Made by a program: the position numbers and the translations under genes. This document shows positions 1-64,000 of a stretch of 64,000 nt of DNA, piece by piece (positions within the stretch are counted from its first letter, which is position 1; each line of letters begins with the position of its first letter). Where the stretch lies: assembly GCA_030688135.1 (NCBI GenBank), contig JAUYIW010000067.1, forward strand, positions 23,982-87,981, in the 5' to 3' direction. The notes beneath the pieces were generated by a model. The model searched no databases. It saw nothing but the letters and a program-made list of their open reading frames with translations, and was not told the origin of the DNA. Source of the stretch: Candidatus Uhrbacteria bacterium. Lineage in GTDB: Bacteria; Patescibacteriota; Patescibacteriia; UBA9934.

Positions 1-16
1 ACGAATTTCTGTGCGT

Positions 17-1642
17 TTAGTCTTGGTTGGCCAGCGCTGTTTCTGCGGGCAACTCACCGCGCAAGTAGTCGAACAGCGTACCAGCCTCGAAGTGCTCGAG
101 CATGCTGTCGACCAAATTGACCAACCTCTCACTACCACCCAGGTAATTATGTTGCTGTCCTGTAACATGCATTCCTGGCAGGTTATGCCAATATGCGAAA
201 TCCTTAAAGCCGTGCAACTTCTCCTTGTTTGCACGCAAGAATGCCATGGTGTCAGCAACCATTTCACCCATCAACGGGAACACGCCAGTATCGCTCCAAC
301 GGCCAATAAAGAACATGTACGGCACGCCCTTTTTGAAGCCAAATAGGAACGGGTCGATAAGTGCCTGCCAAGCTGGATCTTGCCACTCACGCCCAGCAAT
401 ATCGTGGTACGGGGTGAAAATCACCACGTAATCGAAATGCTGCTTGGCCTTCATGATGGCTCGCAAAATGTGCGGCGGAATTACATCGCCCTGGTACTGA
501 GCCAAGCGCCTGGTTCGACGATTGAAGATTTGGTACAGGTTGGCAAATTCTTGCGTGCCGAGCAGGCTCGCAAAATACTGCACCGCTACGTCTGGTTGCG
601 GATCTGACTGATTCCAGGTGTCTGGCAGGCTATCCTTGGCCTCGATAAACCACACCGGAGCAGCCACCAACAGATCGGCCACGTGCGCGATGGGAATCAC
701 CGAGCATGGCTGTAGCAACTCTGCGTCCCGCAAGAACCGCACCGTTTCGGTAAACAGCCTCGAAGATTGGAGTTGTGCCTCCATAGTTCCCGCCTCGCCG
801 AAACCAGTTCGGTTCCTGCGAATATTCAGGCTACTGGGACTGCCAACCAGCATATGCAGAGCCGAAATCGACATGCGGCTTCCTGGCGACAACACACCAA
901 CTTGTCGTAAGTTCTGCAACACAGCGATGGTGGAGAGAAACAGCGCGTACTCGCTCTCAATGAGCGAAGCCTGCGTAGCGAAACCAAGTTCGCTCTGCAT
1001 GCTAACTGCCATCTCTACCGAGCGCTTCTCGGCCTCGCTACCAGCTGCATCGAGGTCGAATACGACATCGTAGGTAGAAAGTCCAGTGAAGGTTTCTTCT
1101 AGAAACTTAGCCACCAACTCTCGAGCATCGTCCGCATCTTGAATCTCGACTAGCTCGTCGAGCTCGATGCCAATCACTTGCTTGAGTGGCTTGTTGGCAA
1201 TTGCTTTCCGCACCTGCTCGGCCGGAATCGCCTTCACTCGTTTGTGGTAGGCATAGCGCCGAACCAAGCTTGGCAGCTGAGCAGCCTCTCCCTGCAAAAC
1301 AGGAAGGTATACAGCATTCGACACGCCGATTGCTCGAAACTTGCCTTCGCGCTTGTTATCACCGATGAGCGTAAACTCAACCATGGCTCCAACAGTCAAC
1401 GTAAAATCGCTCTCGTCCTGATGCACGAAAACATCTCCGTTGGTATCGAACTGCTCACCCTCGATGGTGGTGATGTTATTGATGAATCCGTAACCATTGG
1501 GCATTTCGACAACTGTGCCGATAAGCCTTGGAAGCACACGGACTGTGGCCTCGGGCCTTGAAAGAACACTTGCAACAGGCATTGCTGACTCCAGTAACGA
1601 CCAGACAGCAGGAAAACCAACAGATTTGGCCCCTGAACTCAT
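17..1642 (-). CDS. hypothetical protein with N-terminal cold-shock (CSD/OB-fold) domain; high-GC island gene
   Basis: 541-aa ORF. The motif GTVVEMPNGYGFI...DVFVHQDES matches the cold-shock domain signature (GxVKWFNxxKGFGFI...DVFVH). GC content is far above the AT-rich genome background. The rest of the protein is unrecognised. The true start may be an internal Met. Confidence 0.5.
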   Translation of the reverse strand: MSSGAKSVGFPAVWSLLESAMPVASVLSRPEATVRVLPRLIGTVVEMPNGYGFINNITTIEGEQFDTNGDVFVHQDESDFTLTVGAMVEFTLIGDNKREGKFRAIGVSNAVYLPVLQGEAAQLPSLVRRYAYHKRVKAIPAEQVRKAIANKPLKQVIGIELDELVEIQDADDARELVAKFLEETFTGLSTYDVVFDLDAAGSEAEKRSVEMAVSMQSELGFATQASLIESEYALFLSTIAVLQNLRQVGVLSPGSRMSISALHMLVGSPSSLNIRRNRTGFGEAGTMEAQLQSSRLFTETVRFLRDAELLQPCSVIPIAHVADLLVAAPVWFIEAKDSLPDTWNQSDPQPDVAVQYFASLLGTQEFANLYQIFNRRTRRLAQYQGDVIPPHILRAIMKAKQHFDYVVIFTPYHDIAGREWQDPAWQALIDPFLFGFKKGVPYMFFIGRWSDTGVFPLMGEMVADTMAFLRANKEKLHGFKDFAYWHNLPGMHVTGQQHNYLGGSERLVNLVDSMLEHFEAGTLFDYLRGELPAETALANQD

Positions 1643-1669
1643 GCTGTCGTCAACGCATGAATTAAGCTT

Positions 1670-1698
1670 GTTTTATCATATTTATTGAACTTTGTCAA
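1670..1698 (-). promoter_or_regulatory. putative promoter with CTTGACAAAG -35 context for the CSD-protein gene
   Basis: The minus strand reads CTTGACAAAGTTCAATAAATATGATAAAAC upstream of the ATG at 1642. The -35 TTGACA is clear; the -10 is weak. Confidence 0.3.
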
Positions 1699-1774
1699 GC
1701 TTAGGACTTACTATGGATGTTGAGCTTGACAGAGGTCTCTATTTATTACCAACGTGGCTTTGTGATTGAAAAAA

Positions 1775-1812
1775 AGAAACGCACCCGACAAGGCAGGTGC
1801 GCCTGTGGATGC
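1775..1812 (-). terminator. rho-independent terminator downstream of the 1828..2730 gene
   Basis: The minus strand reads GCGCACCTGCCTTGTCGGGTGCG followed by TTTCTTTTTTT. Confidence 0.55.
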
Positions 1813-1827
1813 GTAGAGCCCCGGACT

Positions 1828-2730
1828 CTAGCCCGGAGCGAAAATGAGCGGATAGTTCACGACCACGATGCCGCCACCATTGGGCTTGGGGAACTGAAGC
1901 TTGCGGAACTCGCCAGCGATACAGCTCTCGACCGTCGGGTCGTTCATGGTCGAGGAGCTCGTCTCCGCCTTGGAGACACTCCCGTTCTTCGCAATGACGA
2001 ACTTGGTCACGACCTTGCCACCGAGCTCTGGGTCCTTCTCGAGCTCGCGCTGGTAGCAGTAACGGATCTGGTTCATATGTCGCTTGATCACCGCGTCGAT
2101 GAGTGACTTGTCAAGCGCGCCCATGATGATCGGGTCGCCACCAACCATACCACCACCCAGGCCATAGTTCCGAGATCCGAGGCCGCTACCGTAGCCAGAC
2201 GAACCATCGCTGCGACCCTTGGTCCCGAGACCACCGAGACCTTCGGCTGTGCCGCCACCTCCGAGACCGGAGCTCTTGGAGCCAAGGCCACCAGAGCCGA
2301 TCTGGGTGCCCTTGGCACCGATCAACCCCCCGATACCACTGGTGAGGTCTGCGTCGAACCTAATGGAGCCGAACACACCGTCGAACTCGGAGCCGTCACG
2401 AAGTCCCCCGAGCACACCGGCATTCTCCTTGATCTCCTTGTCGAGCTCACGCTTCTGCATCTCGACCTTGTTGCCCTTCGCCTTTACCACATCGGCCGAA
2501 GCGGGCGCTTTGGGCTTCGAGGCCTGAACCGGGTCGGGCGTCGACGCGGACTGCTCTACCGGTGCGACGACAATGTCATCAGCTGGTGTCTCGATTTTCT
2601 TTACGAGTAACGCCGCATCTGCTTGCCTCTCGAGCGCTTCGAACTCATCGAGAACGTCTTGTACGTCGTCAGCCTTCGCAGTGGACGTTGTGGCGAAAAC
2701 CGCCAGGAAAAGAATGAATGCATAACGCAT
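1828..2730 (-). CDS. secreted Gly-rich protein with TonB-C-terminal-like (AgmX/PglI-type) C-terminal domain
   Basis: N-terminal signal peptide (MRYAFILFLAVFATTSTAKA). Central Gly/Ser-rich low-complexity region. The C-terminus (DPIIMGALDKSLIDAVIKRHMNQIRYCYQREL...GGIVVVNYPLIF) resembles the TonB C-terminal / AgmX-PglI fold. High GC. Confidence 0.5.
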   Translation of the reverse strand: MRYAFILFLAVFATTSTAKADDVQDVLDEFEALERQADAALLVKKIETPADDIVVAPVEQSASTPDPVQASKPKAPASADVVKAKGNKVEMQKRELDKEIKENAGVLGGLRDGSEFDGVFGSIRFDADLTSGIGGLIGAKGTQIGSGGLGSKSSGLGGGGTAEGLGGLGTKGRSDGSSGYGSGLGSRNYGLGGGMVGGDPIIMGALDKSLIDAVIKRHMNQIRYCYQRELEKDPELGGKVVTKFVIAKNGSVSKAETSSSTMNDPTVESCIAGEFRKLQFPKPNGGGIVVVNYPLIFAPG

Positions 2731-2783
2731 GTATCACCTCTGTTTTTGAAAGAAACTTACGTACTTCAGTGTACGTAAGACGG

Positions 2784-2815
2784 ATTATAATAGCAATAAA
2801 CCCAACTTTTGTCAA
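2784..2815 (-). promoter_or_regulatory. sigma70-like promoter (TTGACA-N17-TATTAT) with shared TTGACAAAAG context
   Basis: The minus strand reads GTTTGACAAAAGTTGGGTTTATTGCTATTATAAT upstream of the 1828..2730 gene. It is followed by the palindrome CTTACGTACTTCAGTGTACGTAAG (2754-2781) in the 5' leader. Confidence 0.45.
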
Positions 2816-3065
2816 ACTACGGAGGGAGGATCATACAGCAACCAATCAATACCCCGGGTACAGATGAATCAGAACCTGACTAAAGCCCGAATGAAAGTAT
2901 TTTAAACAAAAAGCAGGCCACTAAACCCGCTTTCTACAATATTTGACATTTGAGCTTTCTGATTTGATATTTCGCCTGCATCCTTAACCTCTTCAGCGTC
3001 CGAGTAATCTCTCTTTAACCTCTCCACAATCAGTATAACCTCTCTCCACCTTCCGAGCACCCAAA

Positions 3066-4418
3066 TTACCCCAACCTCCTTCTAACAATATCTACCACTT
3101 TCTTAGCATCAACAATTTCCTGTCCACCTGACTCCATATCACGAATAATAATCGTGCCATCTAAAACTTCTTTCTGACCAAGAATAAGTGATAGTTTTGC
3201 TTCCATTTTGTCTGCTAACTCAAGCTGAGCTTTTAGCGATCCCTTACCAAACGCTTCAGCGACTGGAATTCCCGATACTCTAAACTCCTCAAACATAGCA
3301 AGCCCTTTTCTGCGTGCAGCGTCGCCAAGTTGCGCAAAAAATACATCAACCGTTCTACGCTTTGGAACATCTACTCCCTTATTCTTCATTGCAAGAATAA
3401 CTCGCTCAATTCCAACAGCCGCACCCATTGCAGGAACATCATCTCTCCCACCAAGTAATGGTATTAGGCCGTCATAACGACCACCTCCGGCAAGAGAACT
3501 TTGAGACTTCGACTCTTCGTCACCCTGCGACTCTTCTGCAACAGGTAATATCTCAAACACAGTGCGAGAATAGTAATCAAGTCCACGAACCAAAAATGGA
3601 TCAAGCTCATAGGCAACATCGACTTCATCCAGGTACTCCAATACCTTCATTAGATTTTGCTTTGAAGTTTCATCGATCCAATCAAGAATCTGTGGAGCAT
3701 TTTCACGTAACTCGTCCATTCCTTCTTCTTTTGAATCAAGTAATCGTAAAGGATTTTTTGTTAAACGCTTCTTGTCAACGTCGGATAGCTTGCTCCTGAA
3801 CTGCTTAAAGTAACTTGCAAGCTCCATTACATACTCCCTGCGTGATTCAGAAGTCCCGATTGAGTTGATTTTTACAACCGTATCAAGTCCAAGCTCTTTC
3901 ATGAATCTATCAAGCATTATAATAACCTGTGCATCGATTACAGGCTCAGCTGAGCCGATTGCCTCGAGCCCCCATTGATGAAATTGTCTATAACGTCCAG
4001 ACTGTGGGCGGTCATAACGAAACATTGGACCAAAGTACCAAAGCTTTACAGGCTGTGGTAAATTTAACATTCCGTGCTCAATATATGCTCGAGCAACTTG
4101 CGCAGTGGCCTCAGGCCGCATCGTTACACGATCATTCCCCTGATCGGTGAACGAAAACATTTCTTTTTCTACAATATCAGTTCCCTTTCCAACTGAACGC
4201 TCAAATAAAACAGTCTTCTCAAGCATTGGTAAACGTATTCTTCCAAAACTGTAATCGGTAGAAATTTTCCTTGCAGTGTCTTCTACAAGATTCCAATACG
4301 CCTGTTCTTCAGGTAAAATATCTCGGAAACCTCGCAAATGTTCTGGAGTTTTGCTTTTCTTTTTTGAAGAATCATCCACCTTCTCCAACTTATTCATTTC
4401 ATCTTTTTTTGCAGGCAT
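3066..4418 (-). CDS. hisS: histidyl-tRNA synthetase
   Basis: Class II aaRS motifs are present (RGFRDILPEE, RPEATAQVARAY, FGPMFRYDRPQSGRYRQFHQ, GGGRYDGL). 450 aa. Confidence 0.9.
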   Translation of the reverse strand: MPAKKDEMNKLEKVDDSSKKKSKTPEHLRGFRDILPEEQAYWNLVEDTARKISTDYSFGRIRLPMLEKTVLFERSVGKGTDIVEKEMFSFTDQGNDRVTMRPEATAQVARAYIEHGMLNLPQPVKLWYFGPMFRYDRPQSGRYRQFHQWGLEAIGSAEPVIDAQVIIMLDRFMKELGLDTVVKINSIGTSESRREYVMELASYFKQFRSKLSDVDKKRLTKNPLRLLDSKEEGMDELRENAPQILDWIDETSKQNLMKVLEYLDEVDVAYELDPFLVRGLDYYSRTVFEILPVAEESQGDEESKSQSSLAGGGRYDGLIPLLGGRDDVPAMGAAVGIERVILAMKNKGVDVPKRRTVDVFFAQLGDAARRKGLAMFEEFRVSGIPVAEAFGKGSLKAQLELADKMEAKLSLILGQKEVLDGTIIIRDMESGGQEIVDAKKVVDIVRRRLG

Positions 4419-4447
4419 ATTAAGTATTGAATATGGTTTAGTGAAAA

Positions 4448-5131
4448 TTAGAAATTATAATCAGGAGAAGTGAATGTGCTTATACGTTCAAATGGAAGTC
4501 CACGAATCCAAACTTTTCCAACAATACTTTCTTCATCGACTGGTCCAAATTTTCGTGAATCAAAACTTGAATCTCTGTTGTCGCCTAACAAGTAATACTC
4601 GTCTGCACCTAGAATCACACGCTCATGCCCTTCTGTATAATCTTCTATGTAGGATTCGCTTAATGATGTTCCATTTGGGTACTCACTGTTAAAAACAGTA
4701 ATAACACCGTCTAAAATTTCTACTGTTTCTCCGGGTAAACCTATTATTCTCTTAATGTAAAATTGACTTTCGTTGCCGGGTGGCCTAAAAACAACAATCT
4801 CGCCACGCTGAGCATCTTTAAATCTATAAGTTACTTCGTCAATAATTAAGTAATCATTTTCGTAATAATTCGGCTCCATTGAAGCCCCACGAACAATAAA
4901 TGGCTTAATAAGGAAGTATCGAACTGGAACTATTATCGCAGCCGCAACTATAACAACTTGCAAGACTTCAACAATAAACAGGACAACCGCGCCAAGAGTA
5001 GCCCCGAAGACTCGGTATGCAAAAGGTTCCTTGATATCTTGTCGTCGTTTGAAAAGCATAGTTTGTAATAGGGGCGGCCCATTGTGACCGCCCGCTTGCT
5101 TAAATTCCTCCGAATACACGCACAATATCAC
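4448..5131 (-). CDS. lepB: signal peptidase I (S26 family)
   Basis: N-terminal TM segment. The catalytic Ser box (VRGASMEPN) and the GDNRDSSFDSR box are both present. Confidence 0.85.
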   Translation of the reverse strand: MILCVYSEEFKQAGGHNGPPLLQTMLFKRRQDIKEPFAYRVFGATLGAVVLFIVEVLQVVIVAAAIIVPVRYFLIKPFIVRGASMEPNYYENDYLIIDEVTYRFKDAQRGEIVVFRPPGNESQFYIKRIIGLPGETVEILDGVITVFNSEYPNGTSLSESYIEDYTEGHERVILGADEYYLLGDNRDSSFDSRKFGPVDEESIVGKVWIRGLPFERISTFTSPDYNF

Positions 5132-5249
5132 AGTTTTTTGCTCTTTGCAAGGGAGTGAGCTTGATCCCGCATTCTATACTCAATGCACCACTCATCGGGA
5201 AAAACGCTCAATCGGCACAATCTCAGTCCAATACAATCCAAACACACAG

Positions 5250-5267
5250 TCCAACATCTAGCGTTGA
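5250..5267 (-). repeat. isolated copy (reverse orientation) of the 18-bp iteron TCAACGCTAGATGTTGGA at the edge of high-GC island 1
   Basis: The plus strand reads TCCAACATCTAGCGTTGA. This is the reverse complement of the motif found three times at 40243-40378. Confidence 0.6.
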
Positions 5268-5470
5268 CATATCAGCGCGGAGTACTCAAGAATTGCGATG
5301 CACACTCCACGCATCCTCCTGGCCGCCATAGCTTTAGCGACGGTGGCTGAACGCGCGAACTCCGGCAACATTGCAATCTGAGAGATTTCGGTGACACATA
5401 TCCTTAAACACGTATTCATGAACCTACTCTCCAGTGTTATTTTACCAAACTTTTTCTAAAATAAAAGAGC

Positions 5471-5506
5471 CCCTCGAAAACTTCAGTCAAAGACTTCAGT
5501 TTTCGA
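5471..5506. terminator. GC-rich hairpin (CCCCTCGAAAAC...GTTTTCGAGGGG)
   Basis: Perfect 12-bp inverted repeat near the 3' boundary of the minus-strand island-1 operon. Confidence 0.4.
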
Positions 5507-5570
5507 GGGGCAGGTCGCACTTTTTCAGATGTGGCGAGTCCGCTTCGCGGACGAAGAACCAAGGACCAAG

Positions 5571-5610
5571 CCTGCCTGCTGCCTGCCTGCCGGCAGGCAG
5601 GGCAGGCAGG
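5571..5610. repeat. perfect GC-rich palindrome built from CCTGCCTGCC units
   Basis: The sequence is CCTGCCTGCTGCCTGCCTGCCGGCAGGCAGGGCAGGCAGG. A related (CCTGCCTG)n-CCGGC tract recurs at 40045-40069 beside another high-GC island. Confidence 0.7.
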
Positions 5611-5685
5611 TCCAAAGATCTCCGAGCGCCAAGCTACCAAGCGTGCCCCGTACCGAGCTATGCTCTGGTGCGGGGTTCCAAGTGC

Positions 5686-6387
5686 CTACTCCCAGAGGAC
5701 AGACAACGACGTGAAATAGAACCAGTCGTCGAGGCGGCGGGCGTCCAGGCGCGCCCAGTCACTGTGACGGTCGACGCTCGGCGAGTCCATCCACGCATCG
5801 CAGTCGGGGACGTTCAGCTCGAGACCGCAGGCCAGAACCCACGGAACGGTATCGCCGTCGATCTGGCGAACCCAGTCGGGGTCTTGCGCGGCAGCGTAAA
5901 ATACGGCGAAGTGTGCCGAATCCTTGCCACGCACGGCCTTGGCGACCGTTCCGTCCTTGCGGTTGAAGTGCGCGCCGAGGTCCACGACCTCGATGCGCAC
6001 GCAATCGCGGTAGACGGGTACGATCGTGTTGCCACCCTCGTCCTGCAGGTATCGAACACGATTTTCGTCGATCCCACTGGCGTAGGCGAGATCCCACTGC
6101 CAGAAGTCCGTTCCGAAAGTGTCGCGCATGCGGTCGCGGGCGTAGGGCAGCAACTCATGCGCAAGACCGTCACCGAGATACGGCGACACTACGATGTTCA
6201 GCATGTTGTTGTTCTGGCTCTCTGCGTTGAACCGCGCAATGCGACTCTCGGCTTCCTTCTGCGCCGAGTCGATCATACCTCCCTTCACCCCCGGCCAGCT
6301 CCGTACCATTTCGAGCTTGTCCTTGAGTGGGCGGAATCGGCCGTGGATGAGGCGGAAAGCGTCGTGCTTGCGCATGGTGACGAGCAT
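5686..6387 (-). CDS. hypothetical protein (high-GC island 1)
   Basis: 233-aa ORF with balanced composition. The overlapping plus-strand 369-aa ORF is an Arg/Ala/Val-rich GC shadow. A hairpin (CCCCGTACC...GGTGCGGGG) follows the stop. No family recognised. Confidence 0.45.
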   Translation of the reverse strand: MLVTMRKHDAFRLIHGRFRPLKDKLEMVRSWPGVKGGMIDSAQKEAESRIARFNAESQNNNMLNIVVSPYLGDGLAHELLPYARDRMRDTFGTDFWQWDLAYASGIDENRVRYLQDEGGNTIVPVYRDCVRIEVVDLGAHFNRKDGTVAKAVRGKDSAHFAVFYAAAQDPDWVRQIDGDTVPWVLACGLELNVPDCDAWMDSPSVDRHSDWARLDARRLDDWFYFTSLSVLWE

Positions 6388-6390
6388 GGC

Positions 6391-6510
6391 CTACACCGCT
6401 TTCGGAGTTTGGCTGAGCTTCTTCGCATCTTCAGCCGTGAGCCCTGCCGCGTTAAGAACACGGTAGAGCTCGATTTCGGTTCCCTTGTCTATTTTGTAAA
6501 GGCTGGCCAT
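6391..6510 (-). CDS. small ORF (39 aa) immediately upstream of, and in frame with, the 233-aa ORF
   Basis: The sequence is MASLYKIDKGTEIELYRVLNAAGLTAEDAKKLSQTPKAV. A GGAGG motif lies 8 nt upstream. A TAG stop plus one codon separate it from the downstream ATG in the same frame. Confidence 0.25.
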   Translation of the reverse strand: MASLYKIDKGTEIELYRVLNAAGLTAEDAKKLSQTPKAV

Positions 6511-6669
6511 GTGGCTTACCCTCCTTGTTTCGCCGTCGGCTAACCTTACACCCTGAACTTACAGGAGTCTGACTGACCAGTTTGTTAAATACGGCTCTTT
6601 GAAGTCGATAAACTACAAAAAGCCATATTCAACATTAAAACTTGGTATTATTATATTAATGAACAAGGC

Positions 6670-6701
6670 ATGAATATAGCATTTATTAGCGATTTTGTCA
6701 A
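6670..6701 (-). promoter_or_regulatory. sigma70-like promoter (TTGACA-N17-TATATT) for the island-1 minus-strand operon
   Basis: The minus strand reads CTTGACAAAATCGCTAATAAATGCTATATTCATGCC. It shares the CTTGACAAA context with the other island promoters. Confidence 0.45.
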
Positions 6702-6775
6702 GTCTACTCAGCTAAAATTAGCCAATATTCTGGTGACGTCTCTAAGAGACGTCCCTTTTCTCTTATTTTATTCAA

Positions 6776-6925
6776 GATCCTCCGCTCACCGAGAGATCCT
6801 TCATCGGCTCTATTTTTTTAGGATGTCCTGCTCCCTCAGGATGTCCTACTCCGCCGGCCACCTCAGCGTCAGAATAACCCCTTCGCATCCAGAATAACCC
6901 CTCCGCCAATCGTATAACCCCATTG
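6776..6925. repeat. dispersed repeat, family E, copy 1
   Basis: AGATCCTTCATCGGCTCTA...CCTCAGGATGTCC...CCACCTCAGCGTCAGAATAACCCCTTCG. It is followed by three short ATAACCCC repeats. A second copy lies at 22884-22995. Confidence 0.6.
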
Positions 6926-7056
6926 CATTCGAACCAATCCCCCTCCCAAAACACAGCCCCTTTGCGCCCCTTTCAAATTTCGACTATAATATTGCAAGCA
7001 GAGGCTACCCTTGATATTTTTCGATCTGGAAATACATACCATATAGTGAAACAAGT

Positions 7057-8538
7057 ATGAATGACGACAACTCGGTTGATTTTCTAAAAAAGAAATACAA
7101 CCTGGCACCTGATCGCAATAGCGCCAAACGTCAAAAAAAGGTTTTACGAACTGCAGGCGTTTTTTTGACTCTTATTGCACTTGGCGGTGTCTTTTTTTCA
7201 TACAACATTTCTAAAATAGCCATTGAGCCAGCATCAGACAGCGGAGGGTTTTCTATACTTTCATCTTTCCGCAGACTTGTTACAAGTGATGAAAAAGAAC
7301 TTATTGGCGAAGAAGACGATCGCATAAACTTCCTTCTAATGGGAATTGGTGGCGCTGGCCACGACGGACCCGAACTTACAGATACATTAATGTTCGCAAG
7401 TTTCCGCCCATCTACAAACAAAATCGGAATTATGTCTATTCCGCGTGACCTTATTGTTCCAATCCCAGGTTACGGTTATCAAAAAATTAATCACGCAAAC
7501 GCCTACGGAGAACTTAACGAAGATGGCGCTGGCCCGGAACTTGCAACAGAAGTTATAAGTGAACTTTTAGACCAAGAAATCCACTACACTGTTAAAGTTG
7601 ACTTTCAGGGCTTCGAGGATTTGATCGACGCGATTGGTGGAATCAATGTTTTTGTTGAACGTTCATTTGTTGATCCAACATATCCAACTGACGACCACTT
7701 AACTGAATTTATTGAATTTGAAGAAGGCTGGAAGAAAATGGATGGTGATTTTGCACTAAAGTACGCTCGTTCTCGCCACGGCACAAATGGTGAAGGCTCT
7801 GATTTTGCACGCGCTGCGCGTCAACAAAATATTTTAATGGCTGTAAAAGATAAAATGCTCTCCCCTTCTGTTTTACTAAATCCAGGTAAACTTAATAGTC
7901 TAATTGAAACATTTAAAGACAACGTTAAAACTAATCTTACCTTTTGGGAAATGATTAAACTGGCTCGTTATGCACCAGACGTTAATACTGAAAACATCAA
8001 CCACGAGGTTTTAGATGCAAGTTCGGAAAGTCCGCTTTACTCTACAACGATCAACGGTTCATACGTGCTAATGCCAAAACTCGATAACTGGTCAGAAGTT
8101 CGATCGATTGCAGAAAATATATTTACAGCAAGTAGCTTAAATGGATCTGAAGTAGCTGAAGCTACAAAACCAATGGAATCTGCGCGCGTAGAAATCCAAA
8201 ACGGTACAAGCCTATCTGGTCTAGCGTTTGAAACGTCCCAACTTCTTGCAAGTTCTGGCGTTGAGGTTGTAAAAATTGGCAACGCTGAATCTCGAGGATA
8301 TACCAAAACAATCATCTACGATTTAACAGAAGGCGAAAAATCAGACGGTTTAAACGTATTAAAGGAGTTTTTAGGAGCAGATGTTGCCATGTCTACTACC
8401 GGATGGATATTTTCGGACGAAGTTGTCCCTCGCGAGCTCAGTGTTGGAACTCCAGGAGTTGATCTTGCAACATCTGATGAAGCTATTGACTTTTTGATCA
8501 TTTTAGGGGAGAATACGGCAAACTTGGTAATGCGGTAA
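7057..8538 (+). CDS. LytR-CpsA-Psr (LCP) family cell-envelope phosphotransferase
   Basis: N-terminal TM segment. LCP core motifs are present (INFLLMGIGGAGHDGPELTDTLMFASF, IPRDL, ALKYARSRHG, RQQNIL), followed by a LytR_C-like C-terminal domain. Confidence 0.8.
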   Translation: MNDDNSVDFLKKKYNLAPDRNSAKRQKKVLRTAGVFLTLIALGGVFFSYNISKIAIEPASDSGGFSILSSFRRLVTSDEKELIGEEDDRINFLLMGIGGAGHDGPELTDTLMFASFRPSTNKIGIMSIPRDLIVPIPGYGYQKINHANAYGELNEDGAGPELATEVISELLDQEIHYTVKVDFQGFEDLIDAIGGINVFVERSFVDPTYPTDDHLTEFIEFEEGWKKMDGDFALKYARSRHGTNGEGSDFARAARQQNILMAVKDKMLSPSVLLNPGKLNSLIETFKDNVKTNLTFWEMIKLARYAPDVNTENINHEVLDASSESPLYSTTINGSYVLMPKLDNWSEVRSIAENIFTASSLNGSEVAEATKPMESARVEIQNGTSLSGLAFETSQLLASSGVEVVKIGNAESRGYTKTIIYDLTEGEKSDGLNVLKEFLGADVAMSTTGWIFSDEVVPRELSVGTPGVDLATSDEAIDFLIILGENTANLVMR

Positions 8539-8654
8539 CTGCAAGGGTCCTAAGATGTACAGATCAGTACGAATATACAAATATATAGATAAATTTGAAC
8601 CAGAAATCTGTATATCTGTAAAAATCCGTACATCCTCGGTACCTTGCTACTTCT

Positions 8655-10022
8655 ATGACCCCTCCAAAAATTGCAATAATAGGTAGAACAAACGTCGGGA
8701 AATCGACGCTTTTTAATCGTTTAGTTGAGGCCCAAAAATCCTTGGTGTCTGAAGTCCCCGGAACTACCAGAGATAGATTTGAAGCAGACTGTATTTGGCG
8801 TGGAAAAGTTGTACGACTTATAGACACTGGTGGACTTGATACAAAAGCATCTGATCAAATTGAGCGCGACATTGCGCTTCAGGCTCGCGCAGCAATCAAG
8901 GAAGCAGATGTAATACTTTTTATTGTTGACGCAATAGCAGGATTGCAAAAAGAAGACAGAGATCTTGCTAAGGAATTAATGAAAACAAAAAAGCCAGTTA
9001 TCGTAGCTGCAAACAAAGCCGATAACGCCAGGATTCGCTCAAGGCTAACCGACAAAGAATGGTTTAACTGGTCACTCGCAACTCCGATGGCAGTTTCTGC
9101 AAAACAAGGAATTGGTGCTGGTGATTTGCTAGATGAAATATTTAATAAGCTAAAAGAGATCGGACTTGAGCCAACAGAAATCTCCGAAATCGCACTTACA
9201 CGTGTGGCTGTTGTTGGACGACCGAACGTTGGCAAGTCTTCCCTACTAAACGCTGCTCTTGGAGAACACAGATTTATAACATCGGAAATAGAACACACAA
9301 CACGCGAACCAAACGATACCTTAATGAGCGTTGACGGTCATGATTACCTTTTTGTAGATACTGCCGGTGTTCGAAAAATGGCGCGCGTAAACGCAGGAAA
9401 TTCAAAACTCGAAAAGTCAGGTGTAGACAAAACACTTCGTGCAGTTCGCAGAGCTGACGTTGCATTGTTTGTAATCGACATCACAAAAAAAATATCTTCG
9501 CAAGACAAACATCTTGCGGGAATGCTAGCAGCAGCTGGAGCAAGTACAATTTTGATCGCAAATAAATGGGACCTTATTCCTGACAAAGACTCAAAAATGA
9601 TTAATGAGTACGAAAGATATCTTCGTGCTATGCTCCCAATGCTCGACTACGCGCCAATATTATTCACGTCTGCCCTAACCGGTCAACGTGTCCAAACGCT
9701 ATTCGATATAATCGATAAAGTTTACCAAAGTCGGTTTACACAACTTACTAAAAATGAAACTCGCGAGTTTATTAGTCGTGCAATTGTGAAACACAAACCA
9801 TCACGAGGAAAAGGTATTGCACACCCTCATATTCGTTACTTTGAACAAGGTAATGTAAACCCGCCAACATTCTTCCTTGGACTAAAACAAGCCCGCAAAG
9901 ATGTTTTGGCAGATTCTTATCTTAGATTTTTAGAAAACCAACTTAGAAAAAGTTTTGATTTTGAAGGTACGCCGATTCGAATTGTAGTAAAATCTCGAAC
10001 TAGAACCGTAGAAGAGAAATAA
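8655..10022 (+). CDS. der: ribosome-associated GTPase Der (EngA)
   Basis: Two tandem GTPase domains, each with a P-loop (GRTNVGKST and GRPNVGKSS), followed by a KH-like C-terminal domain. Confidence 0.9.
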   Translation: MTPPKIAIIGRTNVGKSTLFNRLVEAQKSLVSEVPGTTRDRFEADCIWRGKVVRLIDTGGLDTKASDQIERDIALQARAAIKEADVILFIVDAIAGLQKEDRDLAKELMKTKKPVIVAANKADNARIRSRLTDKEWFNWSLATPMAVSAKQGIGAGDLLDEIFNKLKEIGLEPTEISEIALTRVAVVGRPNVGKSSLLNAALGEHRFITSEIEHTTREPNDTLMSVDGHDYLFVDTAGVRKMARVNAGNSKLEKSGVDKTLRAVRRADVALFVIDITKKISSQDKHLAGMLAAAGASTILIANKWDLIPDKDSKMINEYERYLRAMLPMLDYAPILFTSALTGQRVQTLFDIIDKVYQSRFTQLTKNETREFISRAIVKHKPSRGKGIAHPHIRYFEQGNVNPPTFFLGLKQARKDVLADSYLRFLENQLRKSFDFEGTPIRIVVKSRTRTVEEK

Positions 10023-10120
10023 AATACAAACCCTAAATTCTAGACTCTAACCTCTAAATAAATCCAAAATTCAAATTTATTTAGGATTTCTGTTTCGAGC
10101 TTAAAATTTATATGACCCTA

Positions 10121-10173
10121 CTGATAACTGGTCTTGGAAACCCAGGCAAAAAATATCAAAGCACACGCCACAA
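10121..10173 (+). repeat. partial duplicate of the pth 5' end (remnant)
   Basis: CTGATAACTGGTCTTGGAAACCCAGGCAAAAAATATCAAAGCACACGCCACAA mirrors pth codons 3-20. A 24-nt stretch is identical to 10275-10298 and the rest has diverged. Confidence 0.6.
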
Positions 10174-10236
10174 ACCACCCCAAACCCATCCTGAGGAGCA
10201 CTGCATTTCAACGACGAAGGATCTTTTGCAAAAAAT

Positions 10237-10803
10237 ATGACAAAACTTATTGTAGGATTAGGTAATCCCGGCTCAAAATATCAAAGCACACGCCACAATC
10301 TAGGCTTTATGATACTCGACCGCTTGGCTGAAAAGCTCAATGCTAGCTGGAGCGAGGATTTAAAAACATTGGCCGATGTCGCTGAACTTAATCTTGACGG
10401 TGTTAAGGTAATTTTAGCAAAGCCAATGACGTACATGAATAAGTCTGGCGAAGCTGTTGGTGCGCTAGCGCGGAAGTTTAAAGTTGAGTCTGGTGATGTC
10501 TGGGTAGCGCATGATGATGTTGACCTTCCATTTGGTCGATTGCGCGTTCGGCTTGATGGTTCTGCCGGCGGGCACAAAGGGGTTCAAAGTGTAATTGATA
10601 GTCTTCAAGCTAATGATTTTGTACGTTTAAAAGTTGGAGTTGGCGGAACACCTGAAAAAATGGCACTTGAAGATTGGGTGCTCTCAAAGTTCACAAAAGA
10701 AGAGCTCGATGTGTTAGAAGGATTAGTGGAGCAAGTAACAAATAAAATAATAGACGCGATTAAGTCTGGAAGTTTAGAAAATATAACCGAGAACCTTGAG
10801 TAA
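10237..10803 (+). CDS. pth: peptidyl-tRNA hydrolase
   Basis: LIVGLGNPGSKYQSTRHNLGF N-terminal signature. The conserved His/Asp catalytic region is present. 188 aa. Confidence 0.9.
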   Translation: MTKLIVGLGNPGSKYQSTRHNLGFMILDRLAEKLNASWSEDLKTLADVAELNLDGVKVILAKPMTYMNKSGEAVGALARKFKVESGDVWVAHDDVDLPFGRLRVRLDGSAGGHKGVQSVIDSLQANDFVRLKVGVGGTPEKMALEDWVLSKFTKEELDVLEGLVEQVTNKIIDAIKSGSLENITENLE

Positions 10804-10832
10804 GGGCAGGCCAGCATGTCTGCCCTTTTGGT
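10803..10832 (+). terminator. rho-independent terminator after pth
   Basis: AGGGCAGGCCAGCATGTCTGCCCT hairpin followed by TTTTGG. Confidence 0.55.
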
Positions 10833-11073
10833 TAATTCACTGCACCATTTCTACGACGGCGTTTGTCGGGAGGAGAAATCTTTTTTTCTTGTCATCCTGA
10901 CCCTAAGCGAGCCGTAGGCGAGTCGAAGGGGAAGAATCTTTCACTGACAGAATGCGGACTTTTAAGAATGTAAGTTTATTGGGTCACCTTGCTATAAATG
11001 CATATTTGACTCAGTCGGCAGAAAAATACTGTACTCCGGCTACCAATTTTAGCTAATCTCAGCCAAGTGGACT

Positions 11074-11102
11074 TGACAAAAGTGGTTATTTATGATATAT
11101 TA
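11074..11102 (+). promoter_or_regulatory. near-consensus sigma70 promoter (left arm of the island-3 inverted repeat)
   Basis: CTTGACAAAAGTGGTTATTTATGATATATT has TTGACA, a 16-17-nt spacer and TATATT. It is a 29-nt inverted repeat of 12038-12066. Confidence 0.55.
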
Positions 11103-11166
11103 TTAAGTTCCAAAAATGGCCAAACCGTGGCCAGCAACCTTTCAACCCAAAAAAATGGAGGCCAAA

Positions 11167-11616
11167 ATGGCCACCGAAGACGCACACGAATTCATGTTGA
11201 ACCTGGTAGCAGATCAGGCAACCCGAATGGCTATCCTGGCTGCGGGCGGCACGATCGAGCCCAAGGAGTACTATGGAGCAGAGTACCACCACGTAGTGCT
11301 CCCGATGGAAAGCCTGCTCGAGGAGCGAATCCTATATGGAGATGGCCCCATGCGCTACGTCGGCCTCTGCAAGCTGATTGACGGCCAGTGGATCAAGGTC
11401 GCCCCCGCCAATCGCGAGTCGCTCGACCAAATCGGACAGATCGCCCTTTGCGATCTGGACGAAGAGATCCAGCTGTGGACCGATCGCCGTGAGCGACTGC
11501 GCAGAGCCGGAGTCCACATACGCCCAGACTGGGCGGTAGGACTCGCTCCGCATCCGGACTTCCCCGACCCCAGGGGCACAATCCCCGGAGTCAGGCCGGC
11601 TTGCCTCGAATCCTGA
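11167..11616 (+). CDS. hypothetical protein (high-GC island 3)
   Basis: The start was chosen at the ATG preceded by GGAGG (ATGGAGGCCAAAATG). About 150 aa with balanced composition. The longer 11116 start has no RBS. No family recognised. Confidence 0.4.
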   Translation: MATEDAHEFMLNLVADQATRMAILAAGGTIEPKEYYGAEYHHVVLPMESLLEERILYGDGPMRYVGLCKLIDGQWIKVAPANRESLDQIGQIALCDLDEEIQLWTDRRERLRRAGVHIRPDWAVGLAPHPDFPDPRGTIPGVRPACLES

Positions 11617-11665
11617 TCGGCACTGACCCCCGAGTGACGCAAGTCATTCGGGGGTCGTTCTTTTT
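11617..11665. terminator. bidirectional rho-independent terminator shared by convergent genes
   Basis: CCCCCGAGTGACGCAAGTCATTCGGGGG hairpin followed by TCGTTCTTTTTTAT. Confidence 0.6.
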
Positions 11666-11726
11666 TATATGAAAACCGCCCACACAAAAGTGCAGGCGGT
11701 GTCGGGCAGGATGCCCTAGTGCCGAA

Positions 11727-12017
11727 CTATCCGGCGAGTTGCTCGAGAATCCGCTCGAGCTCGGGTTCGGCCGTCAAGTTAGTCGAGTAGACCACACCGT
11801 CCTCAGTAAGTACGTAGTACCCAACGAGACCGGCGCGAACCGCTATCACCTTGTTGGCAATGGTCGACCAGCCTTGAGTGGTCTCGAGATGACCGCCATC
11901 CTGCCATCCCATGAGTCCACCCCCAACTGCGTAGCAGTCAAAAACGTGGCCGACGGATGCGATTGAGAAAACCGACGCCACAAATGCGGCAAAAAAGATC
12001 TGGATCCAGCTTCTCAT
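11727..12017 (-). CDS. small secreted hypothetical protein (high-GC island 3)
   Basis: 96 aa with an N-terminal signal peptide (MRSWIQIFFAAFVASVFSIASVG). An AAGGAG RBS precedes the ATG. It is convergent with the 11167 gene. Confidence 0.4.
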   Translation of the reverse strand: MRSWIQIFFAAFVASVFSIASVGHVFDCYAVGGGLMGWQDGGHLETTQGWSTIANKVIAVRAGLVGYYVLTEDGVVYSTNLTAEPELERILEQLAG

Positions 12018-12037
12018 TTTGTCTCCTTTTATGTTTC

Positions 12038-12066
12038 AAGACAAATGAATATATCACAAATAACCA
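12038..12066 (-). promoter_or_regulatory. near-consensus sigma70 promoter (right arm of the island-3 inverted repeat)
   Basis: The minus strand reads GTTGACAAAAGTGGTTATTTGTGATATATT followed by an AAGGAG RBS. Confidence 0.55.
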
Positions 12067-12499
12067 CTTTTGTCAACCTCAAATCCCTAATTCCTATGAC
12101 TAATAACCTACCGGACAACCACATTTTGTTGCCCTACACGTTTTATAATCTCTAAATCCCAAATATATGCTAAAATGCTCTAAACCTCTCCGTTTGTCGT
12201 TTAACCCCTCTTTAACCCCTTAGCAACCTGAATAACCTCCCTCAAATGCCCCAAAATTCAGACCTCAAATGCTGACTAGTAACGAGCGTTTAACTATACT
12301 TATCAACCAATAATTTACTCTTTGTCGCCTTTCTGAGCACGCCCGGATTTGGTCGGGCAGGAGGCAGGAATAGCATTTTTAACCCTTGCATAACTTTTAT
12401 TAAAACCTGAAATATAGAATACAAGGCGTCCAAAATGCCCTGACGTATACCTGACCTAATGCCGGGCAGGCGCAGGATGGAGAAGTAAACAATTAGAAT

Positions 12500-13576
12500 A
12501 TGTCTTCCGACCTCAAATACTGGCTTGCGCTGAATGTGTACCCAAAATTCGGTCCAAAATCATTGGCCCGACTTTTTAACTATTTCGATTCAATGGAAGA
12601 GGCATTTTCTGCGCCATTAAGCGAAATCAAGCAAGCTGGCATTCCAGAAAAAATAGCTCAAGGCTTCACCGAAATGCGCGAAAATATAAATCCTAACGCC
12701 ACCCTTGCCGAGCTTGAACAACACGGCTTTAACGCAATCACGCTTGCCGACCCAAACTATCCTGCTCACCTTAAACAAATTTACGACCCACCGGCTGTTA
12801 TAAATATTTGGGGTACGCTTCCCTCTTCTGAAATCGCTCATCTTGCAGTTGTAGGATCTCGCCAAGCAACTCCGTACGGCCTTAGAGTTACGCGCGGTTT
12901 AATAGAAGAAGTTGCAGAAGCGGGCGTTGTGATTGTAAGTGGTCTAGCATATGGAATCGATGAAGTAGCTCACCTTGCAACAGTAAATGTTCGTGGACTT
13001 ACCGTGGCAGTTCTCGCGTCTGGCCTTTTAAGCATTAACGGCCGACAAAAAGCAATAGCACAAAAAATTGTACAAACTGGCGGAGCGGTCATTAGTGAAT
13101 TCTCGTTAAATGCCCCAGGCCAAAAACAAAACTTCCCTTTTCGAAACCGTGTTATAAGTGGAATGTGCCAAGGTACGCTAGTTGTGGAAGCTGCAGAAAA
13201 ATCTGGTTCGCTTATTACTGCACGCACAGCAATGGAACAAAACCGCGAGGTTTTCGCAATCCCCGGTCCAATAACGTCGCCAACTTCGTACGGCACAAAT
13301 AATCTAATAAAATTTGGCGCCACACCGGTAACTTGCGCAGAAGATATTTTAGATGGTCTTAATATTGAATCGCGCCCTAATGCAAAGCCTAAACCAAAAC
13401 CAGCCTCAACCGAAGAAGCATTAATTATAGAAACTCTTTCCAAGCAACCAGTACACATCGATAACATTACGCGAATTACTAAACTCCCACCTAATAAAGT
13501 TAGCAGTACGCTCTCACTCATGGAAATAAAAGGCAGGGCTCGCCATGTTGGGGGGAGATACTATATACTAGTTTGA
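12500..13576 (+). CDS. dprA: DNA processing protein DprA (Smf)
   Basis: Rossmann-like DprA core motifs: VVGSRQATPYG, IVSGLAYGID, SGSLITAR, FAIPG. Confidence 0.85.
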   Translation: MSSDLKYWLALNVYPKFGPKSLARLFNYFDSMEEAFSAPLSEIKQAGIPEKIAQGFTEMRENINPNATLAELEQHGFNAITLADPNYPAHLKQIYDPPAVINIWGTLPSSEIAHLAVVGSRQATPYGLRVTRGLIEEVAEAGVVIVSGLAYGIDEVAHLATVNVRGLTVAVLASGLLSINGRQKAIAQKIVQTGGAVISEFSLNAPGQKQNFPFRNRVISGMCQGTLVVEAAEKSGSLITARTAMEQNREVFAIPGPITSPTSYGTNNLIKFGATPVTCAEDILDGLNIESRPNAKPKPKPASTEEALIIETLSKQPVHIDNITRITKLPPNKVSSTLSLMEIKGRARHVGGRYYILV

Positions 13577-13637
13577 CAAGAAGCTCGAAATCCTAAAATC
13601 TAAATCCTAAATAAACTCAAAATCCAATCTGCAAAAT

Positions 13638-14930
13638 TTGAATTTTCGATCTATGCCAAATTTCAAAATAGCATACGACTCTCTGCTCAGTCTTTCAAAC
13701 CTTCAACTAAGGCAATATTCAGATTCAAAAATAGAACTTAAGCGATCGCTTGCTAGAACAAAGACATTACTAAAATTACTTGGAAGTCCCGAAGAGAAAC
13801 TTAAATTTGTTCACATTACAGGAACAAGTGGTAAAGGATCCGTTGCAAATATGATGCATCAAATTCTTGTAGCAGATGATCGCAAAGTTGGAACGTACAC
13901 CTCGCCACATTTAACAAGTTACCTTGAGCGATTTCAGATTAACGACAAATTCATCGACCCAGAACTACTAGCCAGATGTATTCTCGATGTTATTAATGCT
14001 TACTCGCGCCTCCTTGGTAAAGGTGAAAGCGAATTATCATTTTTTGAACTCTCTACCGTTTTAGCTCTTTATGCGTTTCATGAAGCCGGTTGCAAATGGT
14101 GCGTATTGGAAGTTGGATGTGGCGGTCGATACGACGCAACAAATATAATCCCAACGCCAAAGATTGCAATAATTACAAACGTGGATAAAGACCACACAGA
14201 AATACTAGGTGATTCACTTTCAAAAATTGCTTACGAAAAAGCTGGCATAATAAAAAATAAAGGCTTTGTTCTTTGTGGAGAATCAAGGCCTGCGCTACGT
14301 AAGATTTTCATGAAAGAAGCAATCCAAACTCAAGCAGCATTATTTTTTATCAATCAACCTACTTCTGAAATTATAGATGGTAAGTTCGGTCTACATCAGC
14401 AACACAATGCCGCGCTTGCCGAACGCGCTGCCTTTGAGCTTGGAGTTGACCCTCATGTGATAGCGTCCACGCTTAAGAACTTCAAAAAACCAGCATGCAG
14501 ATTTGAAACAGTTCAAAATAATCCTTTGTTAATTCTTGACGGCGCTCATAGCCCGGCAAAAATTAAAGCCGCAGTACGAATGATCAAAAAACTAAATCAA
14601 CCAGTGCATATTTTATTTGGTTGTACTGCTACAAAAGATGCACAAGAATTGATAGATCAACTAAATGAAGTTGCAAAAACAATAACAACAACACGATTTA
14701 CAACAACATTCCGAAAGGCTTCAAATCCGGCACGGCTTCTTTCTTTTGTACAAAAAAGTAAACGGGCTGGATTTTTTCTAGATCCGCAAGAAGCGCTAGA
14801 GCACATTAGGAAACTCACAAAAAATGGTGAGGCTATTGTTGTAACCGGTTCACTTTATCTTGCCGGAGAGCTCAGAGCCGAGTGGGTTTCTGAATCTGAG
14901 ATCTTAAAAAAACGATCAAATAGCTTGTAA
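13638..14930 (+). CDS. folC: folylpolyglutamate synthase / dihydrofolate synthase (Mur ligase family)
   Basis: P-loop ITGTSGKGS. TSPHL motif. Mur-ligase middle and C-terminal domains. Confidence 0.75.
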   Translation: MNFRSMPNFKIAYDSLLSLSNLQLRQYSDSKIELKRSLARTKTLLKLLGSPEEKLKFVHITGTSGKGSVANMMHQILVADDRKVGTYTSPHLTSYLERFQINDKFIDPELLARCILDVINAYSRLLGKGESELSFFELSTVLALYAFHEAGCKWCVLEVGCGGRYDATNIIPTPKIAIITNVDKDHTEILGDSLSKIAYEKAGIIKNKGFVLCGESRPALRKIFMKEAIQTQAALFFINQPTSEIIDGKFGLHQQHNAALAERAAFELGVDPHVIASTLKNFKKPACRFETVQNNPLLILDGAHSPAKIKAAVRMIKKLNQPVHILFGCTATKDAQELIDQLNEVAKTITTTRFTTTFRKASNPARLLSFVQKSKRAGFFLDPQEALEHIRKLTKNGEAIVVTGSLYLAGELRAEWVSESEILKKRSNSL

Positions 14931-15037
14931 TCATAAGCGAACGCAATAATAAGTAAAATGCTCCCGACCAACGCGGGAGTATTGTTTTTTACATCCTCGA
15001 ATGTGTATTGATTTATATTGTGTCCACGCAACCCTAA

Positions 15038-15054
15038 GGGTTGCGGTTGCGAAT
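15038..15054. repeat. REP-like 17-nt palindrome GCAACCCTAAGGGTTGC (copy 1)
   Basis: Perfect palindrome. One of four copies flanking the RAYT gene. Confidence 0.75.
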
Positions 15055-15150
15055 CACAATGTTATCAACACTTGACTTACTTGCTAAAAAATGCTAAAAA
15101 TAAAGTACTCCCCATTACTGCGGGAGTTTTATTTATGCATTCTCGCATAT

Positions 15151-15167
15151 GCAACCCTAAGGGTTGC
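15151..15167. repeat. REP-like palindrome (copy 2)
   Basis: GCAACCCTAAGGGTTGC, directly abutting the ATG at 15168. Confidence 0.75.
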
Positions 15168-15188
15168 ATGCATACAACATACAAGAAT

Positions 15189-15848
15189 ATGCGAGAGCTT
15201 TCGTTCTACAATTCCGGTTTTTTCCACGTCTATAACCGAGGTGTTGATAAACGAGATACCTTTCTGAAAAAGATCGACTGGTTACGTTTTCTACAAATGA
15301 TGGTGTCCGTTAATGACTCAGGAAATAAACGAAAGCGATTTCCTTTGAGAGACAAAACGAACATAGTGCAGAGTGACGAACCTTACGTGCAAATACACTG
15401 CTATACGCTTATGCCAAATCATTTTCATATCTTGTTGGAGCAGCTTGTTGAAGATGGAATTTCAAAATTTATGGGTAGATTATCTAATGGCTATACAAAG
15501 TATTTCAATAAACGTAATAAACGCTCTGGTAGTCTATTCGAAAGTACATTTAAGGCAAGAGAAATCTGTGGTACTGCTGACCTTATTAATATATCCAGAT
15601 ATATTCATCTAAACCCACTTAGCGTGATTAGACCGAAATGGAAAATACAAGGAATCGTCAACTGGCACGATACATTGAATTTTTTAGAACAGTATCCATG
15701 GTCTAGCTACCAGTCATACATGGACATAAATAAGCAACCGTTTGTCGAATCAGATAGAATTATGAGCTGCTTTTCAGGTGCACAAGACTATAAGCAGTTT
15801 ATGCAAGAGTGGACCCCCACAGACCCCAGAGACTTTGTGCAACCCTAA
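15189..15848 (+). CDS. REP-associated tyrosine transposase (RAYT; IS200/IS605-like Y1 HUH transposase)
   Basis: The HUH motif is present (IHCYTLMPNHFHILLEQ). The N-terminal FHVYNRG block and a downstream Tyr region (YIHLNPL) are also present. The gene is flanked by four REP-like palindromes. The start could be at 15168; the annotated 15018 start would run through two palindromes. Confidence 0.7.
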   Translation: MRELSFYNSGFFHVYNRGVDKRDTFLKKIDWLRFLQMMVSVNDSGNKRKRFPLRDKTNIVQSDEPYVQIHCYTLMPNHFHILLEQLVEDGISKFMGRLSNGYTKYFNKRNKRSGSLFESTFKAREICGTADLINISRYIHLNPLSVIRPKWKIQGIVNWHDTLNFLEQYPWSSYQSYMDINKQPFVESDRIMSCFSGAQDYKQFMQEWTPTDPRDFVQP

Positions 15849-15855
15849 GGGTTGC
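15839..15855. repeat. REP-like palindrome (copy 3; overlaps the RAYT stop)
   Basis: GCAACCCTAAGGGTTGC. Confidence 0.75.
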
Positions 15856-15884
15856 ACAACAGAAAACCAATCTTTACTGGTTAG

Positions 15885-15901
15885 TCATAGTGCGTGCAAC
15901 C
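15885..15901. repeat. REP-like palindrome (copy 4; centre base flipped, i.e. opposite orientation)
   Basis: GCAACCCTTAGGGTTGC. Confidence 0.7.
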
Positions 15902-16127
15902 CTTAGGGTTGCACATGAATGTTGCACTTGCTTAACGATGAGTATATATTTGACAACTTGCACCTATATACTGCATTATGCCCCGTAGAGAAACTTCGAA
16001 GTTCTTCTACGGGGTATGTGGGCATTGTCTCAGAAGTCTGAAAGTCTAAAGTCTGAAAGTCCCCAGTCCCCCGACCACTCCTGTTCCATCGTCAACGATC
16101 AATAGTCAATAGTTTCGCAATCCGCTT

Positions 16128-18407
16128 ATGACCAAACTACTCATTGTAGAGTCTCCAACAAAGGCCAAGACAATTAAGAAATTCCTCGGTAGTGAATACG
16201 AGGTTATTTCGTCTTATGGTCATATTCGTGATTTGCCCAAAAAAGAAATGGGAGTAGATATGGAGCATGGTTTTGCTCCTCAGTATGTTGTGCCAGACGA
16301 TAAGAAACAACGTGTAAACGATCTCAAGCGCGCTGCAAAAACAGCAGATGAAATCTATCTGGCTACTGACGAAGACCGCGAAGGAGAAGCGATCGCATGG
16401 CATATTGCCGAGGTTCTTAAAATCGATCCAAAAAATGCTAAGAGAATTACTTTTCACGAAATTACAAAGCACGCAATCGAAGCAGCTCTAAAGGATGCTC
16501 GCAAACTCTCAATGGACCTAATAGACGCTCAGCAAGCAAGACGTATTCTTGATCGTCTTGTTGGTTATGAGCTTTCACCATTTTTGTGGAAAAAAGTTCG
16601 TCGTGGACTTTCTGCAGGCCGTGTTCAGTCTGTTGCAATTCGCATTATTGTTGATCGCGAACGCGAACGTCAAGCATTTAAAACCGATGAGTATTGGACT
16701 ATTGATGGTGAGTTTAAAAAAGATAGTGAAGCATTCGAAGGCAAGCTGTCTCAAATCGACGGAAAGAAACTTAAAAAACTTGCCATTAAAAATCAAGCGG
16801 AAGCTGCAAAAATTGTTGACGACCTAAAAGATGCTGAATATAAGATCGCATCAGTTGAAAAAAAGCACGCAAGCAAAAAACCGCCAACGCCTATTACAAC
16901 ATCAACACTGCAACAAGAAGCAAACAACAAACTCGGATATGGCGCAAAGCAAACAATGACCATTGCGCAAAAACTGTACGAAACCGGTCGCATTACTTAC
17001 ATGCGAACCGACTCGTTAAACTTGGCTGAAAAATTCTTGGCTGAGGCTCAAGATTTTATTTCATCAAACTATGGACCGGATTATGCCAAGGGCTCACAAA
17101 CTTATAAAACAAATAAAAAAGGAGCGCAAGAAGCTCATGAAGCAATAAGACCTACCGACCCTTCTGCAACTCCTGAGTCACTAAAAGGTACAATTGAAGT
17201 TGGTCAGTGGAAACTTTACAACTTGATTTGGCGTCGCACGATGGCAAGTCAAATGCCTGCAGCAAAACTTGAACGCACAGGAATTGATATTAATGCAAAA
17301 AACTATACCTTCCGAGCAAGTGGAAGCATTATTGTTTTCGATGGTTTTATGAAGATTTACAGAAGTGCCAAAGAAAAGTTATTACCAGCTCTTACCGAAG
17401 GCGACAGTGTTGAAGCACAAAAAATAAATCCAGTTCAGCATTTTACAGAACCGCCTGCAAGATATTCTGACGCAACGTTGGTTAAAACTCTTGAGGAACA
17501 TGAAATCGGCAGACCTTCAACATACGCTCCAACAATTCACACAATTATTTCACGCGGTTATATTGACAGGGATGACAATAAAAAACTATACCCTCTCGAT
17601 ATTGCAATGATTGTAAACGATCTTTTAGTTGAGCATTTTGAAAACATTGTAAACTTAGATTTTACAGCTAAGATGGAAAGAACGCTTGACGAAATAGCTG
17701 AAGGAAAAGTCGAATGGGTTCCAATGCTTGAAGCCTTTTACGTACCATTTCATAAAAATCTGGAAGAAAAATCTGGTTCTTTAACGCGCGACGATGTTAT
17801 GCCTGCGCGTGAGCTTGGCAAAGATCCAAAAACTGGAAAAATGATTTTTGTTCGCTCGGGAAGATTTGGTCCATATATTCAACTTGGTGACTGGAGTGAA
17901 GAAGATAGGAAAGAAAAAATCAATAAACCGAAAATGGTTTCTCTTACAAAAGAAATGAACCATGAAACCGTAACATTCGAAGACTCGCTTGAACTATTAA
18001 AACTTCCGCGTACGGTTGGCGCAATGCCTGATGGAGAAAAAATTACAGCGCAAATTGGACCATACGGACCATACCTAAAAGCAGGCAAAACCAATGCGTC
18101 AATTCCCGAAGGTGAAGACCTACTTACGGTTAGTGAAGAACGAGCGCGGGAAATCATTAAAGAGTCAGCTGAACTTAAAAAGCAACGCGACACTCCACTT
18201 GCTGAACTTGGAAAAGATCCAAACTCAAACGGAGATATAGTAATTAAAACCGGACGATACGGACCATACGTTACCGATGGTAAAACAAATGTATCTATAA
18301 AAAAAGATGTTGAGCCAAGCTCGATTACCTCTGAAGTGGCAATCGAAATGCTAGAGAATAAAAGAAAAAACCCAGGCAGAGGACGTTGGGGAAAAAAGAA
18401 AGAGTAA
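16128..18407 (+). CDS. topA: DNA topoisomerase I
   Basis: TOPRIM N-terminus (LLIVESPTKAKTIKKFLG, DEDREGE). Type IA core with active-site Tyr region. C-terminal repeated GR(F/Y)GPY motifs. Confidence 0.92.
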   Translation: MTKLLIVESPTKAKTIKKFLGSEYEVISSYGHIRDLPKKEMGVDMEHGFAPQYVVPDDKKQRVNDLKRAAKTADEIYLATDEDREGEAIAWHIAEVLKIDPKNAKRITFHEITKHAIEAALKDARKLSMDLIDAQQARRILDRLVGYELSPFLWKKVRRGLSAGRVQSVAIRIIVDRERERQAFKTDEYWTIDGEFKKDSEAFEGKLSQIDGKKLKKLAIKNQAEAAKIVDDLKDAEYKIASVEKKHASKKPPTPITTSTLQQEANNKLGYGAKQTMTIAQKLYETGRITYMRTDSLNLAEKFLAEAQDFISSNYGPDYAKGSQTYKTNKKGAQEAHEAIRPTDPSATPESLKGTIEVGQWKLYNLIWRRTMASQMPAAKLERTGIDINAKNYTFRASGSIIVFDGFMKIYRSAKEKLLPALTEGDSVEAQKINPVQHFTEPPARYSDATLVKTLEEHEIGRPSTYAPTIHTIISRGYIDRDDNKKLYPLDIAMIVNDLLVEHFENIVNLDFTAKMERTLDEIAEGKVEWVPMLEAFYVPFHKNLEEKSGSLTRDDVMPARELGKDPKTGKMIFVRSGRFGPYIQLGDWSEEDRKEKINKPKMVSLTKEMNHETVTFEDSLELLKLPRTVGAMPDGEKITAQIGPYGPYLKAGKTNASIPEGEDLLTVSEERAREIIKESAELKKQRDTPLAELGKDPNSNGDIVIKTGRYGPYVTDGKTNVSIKKDVEPSSITSEVAIEMLENKRKNPGRGRWGKKKE

Positions 18408-18450
18408 AAGAATAAACCGCCAATTTTACTTGGCGGTTTATTCTTATTTT
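18406..18450 (+). terminator. rho-independent terminator after topA
   Basis: AAACCGCCAATTTTACTTGGCGGTTT hairpin followed by ATTCTTATTTTTT. Confidence 0.65.
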
Positions 18451-18551
18451 TTACCCGGTGGTTTATAATTTGGAGTTAATAGACATTTAAAGTTGGTGAA
18501 TATCCCGTTTCTCTTCTAACTTTAGCGATAATCTGGAATACTTACGGTCGT

Positions 18552-19550
18552 ATGATCATAAGTGGACCAAAAAAGAGATGCTCGATGTGCTCTAAAACCA
18601 TGCAGCGATGGGGTCGACATCCGTCTGGTAAACAACGCTGGAGGTGTAAGAATTGTGAGAGTTCAAGTATCCGTAGTCGCAAAGACAACCGCCACAAAAA
18701 GCGGTTGTCTTTGTTTGTGCGCTGGCTCACCAGTAAGGCGGCGTTGGATGACTTGGTAACACAAGAAGGCATCACGTTGAGAACCATGACGAGATGGTTT
18801 ACTCCATTTTGGGATCACCCACCACAACCAGACATTCAGATAGGTGTGAGGGTTCTGGTTCTCGACGGAACGTCTGTGATGAAACGAGTGTGTATGCTCC
18901 TCATTGGAGGTGATGCAGACAACGGTCGACCTGTTTCATGGATGGATTGTCCTCGAGAGTGTTACGACTCCTGGGTCGTGTTCTTGAGAGATCTTTCTTG
19001 GAGAGGCATGATCCCTGAAGTGGTCGTCTGTGACGCACAGCGTGGCCTTTTAAAGGCTATTCGTGAAATATGGCCTCAAGTGAAGGTTCAGAGATGTCTG
19101 ATCCATATCGTGAGACAAGCCTGTACTTGGTTGACTAGAAACCCTAAGACCAAAGCTGGTCGAGAGCTTCTTGCCCTGGTTAAAGAACTGCCTCGTCTCC
19201 AGACCAAGCGACAGAAACGTCGGTGGGTCAGGAATTTTTGGAGATGGTATAGACGACACGAGGCGTTTCTCAAAGAACGTAGCTACAGCCCTTCCGGAAA
19301 GTGGTGGTATACCCACCGACGGTTACGAGGCACTCGCTCACTTCTCAAAAACGCCCTGCCTGACTTGTTTCGGTTTGTGACAGACCCATCCATACCAAAA
19401 ACCTCCAACCATGTGGAAGGAGGTTTAAATGCTCGACTTAAGGAACTATTCCGCTGTCATCGAGGCTTTTCACTTCAAAGGAAACTTATTCTTGCTGCCT
19501 GGTATCTAGCATTGAGACAGGGTCAAAAACCAACTTTAAATGTCTATTAG
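18552..19550 (+). CDS. transposase, IS1595-like (N-terminal Zn-ribbon plus DDE domain)
   Basis: N-terminal CxxC...CxxC zinc finger (CSMCSKT...RCKNCES). Size is 332 aa. The C-terminal motif TSNHVEGGLNARLKELFR resembles the N-x-x-E...K signature of IS1595/ISXO2-type DDE transposases. Confidence 0.6.
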   Translation: MIISGPKKRCSMCSKTMQRWGRHPSGKQRWRCKNCESSSIRSRKDNRHKKRLSLFVRWLTSKAALDDLVTQEGITLRTMTRWFTPFWDHPPQPDIQIGVRVLVLDGTSVMKRVCMLLIGGDADNGRPVSWMDCPRECYDSWVVFLRDLSWRGMIPEVVVCDAQRGLLKAIREIWPQVKVQRCLIHIVRQACTWLTRNPKTKAGRELLALVKELPRLQTKRQKRRWVRNFWRWYRRHEAFLKERSYSPSGKWWYTHRRLRGTRSLLKNALPDLFRFVTDPSIPKTSNHVEGGLNARLKELFRCHRGFSLQRKLILAAWYLALRQGQKPTLNVY

Positions 19551-19610
19551 CTCATAATTTGTAATAGTTAAGCTAATCGTTAACCGAAGACTCGCCGCCT
19601 TTCCGAGCAA

Positions 19611-19644
19611 TCACCCAATTAAAATATTTTCGAAACCGGGTTTC
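19611..19644. repeat. perfect 34-bp palindrome AAAATATTTTCGAAACCGGGTTTCGAAAATATTT
   Basis: The 16-bp arms are perfectly complementary. It lies between convergent genes and may be a bidirectional terminator or IS end structure. Confidence 0.7.
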
Positions 19645-19668
19645 GAAAATATTTGGGCATTAGGCGGT

Positions 19669-20241
19669 TTATTTCTTTCCTTGAGTCTTCTTGGACTCTT
19701 CCCCACGTAAATTTAATGGATCCATTCTCTTTACAAATCCTCCCCATGGATCACCAATAATGTTATTGAACCATTTTGCCGCACCCCAAACCTTTTGAAA
19801 AGCAATAACCCCAACAAGCGTAGCGCCTGCCGCAAAACCACCAACAACCCCCAAAGGCTTTGCTACTTTTCTTGCGCCATATTTAACCGGCGTCTCCACC
19901 ATTAGTTTTGTACCACGCGCAGCACTACCAACAACATCCATGGCCTCAGCTCCAACATTACCTGCCTTATCGAGCACGTCAACAACATTCTCTGCAAACT
20001 GAGCCTGTTCGGGATGTGCCGCTCCGTATTCAGATGTCTTCTCCCCCGCAGCTTCGAGCGCTGCATCGCGAGCCCTAGCCGCGGCTTCAAGCGCTTTTTC
20101 CTTCACCTTACCAGCCTCTACTGCTAATTCACGAGCGGCTTGTTTAGTATCATATTTTGCAATATCCAATGTTGACGCCACTGTTTTCTCAATGGTGCTT
20201 GAATCTAAATTTGGCCTTGTTTCCGGTGATCCTGGAGTCAT
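19669..20241 (-). CDS. hypothetical Ala-rich protein with C-terminal TM helix
   Basis: 190-aa ORF. It has an Ala/Glu-rich helical region and a hydrophobic segment (PLGVVGGFAAGATLVGVIAF). No family recognised. Confidence 0.4.
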   Translation of the reverse strand: MTPGSPETRPNLDSSTIEKTVASTLDIAKYDTKQAARELAVEAGKVKEKALEAAARARDAALEAAGEKTSEYGAAHPEQAQFAENVVDVLDKAGNVGAEAMDVVGSAARGTKLMVETPVKYGARKVAKPLGVVGGFAAGATLVGVIAFQKVWGAAKWFNNIIGDPWGGFVKRMDPLNLRGEESKKTQGKK

Positions 20242-20342
20242 ATGTATATATACTACCTAAATCCTTGCATTTAGGCAAAAAAATGCTACTCTATATATAC
20301 GCCACATTATTTAATATGCTAGAGTTGGCCTTTTTGTAAACT

Positions 20343-21830
20343 ATGGCAAACGTAAGATCAGCAAAAACTCAATTTTCTATTCTAAAAGCAAAGCTTCCTA
20401 GCGACAGATATAGCGAGGAGGAGGTTGAGGTTATAAAACACGCGCACGAAGTTGCAAAGCAAGCGCACGAAGGCCAGACTCGCCTTACTGGTGCGCCATA
20501 TTTTGAGCATGCTTTTGGAACTGCCATGAAACTAGTTGATATGCAATTGCCATTCGAGGTTATTGCAGCCGGTCTTTTGCATGATGTGCTAGAAGACGCT
20601 GATATTAGTGAAGAGGAGATGAAAAAAGAGTTCGGCGAAGATATTACGAATTTAGTTAAAGGTGTTACAAAACTTGGACGAGTTCAGTACAGAGGGCTTG
20701 AGCGCTATGCCGAAAATCTACGTAAGATGTTTATTGCAATGGCTAAAGATGTCCGTGTAATCTTTATTAAGTTTGCAGACCGTATGCACAATATGGAAAC
20801 GCTTTATGTGTTGCCAGAACAAAAACGTAAACGAATTTCAAAAGAAGTTATGGAGATTTATGCTCCAATTGCCAACCGTCTTGGAATGGGAGAATATCGA
20901 GGACTATTTGAAGACTATGCTTTTAAATACCTGAATCCTAAGGAGTATAACTGGACTAAGCACTTACTTGAACAACGAGTTACAAAATTTGGTCCAGCAA
21001 TGAAGCAATCTCAAAAAGAAACCTTGGAAGCGCTCGAGGAAAATAAAATCTACCCTAATTCTCTTCATGGAAGAATTAAATACTGTCACAGCCTTTTTAG
21101 AAAACTCCAGCGCTATGACAATGACATCAATAAAGTATATGACATCGTTGCAATCCGCGTGATTGTAGACGACGTTACTGACTGCTACGCGGCGCTTGGA
21201 ATTATTCACGGCCTTTATACCCCGCTTGCTGGCAGGATTAAAGATTATATTTCTAGGCCAAAACCAAATGGATATAAGTCTTTGCATACTACTGTGTTTA
21301 GTGAAGATGGTTCAATTTTAGAATTCCAAATCCGCACACTTGAAATGCACGAGGAAGCGGAATACGGTGTGGCTGCTCATTGGCGATACAAAGAAGGACG
21401 AAAATTGCGTGAACGAAAAGTGAAATGGATGGAAGAATTAACCGAAATTCAAAAAGAAATTAGCGAAGGCGATCCGTTGGCAAAGATCGATGAACTTAAG
21501 CTAGATATGTTTAAGAATCGTATTTTTGTATTTTCGCCTAACGGTGATGTTTTTGATTTACCCGAAGCCTCTACCCCTGTGGATTTTGCATATGCCGTCC
21601 ACACCGATGTAGGAAATAAAGCATCGAGCGCTAAGGTGAATCATCAAATGGCAAACCTAGATGCTGTATTGAAATCTGGTGATATGGTTGAAATTACGGT
21701 TGATAAAAATCGAAAAACTCCAAACCCGGATTGGTTAAAATTTGTAAAAACCTCTCACGCCAGAAGCAAAATTAAAGAAGCTATAAAACGAAATCGAAAG
21801 TCATTTTTTGGAACGTTGATGAATCGATAG
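20343..21830 (+). CDS. RelA/SpoT homolog (RSH) (p)ppGpp synthetase/hydrolase, short form
   Basis: HD hydrolase motif (LLHDVLEDA). Synthetase domain (YKSLHTTV, AAHWRYKEG). TGS-like domain (GDMVEITVDKNRKTPNPDWLKFVKTSHARSKI). No ACT domain. Confidence 0.85.
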   Translation: MANVRSAKTQFSILKAKLPSDRYSEEEVEVIKHAHEVAKQAHEGQTRLTGAPYFEHAFGTAMKLVDMQLPFEVIAAGLLHDVLEDADISEEEMKKEFGEDITNLVKGVTKLGRVQYRGLERYAENLRKMFIAMAKDVRVIFIKFADRMHNMETLYVLPEQKRKRISKEVMEIYAPIANRLGMGEYRGLFEDYAFKYLNPKEYNWTKHLLEQRVTKFGPAMKQSQKETLEALEENKIYPNSLHGRIKYCHSLFRKLQRYDNDINKVYDIVAIRVIVDDVTDCYAALGIIHGLYTPLAGRIKDYISRPKPNGYKSLHTTVFSEDGSILEFQIRTLEMHEEAEYGVAAHWRYKEGRKLRERKVKWMEELTEIQKEISEGDPLAKIDELKLDMFKNRIFVFSPNGDVFDLPEASTPVDFAYAVHTDVGNKASSAKVNHQMANLDAVLKSGDMVEITVDKNRKTPNPDWLKFVKTSHARSKIKEAIKRNRKSFFGTLMNR

Positions 21831-22090
21831 AAGAACATTCAAAATGTTAAAGTCGATCAGATTAATTTTGACGATTAAAATAGAATCACCAGACCCGCCT
21901 TGTCATTACGAAGAGGCCGTTTTTCGTGACGAAGTAATCTATCTTTTCTGCCATCCTGAGGAGCTCGTAATGGATCATACGCAATTTGGGTGGAGAATGC
22001 ATAGAGGCCAAAGGTTAGCTCAACCGGTAAAAACAGCGAATCTCTTGCTTTCTACCATCTCGAACCCGACTTAACTTTCTGCTGTCGGGC

Positions 22091-22200
22091 GAGAGATCTT
22101 TCGAACCCCACCATCTCGAGGAGCTTGCAATCCACGACGAGAGATCTTTCGAACCCCACCATCTCGAGGAGCTTGCAATCCACGACGAGAGATCTTTCGC
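22091..22200. repeat. 48-bp tandem repeat, about 2.3 copies
   Basis: The unit GAGAGATCTTTCGAACCCCACCATCTCGAGGAGCTTGCAATCCACGAC is repeated head-to-tail. Confidence 0.8.
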
Positions 22201-22359
22201 GGTTCGTTGAGATCTCCGAAAGATTTCTCCTCGCGACCTACAGACTCGTCGAAATGGTAACTTTCCACTTATTAAATAGATCAAACAAATCCTAACCTGG
22301 CAGATTGGACGAGTCCTCCACCCAAATTGCGTATGACCCCTAGTAATCTGCGACGAATG

Positions 22360-22780
22360 GATCTCTCAGTCGCTTTGCTCCTTCGAGATGGTAAAGTGCG
22401 AAAAAATTGCTTTGTCGTAAACCGCGAGCTCCTAGTAATGCGTATTTTGTCTTTGCGAGGAATCTACTTATCGTGACGAAGCAAACTCTTCGGTTAGAGT
22501 GCAGAAAGATTGCTTCGGACCGAACTGCATAGTCCTCGCAATGACGAAAAAGATCTCTCAGTCGCTTCGCTCCTTCGAGATGGTAAAGTGCGAAAAAATT
22601 GCTTTGTCGTAAACCGCGAGCTCCTAGTAATGCGTATTTTGTCTTTGCGAGGAACCTGCTTATCGTGACGAAGCAAACTCTTTGGTTAGAGTTCAGAAAG
22701 ATTGCTTCGGACCGAACTGCATAGTCCTCGCAATGACGAAAAAGATCTCTCAGTCACTTTGCTCCTTCGAGATGGTGAGA
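22360..22780. repeat. 192-bp tandem repeat, about 2.2 copies
   Basis: Unit starts at 22360, 22552 and 22744 are near-identical (GATCTCTCAGTCGCTTTGCTCCTTCGAGATGGTAAAGTGCG...). They share the core GATCTCTCAGTCG..CTCCTTCGAGATGG with the MITE-like family C. Confidence 0.8.
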
Positions 22781-22883
22781 GAGAGTCGAGGGCATTCAAC
22801 TCGGTCGGGATAACAATTTAAAAACCGATCACTCGATCGGTATATTTTTGTAATATTTAGACTCTCAACTTCATTTAACAAAC

Positions 22884-22995
22884 CTCTTCAGCATCCAGAT
22901 AGATCCTTCGTCGGCTCTACCTCCTCAGGATGTCCGGCAATGCCCTCCACCTCAGCGTCGGAATAACCCCTTCGTACATCGCATAACCTCTGTGT
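22884..22995. repeat. dispersed repeat, family E, copy 2
   Basis: AGATCCTTCGTCGGCTCTACCTCCTCAGGATGTCC...CCACCTCAGCGTCGGAATAACCCCTTCG matches 6776-6925. Confidence 0.6.
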
Positions 22996-23036
22996 TACCT
23001 GCTTAACGATTCCTACTTACCCTAAACTACCCTCTC

Positions 23037-23894
23037 CTAATCTGTTAATCGATTCAATAACTCCTTAAGCTCTTCCTTTGAATAAAAATGAATCGTAATT
23101 TTACCGCTTCCGGCTTTCAAATCAACCGTAACCTTAGTACCAAGCGACTCACGCAAGTCAGCTTCCATCGCTGCTACATTCGGGTCAACTGCCTTGGCAA
23201 CTTTTGTTCGCGCTCCAGCCTTAGCTTCGGCCTGACGCACAGTCATTCCACCAGCCAGCATTTGCTTAAACAACTCATCCCTACGTAGAACATCGGACTC
23301 TGCGAGCAAAGTCCTAGCATGACTCTTTGTAATCTTTCCAGACGATAGTGCTTCAAGCATTTCATCGCTCAAATCAAGCAAGCGCACAGTATTTGCAACA
23401 TGAGGCCTACTCTTCCCCACTCGCTTTGCAACATCATCTTGAGATAGTGAAAACTGGTCAATAAGTGCCTGATAGGCCTGTGCTTCTTCAATAGGATTCA
23501 AATCTTGACGCTGAATATTTTCAATCAAAGCAAGTTCGAGCTTCTGCTGATCGTTAGCTCTGCGTATTACAACTGGAACCATTTTAAGCCCCAACATTCT
23601 TGAAGCACGAAGTCGTCGCTCGCCGGCAATAAGCTCATAAGTATCCTCGGCAATTCTAGTAACCACCAATGGTTGTAAAATTCCATGCTCTTTAATTGAG
23701 CTTAAAAGATCCTCCAAATCTGATGGAGAGAAAAATTTTCTCGGCTGATGTGGATTTTCTACAATTGAATCAACCGGCACCTCTGTCGGCTCTGCGCTCG
23801 CGGCACGACCAGCATCTGTTTCCGGTGGTGGTGCAATTTTCTGCGGTATAAGAGCTCCAAGCCCCCTACCGAGTCCTCCTGTTGGTTTTGTCAT
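23037..23894 (-). CDS. parB: chromosome partitioning protein ParB (Spo0J)
   Basis: ParB N-terminal box (LIAGERRLRASRMLG) and an HTH region. Confidence 0.88.
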   Translation of the reverse strand: MTKPTGGLGRGLGALIPQKIAPPPETDAGRAASAEPTEVPVDSIVENPHQPRKFFSPSDLEDLLSSIKEHGILQPLVVTRIAEDTYELIAGERRLRASRMLGLKMVPVVIRRANDQQKLELALIENIQRQDLNPIEEAQAYQALIDQFSLSQDDVAKRVGKSRPHVANTVRLLDLSDEMLEALSSGKITKSHARTLLAESDVLRRDELFKQMLAGGMTVRQAEAKAGARTKVAKAVDPNVAAMEADLRESLGTKVTVDLKAGSGKITIHFYSKEELKELLNRLTD

Positions 23895-24019
23895 ATCGTG
23901 GGAAATTCTAAGTCCTAAATTATAAGCTCTAAAAAAATCTTAAGTTTTAAATTCAAAAATAATTTTGGATTTTGAAATTAAAATTTATTTAGGATTTAAC
24001 GTTTCTAATTTAGAGTTTA

Positions 24020-24787
24020 CTAATTCAGGTCTTCTCGCATCAAAAACTCGCGTGCGAGGCGTTCGTATGATTTTGCGGCTTTTGAATTTGGATCGTAGTG
24101 TAAAATTGATTTTCCAAAACTTGGTGCTTCGGCTAATCGAATACTACGAGGAATTACAGAGCGGAAAATCTTTTCAGGAAAATATTTGTATAGCTCCTGT
24201 AGCACTTGATTCGAAAGTTTTGTACGTGGATCAAACATTGTGATTACCGCGCCCATAATACCAAGATCGGGCTTGAGTGACTGCCGTATTAAACCAATAG
24301 TATTCATAAGCTGTCCCAACCCTTCAAGCGCGTAGTACTCAGCTTGTACTGGAATCAATACGCTGTCTGCTGCAACAAGACCGTTAATGGTGAGCATACC
24401 TAGCGTTGGTGGATTATCGATTAGCACGTAATCGTAATCGTTTCTAACTTCGAGCAAAGCCTGATGTAACTTTTTCTCTCTGTTAAACTCATTTACAAGC
24501 TCTACGCTTGCGCCAGCTAAATTAGGACCAGCTGGCAATAAAAACAAACCTTCGTGCGCAGTTGGAACAATTAAATCCTTTGTGGGATGTGTGCCTGCCA
24601 TTGCTTCGTAAGTCCCTAGCGTATCTGAAATATCATGCCCAAAGCCACTGGAAGCATTGCCCTGAGGGTCAAGATCAACCAAAAGAACAAACTTTCCAAA
24701 GTGCGCTAAATAAGCCGCCAAGTTCATTGCCGTGGTCGACTTCCCCACTCCGCCTTTCTGATTTACTACTGAAACAATATGAGCCAT
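24020..24787 (-). CDS. parA: chromosome partitioning ATPase ParA (Soj)
   Basis: Deviant Walker A (NQKGGVGKSTTAMNLA). 255 aa. Confidence 0.9.
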   Translation of the reverse strand: MAHIVSVVNQKGGVGKSTTAMNLAAYLAHFGKFVLLVDLDPQGNASSGFGHDISDTLGTYEAMAGTHPTKDLIVPTAHEGLFLLPAGPNLAGASVELVNEFNREKKLHQALLEVRNDYDYVLIDNPPTLGMLTINGLVAADSVLIPVQAEYYALEGLGQLMNTIGLIRQSLKPDLGIMGAVITMFDPRTKLSNQVLQELYKYFPEKIFRSVIPRSIRLAEAPSFGKSILHYDPNSKAAKSYERLAREFLMREDLN

Positions 24788-24883
24788 AATCTTGTACTAG
24801 TATAGCACGAGAAATCTTAAATTTAAAATCATAAATCCTAAATAAATATGAGTGCCGTCTCTGACTTATTCCTTTTATTCCCC

Positions 24884-25010
24884 TGAATTACGAAACTCGA
24901 TGAGATTTGCGTGAACGGGCTGTCGATCCCGGTGAACCCTACTAAAACGTAGGGAGAACAGGGGCGACGGGCGCCCATGAACGCAAAGATCGCGAGTTTC
25001 GTAATTCAAG
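24884..25010. repeat. GC-rich ~130-bp structured element with terminal inverted repeats, family A copy 1
   Basis: CTGAATTACGAAACTCG...GCGTGAACGGGCTGTCGATCCCGGTGAACCCTACTAAAACGTAGGGAGAA..GGGGCGACGGGCGCCC.TGAACGCAAAGATCGCGAGTTTCGTAATTCAAG. Confidence 0.7.
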
Positions 25011-25012
25011 AT

Positions 25013-26245
25013 TTATTCGTATCTCAATGCCTCGATAGGGTCGAGCTTAGCAGCCCTACGTGCAGGATAGATTCCAAAAACTACACCAACAGTAGTAGCT
25101 ACAAATACTCCAAGAAAAACTGCGCTAATAGGAACCGTTGGCTCCCAGCCATCAAGATAATATCCTACTGCATAACTTGCTACAACTGAAAACACAACAC
25201 CAAGCACTACCCCAATGATTCCTCCAAACATAGTCAGAAGCACAGCCTCGAGTAAAAACTGCTGTAAAATCTCCTTGTACGTGGCGCCAACAGATTTACG
25301 CAAACCAATTTCTTTTGTACGCTCCGTTACAGAAACTAACATGATATTCATGATTCCAATTCCACCAACGACAAGCGAAATAGCAGCGATTGAAACTAAA
25401 AGCAAAGATAACACCGAACCAACAACGCCAATAATTTCAACAGCATCACTTTGAGACGAAACAAAGAAGTCATCTTTTTCAGGAACGCCTTCAGGATTGT
25501 CTAAATTGTGAGTATCACGAAGTGTGAAGCGCGCTTCATCCTTAGCGTTATCGATGTCTCCAATAGCCCTGGCTGAAATATACGTAACATGGTCCACTCC
25601 AAAAATATCTCTTTGCGCAGTTGTGATAGGTACCGCAATCTGTGTATCGAGATTTTGAAAAAATCTAGTACCCTGCTCTGGGAAGACCCCAATAACGCGC
25701 AGGCTCGTGCTTTTAATTTTTATGCGCTCACCAATAGGGTCCTGGTCACCAAATAAATCCACAGCAATCTCGCTACCAAGAACTGCTACCCGCGCATAAG
25801 AACCAACGTCAGATTCATCTAAAAATCTACCATTTAGAACTTCCGAAGGGAAAACATCAATGTATCCCTCTGTTGTTCCTATTACTTGTGTAAAAGTGCT
25901 TTCCTGCTCACGGCTTACTGTTGAAGTTGACTGCAAGATTGGAGTTATAGAAGAGAACACAGCTACTTTTTCCAGTGCATCAACGTCGTCTATATCGAGT
26001 GACCGCTCGATGAATGGATCTGGCGGACCAGCGGTTGGATCGCCAGCAGCAGGTTCAATAAAAACTAAATCAGCACCAAGATCAGCGACTTGATTCAAGA
26101 TTAGTCCTTCGGCGCTACGTCCCACAGAAAACATTATAATAACAGCAGCTATGCCAATAACAATCCCAAGAATAGTTAAAATTGACCGAGATTTATTGGT
26201 CTTAAGAGATGTTGATGAAGTTTCGAGTAAGTCAGACCATTTCAT
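25013..26245 (-). CDS. ABC transporter permease (FtsX/MacB family)
   Basis: N-terminal TM segment, large extracytoplasmic domain, C-terminal FtsX 4-TM domain. 410 aa. Confidence 0.8.
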   Translation of the reverse strand: MKWSDLLETSSTSLKTNKSRSILTILGIVIGIAAVIIMFSVGRSAEGLILNQVADLGADLVFIEPAAGDPTAGPPDPFIERSLDIDDVDALEKVAVFSSITPILQSTSTVSREQESTFTQVIGTTEGYIDVFPSEVLNGRFLDESDVGSYARVAVLGSEIAVDLFGDQDPIGERIKIKSTSLRVIGVFPEQGTRFFQNLDTQIAVPITTAQRDIFGVDHVTYISARAIGDIDNAKDEARFTLRDTHNLDNPEGVPEKDDFFVSSQSDAVEIIGVVGSVLSLLLVSIAAISLVVGGIGIMNIMLVSVTERTKEIGLRKSVGATYKEILQQFLLEAVLLTMFGGIIGVVLGVVFSVVASYAVGYYLDGWEPTVPISAVFLGVFVATTVGVVFGIYPARRAAKLDPIEALRYE

Positions 26246-26344
26246 AGGTGTGCGTCACAGAACTACAGACTATACAGAGCTACGGACTGACTGCCACAAT
26301 AAGTTAGTAAGTCTATAAGCCTTGTAGGCCTGTAACCAAATTTA

Positions 26345-27073
26345 TTATTTTGCAAATTTATGTGTCCTGCGCCTGCTAACAGCTTCATCTGAAACAATAT
26401 TTCCATCTCGAACTCTAACAATGCGTTTCGCAAACTCCGCAGCTTCTTGTTCATGAGTTACCATAATCACAGTATGACCTGCTTCATTCAAATTTTGAAA
26501 AATCTGTAAAATCTCAAGTCCAGATTGAGTATCTAGATTTCCAGTTGGTTCATCTGCAAAAATAATTGATGGATTATTTACAAGTGCCCTAGCGATTGCA
26601 ACACGCTGACGCTCGCCACCAGAGATTTGATTAGCAATGTGTTCTGTACGATGTCCCAACCCAACGTTTTCCAATGCCTTCTTAGCGCGCGCTATACGCT
26701 CTGGACGCGGAACTTCGGCATAGAGCATAGGAAGCATAGTGTTTTCAAGAACCGTAGTGTTAGAGATAAGATTAAAAAACTGAAATACAAATCCTACTTC
26801 GTCTCTTCGAAGATATGCTAATTCGTTGTCGCCTAATTCCGACACATCCTTACCTTTAAACCTATAGCTACCAGATGTCAGGCGATCTAGAAACCCAAGT
26901 ATATGCATAATTGTTGACTTACCTGATCCCGAAGGTCCCATAAGCGCAACAAATTCACCTTCCTCTATATCAAGAGTGACACCGTGAAGAACCGGCGTCA
27001 CTACTTCTCCATTAACATATTTTTTGGTCACGTCCTTTAATTCAATCAACGTGTTTGCCATACTAATAAACAA
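26345..27073 (-). CDS. ABC transporter ATP-binding protein (MacB/LolD-like)
   Basis: Walker A (GPSGSGKST), ABC signature (LSGGERQRVAIARAL) and Walker B (IIFADEPT). Confidence 0.88.
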   Translation of the reverse strand: MFISMANTLIELKDVTKKYVNGEVVTPVLHGVTLDIEEGEFVALMGPSGSGKSTIMHILGFLDRLTSGSYRFKGKDVSELGDNELAYLRRDEVGFVFQFFNLISNTTVLENTMLPMLYAEVPRPERIARAKKALENVGLGHRTEHIANQISGGERQRVAIARALVNNPSIIFADEPTGNLDTQSGLEILQIFQNLNEAGHTVIMVTHEQEAAEFAKRIVRVRDGNIVSDEAVSRRRTHKFAK

Positions 27074-27095
27074 TTACCAAAAGTGATTCCCGGTA

Positions 27096-28928
27096 TTAAC
27101 GAACCGTCACAATTATATCCTCCCCTTCTATAAGACCTGAAATAATTTCCACCTTTCCTTCGTCTGCTTTAAGTCCAATGTCGACTACTACTTCATCATA
27201 ATTATTTCCACGAGGAGTCCGAACATAGCGAACACCATCGCTCTCCAATACTGACCTACGAGGAACAAACAATACGTCTGCAACTTGCTCAGTTGTAATA
27301 GTAACGTCGGCCGACATTCCAGGCTTTAGTTCAAGAGGAGGGTTATCTTCTGCAAAGAAGATTCCAACTTCATAGAACACAACACCTTCAACTTTTGTTT
27401 CAGCTGGATCGATCGTTCCTACAAATCCATCAAATGATATATATTCACCAAAAGCATCGAATGTAATTGTTGCAGGATCATTTAGCGAGACCTTTGCTAT
27501 GTCAGATTCGGAAACGTCGAGCACAACCTGAAATTCATCTTCAATTGTTTGCACTGTAATGACTGACGTCGCCGGAGATGCCTGCTCGCCAATTTCGATT
27601 TCAATATTTGTTACCTTACCGTTAATTGGAGAAACAATCTCTGCCTTTGCCAAACGAGCATACGCTGCATCTAGATCGGCCTGCGACCTTCTGACATCTG
27701 CCTGATAGGCTGCTAAATCAACAGCGCGAGGATCAGCGATAAGATCGCCAAGTGTTGCTTGTGCCTTTGTAAGCGAAGCTTCTGCTTGCTCGAATGCCGC
27801 GAGCGAAGCTGCAACTTGGCTAGCTTCGGAGGCCTCAGCTTTGATTAAATCCTGTTCAGATTTTGCTAAATTGTTGCGTGCGTTATCTTCTGCGACATTG
27901 GTATCGATAATTGCATTTGCATACGATTGACGAGCGAGGAAAAATGAAGCCTCTTCATTCTGAATTTGCGTACGAGCAGAATTGATCGTAGTTTTTAGTG
28001 CCAATAAATCAGTTATTGAAAAATCAGCATCTTCTAAAATTGTCGCATCGAGAGCTTGATGAGTATAAAGAAGTGCAAGCGCCGAATCTTCAAGAGCTGT
28101 TTCAAGAAATTCAGCCGCTGCGTTAACATCAGTATCATCGGAATCTGCGCTTAACACAAAAACCGCATCCTCTGCAATGTCCCGACTAGCGCGAGCAAAG
28201 CCAAAATATCTGTTCGCGTGATATAAAGTAGAAGGATCAGCTGACGCAAGCATATCGAAAAAATCAATATTCAAGAGTCCATTTTCGATTCCTAAAACTT
28301 GATCAGCTTCGGAAAGTCCTGCGCGTATCTCTATCGTTGCCGACTTCATTGCGTTTACATAATCTTCCTTAGTGTCAGATAAATCTTGAATGTTTGAAGC
28401 AAGCACGTTAGCTAAGTCATCTTCTTTAGTATCAAGTGCAATTTCTGCAATTCGCACTGTTGCTGCCTCTGTTGCTTGAATGTGAGTGTAATCTGATTCT
28501 GCGGCAGAGAGCGCAACTTCTGCAATAGTGATGTCTGCCATTTTTACAGCAATAGCTTCTGAACCTGCTCCGGCTAATTCGAGATTTAGATTAGCATGAG
28601 CAATATCTAGCGCCTGCTCTGCCTGCCTAGCCTGAGCTCCGAGTTCATCAGCCTCCAAAACTGCCAAGTAATCTCCTATCGCAACCTCATCGCCGACATC
28701 TACAAAGATCTCTTCTACATTACCGGAAATTTGAAAAGATAGTTCAACTTTATCAAGCGATTCCAATTCTCCAGTTGCCTCAACTGTTTGTATTAGATTT
28801 CCACGAGTAACTTTATCTAGTACAAACTCTTGACCGCTCCCCTGTCTAGTTAGAACAAAAATTGCAATCACAACAATTATAACAATCACGCCAGTAACCG
28901 ATAGCCATAGCTTTTTAGGTAATTTCAT
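27096..28928 (-). CDS. HlyD/MacA-family membrane fusion (periplasmic adaptor) protein with extended coiled-coil
   Basis: N-terminal TM anchor. Biotinyl-lipoyl-like half-barrel (GDEVAIGDYLAVLEADE). Very long Ala/Glu/Gln-rich coiled coil. C-terminal beta-barrel. It is the operon partner of the two ABC genes. Confidence 0.7.
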   Translation of the reverse strand: MKLPKKLWLSVTGVIVIIVVIAIFVLTRQGSGQEFVLDKVTRGNLIQTVEATGELESLDKVELSFQISGNVEEIFVDVGDEVAIGDYLAVLEADELGAQARQAEQALDIAHANLNLELAGAGSEAIAVKMADITIAEVALSAAESDYTHIQATEAATVRIAEIALDTKEDDLANVLASNIQDLSDTKEDYVNAMKSATIEIRAGLSEADQVLGIENGLLNIDFFDMLASADPSTLYHANRYFGFARASRDIAEDAVFVLSADSDDTDVNAAAEFLETALEDSALALLYTHQALDATILEDADFSITDLLALKTTINSARTQIQNEEASFFLARQSYANAIIDTNVAEDNARNNLAKSEQDLIKAEASEASQVAASLAAFEQAEASLTKAQATLGDLIADPRAVDLAAYQADVRRSQADLDAAYARLAKAEIVSPINGKVTNIEIEIGEQASPATSVITVQTIEDEFQVVLDVSESDIAKVSLNDPATITFDAFGEYISFDGFVGTIDPAETKVEGVVFYEVGIFFAEDNPPLELKPGMSADVTITTEQVADVLFVPRRSVLESDGVRYVRTPRGNNYDEVVVDIGLKADEGKVEIISGLIEGEDIIVTVR

Positions 28929-29012
28929 AACGCAGGCACAGTATCACTAATTTGCTATATTGAAAAGAGTATATAGGTACCATAATTAGACCTTGGACAC
29001 TCTTCGAATACA

Positions 29013-29062
29013 AAAAAACGTCTCAAAAAGAGATGTTTTTTTTGGTTGCGGGGATCGAATTT
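29013..29062 (-). repeat. duplicated terminator hairpin plus truncated tRNA-Met 3' end
   Basis: AAAAAACGTCTCAAAAAGAGATGTTTTTTT followed by TGGTTGCGGGGATCGAATT duplicates 29199-29246 (the terminator plus 3' end of the tRNA-Met). The region between the copies (29060-29190) has no complete cloverleaf. Confidence 0.55.
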
Positions 29063-29198
29063 TCACATCGCTCACCTTAGTTCGCTCTCCATAAGGGCTT
29101 CCGCCCCTCTGGCGGCCAGCTAAGCTGGCCTGTCACCCCCATTAAGTAAGTGGGACATTCCCCCTTACCATCCCCCTGGTTCAAATCCTTCAAAAACA

Positions 29199-29227
29199 AA
29201 AAAACGTCTCTAAAAGAGATGTTTTTT
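29199..29227 (-). terminator. rho-independent terminator downstream of tRNA-Met (minus strand)
   Basis: ACGTCTCTAAAAGAGATGT hairpin flanked by A/T runs. Confidence 0.55.
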
Positions 29228-29304
<77 letters not shown>

Positions 29305-29349
29305 GGACGATAATACTTAAAAGCGACTATATTGTCAAGTTTATGCCTG

Positions 29350-29497
29350 ATATCGAGACTGTTCTAATACTCTTTTTTCCATCTCGAAGGAGTCTTCGAC
29401 TGAGAGATCTTTCGTGCTTCCTAAGGATTTCTCATCGGCCGGTTCAACGGGCCTTTCCGAAATAGTGAGATTTTAAGTATTAGAACTGTCTCGATAT
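29350..29497 (+). repeat. MITE-like element, family C copy a (about 140 bp with terminal inverted repeats)
   Basis: It begins ATATCGAGACTGTTCTAATACT and ends AGTATTAGAACTGTCTCGATAT. The interior shares CCATCTCGAAGGAG..CGACTGAGAGATC with the tandem repeats at 22.1-22.8 kb. Confidence 0.7.
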
Positions 29498-29544
29498 CTA
29501 TTGACTAAAAATCATTTTTTTGGTATAGTTCCCCCACAATTTAA

Positions 29545-29631
29545 GTCGCGGTGGCGGAACTGGCAGACGCGCAGGACTCAAAATCCTGTGGTGGCAACAC
29601 CGTGAGGGTTCGATTCCCTCCCGCGGCACCA
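29545..29631 (+). tRNA. tRNA-Leu (anticodon CAA)
   Basis: 87-nt class II tRNA. Acceptor GTCGCGG/CCGCGGC. Anticodon stem CAGGA/TCCTG with loop CTCAAAA. Long variable arm. T-arm GAGGG-TTCGATT-CCCTC. Encoded CCA. Confidence 0.8.
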
Positions 29632-29827
29632 TAATTACAAACCGAAGTTTCTAAATTAATGATTGAAGCCAGGGCTATGCAGTTTGAGACTAGTTTAAAT
29701 AATGAGCCAGAACGTTCTAAATTGGATGAAGTTTTGATGCGCTGCGAGCACCGCAAAAAGACGTACTAAATGTACGTCGTTGAGGAGCGGAGCAGTAAAT
29801 CAAAAATTCGCCGATTTAGGACGTTAT

Positions 29828-29904
29828 GGCTGGGTAGCTCAGTCGGTTAGAGCGAAGGACTCATAAGCCTTAGGTCGTGGGTTCGATTCCCACCCCAGCC
29901 ACCA
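29828..29904 (+). tRNA. tRNA-Met (anticodon CAT), elongator-type (or tRNA-Ile2 if lysidinylated)
   Basis: 77 nt. Acceptor GGCTGGG/CCCAGCC. D-arm GCTC-AGTCGGTTA-GAGC. Anticodon loop CTCATAA. T-arm GTGGG-TTCGATT-CCCAC. Encoded CCA. One A-G mismatch closes the anticodon stem. Confidence 0.75.
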
Positions 29905-30034
29905 AAATGACCACTTCGAAAGAAGCGGTCATTTTGTTACAAGCAAGCCAACTGCTTGGCTTGCGAAGTAATCAAGCACACAACCTAAAGGAGATGTGGA
30001 GGAAAGTATTTCCCTCACTTTTCCTAAAAAATAA

Positions 30035-30601
30035 CTATAAAACCAGCCGGCTACGACTCTTCCCACTCGCCTCCCATTCCGCCTTGAATCTTACCTTTTC
30101 TTCTATAGGGATTTTGTTGTTGTATAGATTTAGCACAGTAACTCCATCCGGAATATTCTCAATCTTTGGGATTTGGTTTTTGGATAGATTTAGCCTTGTG
30201 ACTCCTTCTATGCGTTTAAAGAATGGTGGTATCAACTCTATTCCTTCGCCATAAAGATCTAGCTCGGCATTAAGCGAAATAATCTCGCCGTATTCGGTGA
30301 ACTCAAAAAGCTCTTCTACCATTTCTTTGTTTAGGCCAATATCTTCAAAATATGCAGTAACCTCTACGCGCGTTAGTTTTTCTTTTATATTTTCCGCTTC
30401 TACAGCGCGTATTGCTTCCATTTCTTCCTCTGTAAACCGATGTTCCGGAATCGGCTCTTCCGCCTTTTTGGCAGTTTTACCGGACAAACGCCTCATTTCC
30501 GCTTCAGGTCCCAAAACACTACCAATAAAAGCAGCATCGTCAGGGTTTAGCTTCCTAGGTTCCTTAAATGGGTTTTCTAATGATTGTGGCATATACACCA
30601 T
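30035..30601 (-). CDS. small leucine-rich-repeat (LRR) protein
   Basis: The C-terminal half contains tandem LxxLxLxxNxI-type repeats (LNLSKNQIPKIENIPDGVTVLNLYNNKIP). 188 aa. The N-terminal part is acidic. Confidence 0.5.
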   Translation of the reverse strand: MVYMPQSLENPFKEPRKLNPDDAAFIGSVLGPEAEMRRLSGKTAKKAEEPIPEHRFTEEEMEAIRAVEAENIKEKLTRVEVTAYFEDIGLNKEMVEELFEFTEYGEIISLNAELDLYGEGIELIPPFFKRIEGVTRLNLSKNQIPKIENIPDGVTVLNLYNNKIPIEEKVRFKAEWEASGKSRSRLVL

Positions 30602-30846
30602 CTTACCTTATTTTAATACTATTTGTCATTACTACTTACATTGCAATCGTAAAGTAAAAATACTTTGTACTATGGCCTAAAAGCAATATGATCATATTAA
30701 ACAAGATAATTGCAATACTACGCAGAATAGTCTATTAAATGCTCCTTATTGGCGATATCACCTATGTGCGTATACCTAGGTTATATTTTAGATCCATTAA
30801 TAAACCACCCTTTAGCCTACCGCGAATTAGTGTGGTTTCCATTGCG

Positions 30847-30985
30847 CGAGACCGTTCTAATACTTAAAATCTCACCATTTCGAGGAGGTCTATTATATCG
30901 GCCGACGAGAAATCTTTAGAAGGCACGAAAGATCTCTCAGTCGAAGACTCTTTCGAGATGGGAAAAAGGAGTATTAGAACGGTCG
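30847..30985 (-). repeat. MITE-like element, family C copy b (inverted relative to copy a)
   Basis: CGAGACCGTTCTAATACT...AGTATTAGAACGGTCG. The interior is approximately the reverse complement of copy a. Confidence 0.7.
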
Positions 30986-31036
30986 GACTAGGGCGCCTTT
31001 GTTTTTCGATACTTTAGTGCTATACTATTATCAATT

Positions 31037-31498
31037 ATGACCATAACAACTCACACAGCAATCGGTGCGGCAATCGGATTCAGTGTTGGAAATCCTTACC
31101 TTGGATTTGGGCTTGGTCTTATCTCTCATCTACTGGTTGATATGATTCCGCATGGAGATAGTTTGATTGCGGAAGAATTTCGTATACATAAAAAAAGGAA
31201 AAGGGCATTCAGACTTGGTACAACAGACGCGCTATTCGCACTCCTTCTTGCACTATTCATATTCAATCTTCCGCACGTTACATCAACAATGACAGTTTCT
31301 CTAGCAATTGCAGGAAGTATTTTTCCCGACCTTATCGTTGGCCTGCATGACGCAACAAAAAGTAAGTATCTGAAAAGAGCGGTAAAAGTTCATTGGTTTT
31401 TTCATGACTTTTTTATCAAGCGCTATCACGACGTAAAGCTAACTAACAGCTTACTATTGCAGGCTGGGCTCGTGGCCATAATCATGAATATACTGTAA
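31037..31498 (+). CDS. membrane protein, possibly YdjM/DUF457-like metal-dependent hydrolase
   Basis: Multiple TM helices. The His-containing motif LLVDMIPHGD is reminiscent of the YdjM family. This is a weak assignment. Confidence 0.35.
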   Translation: MTITTHTAIGAAIGFSVGNPYLGFGLGLISHLLVDMIPHGDSLIAEEFRIHKKRKRAFRLGTTDALFALLLALFIFNLPHVTSTMTVSLAIAGSIFPDLIVGLHDATKSKYLKRAVKVHWFFHDFFIKRYHDVKLTNSLLLQAGLVAIIMNIL

Positions 31499-31549
31499 AT
31501 AAAAATCGAGATAATGACCTAGTCAAATACTCGATATCGTTTTCAACGG

Positions 31550-32056
31550 TTAAAATAAAATATCTGCGCTCAGGCTTACTGAAGAAACAATAATACCGGC
31601 AACAATGATTCCAAGTAACTCACCTATTAGCGCATAACGAACCGGAACTTTCAGCGCTACCGCTGCAAGCGTTGCAGTCCAAAGACCGGTAAACGGTAAA
31701 GGCAGTGCTGTAAATAGAAAAAGTGCAAGTGCTCCATAACGGGCATATTTTTCTTTTACCCTACCCTCTGCTCTATCGATTGATGAATCAATTAGACGTG
31801 TTAGGGAAGGCAAATACTTTGCAGTAACCCTACGAAGAGAATTTAGTCCGTAATATAGTGGGAAAAATGGTAGAAAATTTCCAATGATTGCGAGCCCAAA
31901 AGCGTTCAATGGATTAATTGTCCAAATATACACGGCAACAGGAATAGCAAGCCTAAGTTCTCCAACAGGCGTAGCCGCAAGTAAGATAGTTGCAAGCCAT
32001 GTTGGGAACTGACCTAAAAAATTTATGATGGTGTCTAACATAATGCCAAATTTCAA
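31550..32056 (-). CDS. hypothetical polytopic membrane protein
   Basis: 168 aa with 4-5 predicted TM helices. No diagnostic motif. Confidence 0.45.
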   Translation of the reverse strand: MKFGIMLDTIINFLGQFPTWLATILLAATPVGELRLAIPVAVYIWTINPLNAFGLAIIGNFLPFFPLYYGLNSLRRVTAKYLPSLTRLIDSSIDRAEGRVKEKYARYGALALFLFTALPLPFTGLWTATLAAVALKVPVRYALIGELLGIIVAGIIVSSVSLSADILF

Positions 32057-32108
32057 AATCCAAATATCAAATATTTTTGATTTGACATTTGAGCTTTGAC
32101 ATTAGTCA

Positions 32109-33089
32109 TTACTCCCCCGGCCACTTGTATACTTTAAACGCCCAACTAGCAAGACCCTTGGCTTCTTGAACTCGAGTGTCCTTTGATTCTGAGCCCATAA
32201 CAATCACATAAATTTTGTCACTGCCTTTTTCTATACTACTCACGAGAACATAGCCTGCTTGTGGCAAATATCCAGTTTTGCCACCCGCTATATCAAACTC
32301 TCCGGTGTTTAGAAAACTTTCTAGTAACAAGTTGGTATTTTCAATTGTAACCGAGCGTCCGCTTAAGTGCTGAACAGTTATAACCGACGTTGTCATAAAC
32401 TTTTGGATTGTCGCCACATCTTCGGCCGCACGAAGCAGCTTTACTAAATCCCAAGCTGTAGACATGTTTGTTGAATCGATTCCGGTCGGATCGGTAAAGG
32501 TCGAATTCTTCATACCCAATTCTTCTGCCTTTGAATTCATCCTTGCAATAAATTCCTCGCGCGTTAACCCTGAAAATCGCATAAGCGCCTCGGTTGCCGT
32601 ATTGTCAGAACCAACAAGGCTTGCAGCAAGAACATCTTCTAATTCTATGCCATCGTAAAATGCAAGATAAACTCTTCCTCCTTCTATCAAATCAAGCGTT
32701 GGATCTAGGGTTACTATCTGGTTCATATCCGGATCAGCTTCTAAAAATACTAAAGCGCTCATCAACTTTGTAACGCTACCGATTGAGCGTACCTGATACG
32801 GATGCTTACCTAGCAATATCATTCCGCTCTCAGCATCGACTACCAACGCGCTCTGTGCCGTTGTTACAATTCCGTATGAATCTGAATCAACCTTTATAGG
32901 ATAATCTTCAGGATGTCTATCCCCTGCTACGGGCAAGCTTACACCATACGCAGAGAGAGTCTCCGTTTCAAAAAAATCTATTGGCTCACCCGCAACCCCT
33001 GCCTGCCATTCAAAATAAGAAGCATCCGCTGGAATAAGCTGAGTAAATACTGTGGCTATAACTAATTGTCCAACAAGTTTTAGAATCAT
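32109..33089 (-). CDS. D-alanyl-D-alanine carboxypeptidase (serine-type, PBP5/DacA-like)
   Basis: SxxK (GSVTKLM), SxN (SDNTATE) and KTG (GKTGY) motifs are present in the correct order, with an N-terminal signal/TM segment. Confidence 0.8.
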   Translation of the reverse strand: MILKLVGQLVIATVFTQLIPADASYFEWQAGVAGEPIDFFETETLSAYGVSLPVAGDRHPEDYPIKVDSDSYGIVTTAQSALVVDAESGMILLGKHPYQVRSIGSVTKLMSALVFLEADPDMNQIVTLDPTLDLIEGGRVYLAFYDGIELEDVLAASLVGSDNTATEALMRFSGLTREEFIARMNSKAEELGMKNSTFTDPTGIDSTNMSTAWDLVKLLRAAEDVATIQKFMTTSVITVQHLSGRSVTIENTNLLLESFLNTGEFDIAGGKTGYLPQAGYVLVSSIEKGSDKIYVIVMGSESKDTRVQEAKGLASWAFKVYKWPGE

Positions 33090-33116
33090 AATGACAAAGG
33101 GTAAGATGTAACAGAA

Positions 33117-33674
33117 TTACTCTTCCGGTGAATCAAAAACTGTACTTAACATTTCTGTGATCTTTTCATTGCCATTGAACTGCTCGTAATCTGGCAAATC
33201 AACAGCAGAAGAAATCCCAAGATGGCGCATCATCTCCGTTGAGAGTGAGTAGGTCATTTGCAAGCGATCGACATCTTCCTTTTCAACAACTAGTCCTCGC
33301 ATAAGAAGATTGCGCAAAATAATACTGCAATTAACTCCACGAACATGTTCAATTTCTGGCCTAGTAATTGGGCCCCTGTAAGCAATAATTGTTAATGTCT
33401 CAAGCTGAGGTCGCGTAAGCTCTCCTTCCATCTCTTCCTTACTCATCTTTGAAGTTACATCTGTGAAATCAGGATTCGAAGCTAACTCCACAGCAGCCTC
33501 GCCAACTACAACTCTAATCCCTGAATCTAATGAATTCCGAACCTCGGCAAGTTGATTGACATGGCCGTGAACATCTTCCTCTTTTATACCTAATAGCTTA
33601 GCAAGCTTTGAATAAGAAACCGGCCTAGTTGATAGGAATAATACTGCTTCAATTTTTGCTGCGAGCTCGTTCAT
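33117..33674 (-). CDS. scpB: segregation and condensation protein B
   Basis: Tandem winged-helix domains (IEAVLFLSTRPVSYSKLAKLLG; ITRPEIEHVRGVNCSIILRNLLMRGLV). It lies downstream of scpA. Confidence 0.85.
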   Translation of the reverse strand: MNELAAKIEAVLFLSTRPVSYSKLAKLLGIKEEDVHGHVNQLAEVRNSLDSGIRVVVGEAAVELASNPDFTDVTSKMSKEEMEGELTRPQLETLTIIAYRGPITRPEIEHVRGVNCSIILRNLLMRGLVVEKEDVDRLQMTYSLSTEMMRHLGISSAVDLPDYEQFNGNEKITEMLSTVFDSPEE

Positions 33675-33715
33675 AAGTGAATACTGGAGTAAATAGGTAG
33701 TAGACGATGATAAAA

Positions 33716-34411
33716 CTATATGCGTTGGATTGTAATCTCACCACCTTTTTGCTTAGCTGTCACAATTTGCCTGCGCATAAGTTCGAGTAGTGCCAAGAAG
33801 CTTACCACAACTTCCGCTTTGTTAGAAGCGCCAACTATGATGTCTTGGAACTTCATACTTGCCCTTGATTGAATCGCTTTTGTAAGCTCGCTCAACCGTT
33901 CCTCAACAGATTTTATTCGTATGATTGATGCTTTCTGAAGCGCAAAGAATGGCTCTAACTTCTTCATTAGCGATTCAAAAGCCGAATGCAAATTGCTAAT
34001 TGTAACATTTTCAGGCGCATTAAAAGTTGGCTCATTTGACCTTACACGAATAAACGGCCTAGCAAATGAGTGACGCTCTCCGGTATATAACTCCTCTAAC
34101 TTTTCAGCAGAACGAACAAACATTCTGTAAAGCCTTAGCTGATCTTCAAGGCTTGCCACTTCGGTATCCTCTTCTTCGATTCTAAGGTATGGCATTAATT
34201 GGCGACTTTTTAGATAGATGAGACGCGATGCAACTACCAAAAAATCAGCAAGCTCGTTAGTGTTAACTTCATTTTCATCGAGATATTTCAAATATTCGTC
34301 TGCAATACCGGCAAGCGCGACGTCTTTAATCTCAAGCTTTTGTGAGTCCAGTAATTCCAAAAGCAACCCTAATGGGCCTGAATAAGCGGTTTGTTCTACT
34401 TTAAATTCCAT
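33716..34411 (-). CDS. scpA: segregation and condensation protein A (kleisin)
   Basis: N-terminal FSGPLGLLLELL-type motif and C-terminal winged-helix motif (VSFLALLELMRR). Confidence 0.85.
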   Translation of the reverse strand: MEFKVEQTAYSGPLGLLLELLDSQKLEIKDVALAGIADEYLKYLDENEVNTNELADFLVVASRLIYLKSRQLMPYLRIEEEDTEVASLEDQLRLYRMFVRSAEKLEELYTGERHSFARPFIRVRSNEPTFNAPENVTISNLHSAFESLMKKLEPFFALQKASIIRIKSVEERLSELTKAIQSRASMKFQDIIVGASNKAEVVVSFLALLELMRRQIVTAKQKGGEITIQRI

Positions 34412-34553
34412 AAAGCTATTTTAGCATATTTTGGTGTTTTTGTGAGGTGTAAAAATCTAGAAAGTGATAGAATTACAAAACGGTAAAATTTGATACAAGA
34501 TTGAAAAGTCGCCCCAATTTACGCTACTCTCATGCCACAATAACTAACGTTCC

Positions 34554-34736
34554 TTGGGGACTTCAATGAACTTTGAAAAAATTTTGTTTAGAATTGCTAT
34601 AGCTCTTTGCGCCGGATTCGTGTTTGGAGTTTTGCCATTTATGATAGCGGATAGCAACTGGCATGTTAGGGATCCGCTCGGACCATTCGAGATGCCAGAT
34701 CCGCTCCCAGAAGTATGCATGCCAGAAACAGTTTAA
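34554..34736 (+). CDS. small hypothetical membrane peptide (60 aa)
   Basis: One hydrophobic helix (IAIALCAGFVFGVLPFMIA). It is the only ORF in a 400-bp gap. Weakly supported. Confidence 0.2.
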   Translation: MGTSMNFEKILFRIAIALCAGFVFGVLPFMIADSNWHVRDPLGPFEMPDPLPEVCMPETV

Positions 34737-34819
34737 CCAATCGTTACGGCGGGTTCGTTTATCCTGGACTGTAGTACCTACAAAAACTCAATCTGGGCAA
34801 ACGGTGAAGTCTGGATTAC

Positions 34820-34948
34820 CTTGAATTACGAAACTCGCGATCTTTGCGTGAACGGGCTGTCGATCCCCGTGAACCCTACTAAAACGTAGGGAGAATGGGG
34901 GCGACGGGCGCCCGTGAACGCAAAGATCGCGAGTTTCGTAATTCAAAA
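34820..34948. repeat. GC-rich structured element, family A copy 2 (has a perfect 29-bp outer stem)
   Basis: CTTGAATTACGAAACTCGCGATCTTTGCG ... CGCAAAGATCGCGAGTTTCGTAATTCAAG encloses the GTGAACGGGCTGTCGATCCCCGTGAACCCTACTAAAACGTAGGGAGAATGGGGGCGACGGGCGCCCGTGAA core. Confidence 0.7.
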
Positions 34949-35074
34949 GGATTAAGACCTTTGGCAATAGGCCATACAACCCACTCAGCCACTACACTAT
35001 GTCCTTCCCCTATCCGAATCTCGTCGCATACCAGACGCTCCCCCGCGTCGGTTTTTTTCTTTCTATTCTAAGTA

Positions 35075-35090
35075 CCCTTCGCACGAAAGG
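35075..35090. repeat. short palindromic repeat CCCTTCGCACGAAAGG(G) followed by TCCTAAGATT
   Basis: Copies occur at 35075, 35387 and (reverse complement) 56089. The first two bracket the ArsR-family gene. Confidence 0.6.
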
Positions 35091-35114
35091 TCCTAAGATT
35101 AGGAGATTTAAAAA

Positions 35115-35375
35115 TCAAATAATCGACAATAACATAGTGCTTACCGGATTCTGAGTACCCCGAACGCTATACACTACGCCAAAGCCGTTTTGCCAACGAT
35201 CAATAATCCCGGCATCATACAAAATACGTAAATGCTTTGAAGTTGAACGATATGACAAGCCAATTTCTCTAGCAATGTCATCCACAAAAATACATGGATT
35301 CATTTTTAAAATCCGCAATAACGAAAGTCTTCTCTGGCTTGCAAAGGCTTTTAAAATTTTCTCAAGTTGTTCCAT
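35115..35375 (-). CDS. ArsR-family winged-helix transcriptional regulator
   Basis: HTH region RRLSLLRILKMNPCIFVDDIAREIGLSYRSTSKHLRILYDAGII. 86 aa. Confidence 0.6.
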   Translation of the reverse strand: MEQLEKILKAFASQRRLSLLRILKMNPCIFVDDIAREIGLSYRSTSKHLRILYDAGIIDRWQNGFGVVYSVRGTQNPVSTMLLSII

Positions 35376-35386
35376 ATCTTTAGTAC

Positions 35387-35401
35387 CCTTCGCACGAAGG
35401 G
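35387..35401. repeat. short palindromic repeat CCCTTCGCACGAAGGG (copy 2)
   Basis: Same motif as at 35075 and 56089. Confidence 0.6.
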
Positions 35402-35633
35402 ACCGATAGAAATTTACAAAAATAAAACCCCATAAAAAACTTGGGGAGTCTTTTCACGTCCATTTAATTTTCGTTTACATTGAATACTTGATCAGAAACA
35501 ATAATCTAATCTACTTCTATGTTTACACAAAATATAACTCATGTCAAAGCCCTCTGGGGACAACTGTCAAAAAAGGTCGGCACATTGCCGACCTTTTATC
35601 AGGCAGGCGACCATAAAGGTCGCCCCTACACTG

Positions 35634-37031
35634 TTACTTATCAATTTTAATATGAACTTCTTTAAGGGTCTTCTCTGGCAACGCACTCGGCGCATCCATC
35701 ATTAAATCCCGAGCGCTTCCGTCTTTAGGGTATGCAATAACTTCACGAATATTTGGCTCCCCTGCCATTATCATTACAATCCTATCGATACCAGGAGCAA
35801 ATCCTCCATGTGGAGGCGCACCGTATTCAAACGCCTCAAGAATATGACCAAATTTTGCCTGTTGCTCAGCTTCACCAATCTCTAAAAGATCAAAAATTCT
35901 TTTCTGCATGTCCCGCTCATGAATTCTAATCGATCCTGAGCTCAACTCAAATCCATTTAAAACTAGGTCGTAAGCATTAGCGCGAATAGAAAATAAATCT
36001 TCACCATTCATGAGTTTTTCTTTGTCTTCCTCTTTTACAGAACAAAATGGATGATGCACTGCGTCTATTTTACCCTCTTCATTTTTCTCAAACATTGGAA
36101 AATCCAGAATCCAGCAAAATGCTAACTCATTTGGATCGTCCTTGTTTTCTCGCAAGTCAGGCTTATCTGTCCCATACTTCTCCATCGCCTCAGCGTGCGT
36201 AAGACGAGTGAATGGATTTGAAGTAAGTGTCTTATCTGGAAATAACTTTTTAACCAGCTCTAGAAACATCTCTTCTGTGTACTCTAAAATATCTTCCTGT
36301 GTAACAAAAGACATTTCATAATCAAGCTGAGTAAATTCAGGCTGTCTATCTCCACGCTGATCTTCATCGCGGAAACATCTTGCAATTTGGAAATATCTTT
36401 CAAATCCAGCCACCATAGAAAGTTGCTTGAACTGCTGAGGCGACTGTGGTAATACGTAAAATTTACCCTCATGAAGCCTGGATGGAACAATGTACTCGCG
36501 CGAACCCTCGGGAGTTCCCTTCATAAGTATTGGAGTCTCAATCTCAACAAATCCATTTGCATGCATGTACTCGCGAAAGAAAGTAATAATCTTGTCTCGC
36601 ATTCTTATATTTCTTTGCATTCGCTCAGTTCGAAGGTCAAGATACCTGTATTTTAGTCTCAACTCCTCGTTTATAGTCATTGTGTCTTTATCGACTTCAA
36701 ATGGTGGAGTCTTAGCCTCGTTTAAAACCTTAATAGACTTTGCCAAAAGCTCAACTGTGCCAGTAGCAAGGTTTGAATTTATTTGCTTTTCTCCACGAGC
36801 CTGAACTATACCTTCAATTTCCACCACCCACTCCGGCCGAAGGGTTTGCGCAATCGACGTTGCTTCTTCCCCAAGATCTGCCGGAACGCCAACAATTTGC
36901 AACAAGCTATCCTTGTCACGAAGGTCAAAAAACATGATCTTTCCCATATCACGTCGCGCATGAATCCATCCGGCTACTTTTACTGTTTCGCCAACTTTGC
37001 TTACAGTTTCTGAAGTAAATATACGTTTCAT
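35634..37031 (-). CDS. aspS: aspartyl-tRNA synthetase (short bacterial-type, lacking the GAD insertion domain)
   Basis: N-terminal OB anticodon-binding domain. Class II motif 2 QIARCFRDEDQRGDRQPEFTQLD is AspRS-specific. Motif 3 GGFAPGIDRIVM is present. At 465 aa it is about 125 aa shorter than typical bacterial AspRS. Confidence 0.85.
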   Translation of the reverse strand: MKRIFTSETVSKVGETVKVAGWIHARRDMGKIMFFDLRDKDSLLQIVGVPADLGEEATSIAQTLRPEWVVEIEGIVQARGEKQINSNLATGTVELLAKSIKVLNEAKTPPFEVDKDTMTINEELRLKYRYLDLRTERMQRNIRMRDKIITFFREYMHANGFVEIETPILMKGTPEGSREYIVPSRLHEGKFYVLPQSPQQFKQLSMVAGFERYFQIARCFRDEDQRGDRQPEFTQLDYEMSFVTQEDILEYTEEMFLELVKKLFPDKTLTSNPFTRLTHAEAMEKYGTDKPDLRENKDDPNELAFCWILDFPMFEKNEEGKIDAVHHPFCSVKEEDKEKLMNGEDLFSIRANAYDLVLNGFELSSGSIRIHERDMQKRIFDLLEIGEAEQQAKFGHILEAFEYGAPPHGGFAPGIDRIVMIMAGEPNIREVIAYPKDGSARDLMMDAPSALPEKTLKEVHIKIDK

Positions 37032-37106
37032 ATTGATTTTATATTGGAACCGGGCCTCTCGGTTCGTTTGATCATGAATACAGTTTACATTGGGTTGGGT
37101 TTGATA

Positions 37107-37928
37107 TCAAGCGGATTGTTCTGTATTCGCCTGTTCTAATTGCCTCTCCTTATCTTCCAACACTCCGGCCCAAAATGGTACATCTGAATCAACTGGGAGA
37201 TGGAAAACCATTAAATCGTGCACTATGCGAGCATATGCGTCTAAATCATCTGCCAATAACGATGGTTTTAGAAGATCGGGATACCCTGCACCGCGCGCAA
37301 AGCGCAATAACTTTACAACCTCTTCTCGAATTGGCCTGGCAGAAAACCATTCCTCCGGCTTTTCGCTCAAACAATCACTACAAACCAAACCACCCTTATC
37401 GGCATGCCAACGAAAGGAAAGAGGCATTACTTTCTGTTTACATTGAATACAATCATTCAACTGAACGTCATAACCCAAGTGACGCATAATCCGCAATGCA
37501 AAACTACCAAGAATGAAAGTAGCACGAACCGGAGTAACGCTAAACTGAGAATCTACAAACTCTAACCAATCAAGAAGTTCGGCATATAAACATGGGTCAT
37601 AATCATGTTCGCGCGTGTGTTTATTAAGAAGCGACAAAGATGTCTGGATTAGCAATCGCTTATCAAGCGATTCTCTAATATTTGCAAAACCTTTTATACG
37701 CTCAACAGAAATAACAGTGGTAGAGCGTTTACCGCGTACGATTTCAATGTCAACGATTGCAAAAGGCTCTAAGTGTGCGGCGAGCTTAGCCTTACCCTTA
37801 CGCGCTCCACGACCAAGAAAACTCACCTTACCGTTGTCGGGGGTGAGTGCTGTGTACATACGGTCAGCTTCTCGAAATGGTTCAGAAGTCAAAACAATCG
37901 CTTCAGTTTTTAGTGTGGACCAGGACAT
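37107..37928 (-). CDS. recO: DNA repair protein RecO
   Basis: N-terminal OB fold (EAIVLTSEPFREADRMYTALTPDNGKVSFLGRGARK). C-terminal Cys4 zinc motif (CIQC...CSDC). Confidence 0.8.
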   Translation of the reverse strand: MSWSTLKTEAIVLTSEPFREADRMYTALTPDNGKVSFLGRGARKGKAKLAAHLEPFAIVDIEIVRGKRSTTVISVERIKGFANIRESLDKRLLIQTSLSLLNKHTREHDYDPCLYAELLDWLEFVDSQFSVTPVRATFILGSFALRIMRHLGYDVQLNDCIQCKQKVMPLSFRWHADKGGLVCSDCLSEKPEEWFSARPIREEVVKLLRFARGAGYPDLLKPSLLADDLDAYARIVHDLMVFHLPVDSDVPFWAGVLEDKERQLEQANTEQSA

Positions 37929-38074
37929 TGGAGGGATTATTCATTACCTTACAGCCCAGTTTATTATCGATCTGCAGGGTTTATTAAAAATACGACCATT
38001 TATTATTGTACTGCCCTTATATTAATAAACATTCGTCTCCTGCGATAACCCTAGATTCTCATTAATAAACTTAT

Positions 38075-38203
38075 CTTGAATTACGAAACTCGATGAGATT
38101 TGCGTGAACGGGCTGTCGATCCCCGTGAACCCTACTAAAACGTAGGGAGAACGAGGGCGACGGGTGCCCGTGAACGCAAAGATCGCGAGTTTCGTAATTC
38201 AAG
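38075..38203. repeat. GC-rich structured element, family A copy 3
   Basis: CTTGAATTACGAAACTCGATGAGATTTGCGTGAACGGGCTGTCGATCCCCGTGAACCCTACTAAAACGTAGGGAGAACGAGGGCGACGGGTGCCCGTGAACGCAAAGATCGCGAGTTTCGTAATTCAAG. Confidence 0.7.
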
Positions 38204-38230
38204 GAAACTTAAGCTTCTTGTAAATAAACT

Positions 38231-38626
38231 CTACTGTGTAGCACGCTTCTCATCAAGAAATCCCTGCAATATCAACATTGCCGCCAGGGCGTCTTCTTCC
38301 ACATCACTTCCCTCCTCTTCCTGTATACGCTGACTTTCTGCAGATGTATAACTTTCATCCACGGAATGCACTACAAGTCCTGCTTCGCGTAAGGCATCTA
38401 TAAAACTCTGTGTAATTTCCAACTGTTCTCCGGAGTAATCGCCGGTAGGAAGCGGAACACCAACAACTAATTCATCCACGCCTTCAAGCTCCATAAACTG
38501 TTTGATGTCTTCAATTGTGTGGGGCGTATTTGCAATAACATCAACAGGTGACGCAATGCCAGTTTCGCTGTCGCCAAGTGCAAGGCCAATTTTTGATAGA
38601 CCGTAGTCTATTCCAAGGTATTTCAT
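38231..38626 (-). CDS. ruvX: Holliday junction resolvase-like protein RuvX (YqgF)
   Basis: MKYLGIDYGLSKIGLALGD N-terminus in the RNase H-like fold. 131 aa. Confidence 0.88.
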   Translation of the reverse strand: MKYLGIDYGLSKIGLALGDSETGIASPVDVIANTPHTIEDIKQFMELEGVDELVVGVPLPTGDYSGEQLEITQSFIDALREAGLVVHSVDESYTSAESQRIQEEEGSDVEEDALAAMLILQGFLDEKRATQ

Positions 38627-38745
38627 AAAACTAAAAGTGAAAAAGGTGAAAAAAGTTATGTAGTAAGCTGAAGAGGTTAGTTAGGATGCGGAAAGGTTAT
38701 TTCGACAAACGCAGGGGTTATACGACAAGCGTAGGAACTGACTGG

Positions 38746-39240
38746 CTACTGGCTACTATCTACTTCGCCACTTGGAAGCTCAGTTCGCTCAGCCTCGGGG
38801 ATAGCTAAGAAATCCGGTCTGACAACAGTGCCATCGACTTCAACCGGAAGATCATCATTTACAACAAAAATACCATCACCATTATCTGCATGCAAAAGTG
38901 CAATGTAGCGGTAACCTGGCAACATTTCTTCGGTGAGATTAATTTTTAAATTTTCGTAAACGCCAATGTCAAGATAATCTGAAGTTCCAACAATTGCTGC
39001 AGGAGCGCCTGCGCCACCAGTTGCGAGCGTTTCATGAATTGTAATAAATCCTGGGGCAACAAGCTCGGTACTTAGCATTACAAAATCAATCTGATCCTGA
39101 TCCTCTACTGTTATTGATCCGCCTCCAACGTCGATTGGCACGTAATCAAGCTGAGGTGCCTCTGGGGCAAACATAAAATAACTGCCAAGAGCTGCAACTA
39201 CTGCAACTACTGCGAGAAGTGTTAGTATATCTTTTTTCAT
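38746..39240 (-). CDS. hypothetical secreted/membrane-anchored protein
   Basis: N-terminal TM/signal segment (ILTLLAVVAVVAALGSYFMF). 164 aa. No family recognised. Confidence 0.4.
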   Translation of the reverse strand: MKKDILTLLAVVAVVAALGSYFMFAPEAPQLDYVPIDVGGGSITVEDQDQIDFVMLSTELVAPGFITIHETLATGGAGAPAAIVGTSDYLDIGVYENLKINLTEEMLPGYRYIALLHADNGDGIFVVNDDLPVEVDGTVVRPDFLAIPEAERTELPSGEVDSSQ

Positions 39241-39339
39241 AAATAATATTTGATTACCAAATCATACTATCACAAATTTGAACAAAGCGAAAATTGGCTA
39301 AAACTAGCCTAGTTATAATGGTCTAAATGGTCTAATCGT

Positions 39340-39368
39340 TTGACAGAACGGCAATTTTGTTCTATAGT
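39340..39368 (+). promoter_or_regulatory. near-consensus sigma70 promoter (TTGACA-N17-TATAGT) for the island-4 gene
   Basis: TTGACAGAACGGCAATTTTGTTCTATAGT. It is followed by a ~150-nt GC-rich structured leader (39369-39519) containing the hairpin GCCCTTTTGAAAAAGGGC just before the RBS. Confidence 0.5.
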
Positions 39369-39519
39369 ATGCCGTTAGTCTGTGCTTTCAGCACCCCACT
39401 TTCTTTTTGCCTATTTGGCTTAAATAAGCAGAAAGAAGGCGGGAACAAGCACTCATTTTCCTCTTTGCCGACGGTCGGTGAGGAGTGAGCCCTTTTGAAA
39501 AAGGGCGGGAGATAAACAG

Positions 39520-39996
39520 ATGAGTAAGTTCGAAGGTTCCCGTGCCATGGCGCACCTCCTGGATCAGCTCGGCGACGAGCGCTTCGCAGCTCTGATCGAC
39601 TCGGCCAACACCGGGAAGGTCAAGGAGCTCTGCGATGCCCTCGTGAGGAATACACCCTCTCTCCCGACGGAGATGACGATCAATGGCCGCACCTACGATA
39701 TCCTCGGCTTCCTGCGGGAAGACGAGACGTCGGTGCTCAACCACGAGATGATCACGCGCGCCAAGAACATGAACGCCCACCTCGGGGAGGACGACTGCGA
39801 GTACCTGCTGGACAACCAGCAGGATATCCCCGTGAGTTTGCGGCGCAAGGTCGTGTTCGTCTTCACCTACTGGCGTGGCTCCGGCGACTCCGAGGATGTC
39901 TGCTACGTCTTTTGGGACCACGTCGTCTGGTTTCGGAGCTGGGACAGGGGCTTCAGCATCTGGAGTGGCGACTATCGGGTGCTCCGTCGCAAGTAG
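39520..39996 (+). CDS. hypothetical protein (high-GC island 4)
   Basis: 158 aa with balanced composition. An RBS-like GGGAGATAAACAG precedes the ATG. The antisense 177-aa ORF is a GC shadow. No family recognised. Confidence 0.45.
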   Translation: MSKFEGSRAMAHLLDQLGDERFAALIDSANTGKVKELCDALVRNTPSLPTEMTINGRTYDILGFLREDETSVLNHEMITRAKNMNAHLGEDDCEYLLDNQQDIPVSLRRKVVFVFTYWRGSGDSEDVCYVFWDHVVWFRSWDRGFSIWSGDYRVLRRK

Positions 39997-40004
39997 TCCC
40001 TCGG

Positions 40005-40069
40005 GTCCTTGTGACCTTTGCCCTTGGCATTGGTCACAAGGACACCTGCCTGCCTGCCTGCCTGCCGGC
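40005..40069. repeat. hairpin GTCCTTGTGACC...GGTCACAAGGAC followed by a (CCTGCCTG)n-CCGGC tract
   Basis: Same GC-rich CCTGCCTGCC motif as the palindrome at 5571-5610. Confidence 0.6.
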
Positions 40070-40124
40070 TTGATTCCTTCCCGCCGTCAGGCGGGTCGGT
40101 ACCGCCGAGGAGGCTACCCTCATA

Positions 40125-40170
40125 CACCCCGCACTGGATTCGTCCACGCGGGGTGTTTTATTTTATGTTA
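40125..40170 (+). terminator. rho-independent terminator closing high-GC island 4
   Basis: CACCCCGCACTGGATTCGTCCACGCGGGGTG followed by TTTTATTTTAT. Confidence 0.6.
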
Positions 40171-40242
40171 CAATTCCATTCGGAAAGTAAATGTTTCAGT
40201 CACGGCTACAGTTTTGGGCGATTGAACCTACACACACCTTGT

Positions 40243-40378
40243 CAACGCTAGATGTTGGACTGTGCGTGCACAAAATACCAACACCTGGGGTTGGTAATGA
40301 TTAACAACGCTAGATGTTGGACTTTCTCATATGAGCCATATATTAAAGGATCCGGCTCTGTCAACGCTAGATGTTGGA
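40243..40378 (+). repeat. three direct copies of the 18-bp iteron-like motif (T/A)CAACGCTAGATGTTGGA, spaced about 58-61 bp
   Basis: Copies at 40243-40260, 40304-40322 and 40361-40378. The motif is a near-palindrome CAAC-N7-GTTG around a central CTAG. A fourth copy lies at 5250-5267. Confidence 0.7.
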
Positions 40379-40485
40379 GACTCGTATAATCGAAATGGAA
40401 CAGACGTTATAATGCAATTGCATTAACACATAACAATCTGGGGGAATTTTTTTAAAAAAATATCTGAATAGCTACCTCATTAAGA

Positions 40486-40516
40486 CCAAATCTAAAAGCC
40501 GGCTCACTTGCCGGCT
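40486..40516. terminator. bidirectional terminator downstream of map
   Basis: AAAAGCCGGCTCACTTGCCGGCTTTT, a perfect hairpin flanked by A/T runs. Confidence 0.6.
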
Positions 40517-40525
40517 TTTAGATTG

Positions 40526-41308
40526 TTAAATTTTTATCTCAGGTTGTAGCGTTAATATCTCCGGTCCGTCTTCGCCGATAACAATCGTTACTTCATAGTG
40601 AGCCGCGTCTGATCCGTCAACGGTAGTAATTGTCCAGCCATCTTCCAATGTTTCAATATCGTCTGATCCGGTTGTAATCATTGGCTCAATAGCCAAACAC
40701 ATTCCAATTTTAATTTCCTGATCTGGGAATTTTTTTGTTCTGTAATTTGGAATATGAGGTTTTTCATGCACCTCATGCCCAACGCCATGCCCTACTAAGG
40801 CACGCACAATGCCATATTTTTTCAAATCGATTACATCTTCTACCGCCGCACCAATATCCGATATCATATTTCCAACTACTGCAGCATCGACGCCCACATA
40901 AAGCGCATCACGAGTTAAACGCATAAGTTCAAGCTTTTCTTTAGATACATTTCCAACCGGAACTGTAACAGCCATATCTACACACATATCTTCGTACCAA
41001 AGGCCAATATCTAGACCAACAATGTCTCCCTCTTCCAATGTTATATCTCGGCCACCAACACCATGAACAATCTCATTATTTCTTGAAATACAAAGAGTTG
41101 ATGGAAAAGGAGTACCTCCACCACTTCCAAATCCCTTAAATGAAGGCTTACCTCCACCCTCTAGAATCGCCTGCTCGGCAATAGAATCAAGTTCACGCAT
41201 AGTAACGCCAGGCTTTGTAGCATCAACCGCCGCTTGCAATGCACGTGACAGCAATGCGCCACCTTTGCGCATACTTTCGATTTCTTTAATTGTTTTTATA
41301 AGTGCCAT
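40526..41308 (-). CDS. map: methionine aminopeptidase, type I
   Basis: Pita-bread fold with metal ligands (D..D..H..E..E in the conserved order). 260 aa. Confidence 0.9.
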   Translation of the reverse strand: MALIKTIKEIESMRKGGALLSRALQAAVDATKPGVTMRELDSIAEQAILEGGGKPSFKGFGSGGGTPFPSTLCISRNNEIVHGVGGRDITLEEGDIVGLDIGLWYEDMCVDMAVTVPVGNVSKEKLELMRLTRDALYVGVDAAVVGNMISDIGAAVEDVIDLKKYGIVRALVGHGVGHEVHEKPHIPNYRTKKFPDQEIKIGMCLAIEPMITTGSDDIETLEDGWTITTVDGSDAAHYEVTIVIGEDGPEILTLQPEIKI

Positions 41309-41367
41309 ATGATTTTGCTAGTTACCTACTGATGTACTAATTTTTACTGATATACAGATCGAGTAGC

Positions 41368-41925
41368 TTATTCAGAAAAACTGAGTGCTTCGTTTACTCG
41401 TTCAGAGATCTCCTCTATAGTTCCAATGCCATTTATAATCTTCGCAATCCCCTGCTTTTGATATTCGTCGATAATAGGAGTCGTGTCTTCTTCGTAAATC
41501 TCAAGTCTACGAGCAATTTTCTCCGACGTGTCATCAACTCGCTTTTCAATTTCTGCACGTTTCAAAAGCCGGCGCATAGATTCATCATTAGGCACATCGA
41601 TTACCAAGAGCGCCGAAGGCTGATCGAACTGCTTGTATACTTCATATTGCGCACGATTCCTTGGATAGCCATCAAGAATATAACCAATCTGAGCGTCAGG
41701 TTGATCTAAACGTTTTTTCAAAACTTGAAGTGCAACATTGTCTGGTACTAATTCACCCTGATCAATAGTTCTCTTAATCTCTAACCCTAATTCACTTTGA
41801 GATTCAGTTTCATTACGTAAAAGCTGACCCATCGAAAGCGCTGGAATATTTAATTTTTCCGCTAATATGTTCGCCTGTGTCCCCTTGCCACTACCCTGAG
41901 GGCCAAGGATTAGAATTTTGTGCAT
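41368..41925 (-). CDS. adk: adenylate kinase (short, without Zn-lid)
   Basis: P-loop GPQGSGKGTQ, NMP-binding region, 185 aa. Confidence 0.9.
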   Translation of the reverse strand: MHKILILGPQGSGKGTQANILAEKLNIPALSMGQLLRNETESQSELGLEIKRTIDQGELVPDNVALQVLKKRLDQPDAQIGYILDGYPRNRAQYEVYKQFDQPSALLVIDVPNDESMRRLLKRAEIEKRVDDTSEKIARRLEIYEEDTTPIIDEYQKQGIAKIINGIGTIEEISERVNEALSFSE

Positions 41926-42271
41926 AATTCCGTATGCTAAAGTTTATTATTTATCGCCTTGATTGCTTGTAGTGCAAAGTTTAATATCTGGCGACGTAGT
42001 GTATTGATATTTGATATTTGCCAACACTACTGCAGGTCACGTAGGAACAATCCCTTGTGATTGTCAGCTCGCTTATAGTACACCTTAAGGCAGATTTTTC
42101 AATAGTATTAAAACGAGCCTCTTCCGGCTCGCTGTTATTGCTAATTGTTCGTAGATCGACCTGATAACACAATCGATCGTTCGTCTTACGGCTATGCGTT
42201 CATTGCTCGCTCTGCTCGCGTTCGTCTATCCGTGACACTCCGTAAATCATCCGTGACAATCCGTGCCTTAT

Positions 42272-43537
42272 CTACATGTCGTATCGCCTCATAGTAACTT
42301 GAGACTCAACCTGTTTAACTATATCAATTACAACCGATACAATGATAAGAATTGCAGCACCACCAACGATTAAATTAGGACTTCCTGTAACTTCCTGCAC
42401 AATAAGAGGCAAAACGGCTATTGCGCCAAGGAATGCTGCACCAGTCAAAAGGATTCGATTCTTAACCCAGTTTAGATACTTTGCTGTTTGTGCACCAGGT
42501 CGAATACCAGGAATGAAACCACCCTGCTTCTGCAAATTCTCAGCAACATTTTCTGGTTTAAAAATCACGCCCGCGTAGAAGAAAGTAAAGACAAAGACAA
42601 GTGTGAAATACAAGATTGCGTAAAACGCACTATTCCCAAATGCCTGCAACACAAATTCCGCTACACTGCGAATGAATTCAGTTCTGGCGTTCACAAAAAA
42701 CTGTGCGACAAGTGGAGGAAATACAACAACAGAAATCGCAAAGATAATAGGAATCATTCCTCCCATATTAACTCGAATCGGTAAATGCGAAGTTACTTTA
42801 GTGCTAGTGACTCCCTGCACTCCACGTGCATACTGTACTGGAATATTACGCTGTCCTTCGTTTACCACTACCACCGTAACCACGGTTACAATTGAAAGTA
42901 TAACGAACAATACAATGTTAAAAAGGTCTGCCGATGTGTATGTGGCCAATGTTCTTTGTATAAAGCTAGGAAAACCAGAAACAATGCCCGCAAGAATTAA
43001 AATAGAAATACCGTTCCCAACATTACGCTCGGTAATAAGTTCACCAAGCCACATTAAGAAAATTGTTCCAGCAGCCATTGATATGAGCGCAGTTATCATT
43101 GTAAAACCGCTTACATCGAAGCCTCCAATCGCTCCTGCCTGTTGGCCAAACAATTTAATAAGTCCAAATCCCTGCACAAATGCAAGCGGAGCAGTAGCAT
43201 AACGAGTCCATTTGTTAATTTTTTGTCTTCCCTGCTCTTCTTTTTGCAATTCTTCAAACTGCGGGAATATCATTCCAAGAAGCTGAAAAATAATCGAGCT
43301 AGTAATGTACGGTGCAACGCCAAGTGCAACAATAGAAAAATTCTCAAGCGTACCACCTGAGAAAACATTCAAGAGTCCGAGAAATTGGTTTGAACCGAGC
43401 ATTGAAGAGATTCCAGATGCGTCAATTCCAGGTACGGTAATATGAGCTGCAACACGGAAAATCGTAAGGGTAAACAAAATGAAAAGCAAACTATTACGAA
43501 GCTCCTTTACTTTAAATATCCGCTTTAGCATCTCCAT
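42272..43537 (-). CDS. secY: preprotein translocase subunit SecY
   Basis: 10-TM topology with conserved SecY motifs (GISILILAGIV, plug region). 421 aa. Confidence 0.92.
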   Translation of the reverse strand: MEMLKRIFKVKELRNSLLFILFTLTIFRVAAHITVPGIDASGISSMLGSNQFLGLLNVFSGGTLENFSIVALGVAPYITSSIIFQLLGMIFPQFEELQKEEQGRQKINKWTRYATAPLAFVQGFGLIKLFGQQAGAIGGFDVSGFTMITALISMAAGTIFLMWLGELITERNVGNGISILILAGIVSGFPSFIQRTLATYTSADLFNIVLFVILSIVTVVTVVVVNEGQRNIPVQYARGVQGVTSTKVTSHLPIRVNMGGMIPIIFAISVVVFPPLVAQFFVNARTEFIRSVAEFVLQAFGNSAFYAILYFTLVFVFTFFYAGVIFKPENVAENLQKQGGFIPGIRPGAQTAKYLNWVKNRILLTGAAFLGAIAVLPLIVQEVTGSPNLIVGGAAILIIVSVVIDIVKQVESQVTMRRYDM

Positions 43538-43549
43538 AATTTGAATATC

Positions 43550-43987
43550 CTATTTTGCTGAAACATTACCTCCAGCGGCTGTAATTTTTTCTACAGCTGA
43601 TTTTGAAACCTTACAACCCTTAACTTTAACTGCAATTCTTATTTCACCGTCTCCTAAAATCTTTACTCCATCCTTTTTTGATGCAATTAACTTTTTATCC
43701 AATAGTGTCTGTGGGCTTACTACATCATCCTTCTTAAATGCAGAATCAATACCTCCAAGGTTAACTACCGCTGGCTTGCCTGCTTGAGATTGAAACCCTC
43801 GCACCTTAGGAGTCGCAAGCATAAGCGAACGAAGCCCAAGACGCTTTAAACCGCCAACACCTGAACGAGACTTTTGTCCCTTATGTCCACGACCAGAAGT
43901 CTTACCACCAGTAAAACCACGCCCAAGGCGTTTCTTAGACTTCTTAGAACCTTCTGATGGTTTTAAATTATTTAGTGTTAATGGCAT
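43550..43987 (-). CDS. rplO: 50S ribosomal protein L15
   Basis: KKRLGRGFTGGKTSGRGHKGQKSRSG Gly/Arg-rich N-terminus. No L30 gene lies between S5 and L15, as is typical of CPR. Confidence 0.9.
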   Translation of the reverse strand: MPLTLNNLKPSEGSKKSKKRLGRGFTGGKTSGRGHKGQKSRSGVGGLKRLGLRSLMLATPKVRGFQSQAGKPAVVNLGGIDSAFKKDDVVSPQTLLDKKLIASKKDGVKILGDGEIRIAVKVKGCKVSKSAVEKITAAGGNVSAK

Positions 43988-44025
43988 ATATTTATATTAT
44001 CAATCTTTACAGTAAAACCATCAAC

Positions 44026-44616
44026 TTATTTATGATCGCTTACTGCGACTTCTTCCACAGCTTTTATGCTAACTGTCTTCACTTTTTTCGCACCCTCCTC
44101 ACCCTTCAAAGATCGCAACGCCACAAAAGTCGCTTTAGCATTATTTATTTTGCTGTCTGATCCTAAAATCTTTGAAACAGCATTTGGAACGCCAGCAAAT
44201 TCAAGTACCATTCGCACAGCTCCGCCAGACTTTAGTCCTGTACCTTCCGGAGCTGGTTTCAGCATTATCTCAGCTGCACCAAACTTACTAAGTATAGCAT
44301 GTGGAATAGTTCCGTTAATAAGTGGAACGGTTACAAGATTTTTCTTTGCCTGTTTAAAAGCCTTTTCTACAGAGGCTGCAACGTCTGCTCCTTTCGCAAT
44401 ACCCATTCCAACTCTACCTTTACGATCACCAATAATAAGACATGTTCGGAATCGCATGCGCTTTCCGCCTTTTGTGACACGCGTAACGCGAGCAAGCTCA
44501 AGAATACGTTGCTCAAATTCACGCTCTTCACGCTGTTTACCGCGGCGTCGAGGTCTTGCATTCTTTATGCTACCGCGTTTCTTTTTATCAGTGTTCTCTT
44601 CAAACATACAAATCAA
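44026..44616 (-). CDS. rpsE: 30S ribosomal protein S5
   Basis: dsRBD-like domain plus the S5 C-terminal domain (VTKGGKRMRFRTCLIIGD). Confidence 0.9.
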   Translation of the reverse strand: MICMFEENTDKKKRGSIKNARPRRRGKQREEREFEQRILELARVTRVTKGGKRMRFRTCLIIGDRKGRVGMGIAKGADVAASVEKAFKQAKKNLVTVPLINGTIPHAILSKFGAAEIMLKPAPEGTGLKSGGAVRMVLEFAGVPNAVSKILGSDSKINNAKATFVALRSLKGEEGAKKVKTVSIKAVEEVAVSDHK

Positions 44617-44979
44617 TTAAAACTTCAAACCTCCCTCACGTGCTGCGTCTGCTAATGCTTTAACGCTGCCATGATACTTATAAGGACCTCTGTCAAAAAC
44701 TACTGATTCGATACCAGCTGATACGGCTGCCTTTGCAACTTCTGCCCCAACTAGTGCTGCTACTTCTACCGGCTTCTTGCCATCTACCTTAAGCTTAATG
44801 TCTGAAGCTGAAGCAAGAGTTTTTCCAGCAGCGTCATCTATAACCTGAACTGAAATATGCTTAAGAGATTTAGAAACCGAAAGACGTGGGCGCTCTGCAG
44901 TGCCTCGAATCTTAGCACGCGTTCGTCTTGCACGAAGCGTAGTTGTCTTTCTCTTTTTTTGTAATTTTTTTGCTTCCAT
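44617..44979 (-). CDS. rplR: 50S ribosomal protein L18
   Basis: [18 protein letters not shown] ... [11 protein letters not shown]. Confidence 0.9.
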
Positions 44980-44984
44980 ACTTT

Positions 44985-45533
44985 TTAATCAGACTTAGCG
45001 GCCTTACCCACCTTGCGGCGAACCACTTCGTCAGTATAGCGGAATCCTTTACCCTTATAAGGTTCAGGTTTTTTTAGTCCTCGGATTTCTGCAGCGACAT
45101 GACCAACTAATGCAGTGTCTACTCCACTAATAGTAATAACGTTGCCTTCGACACTGGCGTTAATGCCATCAGGAATCTTAAACTCAACCTCGTGTGAAAA
45201 TCCTAGCTTCATAACAAGCTTTGAGCCCTGCAAGTTCATTCGAAAACCAACTCCATTTAGCTCCAATGCTTTTGACCAGCCCTCCGTAACACCATGAATC
45301 ATATTCGCTAAAAGTGCACGCATAGTCCCCCACATGGCAGCGTCTCCCTTAGGATCTTTAACGGTCACCTCTAGGAGATCTCCATTTTCACCGGTTTTCT
45401 TTTCAACCGTTGCACACTCATGCAGGACGAGTTCCAACTCGCCCTTAGGTCCCTTAACTTTTACAGTCTGGCCGTTAATTTCTACAGCAACACCGCTTGG
45501 GACTAATATGGATTTTTTTCCTATTCGTGACAT
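44985..45533 (-). CDS. rplF: 50S ribosomal protein L6
   Basis: MSRIGKK start, two alpha/beta domains, PEPYKGKG motif. Confidence 0.9.
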
Positions 45534-45678
45534 ATTATGTTAGATATTTGCTGCCTAGAAATTAGAGAATAGTTAATGTTGTGCTCAGAATTCTGTTTGA
45601 AAATAACACGCTTTTGCTACTTTCAGTTTCTACTATTTGTAACTAATCTCCATTCTCCAGACAGCTTCTTTCAATTCT

Positions 45679-46080
45679 TTAGAACACCTCGCAAATTACT
45701 TCACCACCCAGTCTTCGCTTCCTTGCGGCCACGTTTGTCATTAGACCGTTTGGAGTTGAAACAATAGTTAATCCAAATCCTGATCTTATAGTTCTCAAGT
45801 CGTCTGCGCTTGAATAAATTCTAGATCCGGGCTTACTGATTCTACGAACAGATGTAATCGCAGGCTCCTTACTTCTTGAATACTTCAAATGAATCCGAAG
45901 TGTCGGCTTTATAGCATTCTCTAGCTTCTCGGCCCTACTAACATAACCTTCTTGCTCTAAAATTTTCGCAATAGCGAACTTCATCTTAGAAAAAGGCATA
46001 TCAGCAACACCCTTCCGAATAACGGAAGCATTGCGAATGCGAGTTAACATGTCTGAAATTGGATCTGTCATCATATGCAT
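45679..46080 (-). CDS. rpsH: 30S ribosomal protein S8
   Basis: DPISDMLTRIRNA N-terminus. Confidence 0.9.
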   Translation of the reverse strand: MHMMTDPISDMLTRIRNASVIRKGVADMPFSKMKFAIAKILEQEGYVSRAEKLENAIKPTLRIHLKYSRSKEPAITSVRRISKPGSRIYSSADDLRTIRSGFGLTIVSTPNGLMTNVAARKRRLGGEVICEVF

Positions 46081-46179
46081 TAGAGATCGGCTGTTTGAAA
46101 ATTGGAAATTAGTAATGAGAAACTATCTTCAGCGATCTATTACTACTCTCTAATTTCCAAACAGCTCTTTTCTACATTT

Positions 46180-46365
46180 TTACCAGCTTGCTTTTTTTAT
46201 TCCGGGGATCTCACCCTTATTTGCTAATTCACGGAAACAAATACGGCACAGCCCAAACGCGCGCATAAAGAATCTGTTACGTCCGCAGTTCCAACATCTA
46301 TTCACCTTGCGGCTCATAAACTTTGGCTGCTTTTTTGACTTTGCAATTTGGTTCTTTGTTGCCAT
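46180..46365 (-). CDS. rpsZ: 30S ribosomal protein S14 type Z (zinc-binding)
   Basis: 61 aa with CxxC...CxxC (CWNCGR...CRIC). Confidence 0.9.
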
Positions 46366-46366
46366 A

Positions 46367-46912
46367 CTATTTCTCGTTTTTCTTAAATGGGAACTTTAGC
46401 GACTTAAACAGCGCCAAGCCTTCTTCCTTATTCTCTGCTGATGTCGTAATAGTTACTTGAAGGCCGTGAATCTTTTCGATTGCATCAACACTAATTTCTG
46501 GAAATGCAATATGCTCACGGAACCCGTAATTAAAGTTTCCTGCTGAATCAATCGCTGTTTCAGGGATTCCTCTAAAGTCACGAATTCGAGGGAAAACTAC
46601 ATTCACAAGCTTGCTAACAAAATCCCACATACGCTCACCTCGAAGCGTAACCATGGCTCCAACAACAAGTCCCTCACGAACTTTAAAGCCAGCAATAGAC
46701 TGTCGGGCTTTAGTTTCAACAGGCTTTTGTCCAGAAATACGCCCTAAAGTGTCTAGGATTGTTTCAATGAACTTTGGATCTTTCTTGCTACTTAGCCTGC
46801 TGTTTATCGTAACCTTGGTTATAGTTGGAGTATTCAAAAGACTCTTACGGCCAAGCTCTTCTTTAAGCGCCGGTGCAATACTTGTTTGAAATTGTTTTTT
46901 CAATTCGCTCAT
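46367..46912 (-). CDS. rplE: 50S ribosomal protein L5
   Basis: Conserved L5 core ([14 protein letters not shown]). Confidence 0.9.
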
Positions 46913-46913
46913 A

Positions 46914-47231
46914 CTATTCTAAATCTTCAAGACCTTTTTTAGTCTTAAGTATTCTAACTTTTGTCTTTTTTGAATCGCGCTCAATAAACTTATAAGCAAC
47001 ACGACCTTCGCCAGCCTTTCCAATAACTCGTACATTTGAAGCGTCTATTGGTGCAAAGTAATCAATACGTTGTCCAGCTGTGTTACCTCGTCGTTTTAGA
47101 TGTTTTACAGCCTTATTGATTTCTTCAATAACAACTTTATTGAGATTTGGAAAAACCTGCAGGACCTTTCCGGTCTTGCCTTTATCTTTACCTGCGGTAA
47201 CTCTTACATTGTCGCCAGTTTTAATCTTCAT
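46914..47231 (-). CDS. rplX: 50S ribosomal protein L24
   Basis: KIKTGDNVRVTAGKDKGKTGKV KOW motif. Confidence 0.9.
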   Translation of the reverse strand: MKIKTGDNVRVTAGKDKGKTGKVLQVFPNLNKVVIEEINKAVKHLKRRGNTAGQRIDYFAPIDASNVRVIGKAGEGRVAYKFIERDSKKTKVRILKTKKGLEDLE

Positions 47232-47240
47232 ATTATATTA

Positions 47241-47343
47241 CCAGGTTCCTACTGATGTACTGATAGCTACAGATTTACTAATTGGATTTAGCCGCTTGTC
47301 GATCTGTATATCTGTAATAATCTGTACATTAGTAGGGTCCTTG
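47241..47343. repeat. ~100-bp palindromic spacer element, family D copy 1 (L14/L24 gap)
   Basis: Terminal inverted repeats CCAGGTTCCTACTGATGTAC ... GTACATTAGTAGGGTCCTTG. Inner core CGATCTGTATATCTGTA. Confidence 0.65.
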
Positions 47344-47354
47344 TTTTTCGCATG

Positions 47355-47726
47355 TTATAGCACCTCTGGTGCAAGAGAGATAATTTTAGTATATCCTAGG
47401 CCTCGTAATTCTCGTGCAACTGGGCCGAAGATTCGAGTTCCCTTCATGTCTTTGTTGCCCTTGTCGATAATTACTGCCGCATTTTCTCCAAATCTTATGT
47501 AAGAGCCGTCTGGTCTTCGGATTTCTTTTTTTGTACGTACGAGAACTGCATGCACGATGTCACTCTTCTTAACATTACTGTGCGGAACAGCCTCTTTTAC
47601 CACAGCTGTAACAACATCCCCAAGACAAGCATAACGCTTCTTATACCCACCGAGTACCCTAATAACCATAAGCCTCTTGGCTCCAGTATTATCCGCTACG
47701 TTTATCATTGATAGATGCTGTAACAT
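47355..47726 (-). CDS. rplN: 50S ribosomal protein L14
   Basis: [17 protein letters not shown] start. Confidence 0.92.
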
Positions 47727-47734
47727 ATTTTATA

Positions 47735-48010
47735 TTAGTTCTCGATCTGTACTATCCTCCAGTGCTTATCTTTAGAAATTGGACGCGTTTCTTCAATAGT
47801 AACCTTATCGCCTATCTTTGCAGAATTCAGAGAATCATGCGCTTTAAACTTTTGACTTACAGTATAGCGCTTATTATATTTTGGATGAACCATAGCTCGC
47901 TGAACTCGAACAACGACGGTTTTGTCCATCTTATCTGATACTACCGTACCAATCAGGCGTCGGCGTTTTACATTGTTATTCTCTTCAGTCATACGATAAT
48001 TAGTTTTCAA
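47735..48010 (-). CDS. rpsQ: 30S ribosomal protein S17
   Basis: OB fold ([16 protein letters not shown]). Confidence 0.9.
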
Positions 48011-48209
48011 TCACTTTATCAGAGCCTTCTAACTGGCTAATCCTAGTCTCTATCCGTGCAATTAGCTTCTTTTTCTTCCTTACACTCCTCACATCCTTTA
48101 ACTGATTCACAGAAAGTTTCAACCTTAATTCATGCAAGCTTGAACGCTCTTCGCTAAGAATCTTCTTGAGCTCATTTGCGCTCTTTTTTTCAAGTTCTTT
48201 CCATTCCAT
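48000..48209 (-). CDS. rpmC: 50S ribosomal protein L29
   Basis: 69 aa, helical, L29-like ([13 protein letters not shown]). Confidence 0.85.
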
Positions 48210-48346
48210 ACCCGGTTGAACAACTTTGAATTAGTGTATGATATTAAGCTTTTTTTAGTAATTGGTCAAGTACCGAGCATTTCGCTCTATACCATTTTGC
48301 AATGACAACCTATGAAAAGGCTTTCCAAGGTCGTACTGCTGGCATA

Positions 48347-48760
48347 CTACTGTCTGATGACAAACTTAGTTTTGGTTGGTAGCTTATGCGCAGCAAGTCT
48401 AAACGCCTCGCGAGCCAAATCTTCCGTAACTCCATCCATTTCAAACATTACTGTACCAGCTCTCACAGGTGTCATGTAGTAATCGACTCCTCCCTTACCT
48501 TTACCCATCGGAGCTTCAGCACCATGACTAGTGATTGGATGATCTGGGAAAATACGAATCCATATCTTACCGCCGCGCTTCACATGCCTTGTCATTGCGC
48601 GACGAGCTGCCTCGATTTGACGTGCGGTTACCCACGACTCTGTTATAGCCTTCAAGCCAAAGCTTCCGAAAGCAACTTCGGTCTTTTGCGAAGCCACACG
48701 ATCGCCTTTTGTGCGTCGCTTGTGCAACTTGCGGTATTTCATTTTCTTAGGCATCAACAT
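48347..48760 (-). CDS. rplP: 50S ribosomal protein L16
   Basis: [16 protein letters not shown] start and the RMGKGKG motif. Confidence 0.92.
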
Positions 48761-48781
48761 ATGATCTTTTTCAAGTCGTGT

Positions 48782-49477
48782 TTATTTCTTTTGATGTGCT
48801 ACAGAGCCGGAAGCCGATTCTTTTTTTTCATCTTCTTCTTCAAAGATTTCTCCCTTATAAATCCAAACCTTTATTCCTATAGTACCGTAAATCGTTCTAG
48901 CTGGAATACGAGCGAAATCAACGTCGGCTCGTAGATTGTGAAGAGGGATACTGCCTTCCGAAACCGTTTCGCTTCTTGCAATTTCTGCACCATTCAAACG
49001 GCCAGCAATCGTGATTTTAACTCCCTTTGCTCCGCCTTTCATTACTTTTTCTATCGCCATTTTCATTGAACGTCGAAATGGAAGTCGCTTTTCAATTTCT
49101 TGCGCTATCTGTTGCCCTACAATTCTCGAAGACAACGCTGGCTTAGAAACTTCTTGAATATTGATATTAATATTTGTGCGACGTCCTCTGAAAAACTTAT
49201 CTTTAATCTTTTTCTTTAATTCTTCTGCTCCTGCGCCGGCTCTACCAATAATGAAACCAGGTTTAGCAGATGCAATAGTTACATTTATAGTATCGGCTGT
49301 ACGATCGATATACACAGCGTCAACGCTAGCTTCTTTCAATTGCTTTTTCAGAAAATCACGAAGCTTAACATCTTCCTCAAGATAAGAAACAAAATTCTTG
49401 CGGGGAGCAAACCACTTGGAGTCCCAGCTATATATAGTTGACAGTCGGAAAACTTTTGGATGAATCTTTCGTCCCAT
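48782..49477 (-). CDS. rpsC: 30S ribosomal protein S3
   Basis: MGRKIHPKVFRL start, KH domain, and an acidic/Lys-rich C-terminal tail. Confidence 0.92.
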   Translation of the reverse strand: MGRKIHPKVFRLSTIYSWDSKWFAPRKNFVSYLEEDVKLRDFLKKQLKEASVDAVYIDRTADTINVTIASAKPGFIIGRAGAGAEELKKKIKDKFFRGRRTNININIQEVSKPALSSRIVGQQIAQEIEKRLPFRRSMKMAIEKVMKGGAKGVKITIAGRLNGAEIARSETVSEGSIPLHNLRADVDFARIPARTIYGTIGIKVWIYKGEIFEEEDEKKESASGSVAHQKK

Positions 49478-49492
49478 ATATAATATTGAATC

Positions 49493-49936
49493 TTATTTAC
49501 TATCTTTTACGCTTTTTGGCTTAGACGCTACAACCTTGTCTTCTTTTACAACCTTATCACTAGCGCCCTTTGCAACAACAGCCTTCTTTGCTTTTCCTTT
49601 TTCTTCTTTTACGTCTACACCAATCGTAATATGTGACATTCTATAGCGAATCGTAGCCGCTGTTCCACGAGCTCGTGGGGCAAATCTTTTAATAGTTGGC
49701 CCCTCATTAACTGAAGCTAATGATACGAACAGCTTTTCCGTATCGATATCAAAGTTATTCCTTGCATTAGCTATAGCAGAATTAAGAGTCTTAAGCACTG
49801 GCTTTGCAGCTGCCTTCTTGCTAAACATAAGCTGTCTGCGAGCATCCTCAATCGGTAAGCCACGCACAAGATCAACCACAAGGCGAGTCTTGCGTGGTGA
49901 CATATGAATAAATTTTGCAGTAGCTTTAACTTGCAT
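49493..49936 (-). CDS. rplV: 50S ribosomal protein L22
   Basis: Conserved L22 core with a Lys-rich C-terminal extension. Confidence 0.88.
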   Translation of the reverse strand: MQVKATAKFIHMSPRKTRLVVDLVRGLPIEDARRQLMFSKKAAAKPVLKTLNSAIANARNNFDIDTEKLFVSLASVNEGPTIKRFAPRARGTAATIRYRMSHITIGVDVKEEKGKAKKAVVAKGASDKVVKEDKVVASKPKSVKDSK

Positions 49937-49948
49937 ATTTTTCTAGCA

Positions 49949-50245
49949 TTACCTCTTTGGAGGTGAAGAAGGAGGAGCGGCATCAATTGTCTTACCCCCA
50001 TGTCTAATAAATCGACGTGTTGGCGAAAACTCTCCAAGTTTATGGCCAACCATACTTTCCTGGACCTTTATCTGAATAAAATCTTTTCCGTTATGCACGC
50101 CAAAAGTCAACCCAACCATCTGTGGAGTTATCGTACTTGAACGTGCCCATGTTTTAACGACAGTTTTGTCGTTAGGCATCAATTTTGATACCTTTTCCAT
50201 GAGCTTTAGATCAACGTATGGTCCTTTTTTAAGACTTCTAGACAT
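49949..50245 (-). CDS. rpsS: 30S ribosomal protein S19
   Basis: [12 protein letters not shown] start, GHKLGEF motif. Confidence 0.92.
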
Positions 50246-50257
50246 AGGTTTCGATTA

Positions 50258-50339
50258 CCAGGCTCCTACTAATGTACCAATTGTCACTGATGTACAGATC
50301 CGTAAATCTATATTAATCAGTATATTAGTAGGAACCTGG
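50258..50339. repeat. palindromic spacer element, family D copy 2 (L2/S19 gap)
   Basis: CCAGGCTCCTACTAATGTAC ... TATATTAGTAGGAACCTGG. Confidence 0.65.
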
Positions 50340-50352
50340 TAGTTTTTTTGTG

Positions 50353-51189
50353 TTAACGTTTCTTACTCTTACGTCTTGATATAATGAATTTATTTGTAAC
50401 TTTGTTGCGACGAGTCTTAACTCCCAGCGCCGGCTTTCCTGTTGGGGTCTTAGGACGTTTAAGTCCAATCGGGTTCCTACCTTCACCTCCTCCATGAGGG
50501 TGATCGACTGGGTTCATGGCCTTACCTCGTACAGTTGGTCGAATGCTACGATGACGCGTGCGTCCTGCCTTTCCCCATCGAACAAGTCGCCAATCAGGAT
50601 TTGATACATTACCAATCGTTGCCATGCACGTCTTTGGGACTGTCCTTACCTCGCTTGAAGGCAATTTAAGCGTTGCATAATCGCCTTCTACCGCCATTAG
50701 CGTTGCGCCAGTACCAGCTCCACGAACTAGCTGTCCGCCCTTACCTGGCTGAATTTCAATATTAATGACCTGAATTCCAAGAGGAATCTTCTCAAGAGGA
50801 AAACGATTTCCAACTTGTGGTTCGCTAAACTCTCGTGATGTTATGATCTTTGAACCAACCTTCAAACCTTGTGGCGCAAGGATGTATCGCTTTTCTCCGT
50901 CAGCATATACAACTAATGCAATTCGTGCCCCACGATTTGGATCGTACTCAATAGTACTAACGGTCGCTTCAATATCAAGTTTATCAAACTTCCAATCTAT
51001 GATTCTGATTCCGCGCTTTACTCCACCCCCTCGGTGACGAACCGCTATTTTTCCATTTGCTCGTCCTGCCTGTTGCTTTCTATGCTTCAGAAGTGGCTTA
51101 TACGGACTCTTCGACGTTACGTCATCAAAAGTCTGAACGCTTGATTTGCGCCTTCCGGGTGTAGTTGGTTTGTGGACTCGTATTCCCAT
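50353..51189 (-). CDS. rplB: 50S ribosomal protein L2
   Basis: Conserved L2 C-terminal block NPVDHPHGGGEG. Confidence 0.95.
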   Translation of the reverse strand: MGIRVHKPTTPGRRKSSVQTFDDVTSKSPYKPLLKHRKQQAGRANGKIAVRHRGGGVKRGIRIIDWKFDKLDIEATVSTIEYDPNRGARIALVVYADGEKRYILAPQGLKVGSKIITSREFSEPQVGNRFPLEKIPLGIQVINIEIQPGKGGQLVRGAGTGATLMAVEGDYATLKLPSSEVRTVPKTCMATIGNVSNPDWRLVRWGKAGRTRHRSIRPTVRGKAMNPVDHPHGGGEGRNPIGLKRPKTPTGKPALGVKTRRNKVTNKFIISRRKSKKR

Positions 51190-51207
51190 ATTTATTGATA
51201 TACTAGT

Positions 51208-51299
51208 ACCCTACAGAAGTACTGATTGTGACCGATTTATTTATAATCCGACTTCAGATCTGTGAATCAGTACCAATCAGTACGTCAGTAGGTTCCCTG
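51208..51299. repeat. palindromic spacer element, family D copy 3 (L23/L2 gap)
   Basis: ACCCTACAGAAGTACTGATTG ... CAATCAGTACGTCAGTAGGTTCCCTG. Confidence 0.6.
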
Positions 51300-51306
51300 T
51301 TTCTCT

Positions 51307-51759
51307 TTATACTCCATCAAATACATCTATCGTTGTTCCATTTGGTAGCTTTATAAGCGCTTTTTTTACATCACTTCGCTTACCGCTCACTCTACCAAAA
51401 TTCAATCGCTTGCCTCGTACGTTAATTATATTAACGCTCTCTGGAATAACGTGATACATTTCTTTAAATGCCTGTTTCACGGCAACGCGATTTGTATTTG
51501 GATGGACTCGGAAAACCATCACTCCCTTATCAGACAACTGAGCAGTCTTTTCTGAAACTATTGGTTCCAAGATTGTATTCAGTGACCTTGCGCTCGCTGA
51601 AATTACCATCTTCTTTTCTTTGGTTTCAACCTTCTTTGCTACAGGCTTCTTTACAGCATCCTTCTCATCCTTAACTTCCGCAACATCAACAAGCTGCTTT
51701 GTTACGCCAGTAGATTCAGTCTGTTCATTCTTCTTTTTGAATTTATCGAAAAAATTCAT
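51307..51759 (-). CDS. rplW: 50S ribosomal protein L23 with Lys-rich N-terminal extension
   Basis: The C-terminal ~95 aa match L23 (VSEKTAQLSDKGVMVFRV...). An extra ~50-aa N-terminal region is Lys/Glu-rich. Confidence 0.85.
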   Translation of the reverse strand: MNFFDKFKKKNEQTESTGVTKQLVDVAEVKDEKDAVKKPVAKKVETKEKKMVISASARSLNTILEPIVSEKTAQLSDKGVMVFRVHPNTNRVAVKQAFKEMYHVIPESVNIINVRGKRLNFGRVSGKRSDVKKALIKLPNGTTIDVFDGV

Positions 51760-51763
51760 AAAT

Positions 51764-52396
51764 TTATCTTGCGTAATTCTTTATGATCTGTTCAATTGCA
51801 GCCTTTGAAGCTAACACATACGGATATTTTGCAATATCGCGAACGTTCAAACTTCCAGCGCTAATTGTTTCAGTATCCTTAACATTGCGAGCTGCACGCA
51901 CAAAAGCCTTCTCATCTGCAGTTGTAACTATAAGTGCCTTTTTTCCAGCGCCCGGAAGACTATTTCGCATTTGCGCAACTGTCTTGGTCTTCATATCTTC
52001 CGCGCTGATATCTTCTATAGCAACTAGTAAATCTGAAGCTACTTTATCGGACAAAATCATTGCTAATGCACCCTTTCTTGCCTTCTTGTTTATTTTCTTT
52101 CCAAAAACTCTTAAAATAGTTGGACCAAATGTTACTCCACCACCAATCCAAATAGGCGATCGACTTGAGCCGTGACGTGCCCTACCTGTTCCTTTTTGCT
52201 TCCATGGCTTGCGTCCGCCACCTCGTACCTCACTCCTATCTTTCGTGTTGGCGATACGAATTCGTCCGTTTTCAACCTGAGCGATAATAGCCTCATGAAC
52301 AAGTGAAGATTTTACTTTCACGCCAAACAACCCTTCCGGCAAATCCATTGTGCCAGACTTTGAGCCATCTATTTTATATACATTTACTTGTGCCAT
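51764..52396 (-). CDS. rplD: 50S ribosomal protein L4
   Basis: Conserved L4 core (KPWKQKGTGRARHGS). Confidence 0.92.
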   Translation of the reverse strand: MAQVNVYKIDGSKSGTMDLPEGLFGVKVKSSLVHEAIIAQVENGRIRIANTKDRSEVRGGGRKPWKQKGTGRARHGSSRSPIWIGGGVTFGPTILRVFGKKINKKARKGALAMILSDKVASDLLVAIEDISAEDMKTKTVAQMRNSLPGAGKKALIVTTADEKAFVRAARNVKDTETISAGSLNVRDIAKYPYVLASKAAIEQIIKNYAR

Positions 52397-53007
52397 ATAT
52401 CTCCCATTGAAGTTGTTATCACTACAAAGCTTCCTCGACTTCCGGGAACCGCTCCCTTAATCGCTATAATATTATTAGCTTTGTCGACATTAACTATTTC
52501 TAGATTTTTTACGGTAACTTGGTCTCCACCCATTCTGCCACCCATTCTAGTTCCTTTAAACACTCTCTGAGGACCGCCAGCACCAATGGATCCTGGCATT
52601 CTAAGCTGATCTTTGTGTCCATGAGAAGCAGGTCCTCCGTGGAATCCATGACGCTTTACAACTCCCTGAAACCCTTTACCTTTTGAAATTCCACTCACGT
52701 TAACAGACTCACCAGCCTCAAAGGTGTCCGCGCAGATCTTCTGACCTTTTTCAAAAGTTTCACCTTCAGAAAGTTCAAATTCACGAACATATGCAAAATT
52801 TCCAAGATCTTTCCAGTCTTTCTTTTGAGGTTTATTTACTGACTTTGATGTACCGTAACCAAGAACAGCGGCCTGCCTTCCTGCAGGATTAGTTCTCACC
52901 GTTGTAACAGTACATGGACCAGCCTCTATTAGAGTAACCGGAACAACGCCTCCGTCTTCACGGAAAAATTGAGTCATTTCTAATTTTCTTCCAAGAATAG
53001 CTTTCAT
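52384..53007 (-). CDS. rplC: 50S ribosomal protein L3
   Basis: MKAILGRKLEMTQ start, FKGTRMGGRMGG motif. Confidence 0.92.
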   Translation of the reverse strand: MKAILGRKLEMTQFFREDGGVVPVTLIEAGPCTVTTVRTNPAGRQAAVLGYGTSKSVNKPQKKDWKDLGNFAYVREFELSEGETFEKGQKICADTFEAGESVNVSGISKGKGFQGVVKRHGFHGGPASHGHKDQLRMPGSIGAGGPQRVFKGTRMGGRMGGDQVTVKNLEIVNVDKANNIIAIKGAVPGSRGSFVVITTSMGDIWHK

Positions 53008-53436
53008 ATTTCTTCTAGCTGGCTAATGAAAAACCAGAAGTCGTTAAACATCATTCAGATATTCAACAGCTTCTAGTCTAAGTAAAACAACATTTGTACT
53101 TAGATTTTTTTTGATTTCGAATGATTCCTTTCTTAATTCCTCTTGAATCGTCGGGGAGGGTATCCTTCGTGTGCTTAACGATAACTTTAAACTATAACTA
53201 TAACTTTGGATGTGAGAAATTTCGATATTCTTGAATTCCTTAGTTATGGTGATTGTAAATGTTACGTCCTCCGTAATGCACGGACCTAACTCCTCGGTTC
53301 AAATGGGAATGTTTGAGTCACAAGCTGGAAATTGCTAGCCGGAAATTACTTTCGACCTTCTCCGGCCGTGAGAACTGAGCCGTATTCGGCACAGCATCTT
53401 ACAGCCGGAAACTCTCAACTTGTAACTCGTTATTAT

Positions 53437-53784
53437 TTACATCTTAATTTCGATGTCGACGCCTGCTGGCAGATTGAGTGTCATCAATGAATCAACAGTG
53501 CCTTCTGATGGGCTAAGAATGTCAATGAGACGCTTATGAATCCTCATTTCATACTGGTCTCGAGACGTCTTATGAACAAAAGTTGAACGGTTCACAGTAA
53601 AACGACGCTTTTCGCTAGGAAGTGGTATTGGCCCTAAAACCGTTGCACCACTTCGCTTTGCTGTCTTGATGATGGTATCAGCAGCAGAGTCGATTATTTT
53701 GTGATCGTACGCGCGAATTTTAATTCTAATTCGCTGCTTCGCTTCCTCCTTAGCATTTTCAGTTGTTGTGTTGGCGTCTGCCAT
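53437..53784 (-). CDS. rpsJ: 30S ribosomal protein S10
   Basis: [30 protein letters not shown]. Confidence 0.92.
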
Positions 53785-53849
53785 AGAAATGTACGAAAAA
53801 GTTCAGAACGCAAGCGAGGAAGGGGCCAAGCCCCTTCCTCGATGCATTT

Positions 53850-55034
53850 TTATTCAATAATCTTTGTAACAACACCAGCTCCAACGGTTCGTCCACCTTC
53901 ACGAATAGCAAATCTCATCTCTTCTTCGATTGCAATTGGCTGGATGAGTCCTACTTCAACGTTTACAGTGTCGCCAGGCATAACCATTTCAACTCCTTCA
54001 GGAAGTGAAATAATATCACCTGTAACGTCAGTTGTTCGAATGTAAAACTGAGGCTTATAACCCTTGAAGAATGGCTTATGACGTCCACCTTCTTCCTTTG
54101 TTAGGGCATAAATCTTTGCTTCAAACTTGGTGTGAGGCTTAACAGTTCCAGGAGTAGCAAGCACCATTCCGCGCAATACGTCATCTTTCTTGATGCCGCG
54201 GAGGAGAATACCTGCATTGTCGCCTGCCATACCTTTGTCTAGCAACTTGTTAAACATTTCGATTCCAGTAACAACTGTCTTTGCAGTGTCGCGAATACCA
54301 ACTATTTCAACATCATCGTTCAAGTTGATTATACCGCGCTCAATACGACCAGTAACAACAGTTCCACGGCCTTCAATTGAGAAAACGTCCTCAATAGGCA
54401 TTAGGAATGACTTTTCTGTGTCACGTACTGGCTGTGGAATGTATTCATCAAGAGCCTTCAATAAATCCTTAATTGGCTTTATCGCCTCTTCATCAGTTGG
54501 ATTCTCTGCTGCCTTAAGAGCAGAACCACGAATAATTGGAGTTTCATCTCCTGGGTACTCGTACTGCTTCAAAAGATCTCGGATTTCCTCTTCAACAAGG
54601 TCAATAAGCTCAGGATCGTCAACCATGTCAACCTTATTTAGGAAAACAACGATTGTAGGCACACCAACCTGACGAGCAAGAAGAATGTGCTCACGAGTCT
54701 GAGGCATTGGACCATCAGCTGCTGAAACCACTAAGATCGCACCGTCCATCTGGGCGGCACCAGTGATCATATTCTTAACATAGTCAGCGTGACCCGGACA
54801 ATCTACATGGGCGTAGTGACGAGTTGCTGATTCGTATTCAACGTGAGACGTTGAGATTGTAATACCGCGCTCTCTTTCCTCAGGAGCGTTATCGATTTGG
54901 TCAAACGCTTTTTTCTGTGAGTCTGGAGAAAAAAGGCCGGAAAGTGCTGCAGTAAGCGTGGTCTTACCATGGTCAACGTGACCAATAGTTCCTACGTTTA
55001 CGTGCGGCTTTGATCGATCAAACTGTTCTGCCAT
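53850..55034 (-). CDS. tuf: elongation factor Tu
   Basis: [18 protein letters not shown] and NKVD GTPase boxes. 394 aa. Confidence 0.97.
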
Positions 55035-55306
55035 ATAATTAATGACTTATTGTTTGCGGTTCAAGACAAATTTGCCTTAAAACCTAATAAAATTATGATT
55101 TACGTAAGTGACGAGAGTATAGCAAAAGCCTGAAAATATTGCAAGTCCCATGCGGTGAATTAGTCCTCAGCCTATCATCATAACTATATTAAACATGTTC
55201 TTTGCTAAGCTTAGCTAATTTGTTAATTCTGAAGCCTATCTATAAACAACTAGATTTTCGGAAGTAAGGAAAAGGTTTTTTGAAATAGATTTTGCATTTT
55301 CACGAT

Positions 55307-55702
55307 CTACTCAATCGGCTCAAGATAGAACCGCTCCTCTCCAGGCTCAAAATCACTATCCTTAGGTTCAATTCCCTCTTCAACTGCCTTTTCAGCTTCA
55401 AACTCTTCCATTGCTGTGGTAGTCATTGCATTCAGCTCATCAATTGATTGAATTGGATCGTCGTCCTCTTCATCAAAACCTCCCTCCCATTCCATCGCTG
55501 GCATCGCGCTACCATTAAACGGTATTTCCTCTATTTCATCATAGTCATTGCCAGTCCATTCAAAATCTTCTTCAGCGCCCAAAAGGCATTCATACTGATC
55601 GACAGGCATTATTACAACCGGCTCGCCTTCACCAGCAACTATAAGTGTATCGCCTGTGCGTTGTGCTAAACGAATTAAACGCTGTAGTTGATTATTCTCC
55701 AT
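55307..55702 (-). CDS. hypothetical acidic protein inserted between fusA and tuf
   Basis: About 132 aa starting at MENNQLQRLIRLAQRTGDTLIVAGEGEPVVIMPVDQYECL. The C-terminal half is extremely Asp/Glu-rich. The N-terminal part of the longer 55987 ORF is Arg-rich and overlaps a repeat, so it is excluded. Confidence 0.4.
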   Translation of the reverse strand: MENNQLQRLIRLAQRTGDTLIVAGEGEPVVIMPVDQYECLLGAEEDFEWTGNDYDEIEEIPFNGSAMPAMEWEGGFDEEDDDPIQSIDELNAMTTTAMEEFEAEKAVEEGIEPKDSDFEPGEERFYLEPIE

Positions 55703-56088
55703 AGTTTTAGACAAACATTGATTATGTCGCCATCTTAACGCATCTGTAGAAGGAGTCAAGAGGTGGTAGATTGGCAATGGTAAATTAGCTTTTGGCCACT
55801 TGCCATTAGCTCGTGCAACCCATCCATATATCTGTACTGCAACCTGCCCTGAGCGAAACGATCCTGAGCCTGTTGAAGGAGAGTGAAGTCGAAGGGTATA
55901 TCCGTAACGAAATAAAAAAACTCCAGACTTTGTCAATCTCATGGGGGCGACCTTTAGGTCTCCCGCAAGCGGACGGCATACTGCCACAGGTGACTCGGGC
56001 AGTCCGCCTTCAATGAACAGTGGCGGAAATATCGTCCATACACTTAACTACCATTCACATGTCCTAGAGACGTGAAATCTCTTTAGGA

Positions 56089-56104
56089 CCTTTCGTGCGA
56101 AGGG
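56089..56104. repeat. short palindromic repeat CCTTTCGTGCGAAGGG plus TCCTAAGATT (copy 3)
   Basis: Same family as 35075 and 35387. Confidence 0.6.
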
Positions 56105-56283
56105 TCCTAAGATTGGTAGACGCCTTACTTTTGAGGATGAATGAGAGCAGTAACAAAAAGGCGAGCCTTTCGACCCGCCTTTAAATCTCTATTTAACCCC
56201 CTAACTTCCCTCAAACTCTCTCACATTGCTCGCGTTGGTCGATCTGTAGTTCCGTATAGTCTGTAGGTCTGTAACGATGTACC

Positions 56284-58368
56284 TTACGCTCCACGCTTCT
56301 CAATGATCTCTTTGGCAACGTTCCCTGGAACTTCCTGATACTCGTGGAATTCCATTGAGTAACTAGCGCGACCCTGAGTCATGGAACGAAGCGCTGTAGC
56401 GTAACCAAACATTTCAGCAAGTGGAACAATCGCGGCTACTGTCTTCACGTTTCCGCGCTCTCCCATTTCCTGAATTTGCGCACGCTTTGAATTCAAATCT
56501 CCAACAACTGTACCCAAGAACTCTTCAGGAGTAACAGCTTCAACTTTCATCATAGGCTCCAATAGTACTGGTCTTGCCTTCCTCGCCGCTTCCTTAAAAG
56601 CCATCGATCCAGCCATCTTAAACGCTGATTCATTCGAGTCCACTTCATGGTACGAGCCATCAAAAACTGTTGCTCTAATGTTGATTAGCGGATAACCAGC
56701 TATAACACCGCGGTCGAGCGATTCTTTTACACCCTTTCCAATGGCCGGAATGTATTCCTTTGGAATAGATCCACCTTTAATTTGATCGATAAACTCAAAG
56801 TTTGGACCATCCGGTTCTGTGATTGGTTCAACGCGCAACCAACAGTGACCATATTGTCCGCGTCCACCAGACTGCTTAACATACTTTCCTTCTCCCTCTG
56901 CAGTTTCACGAATAGTTTCGCGGTAGCTTACTTGAGGACGACCAACAGTGGCATCAACATTAAACTCGCGCTTCATGCGGTCAATAATAATTTCCAAATG
57001 AAGCTCACCCATTCCAGAAATAATTGTCTGTAATGTGTCTTCGTCGGTTCGAATTCGGAAAGTTGGGTCTTCTTCTGCAAGCTTTTGAAGCGCCATACCG
57101 AGTCTTTCCTGGTCAGCCTTTGTTTTTGGTTCAATTGCCTGTGAAATAACCGGCTCTGGGAAAGTAATTGATTCAAGAACTATTGGATCTGTTGGATCGC
57201 AAAGCGTATTTCCAGTTGTAGTATGTTTTAGCCCAACAGCTGCAGCAATTTCTCCAGCATAAACCTCGTTTACATCCTCTCGAGTATTTGCATGCATTCT
57301 AACAATTCGTGAAATTCTTTCTTTCTCGCCAGTAGATGTATTCAATACATAACTTCCGGCCTGGAGCGTTCCAGAATAAACTCTAAAGAAAGCAAGCTTT
57401 CCAACAAATGGATCAGTTGCAATTTTAAATGCAAGCGCTGAAAATGGAACTTCATCCTTTGCTTCGCGAATAATTTTTGTATCTTTATCTGCTGGATCAA
57501 AACCTTCAACTGGAGGCACGTCGAGCGGCGAAGGTAAATAGTCAACCATTGCGTCGAGTAAAAGCTGAACTCCCTTGTTCTTTAAAGCAGAACCAATAAG
57601 TACTGGAAAAATATCAAGTGAAATAGTGGCTTTGCGCAATATTCTCTTTAAATCATCAAATGCAATTTCAGCTCCAGCCAAATACTGTTCCATTGCACCT
57701 TCATCGTTCTCTACAATAGCCTCGATTAACTGCCCTCTCCATTTCTTTGCAGTAGCTGCGTATTCTTCTGGGATATCAATTTCTTCAACATCTTTACCAA
57801 GATCATCTCTGTACATAAATGCCTTCATGCGCAAAAGATCGATAATACCGATGAAGTTATCTTCGGTACCAATTGGAATCTGAATAGGATGTGCATTTTT
57901 TGTAAGTCTTGCGTGAATCGAATCTAAATCTTTGTAAAAATCTGCTCCAGTACGATCAAGCTTATTAATAAAGCAAATTCGTGGAACATGATATTTATCA
58001 GCCTGATGCCAAACAGTTTCAGACTGTGGCTCTACGCCAGCGACACCATCAAAAACAGTAACACCGCCATCAAGCACTCGAAGAGATCGCTCTACTTCAA
58101 CAGTAAAGTCAACGTGCCCTGGGGTGTCAATAATATTTATTCTGTGGTCCTTCCAAAAACAGGTTGTAGCAGCAGATGTGATTGTGATTCCACGTTCACG
58201 TTCCTGTTCCATCCAGTCCATCTCAGCTTCACCTTCATGAACTTCACCAATTTTGTGTTTCTTGCCAGTATAGAACAAGATACGCTCGGTGGTAGTTGTT
58301 TTACCAGCGTCAATATGAGCAATAATTCCTGTGTTGCGAATATTACTTAATGGAAAGTCACGGGGCAT
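56284..58368 (-). CDS. fusA: elongation factor G
   Basis: [20 protein letters not shown] and NKLD GTPase boxes plus domains II-V. 694 aa. Confidence 0.97.
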
Positions 58369-58567
58369 ACGGGGGAAAAATTTATTATCGAGTAGCCTTA
58401 GTTTATTAACGGTTTGCGAAATTTATTACCAGTATGCTAACGTTTATTAGCTGGCGACTTGTGTTTATTGCCTCGATCGGTACATCTGTATATCTGCACA
58501 CGATCCGTACATCTTCGATCCCTTGCTATCAAAATGAGTAAATGCGATACCTGCCGCACGAAGCTCA

Positions 58568-59038
58568 TTATCGTTTTGCGAAATGAGCGAAGGCGCGGTT
58601 GGCCTCTGCCATTCTCTGGACATCTAGCTTCTTCTTAATTGCGTCTCCTTCATTGTTAAATGCAGCAATGATTTCCACAGCTAGCTTTTGAGCCATTGGC
58701 TTACCCTTTTTTGATCTTGCTATTGTAATCATCCATTTGAGCGCAAGCGAATATCTACGTTCACCTCTTACAGGGATAGGGATTTGATAGTTTGCACCAC
58801 CAACTCTTCGAGATTTAACCTCCATGCTTGGTGTTACGTTCTTAATTGCAGTTTCAAATACATCAACAGGATCTTGCTTGGTCTCAGCTGAAATTATATC
58901 GAATGCGTCATAAACAACGCGCTCTGCGGTAGATTTCTTGCCATCGTACATTAAATAGTTAGTAAGTTTCGCAAGCAAAACGTTACCGTATTTTACGTCA
59001 GGCTCTATTATTCTTTTCTGTGCTTGTTTTCCGCGCAT
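58568..59038 (-). CDS. rpsG: 30S ribosomal protein S7
   Basis: Conserved S7 fold ([17 protein letters not shown]). Confidence 0.92.
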
Positions 59039-59133
59039 ATTTATTTAGCAATGTTTGCTTCATTAGACTCTTAGCTTCATTGGCTTCAACTGCGGTTCCC
59101 CGGCAAGCTATAAGCTAAAAGCTATCAGCTAGT

Positions 59134-59553
59134 TTATTTCTTTGGTTTCTTAGTTCCGTATTTGCTTCGACTCTGATTCCTGCCATCAATTCCAGTAGTG
59201 TCATATCGACCACGTACAATGTGGTAACGCACACCAGGAAGGTCTTTAACTCGTCCTCCACGAATCATAACGATTGAGTGCTCTTGGAGATTATGCCCTT
59301 CTCCTGGAATATAAGCGTTAACTTCTGTTCCATTTGATAGTCTTACACGAGCATACTTACGAAGCGCAGAGTTAGGCTTCTTTGGAGTCATGGTTGTAAC
59401 CTTCACACAAACTCCACGCTTAAATGGAGCTCCTTTTCGGAGGGTTGTTCGCTTACGGTGCAGTGTGTCGAGTGTGTACTGCATTGCCGGTGATTTTGAC
59501 TTCTTCGTCGAAGTCTTTCGACCCTTTCTTACAAGTTGGTTTATTGTTGGCAT
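59134..59553 (-). CDS. rpsL: 30S ribosomal protein S12
   Basis: [12 protein letters not shown] start, [10 protein letters not shown] motif. Confidence 0.97.
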
Positions 59554-59724
59554 AGCTGTATCTGAATTCTGATATTTGAATATCCGAGTTTAAATAAAAA
59601 TAGATGGCCGAAATGTACCATAGCCACTAAATTTCGTCAATATTTGGTTACTCACACAACTAAATCGGCAACACGGCTCCAATTTAGCAAAAAAGCCTTA
59701 AATTACAGGGGCTGGTAGCTTTGT

Positions 59725-60426
59725 TCATCCAAATATCAAACTGAATAGCAACAGGCAGTTCTCCCCTACTAATAAGTCACAAAGCATGTACGCTGGCCAG
59801 CTTACAAAAAAGAACACGTTAAAAGCCGGCGATATAATCGATATTAGTACCAAAACGATTAAAACCTGAGGTCCGTACGTCGCAATTGCGTTCCTGAACT
59901 TTTGATGCTTTGGTTTTACTAAAAGTGCATCAACTAGCTTTGAACCATCAAGCGGATGAACTGGAATAATATTAAAGAAAAGCAGGAACAAGTTAATAAT
60001 AACAAGAAGCACTAGAAATACCGGGAGTAGCGTGGACGACGTAAGTAGATCGGTCATGGAAAGAATTCGGAGTGCAATTGCAGCAAGCGATGCCAAAATC
60101 AAATTCGCCAAAGGCCCGGCAAGCGCAATATAAACTGCATCAACTTTTGGATTCTTTAGATTGTATGGATTGAACGGAACCGGCTTTGCCCAACCAAACC
60201 CTAAAAGTATAAGCGGAATGAGTCCCATTGGATCAATGTGAGCGATTGGGTTCAATGTGAGCCGACCAGCGTTTGCTGCAGTTGGGTCACCCTTTAAGTG
60301 CCCCGCAAGCGCATGCGCAAATTCATGCACTGTGATCGACATAAAAATAACCACAATCCAAACAATCGCGATTGCCGGTGAGTTGTATAGTAGAGTTAAG
60401 AACATATTGCCAATATAATATATCAA
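59725..60426 (-). CDS. peptidase M50-family membrane metalloprotease (site-2-protease-like)
   Basis: HExxH (VHEFAHAL) inside a TM helix, multiple TM segments, LDGSK-type motif (HPLDGSKL). 233 aa. Confidence 0.75.
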   Translation of the reverse strand: MIYYIGNMFLTLLYNSPAIAIVWIVVIFMSITVHEFAHALAGHLKGDPTAANAGRLTLNPIAHIDPMGLIPLILLGFGWAKPVPFNPYNLKNPKVDAVYIALAGPLANLILASLAAIALRILSMTDLLTSSTLLPVFLVLLVIINLFLLFFNIIPVHPLDGSKLVDALLVKPKHQKFRNAIATYGPQVLIVLVLISIISPAFNVFFFVSWPAYMLCDLLVGENCLLLFSLIFG

Positions 60427-60440
60427 TTTAAGCTTTTTGA

Positions 60441-61361
60441 CTACCCGTCAATCGATCTCCAACTCGACAAATCCCTCCCTAATAAATCCTCAACATAACG
60501 AATATCTTCTTCGAACTGTGGTAGCAATTCACTTCTCAATGCTCTATCCAATTCAGGCCTCGATTTACTAGCGCCAATCCTTCGAATCCTCTCCTTCAAT
60601 TTTCCAAGAGGCCTTCTAATTGAAACTGGAAGATTACGCACAGCACCAGTAAAGCTTACCGCCTCCATTACACGTTGTAGCTTCCTAAATCGCGGAATAT
60701 AGGCCTGATTAGACTCATGTTTAAAATCTAGCTTGATATCGGGATCGACATTTAAAAACTTACAAATTCTATTCATCTGCCCTTCCGTGTCTCTTCGAAG
60801 GTCTTCCGAAAGTAAAACCAAAATCTGCTCGCTCGGAAAAAGTTTAAAAAACCTTTCTAAATGAGTCTTGTAAGAACTAACATCTATGTAATACTGCAAT
60901 CTTGGATGATTCTCGTGAACCATTTCTTTAAAACTAGGAAAATATTTCTTTTTAAAACCATACCTATTTTCATGCCAATATTCTGAAAAAACTCGCGCCA
61001 CCGGATCACGAAGCAAAAAAATCAATTTTATATCTGGCATAAACTTGTAGAGCATTTCTGCTGAATCAGGAAAATATAAATATTGAACCGAGGCTTCGCC
61101 AATGGCTCTCTGTGTATCGTTTGGATTGAATTGAGACTTATACCAATCCCAACCTTTATAAAAAGTTCCAGACCCAAGAGGATCAACTCCGAACTCGTCT
61201 CCAATAAGTGATCCACGCTCAAACTCGCCTTTAAACTCTGAAAAAAATGTAATTTCTTTTGGATTTGAAACAAAAACTTCAGGATGCGAACTTAGATAAT
61301 CTGCAAGCGAAGTTGTACCGCACTTGGGCGCGCCAGCAATAATAAAATTCGGTAATGCCAT
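60441..61361 (-). CDS. PAPS-dependent sulfotransferase
   Basis: 5'-PSB motif IIAGAPKCGTTSL and 3'-PB motif LLRDPVARVFSEYWH. 306 aa. Confidence 0.8.
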   Translation of the reverse strand: MALPNFIIAGAPKCGTTSLADYLSSHPEVFVSNPKEITFFSEFKGEFERGSLIGDEFGVDPLGSGTFYKGWDWYKSQFNPNDTQRAIGEASVQYLYFPDSAEMLYKFMPDIKLIFLLRDPVARVFSEYWHENRYGFKKKYFPSFKEMVHENHPRLQYYIDVSSYKTHLERFFKLFPSEQILVLLSEDLRRDTEGQMNRICKFLNVDPDIKLDFKHESNQAYIPRFRKLQRVMEAVSFTGAVRNLPVSIRRPLGKLKERIRRIGASKSRPELDRALRSELLPQFEEDIRYVEDLLGRDLSSWRSIDG

Positions 61362-61362
61362 A

Positions 61363-62127
61363 TTAATTACTAACTATAAAATGTGGATTTCTTAAATCTT
61401 CTTTATTGTACCTCATTCTCTCCAGACCCTCGACAGTCAGCACACTTCCCCCTGCCTCTTCAACAATAATCTGCGCTGCCGCAGTATCCCATTCCATAGT
61501 TGTGCCAAGACGAGGATAAACATCTGCCGCCCCTTCAGCAACTGCTAAAAACTTTCTGGTGCTGCCAAACTGTTTAATTTCAGGGCTGATATACTCTTCC
61601 ATATACTTTACAGTTTCTTCGTTCATGTGATTTCGGGACGCTACAATCCTTACGTTTCCGTTAGGCTTTTCAGATACATGAATCATCTCAGTTTTTTCTC
61701 CTACTTCTAAAAACGCACCGCCTCCACTTACAGCGTAATACAATAAACCATGCGCTGGAACTAAAACTACACCAAGAATAGAAATCCCACTTTCAATAAG
61801 AGCAATATTAACAGTAAAGTCCCCAGTCCTTGCAATAAATTCCTTTGTGCCATCGATTGGATCAACTAGCCAAAAATCTTTCCATTCCTTTCGCTCATTG
61901 TAAGAAACGCTATCCCCTTCTTCGCTAAGAACTGGTAGCCCAGTTCGCGAAAGAATATCAAAAATTATTTCATGAGAGCGCCTATCCGCAATGGTTATTG
62001 GCGAATTGTCATCTTTTATTTCAACACCAAAGTTACTCGATAAATAAACATCCATTATTGAATCAGAAGCGACCTCTGCAGCTTCTTTTGCAATACTCAA
62101 ATATTTTCCTAATTCATCGATCAACAT
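61363..62127 (-). CDS. cysQ: 3'(2'),5'-bisphosphate nucleotidase CysQ (inositol monophosphatase family)
   Basis: Metal-binding motifs LSEEG and WLVDPIDGTKEF. 254 aa. Confidence 0.8.
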   Translation of the reverse strand: MLIDELGKYLSIAKEAAEVASDSIMDVYLSSNFGVEIKDDNSPITIADRRSHEIIFDILSRTGLPVLSEEGDSVSYNERKEWKDFWLVDPIDGTKEFIARTGDFTVNIALIESGISILGVVLVPAHGLLYYAVSGGGAFLEVGEKTEMIHVSEKPNGNVRIVASRNHMNEETVKYMEEYISPEIKQFGSTRKFLAVAEGAADVYPRLGTTMEWDTAAAQIIVEEAGGSVLTVEGLERMRYNKEDLRNPHFIVSN

Positions 62128-63361
62128 ATGAATGTATCATCCCTGCTGCCACAGTATTATTTGTCTCAGGGTCAATCAGAATAATGCTACCGGTTGATTT
62201 ATTGTTCCTGTATGTATCAAAACACACTGGATCTTGTGTGATTATTCTAGCGCGAATAATGTCGTTCGCTACAACTTCTTTGGTATCCTGCATTCGACTC
62301 AAAGAATGAATGTCAACTTTGTAAATAACTTCCGATACCGCAGCCTTAGTCTCCTTGGATGTCTGACGAATTAAATATGATTTTTGGCGGTCAAATGGTT
62401 GGTCATCCAACCAGCACATCATAACATCAAACTGCGTGCCAACTTGTGGACGATTATTTATTCTTACAAGCATATCTCCACGCATAACTTGAATATCATC
62501 CTCAAGCTCAATTGCCACAGACATGCCTACAGAAGCCTCATTGAGTTGGCTCTTAGCAAGACTAATTTCTAAAATTCTCGATGTAATTCCGGACGGCAAA
62601 ACCATTACTTCATCTCCTTTTCTTAAAGACCCGCTAGCTACTCTTCCAAGAATCATGTTCCGGTCATTTTGTGTAAATACCATTTGAATAGGAAATCTTG
62701 CATCAATATTATTTCCATCTCCAGAAATATGAATATTATCTAACAAATAACTAAGAGTTGGGCCGTCGTACCATGGCATATTAGCTGACCGAGTTACTAC
62801 CCCATCTCCACAAAGCGCACTCATTGGAATAAAATGAATGTCATTTATGTCCAACTTGGAAGAAAATTCTCGGAAACTTTCAACAATATTATCAAATACT
62901 TTTTGATCATAGTTAGCCTTATCCATCTTGTTCACGCAAAGCACAAGGTGAGAAACTTGCAAAAGCGATGCAATGTAAGCGTGACGTTTTGTTTGTTCCT
63001 GAATCCCTTCTTGCGCGTCAATCAAAATCAAAGCAACATTTGCGGTTGAAGAACCAGTAAACATATTTCTGGTGTATTCAAAGTGTCCAGGGCAATCAGC
63101 AAGTATAAACTTGCGTCGTTCAGTTTCAAAATACCTATAGGCAACATCGATCGTTATTCTCTTTTCTTGTTCTGCGGCAAGCCCATCAGTAAAAAGCGAA
63201 AAATCTAAAGACTCAAAACCTCGCTCCTTACTGGCGCGTGTCACAGATTCCACCTGATCTTCATAAACCGAACCGGAATCAAATAGCAGGCGACCAATCA
63301 AGGTGCTCTTACCGTCGTCCACTGAACCGATTGTAACTAATCTAAGAAGCTCCTTATTCAT
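62114..63361 (-). CDS. cysN: sulfate adenylyltransferase subunit 1 (GTPase) CysN
   Basis: GSVDDGKSTLIGRLL, DCPGHFEY and NKMD boxes. The likely start is MNKELLRLVTIG at 63361. There is no APS-kinase fusion. Confidence 0.85.
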   Translation of the reverse strand: MNKELLRLVTIGSVDDGKSTLIGRLLFDSGSVYEDQVESVTRASKERGFESLDFSLFTDGLAAEQEKRITIDVAYRYFETERRKFILADCPGHFEYTRNMFTGSSTANVALILIDAQEGIQEQTKRHAYIASLLQVSHLVLCVNKMDKANYDQKVFDNIVESFREFSSKLDINDIHFIPMSALCGDGVVTRSANMPWYDGPTLSYLLDNIHISGDGNNIDARFPIQMVFTQNDRNMILGRVASGSLRKGDEVMVLPSGITSRILEISLAKSQLNEASVGMSVAIELEDDIQVMRGDMLVRINNRPQVGTQFDVMMCWLDDQPFDRQKSYLIRQTSKETKAAVSEVIYKVDIHSLSRMQDTKEVVANDIIRARIITQDPVCFDTYRNNKSTGSIILIDPETNNTVAAGMIHSYVDR

Positions 63362-63362
63362 A

Positions 63363-64000
63363 TTAAAAATATCCAGCCCTTTTTCTATCTTCCATTGCCG
63401 AAGTAGACAACTTGTCATCAACTCTTGAACCACGTTCACTCTGCTTTGCAACCTCAAGCTCTGCAATTATCTCCTGAATGGTATTAGCTTTTGAACAAAC
63501 AGCGCCAGTGCACGTTATATCGCCAACTGTTCTAAACCTTACAGTCATGATTTTTGATTCCTCACTCGTTTGCTTATCTAAAATACCTTCGTCTGCCAAA
63601 ATCACACCATTACGGCTAAAACACTTTCGATTATGCGCAAAATATAACTCGGGAACAACTAGTCGTTCTTCCTGAATATATCGCCATACATCCAACTCGG
63701 TCCAATTGCTAATTGGAAATGCCCTAAAATGCTCGCCATCTTTGATTCTACCGTTAAATAAATTCCAAATTTCAGGTCGCTGATTGTTAGGTTGCCATCC
63801 ACCGCCTACATCGCGATGAGAGAAAAATCGCTCTTTTGCACGCGCTTTTTCTTCGTCACGTCTGCCTCCACCTATTGCAGCATCGAATGTATTATCTGCG
63901 ATTGCTCGCTTGAGGGCTATGCTTTGCAATGAGTTTCTGCTCGAATCCAAAGCCTCTTCGGCCACTCCAGTGTTGATAAGGTCCTGCACACTGCCAACTA
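63363..64000 (-). CDS. cysD: sulfate adenylyltransferase subunit 2 CysD (C-terminal part; 5' end beyond window)
   Basis: GGGRRDEEKARAKER...NQRPEIWNLFNG...SNWTELDVWRYI...VRFRTVGDITCTGAV aligns with the CysD C-terminal half. The ORF is open at the window edge. Confidence 0.8.
   Translation of the reverse strand, partial: VGSVQDLINTGVAEEALDSSRNSLQSIALKRAIADNTFDAAIGGGRRDEEKARAKERFFSHRDVGGGWQPNNQRPEIWNLFNGRIKDGEHFRAFPISNWTELDVWRYIQEERLVVPELYFAHNRKCFSRNGVILADEGILDKQTSEESKIMTVRFRTVGDITCTGAVCSKANTIQEIIAELEVAKQSERGSRVDDKLSTSAMEDRKRAGYF

Follow-up and report, generated by a model that had tools for sequence, protein, structure and literature searches.

Few gene arrays of bacteria are as tightly packed and conserved as the S10/spc cluster, and the genomes of the Candidate Phyla Radiation are small. 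What, then, are the palindromes of about 100 bp that lie between genes of this cluster in a Candidatus Uhrbacteria genome, and do they serve the genes that follow them? The sequence analysed was a 64-kb window of one MAG, and our view of the genome is that of these 64 kb. The original prediction had located palindromes in three gaps of the cluster (L14/L24, L2/S19, and L23/L2), along with a half-copy before map, and had proposed mobile repeats, ribosome-binding or translational-operator sites, or RNA-processing hairpins. We conclude that they are probably a dispersed, non-coding family of MITE- or REPIN-like palindromic repeats inserted at intercistronic junctions.

A profile search built from the arms of the palindromes identified exactly 10 arms in the 64-kb window (E = 1e-8 to 3e-12), which form four inverted pairs and two single arms, the latter delimited by the search at 41317-41362 (+) and 58478-58528 (-). 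The window thus contains six loci, four full palindromes and two single arms; the full copies are 82-107 nt in length and located in wholly non-coding gaps. The genes of the ribosomal cluster next to the elements are on the minus strand. The loci, and two weaker matches, are as follows.

47241-47343: full palindrome in the rplN (L14)/rplX (L24) gap (47232-47354, 123 nt); arms with E = 2.8e-12 and 5.2e-12.
50258-50339: full palindrome in the rplB (L2)/rpsS (S19) gap (50246-50352, 107 nt); the most compact copy, with hardly any loop.
About 51203-51299: full palindrome in the rplW (L23)/rplB (L2) gap (51190-51306, 117 nt); the most degenerate copy.
41318-41360, plus strand: single arm in the adk/map gap (41309-41367); profile E = 3.8e-11.
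8541-8647: full palindrome in the gap that separates a LytR_cpsA_psr gene from der (both genes plus-strand); second subfamily.
58474-58526, minus strand: single arm in the rpsG (S7)/fusA gap (58369-58567); second subfamily; profile E = 9.3e-9.
42220-42272, minus strand: diverged arm-like array of four CACGGAT units at the start of the secY/adk gap; weak, profile E = 0.12.
56235-56286, minus strand: diverged arm-like array of TACAGAC/TACGGAA units just downstream of fusA; weak, E about 1-5.

The three palindromes of the cluster were found where they had been placed, apart from a start at 51203 rather than 51208 for the L23/L2 copy, and the single arm before map was likewise present, with its tip toward the map start codon and its inner end against the adk stop codon. 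A copy upstream of der had been recognized from its inner core; it exists, and it is a full palindrome, which had been missed. The inner core itself (CGATCTGTATATCTGTA, up to three mismatches) does recur, at 8604, 41345 (-), 47300, 58474, and 58482 and more weakly at 55820 and 56240, although two of the positions first given for it, 47291 and 41340, were a few bases off (47300 and 41345). The copy before fusA, whose nature had also been overlooked, is a left arm with its tip toward the stop codon of the upstream gene, S7, and not toward fusA; it is 83% identical to the right arm of the der copy. The remainder of the S7/fusA gap is occupied by five ~20-nt repeats containing TAATAAA (TRF period 20 at 58400-58449). 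As a separate observation, the diverged array at 56235-56286 is complementary to 26253-26291.

The probability that this pattern reflects chance similarity or an assembly artefact is negligible. The motif CCTACTGATGTAC, with at most two mismatches, occurs 7 times as compared to 0.59 expected, and none of 100 shuffles reached 7; the inner core occurs 7 times in the 64-kb window as compared to 0.13 expected. These shuffle controls and the profile E-values exclude chance. As for assembly, two contigs of a separate Logan assembly of run SRR13727534 yield three of the elements at 100% identity, and homologous copies occur in many other samples.

Each arm is composed of four TACNGAT heptamers, spaced by 8, 10, and 8 nt, and a CCAGG or CAAGG tip, the four heptamers corresponding to a tandem duplication of an 18-nt di-unit. 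The two arms of each palindrome face each other and always have the same polarity: 15 of 15 distinct palindromes are arranged '+-', with no true '-+' case, a polarity that resembles that of transposon ends. The copies in the window fall into two subfamilies, the second of which (the der copy) has a GCAAGGnnCC tip and is one base shorter before GATGTAC. Both arms of any one copy belong to the same subfamily, which indicates that copies spread as whole palindromes. Between the two arms of one copy, the heptamer cores are 86-91% identical; from copy to copy, the figure is 80-88%. In contrast, the N positions and linker positions of the window copies match between arms at only 5 of 16 and 8 of 20 sites, respectively, which is the level expected by chance. 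The window copies as a whole are 63-76% identical to one another, with non-core positions saturated and cores retained.

The full copies fold well as RNA. Calculated energies in the sense and antisense strands are -32.3 and -39.6 kcal/mol for the L14/L24 element, -39.9 and -39.8 for L2/S19, -37.8 and -29.2 for L23/L2, and -34.2 and -45.3 for der. The four window copies are therefore mixed as to the better strand, and summed energies over 10 metagenome copies are nearly equal (-398 sense versus -386 antisense kcal/mol). The single arm between adk and map has no significant fold. Given these equal folds, the chance-level match at N and linker positions, and the uniform polarity, it is the sequence and orientation of the units that are conserved, and not their base pairing.

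Are the elements ancestral to these junctions? In three related Uhrbacteria lineages (five contigs), the corresponding junctions are 1-2 nt (L23/L2), 3-8 nt (L2/S19), 4-9 nt (L14/L24), and 1 nt (adk/map), as against 117, 107, 123, and 59 nt in the window. No arm was detected at these loci in the three lineages or at the loci of 80 other species. The comparison of orthologous gaps that had been proposed with the original prediction thus revealed no long gaps lacking the motif. With relatives' junctions of only 1-9 nt, the elements are, by this presence/absence comparison with distant relatives (L2 77-81% identical to that of the window), lineage-specific insertions.

The family extends beyond this genome. 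A metagenome scan with a 28-nt pattern returned 70 loci, while the same pattern had no match in 2.9 million viral contigs. Palindromic pairs of the four-unit module occupy gene junctions and operons in Portnoybacteria and Parcubacteria, and copies were found upstream of ssb, rpsR, groES, pyrH, and queA. In contigs of Bacteroidota, the arm instead forms long direct tandem arrays of up to 15 copies in ordinary intergenic DNA. Presence is patchy, with an ssb/S18 gap of 6 nt at locus L256 and of 66-100 nt in its relatives, and L244/L205 carries a perfectly palindromic copy, such as a young insertion should have. At least four divergent Parcubacteria have TACNRAT palindromes in their S6-ssb-S18 operon, and the SSB of these is just 70-78% identical to the SSB accompanying the L198 copy; this recurrence could reflect conservation and not repeated insertion. 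Neighboring gaps of the same genomes contain palindromes of the same design built from other units (ACGCAAA, GCCACTAG, TTAACAT, and CTACGG), and the units at the S6/ssb junction itself differ among relatives (TACAGAT, TACCAAT, or ACGCAAA). The distance to the start codon in this wider set ranges from 0 to 34 nt. No Rfam family matched the elements, either at the gathering score or at E values up to 5, and we found the motif strings in this context in no paper.

The notion that the elements supply ribosome-binding or translational-operator sites to the genes downstream of them is highly improbable. It had some appeal: in five cases 8-13 nt separate the tip from the ATG, some copies have an AGGA-like stretch in the tip, and one of two gaps at the Parcubacteria locus L257 has a tip reading GTAGGATGACACT, with AGGA 7 nt ahead of the ATG, while the other reads GTAAGATGACACT. 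In the window, the distance from the end of the tip to the ATG is 9 nt for rplX, 12 nt for rpsS, 13 nt for rplB, and 9 nt for map. The AGGA-like part, however, is 17-22 nt from the ATG and varies between copies, whose tips read GTAGGAAC, GTAGGAGC, GTAGGGTA, GTAGGTAA, and CTCGGTAC. A Shine-Dalgarno site, that is, an anti-SD match 5-10 nt before the start, was rejected on this distance and variability, with the 3' end of the 16S rRNA lying outside the window. Moreover, most genes of the cluster have neither the motif nor a Shine-Dalgarno sequence, the motif is also found as its reverse complement directly behind the stop codon of the upstream gene, and in the fusA copy the tip sits at the opposite end of the gap, facing the upstream gene. 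The motif seen before map, rplX, rpsS, and rplB is nothing other than the outer tip of the element, and its position follows trivially from an element filling a short gap. Hairpins selected at the RNA level in the polycistronic mRNA, either as sites where RNase III cuts the transcript into segments or as stabilizing stem-loops, are also improbable, if less so. The sense-strand folds of the full copies (-32 to -40 kcal/mol, z = -4.6 to -8.3), their location between co-directional genes, and the unrelated hairpins in the S8/L6, S14/S8, and S10/L3 gaps of the same operon are consistent with such a role, and roles as RNA processing or stabilizing hairpins are known for Correia elements, REP, and similar palindromic repeats. 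What speaks against it is the lack of strand asymmetry, both in the sums for the 10 other copies and in the window, where two of the four copies have an antisense fold at least as stable as the sense fold. Nor is there compensatory change, the chance-level match between arms leaving the stem interrupted every 3 bp. A pure hairpin role would permit both polarities and only one is seen, neither single arm folds, and the relatives manage without the elements. For the same reasons of missing strand asymmetry and missing complementarity at variable positions, along with the lack of an Rfam match, a structured RNA family (including ribosomal-protein leaders) was rejected. Intrinsic terminators were likewise rejected: the sense-strand hairpins are followed by TAATATAAT, TAATCGAAACCT, and TATATCAATAAAT, T-runs occur only on the antisense strand, and a terminator scan, by a tool blind to long loops, found none in the elements.

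The more serious competitor, still doubtful in our estimation, is that the elements are domesticated or native cis-regulatory arrays. The heptamers would then be putative DNA or mRNA binding sites of a conserved host protein that controls or organizes growth-related genes (ribosomal proteins, EF-G, Der, Map, SSB, and GroES), and binding as an oligomer would explain the palindromic layout. Such binding to arrays of 7-8-bp repeats is known from small repressors of the ribbon-helix-helix type. In keeping with such a role, cores are 80-91% conserved while N and linker positions are random, even across unrelated genomes and phyla. Polarity is also fixed, copies precede der, map, rplX, rpsS, and rplB in the window and ssb, rpsR, groES, pyrH, and queA elsewhere, and TACNRAT palindromes recur in the S6-ssb-S18 operon. 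If all copies derived from one burst, saturated non-core positions with retained cores would mean purifying selection in place, and therefore a host function and not selfish DNA. The closest Uhrbacteria relatives, however, have none of the elements at any of these junctions, and the genes must therefore function in their absence. The variable distance to the start codon (0 to 34 nt) and the tandem arrays of up to 15 arm copies in ordinary intergenic DNA of Bacteroidota are further points against this role. In addition, one sequence-specific regulator cannot explain palindromes with different units in neighboring gaps, and no candidate binding protein was found.

A MITE- or REPIN-like mobile repeat is the reading we favor. 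The elements are short and non-coding with inverted-repeat ends, they are dispersed over six loci in 64 kb, and orthologous sites are empty (1-9 nt, versus 59-123 nt here). The MITE-like nature raised in the original prediction is further strengthened by the subfamily-matched arms and by recurrence in other Patescibacteria. Targeting of the ribosomal-protein operon was not borne out: five of the six copies lie in a cluster that accounts for 30 of 67 junctions in our working gene list (binomial p about 0.07). No target-site duplication is visible in the flanks of the window copies, and only one copy has TA on both sides; the copies are old enough for such marks to have decayed. It counts against mobility that neither the window nor the 70 metagenome loci contain a gene flanked by TACNGAT arms, or an autonomous element with the same arms around a transposase gene. 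The window does have a RAYT-like gene (15189-15848) and an IS1249/IS256-like gene (18552-19550), but the ends of both differ from TACNGAT arms.

In the mechanism we propose, the elements would have inserted into this Uhrbacteria lineage after its split from its closest sequenced relatives, and the heptamer arrays would be putative recognition sites for a trans-acting protein, most likely a recombinase or transposase that copies the element. Once inserted, an element would be co-transcribed with the operon and tolerated there, and three features may account for this tolerance. The element has no sense-strand terminator. Folding back would bring the stop codon of the upstream gene and the start codon of the downstream gene together again, no more than about 20 nt apart, and translational coupling could thereby be preserved. 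Lastly, an A/U-rich, unstructured stretch of 8-13 nt would be left before the ATG, in a genome largely without Shine-Dalgarno sequences.

The presence of four to five ~100-bp repeats inside the S10/spc cluster indicates that even this cluster can be colonized, and the elements provide a natural experiment in what an operon without Shine-Dalgarno sequences tolerates between cistrons. Their design is unusual, with four oriented heptamers per arm found from Patescibacteria to Bacteroidota and no pairing constraint. Such conservation of oriented units without pairing implies a putative recognizing protein. If this protein is a recombinase, the elements represent a new family of mobile DNA in a lineage for which, to our knowledge, such elements have been little described; if it is a host factor, they represent a new regulatory or organizing signal in organisms not yet grown alone. 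We also raise, tentatively, the idea that the elements are one visible family of a general, undescribed class of fold-back elements. With equal reserve, we suggest that the arms of this class are tandem arrays of 7-10-nt units and that its members lie at intercistronic junctions of Patescibacteria core operons. Unit sequences turn over quickly between relatives and junctions while the design is kept throughout, and the TACNGAT module itself is conserved across phyla. This combination would point to a conserved array-reading protein or to a mechanism that generates or renews arrays in place, and in either case, if the idea is true, the host might use the arrays to organize expression of operons lacking Shine-Dalgarno sequences.

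Among known systems, the REP/BIME/REPIN sequences of Enterobacteria and Pseudomonas, with their associated RAYTs, are similar in being short non-coding palindromes that are intergenic and often located between co-transcribed genes. REP doublets in inverted orientation form a ~100-nt hairpin like the window elements, and a RAYT-like gene is present in the window, as in REP/REPIN systems. A REP unit, however, is one GC-rich palindrome of 20-40 nt headed by GTAG, whereas the arms here are four AT-rich heptamers with no pairing requirement at N or linker positions. Assignment to REP/REPIN was rejected, as GTAG is confined to unit 1 of one subfamily and is found neither in the second subfamily nor in the metagenome consensus. 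A REPIN-RAYT pairing was rejected as well, the RAYT-like gene being flanked by GCAACCCTWAGGGTTGC and not by TACNGAT arms; the four copies of the GCAACCCTWAGGGTTGC palindrome are all beside this gene and nowhere else in the window.

Correia elements (CREE/NEMIS) of Neisseria and ERIC/IRU elements of enterobacteria are also intergenic, co-transcribed, MITE-like palindromic repeats, of ~100-150 bp, that are present or absent between related genomes. In Correia elements the terminal inverted repeats are 26 bp long, TA is duplicated at the target, and an IHF site is present; their processing by RNase III has been documented. By comparison, in the elements described here the whole arm is a heptamer array, no duplication is visible, and there is no sign of selection for RNA folding.

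Transposon ends with multiple subterminal sites for transposase binding (Tn7, Mu, IS21, and the IS607 family, and eukaryotic foldback elements) offer a possible analogy, having inverted ends with several short repeats in fixed orientation to the tip, the repeats being conserved and the sequence between them free. The repeats of such ends are usually 12-22 bp and flank coding DNA, whereas no transposase gene was found between or beside TACNGAT arms.

TIGR (tandem interspaced guide RNA) arrays consist of units with two 8-12-nt repeats, an edge repeat and a loop repeat, each followed by a 9-nt spacer (A and B, respectively); they are direct arrays of 5-15 units and adjoin a Nop-domain Tas gene (PMC12045711). 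They share with the elements here their occurrence in Candidate Phyla Radiation hosts and the alternation of short repeats with short variable stretches, and the CUGAUGU...CUGA of some window arms is reminiscent of box C/D, although the box-like letters depend on the variable N. Identification as a TIGR array was rejected, as the heptamers here have one variable base each and a palindromic arrangement, and no Pfam Nop-domain match occurred among the 40 window proteins scanned. In the size and arrangement of their units, the arms may be compared with the binding sites of the omega repressor of pSM19035, of ParG and ParR, and of MetJ (met boxes), which are operators and centromere sites likewise composed of units of 7-8 bp, both direct and inverted, that repeat about every 8 bp. 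Those sites are located at promoters or plasmid partition loci and have a defined cognate protein, whereas the arrays described here are intra-operonic and mobile or patchy.

The minus strand of the window carries the S10/spc/str cluster, and copies of the element occupy non-coding gaps between co-directional genes both inside and outside it.

Element copies in the window
47241–47343, L14/L24 gap: full palindromic element
50258–50339, L2/S19 gap: full palindromic element
about 51203–51299, L23/L2 gap: full palindromic element
8541–8647, plus strand, between a LytR-family gene and der: fourth full palindrome
41318–41360, before map: single arm
58474–58526, S7/fusA gap: single arm
42220–42272, 56235–56286 and 26253–26291: weak, diverged arm-like arrays

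A profile built from the arms recovered exactly ten of them in the 64-kb window (E = 1e-8 to 3e-12). The arm motif occurs seven times against 0.59 expected in the shuffle control, and the inner core seven times against 0.13, which rules out chance for both. Three of the elements were reproduced without any difference in two contigs of a separate Logan assembly (run SRR13727534). Chance and artefact are excluded as the source of the elements, and the three ribosomal gaps named in the original prediction (L14/L24, L2/S19, and L23/L2) do contain them. Five of the six copies fall within the ribosomal cluster, yet this cluster supplies 30 of the 67 junctions of the working gene list; the bias is not significant (binomial estimate, p about 0.07) and gives no evidence for targeting of the ribosomal operon.

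A 100% hit of the L2 protein places the window in a Candidatus Uhrbacteria MAG. In the closest other genomes L2 is 77–81% identical, and three such lineages of relatives (five contigs) were compared. Gene starts and lengths in the window agree with theirs, so the window gaps are truly non-coding.

Junction lengths in the relatives and in the window
L23/L2: relatives 1–2 nt, window 117 nt
L2/S19: relatives 3–8 nt, window 107 nt
L14/L24: relatives 4–9 nt, window 123 nt
adk/map: relatives 1 nt, window 59 nt

Neither an arm nor a triple-heptamer array was found in 67 kb of Uhrbacteria relatives, nor in the 1.24 Mb scanned from a further 80 species. A genome-collection scan with L2 returned only distant relatives (≤64% identical), and none has the motif. 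The comparison shows the elements to be insertions of a dispersed repeat family and the gaps themselves to be new. Long gaps free of the motif, which would have spoken against the original prediction, were not seen at these junctions in the relatives, where they are short; its proposal that the elements are MITE-like is supported by this packing and by their nature as insertions.

Other gaps of the operon have features of their own. The S8/L6 gap (45534–45678, 145 nt) and the S14/S8 gap (46081–46179, 99 nt) carry a second, unrelated hairpin family, with arms common to both (AGCTGTYTGGARA...TAG); the same junctions measure only 1–3 nt in relatives L082/L083 and L084. The 429-nt S10/L3 gap (53008–53436) folds into long hairpins (−122 kcal/mol) and, unlike the other gaps, is also found in relatives, at 322 nt in L084 and 218 nt in L085. 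It has no Rfam match and could serve as a conserved leader or as a regulatory RNA. Upstream of fusA (58380–58460) are five repeats of about 20 nt containing TAATAAAC, and a related AATAAACTTTAGCATACGG is found shortly before adk (41930–41960). Between fusA and tuf, an ORF (55307–55987) has a weak PhdYeFM antitoxin-like match, as does, equally weakly, a gene at that position in relatives L085 and L086.

Gaps of at least 45 nt number 47 in the window and total 11.7 kb, or 18% of it. A 127-nt repeat family, itself palindromic with arms GCCCGTGAACGCAAAGATCGCGAGTTTCGTAATTCAAG, is present in three copies of 84–96% identity (24884–25010, 34821–34947, and 38077–38203). Inverted repeats of 122 nt (29372–29493 and 30847–30968; 86% complementary, 1.35 kb apart) bracket tRNA-Leu, one of two tRNA-Met genes, and a 188-amino acid ORF with no Pfam match. 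A 1.2-kb stretch with no gene assigned (21831–23036) includes a 192-nt tandem repeat (22360–22776; 2.2 copies, 96% matches) and a 48-nt one (22090–22199; 2.3 copies, 100% matches). Further intergenic arrays of short units, some palindromic, occur at 10028–10090, 13581–13638, 23961–24018, 16034–16062, 32042–32114, and 59105–59131, with the units ATCCTAA/ATCTAAA, AAGTCTGA, TCAAAT|ATTTGA, and AAGCTAT.

The aligned arms of the element have the consensus (T)ACCAGGnnCC-TACnrAT-GTACnGAT-nnn-TACnGAT-nTACnGAT, read from the tip inwards. Each arm contains four TACNGAT heptamers with start-to-start distances of 8, 10, and 8 nt; a generic short-period array detector overlooked the arms because of this alternating spacing. 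The array is an 18-nt di-unit duplicated in tandem, as is clear in a copy from Portnoybacteria (L198). The second arm repeats the identical design on the opposite strand, and the loop separating the two varies from 0 to 27 nt. Two subfamilies can be told apart. In one, comprising the copies of the ribosomal operon and the map arm, the tip is CCAGGnnCCTAC; the other, made up of the der copy and the fusA arm (the latter 83% identical to the right arm of der), has a GCAAGGnnCC tip and one base fewer before GATGTAC. Both arms of a copy always belong to one subfamily, which indicates that elements are copied as whole palindromes.

Arms were compared across 14 palindromes, of which the window supplied four and metagenomes ten.

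Agreement within and between copies
Heptamer cores (TAC, GAT), all 14 palindromes: within a copy 91%, between copies 88%
Heptamer cores, window copies: within a copy 86%, between copies 80%
N of TACNGAT, window copies: within a copy 5/16, between copies 0.32
Linkers, window copies: within a copy 8/20, between copies 0.44

At N and linker positions, agreement between the arms of window copies is at the level of chance, so the palindromic symmetry comes wholly from conserved units in inverted order, and the comparison revealed no compensatory maintenance of pairing. The conserved parts of the elements are thus shown to be the oriented heptamers. In all 15 distinct palindromes TACNGAT reads inwards from each tip, the only seeming exception (metagenome locus L204) being a self-complementary overlap. 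This fixed polarity, together with the conserved oriented short repeats, looks like that of transposon ends or oriented protein-binding arrays. In one metagenome copy (L244/L205) the palindrome is perfect even at the N and linker positions, as a recent copy would be. Several other metagenome copies have one N common to all eight units; this is not so in the window, whose copies are therefore older.

That the elements act as RNA processing hairpins, as the original prediction also proposed, or as stability hairpins is improbable. The sense and antisense strands fold equally well, with energies of −32.3/−39.6, −39.9/−39.8, −37.8/−29.2, and −34.2/−45.3 kcal/mol for the four window copies and sums of −398 (sense) and −386 (antisense) over ten other copies. 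Neither strand asymmetry nor covariation nor polarity lends support to the hairpin, and a function as hairpin only would permit both polarities, whereas all 15 palindromes show one. The sense-strand fold-back is followed not by a U-tract but by TAATATAAT, TAATCGAAACCT, or TATATCAATAAAT; T-runs follow it on the antisense strand only (three ribosomal copies). Terminator-like sites in the window number 26 against 14.7 expected, an excess that does not involve the elements in a scan blind to long hairpins, and promoter-like sites in the promoter/terminator scan of the window are at shuffle level.

Upstream of map, rplX, rpsS, and rplB, the motif is the tip of the element and not the ribosome-binding site suggested for it, because its AGGA-like part is 17–22 nt away from the ATG and differs from copy to copy, and because the tip of the fusA arm sits at the far end of its gap. 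The 8–13 nt preceding each ATG are A/U-rich, as at other starts of the genome, which for the most part have no Shine-Dalgarno sequence. Most genes of the cluster (40500–59800) likewise lack one, and ahead of their starts are A/T-rich stretches (ATAAAT ATG, for example). The elements would be co-transcribed with the operon. They may persist because they do little harm in operon gaps: no U-tract follows the sense-strand fold-back, the fold-back would return the upstream stop and downstream start to about 20 nt apart, and the stretch before each ATG is A/U-rich. The heptamer arrays would be recognized by a trans-acting protein, the simplest candidate being the enzyme by which the element is copied.

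Public metagenomes, scanned once with a degenerate 28-nt arm pattern, yielded 70 loci, and the arms were verified by profile in all 70. The same pattern had no match in 2.9 million viral contigs; a 17-nt pattern gave 94 single matches in the viral scan, taken as chance for a pattern that short. The metagenome loci take two forms. Inverted pairs fill gene gaps, such as the rpsF/ssb gap of a Candidatus Portnoybacteria genome (its SSB is 99% identical to an NCBI protein so named), and others precede groES, pyrH, queA, and a cysteine desulfurase gene. In the second form, the whole four-unit arm is repeated directly in tandem with periods of 41–45, 75, or 160 nt, in up to 15 copies. At least one such contig (L181) is from Bacteroidota, with an RF3 whose best named matches are in Flavobacteriales and Chitinophagales (about 74% identity). 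The TACNGAT-arm repeat occurs in Patescibacteria and, in tandem form, in Bacteroidota. Bacteroidota-like contigs with direct arrays include L181, L196/L234, L197, L208, L222, and L243, among others, and no neighboring gene common to them was seen. In L196/L234 and L207, a two-arm array faces an array of 10–15 arms across about 300 nt.

Further Parcubacteria show a patchy presence of the element in their S6-ssb-S18 operon. TACNRAT palindromes lie in the S6/ssb gap of L198, L254, and L257 and in the ssb/S18 gap of L252 and L257; the latter gap is only 6 nt in L256. Other gaps of these genomes have palindromes of the same design, with units ACGCAAA, GCCACTAG, TTAACAT, and CTACGG. Across the S6-ssb-S18 gaps of 66–140 nt in L252–L257 and L198, palindrome arms consist of 3–4 tandem 7–10-nt units that vary by gap and genome (TACNRAT, ACGCAAA, GCCACTAG/CTAGTCGC, TTAACAT, CTACGG, or ACTTGTTC). 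At ssb/S18 of L254, each of the three units in one arm is set apart from the three in the other arm by one and the same base, which suggests homogenization within each arm.

Recurrence in this operon of divergent Parcubacteria, along with the strong conservation of the cores against random N and linker positions, would fit a host protein-binding array serving as operator or organizer. Should a single burst have produced the window copies, their saturated non-core positions and retained cores would likewise mean selection in place. Such an array is nevertheless unlikely, since the elements are wholly absent from the nearest relatives, their distances to start codons vary, unit sequences differ between adjacent gaps, and long tandem arm arrays occur in ordinary spacers of Bacteroidota. 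A broader reading, in which fold-back arrays built of short tandem units would be a general and perhaps functional trait of the intercistronic gaps of these genomes, is similarly unlikely.

A RAYT-like Y1 transposase gene (15189–15848) reaches 32 bits with Pfam Y1_Tnp, which exceeds the cut-off, and 43 bits with the NCBIfam model of REP-associated tyrosine transposase, short of its cut-off of 80; it has HUH-like (NHFHIL) and YIHLNP motifs. Its flanks (15026–15915) carry four copies, two per side, of a perfect 17–22-nt palindrome (GCAACCCTWAGGGTTGC / GTGCAACCCTWAGGGTTGCAC) found nowhere else in the window. This palindrome differs from the elements, and no link to RAYT as the mobilizing enzyme was found. 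An IS1249/IS256-like (Mutator family) transposase gene (18552–19550) has its own 31-nt inverted repeats (18467–18497 and 19529–19559, 90% complementary), and 18467–19559 appears to be a small, complete insertion sequence within a Candidate Phyla Radiation genome. No cognate transposase of the elements was found in the window or in the 70 metagenome loci, and no target duplication is visible at them.

No Rfam family matches the elements, with nothing relevant even at permissive thresholds. The motif was not found in this context in the literature searched, the only overlap being the cyanobacterial LexA box AGTAC-N4-GTACT, which contains TACAGATGTAC and has a different architecture; it was rejected on the ground that the units of the elements form direct repeats in arrays of four, with TTAC or CTAC as the first half-site. 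TIGR arrays, from the same bacterial group, differ in every defining feature and were rejected on their architecture, and DnaA box, dif, Ter, and IHF sites were rejected by eye on their consensus sequences. Transposon ends with multiple transposase-binding sites resemble arms of several short oriented repeats, as do operators built from heptad arrays. Among known kinds, the nearest are the bacterial palindromic intergenic repeats REP/BIME/REPIN (with RAYT), Correia, and ERIC. Like these, the elements are short, non-coding, palindromic, dispersed, found inside operons, and present or absent between relatives; they differ in having neither the GC-rich stem with GTAG head of REP nor a terminal-only inverted repeat. 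We class them as palindromic intergenic repeats whose arms are oriented heptamer arrays, a new variety of these known repeats.
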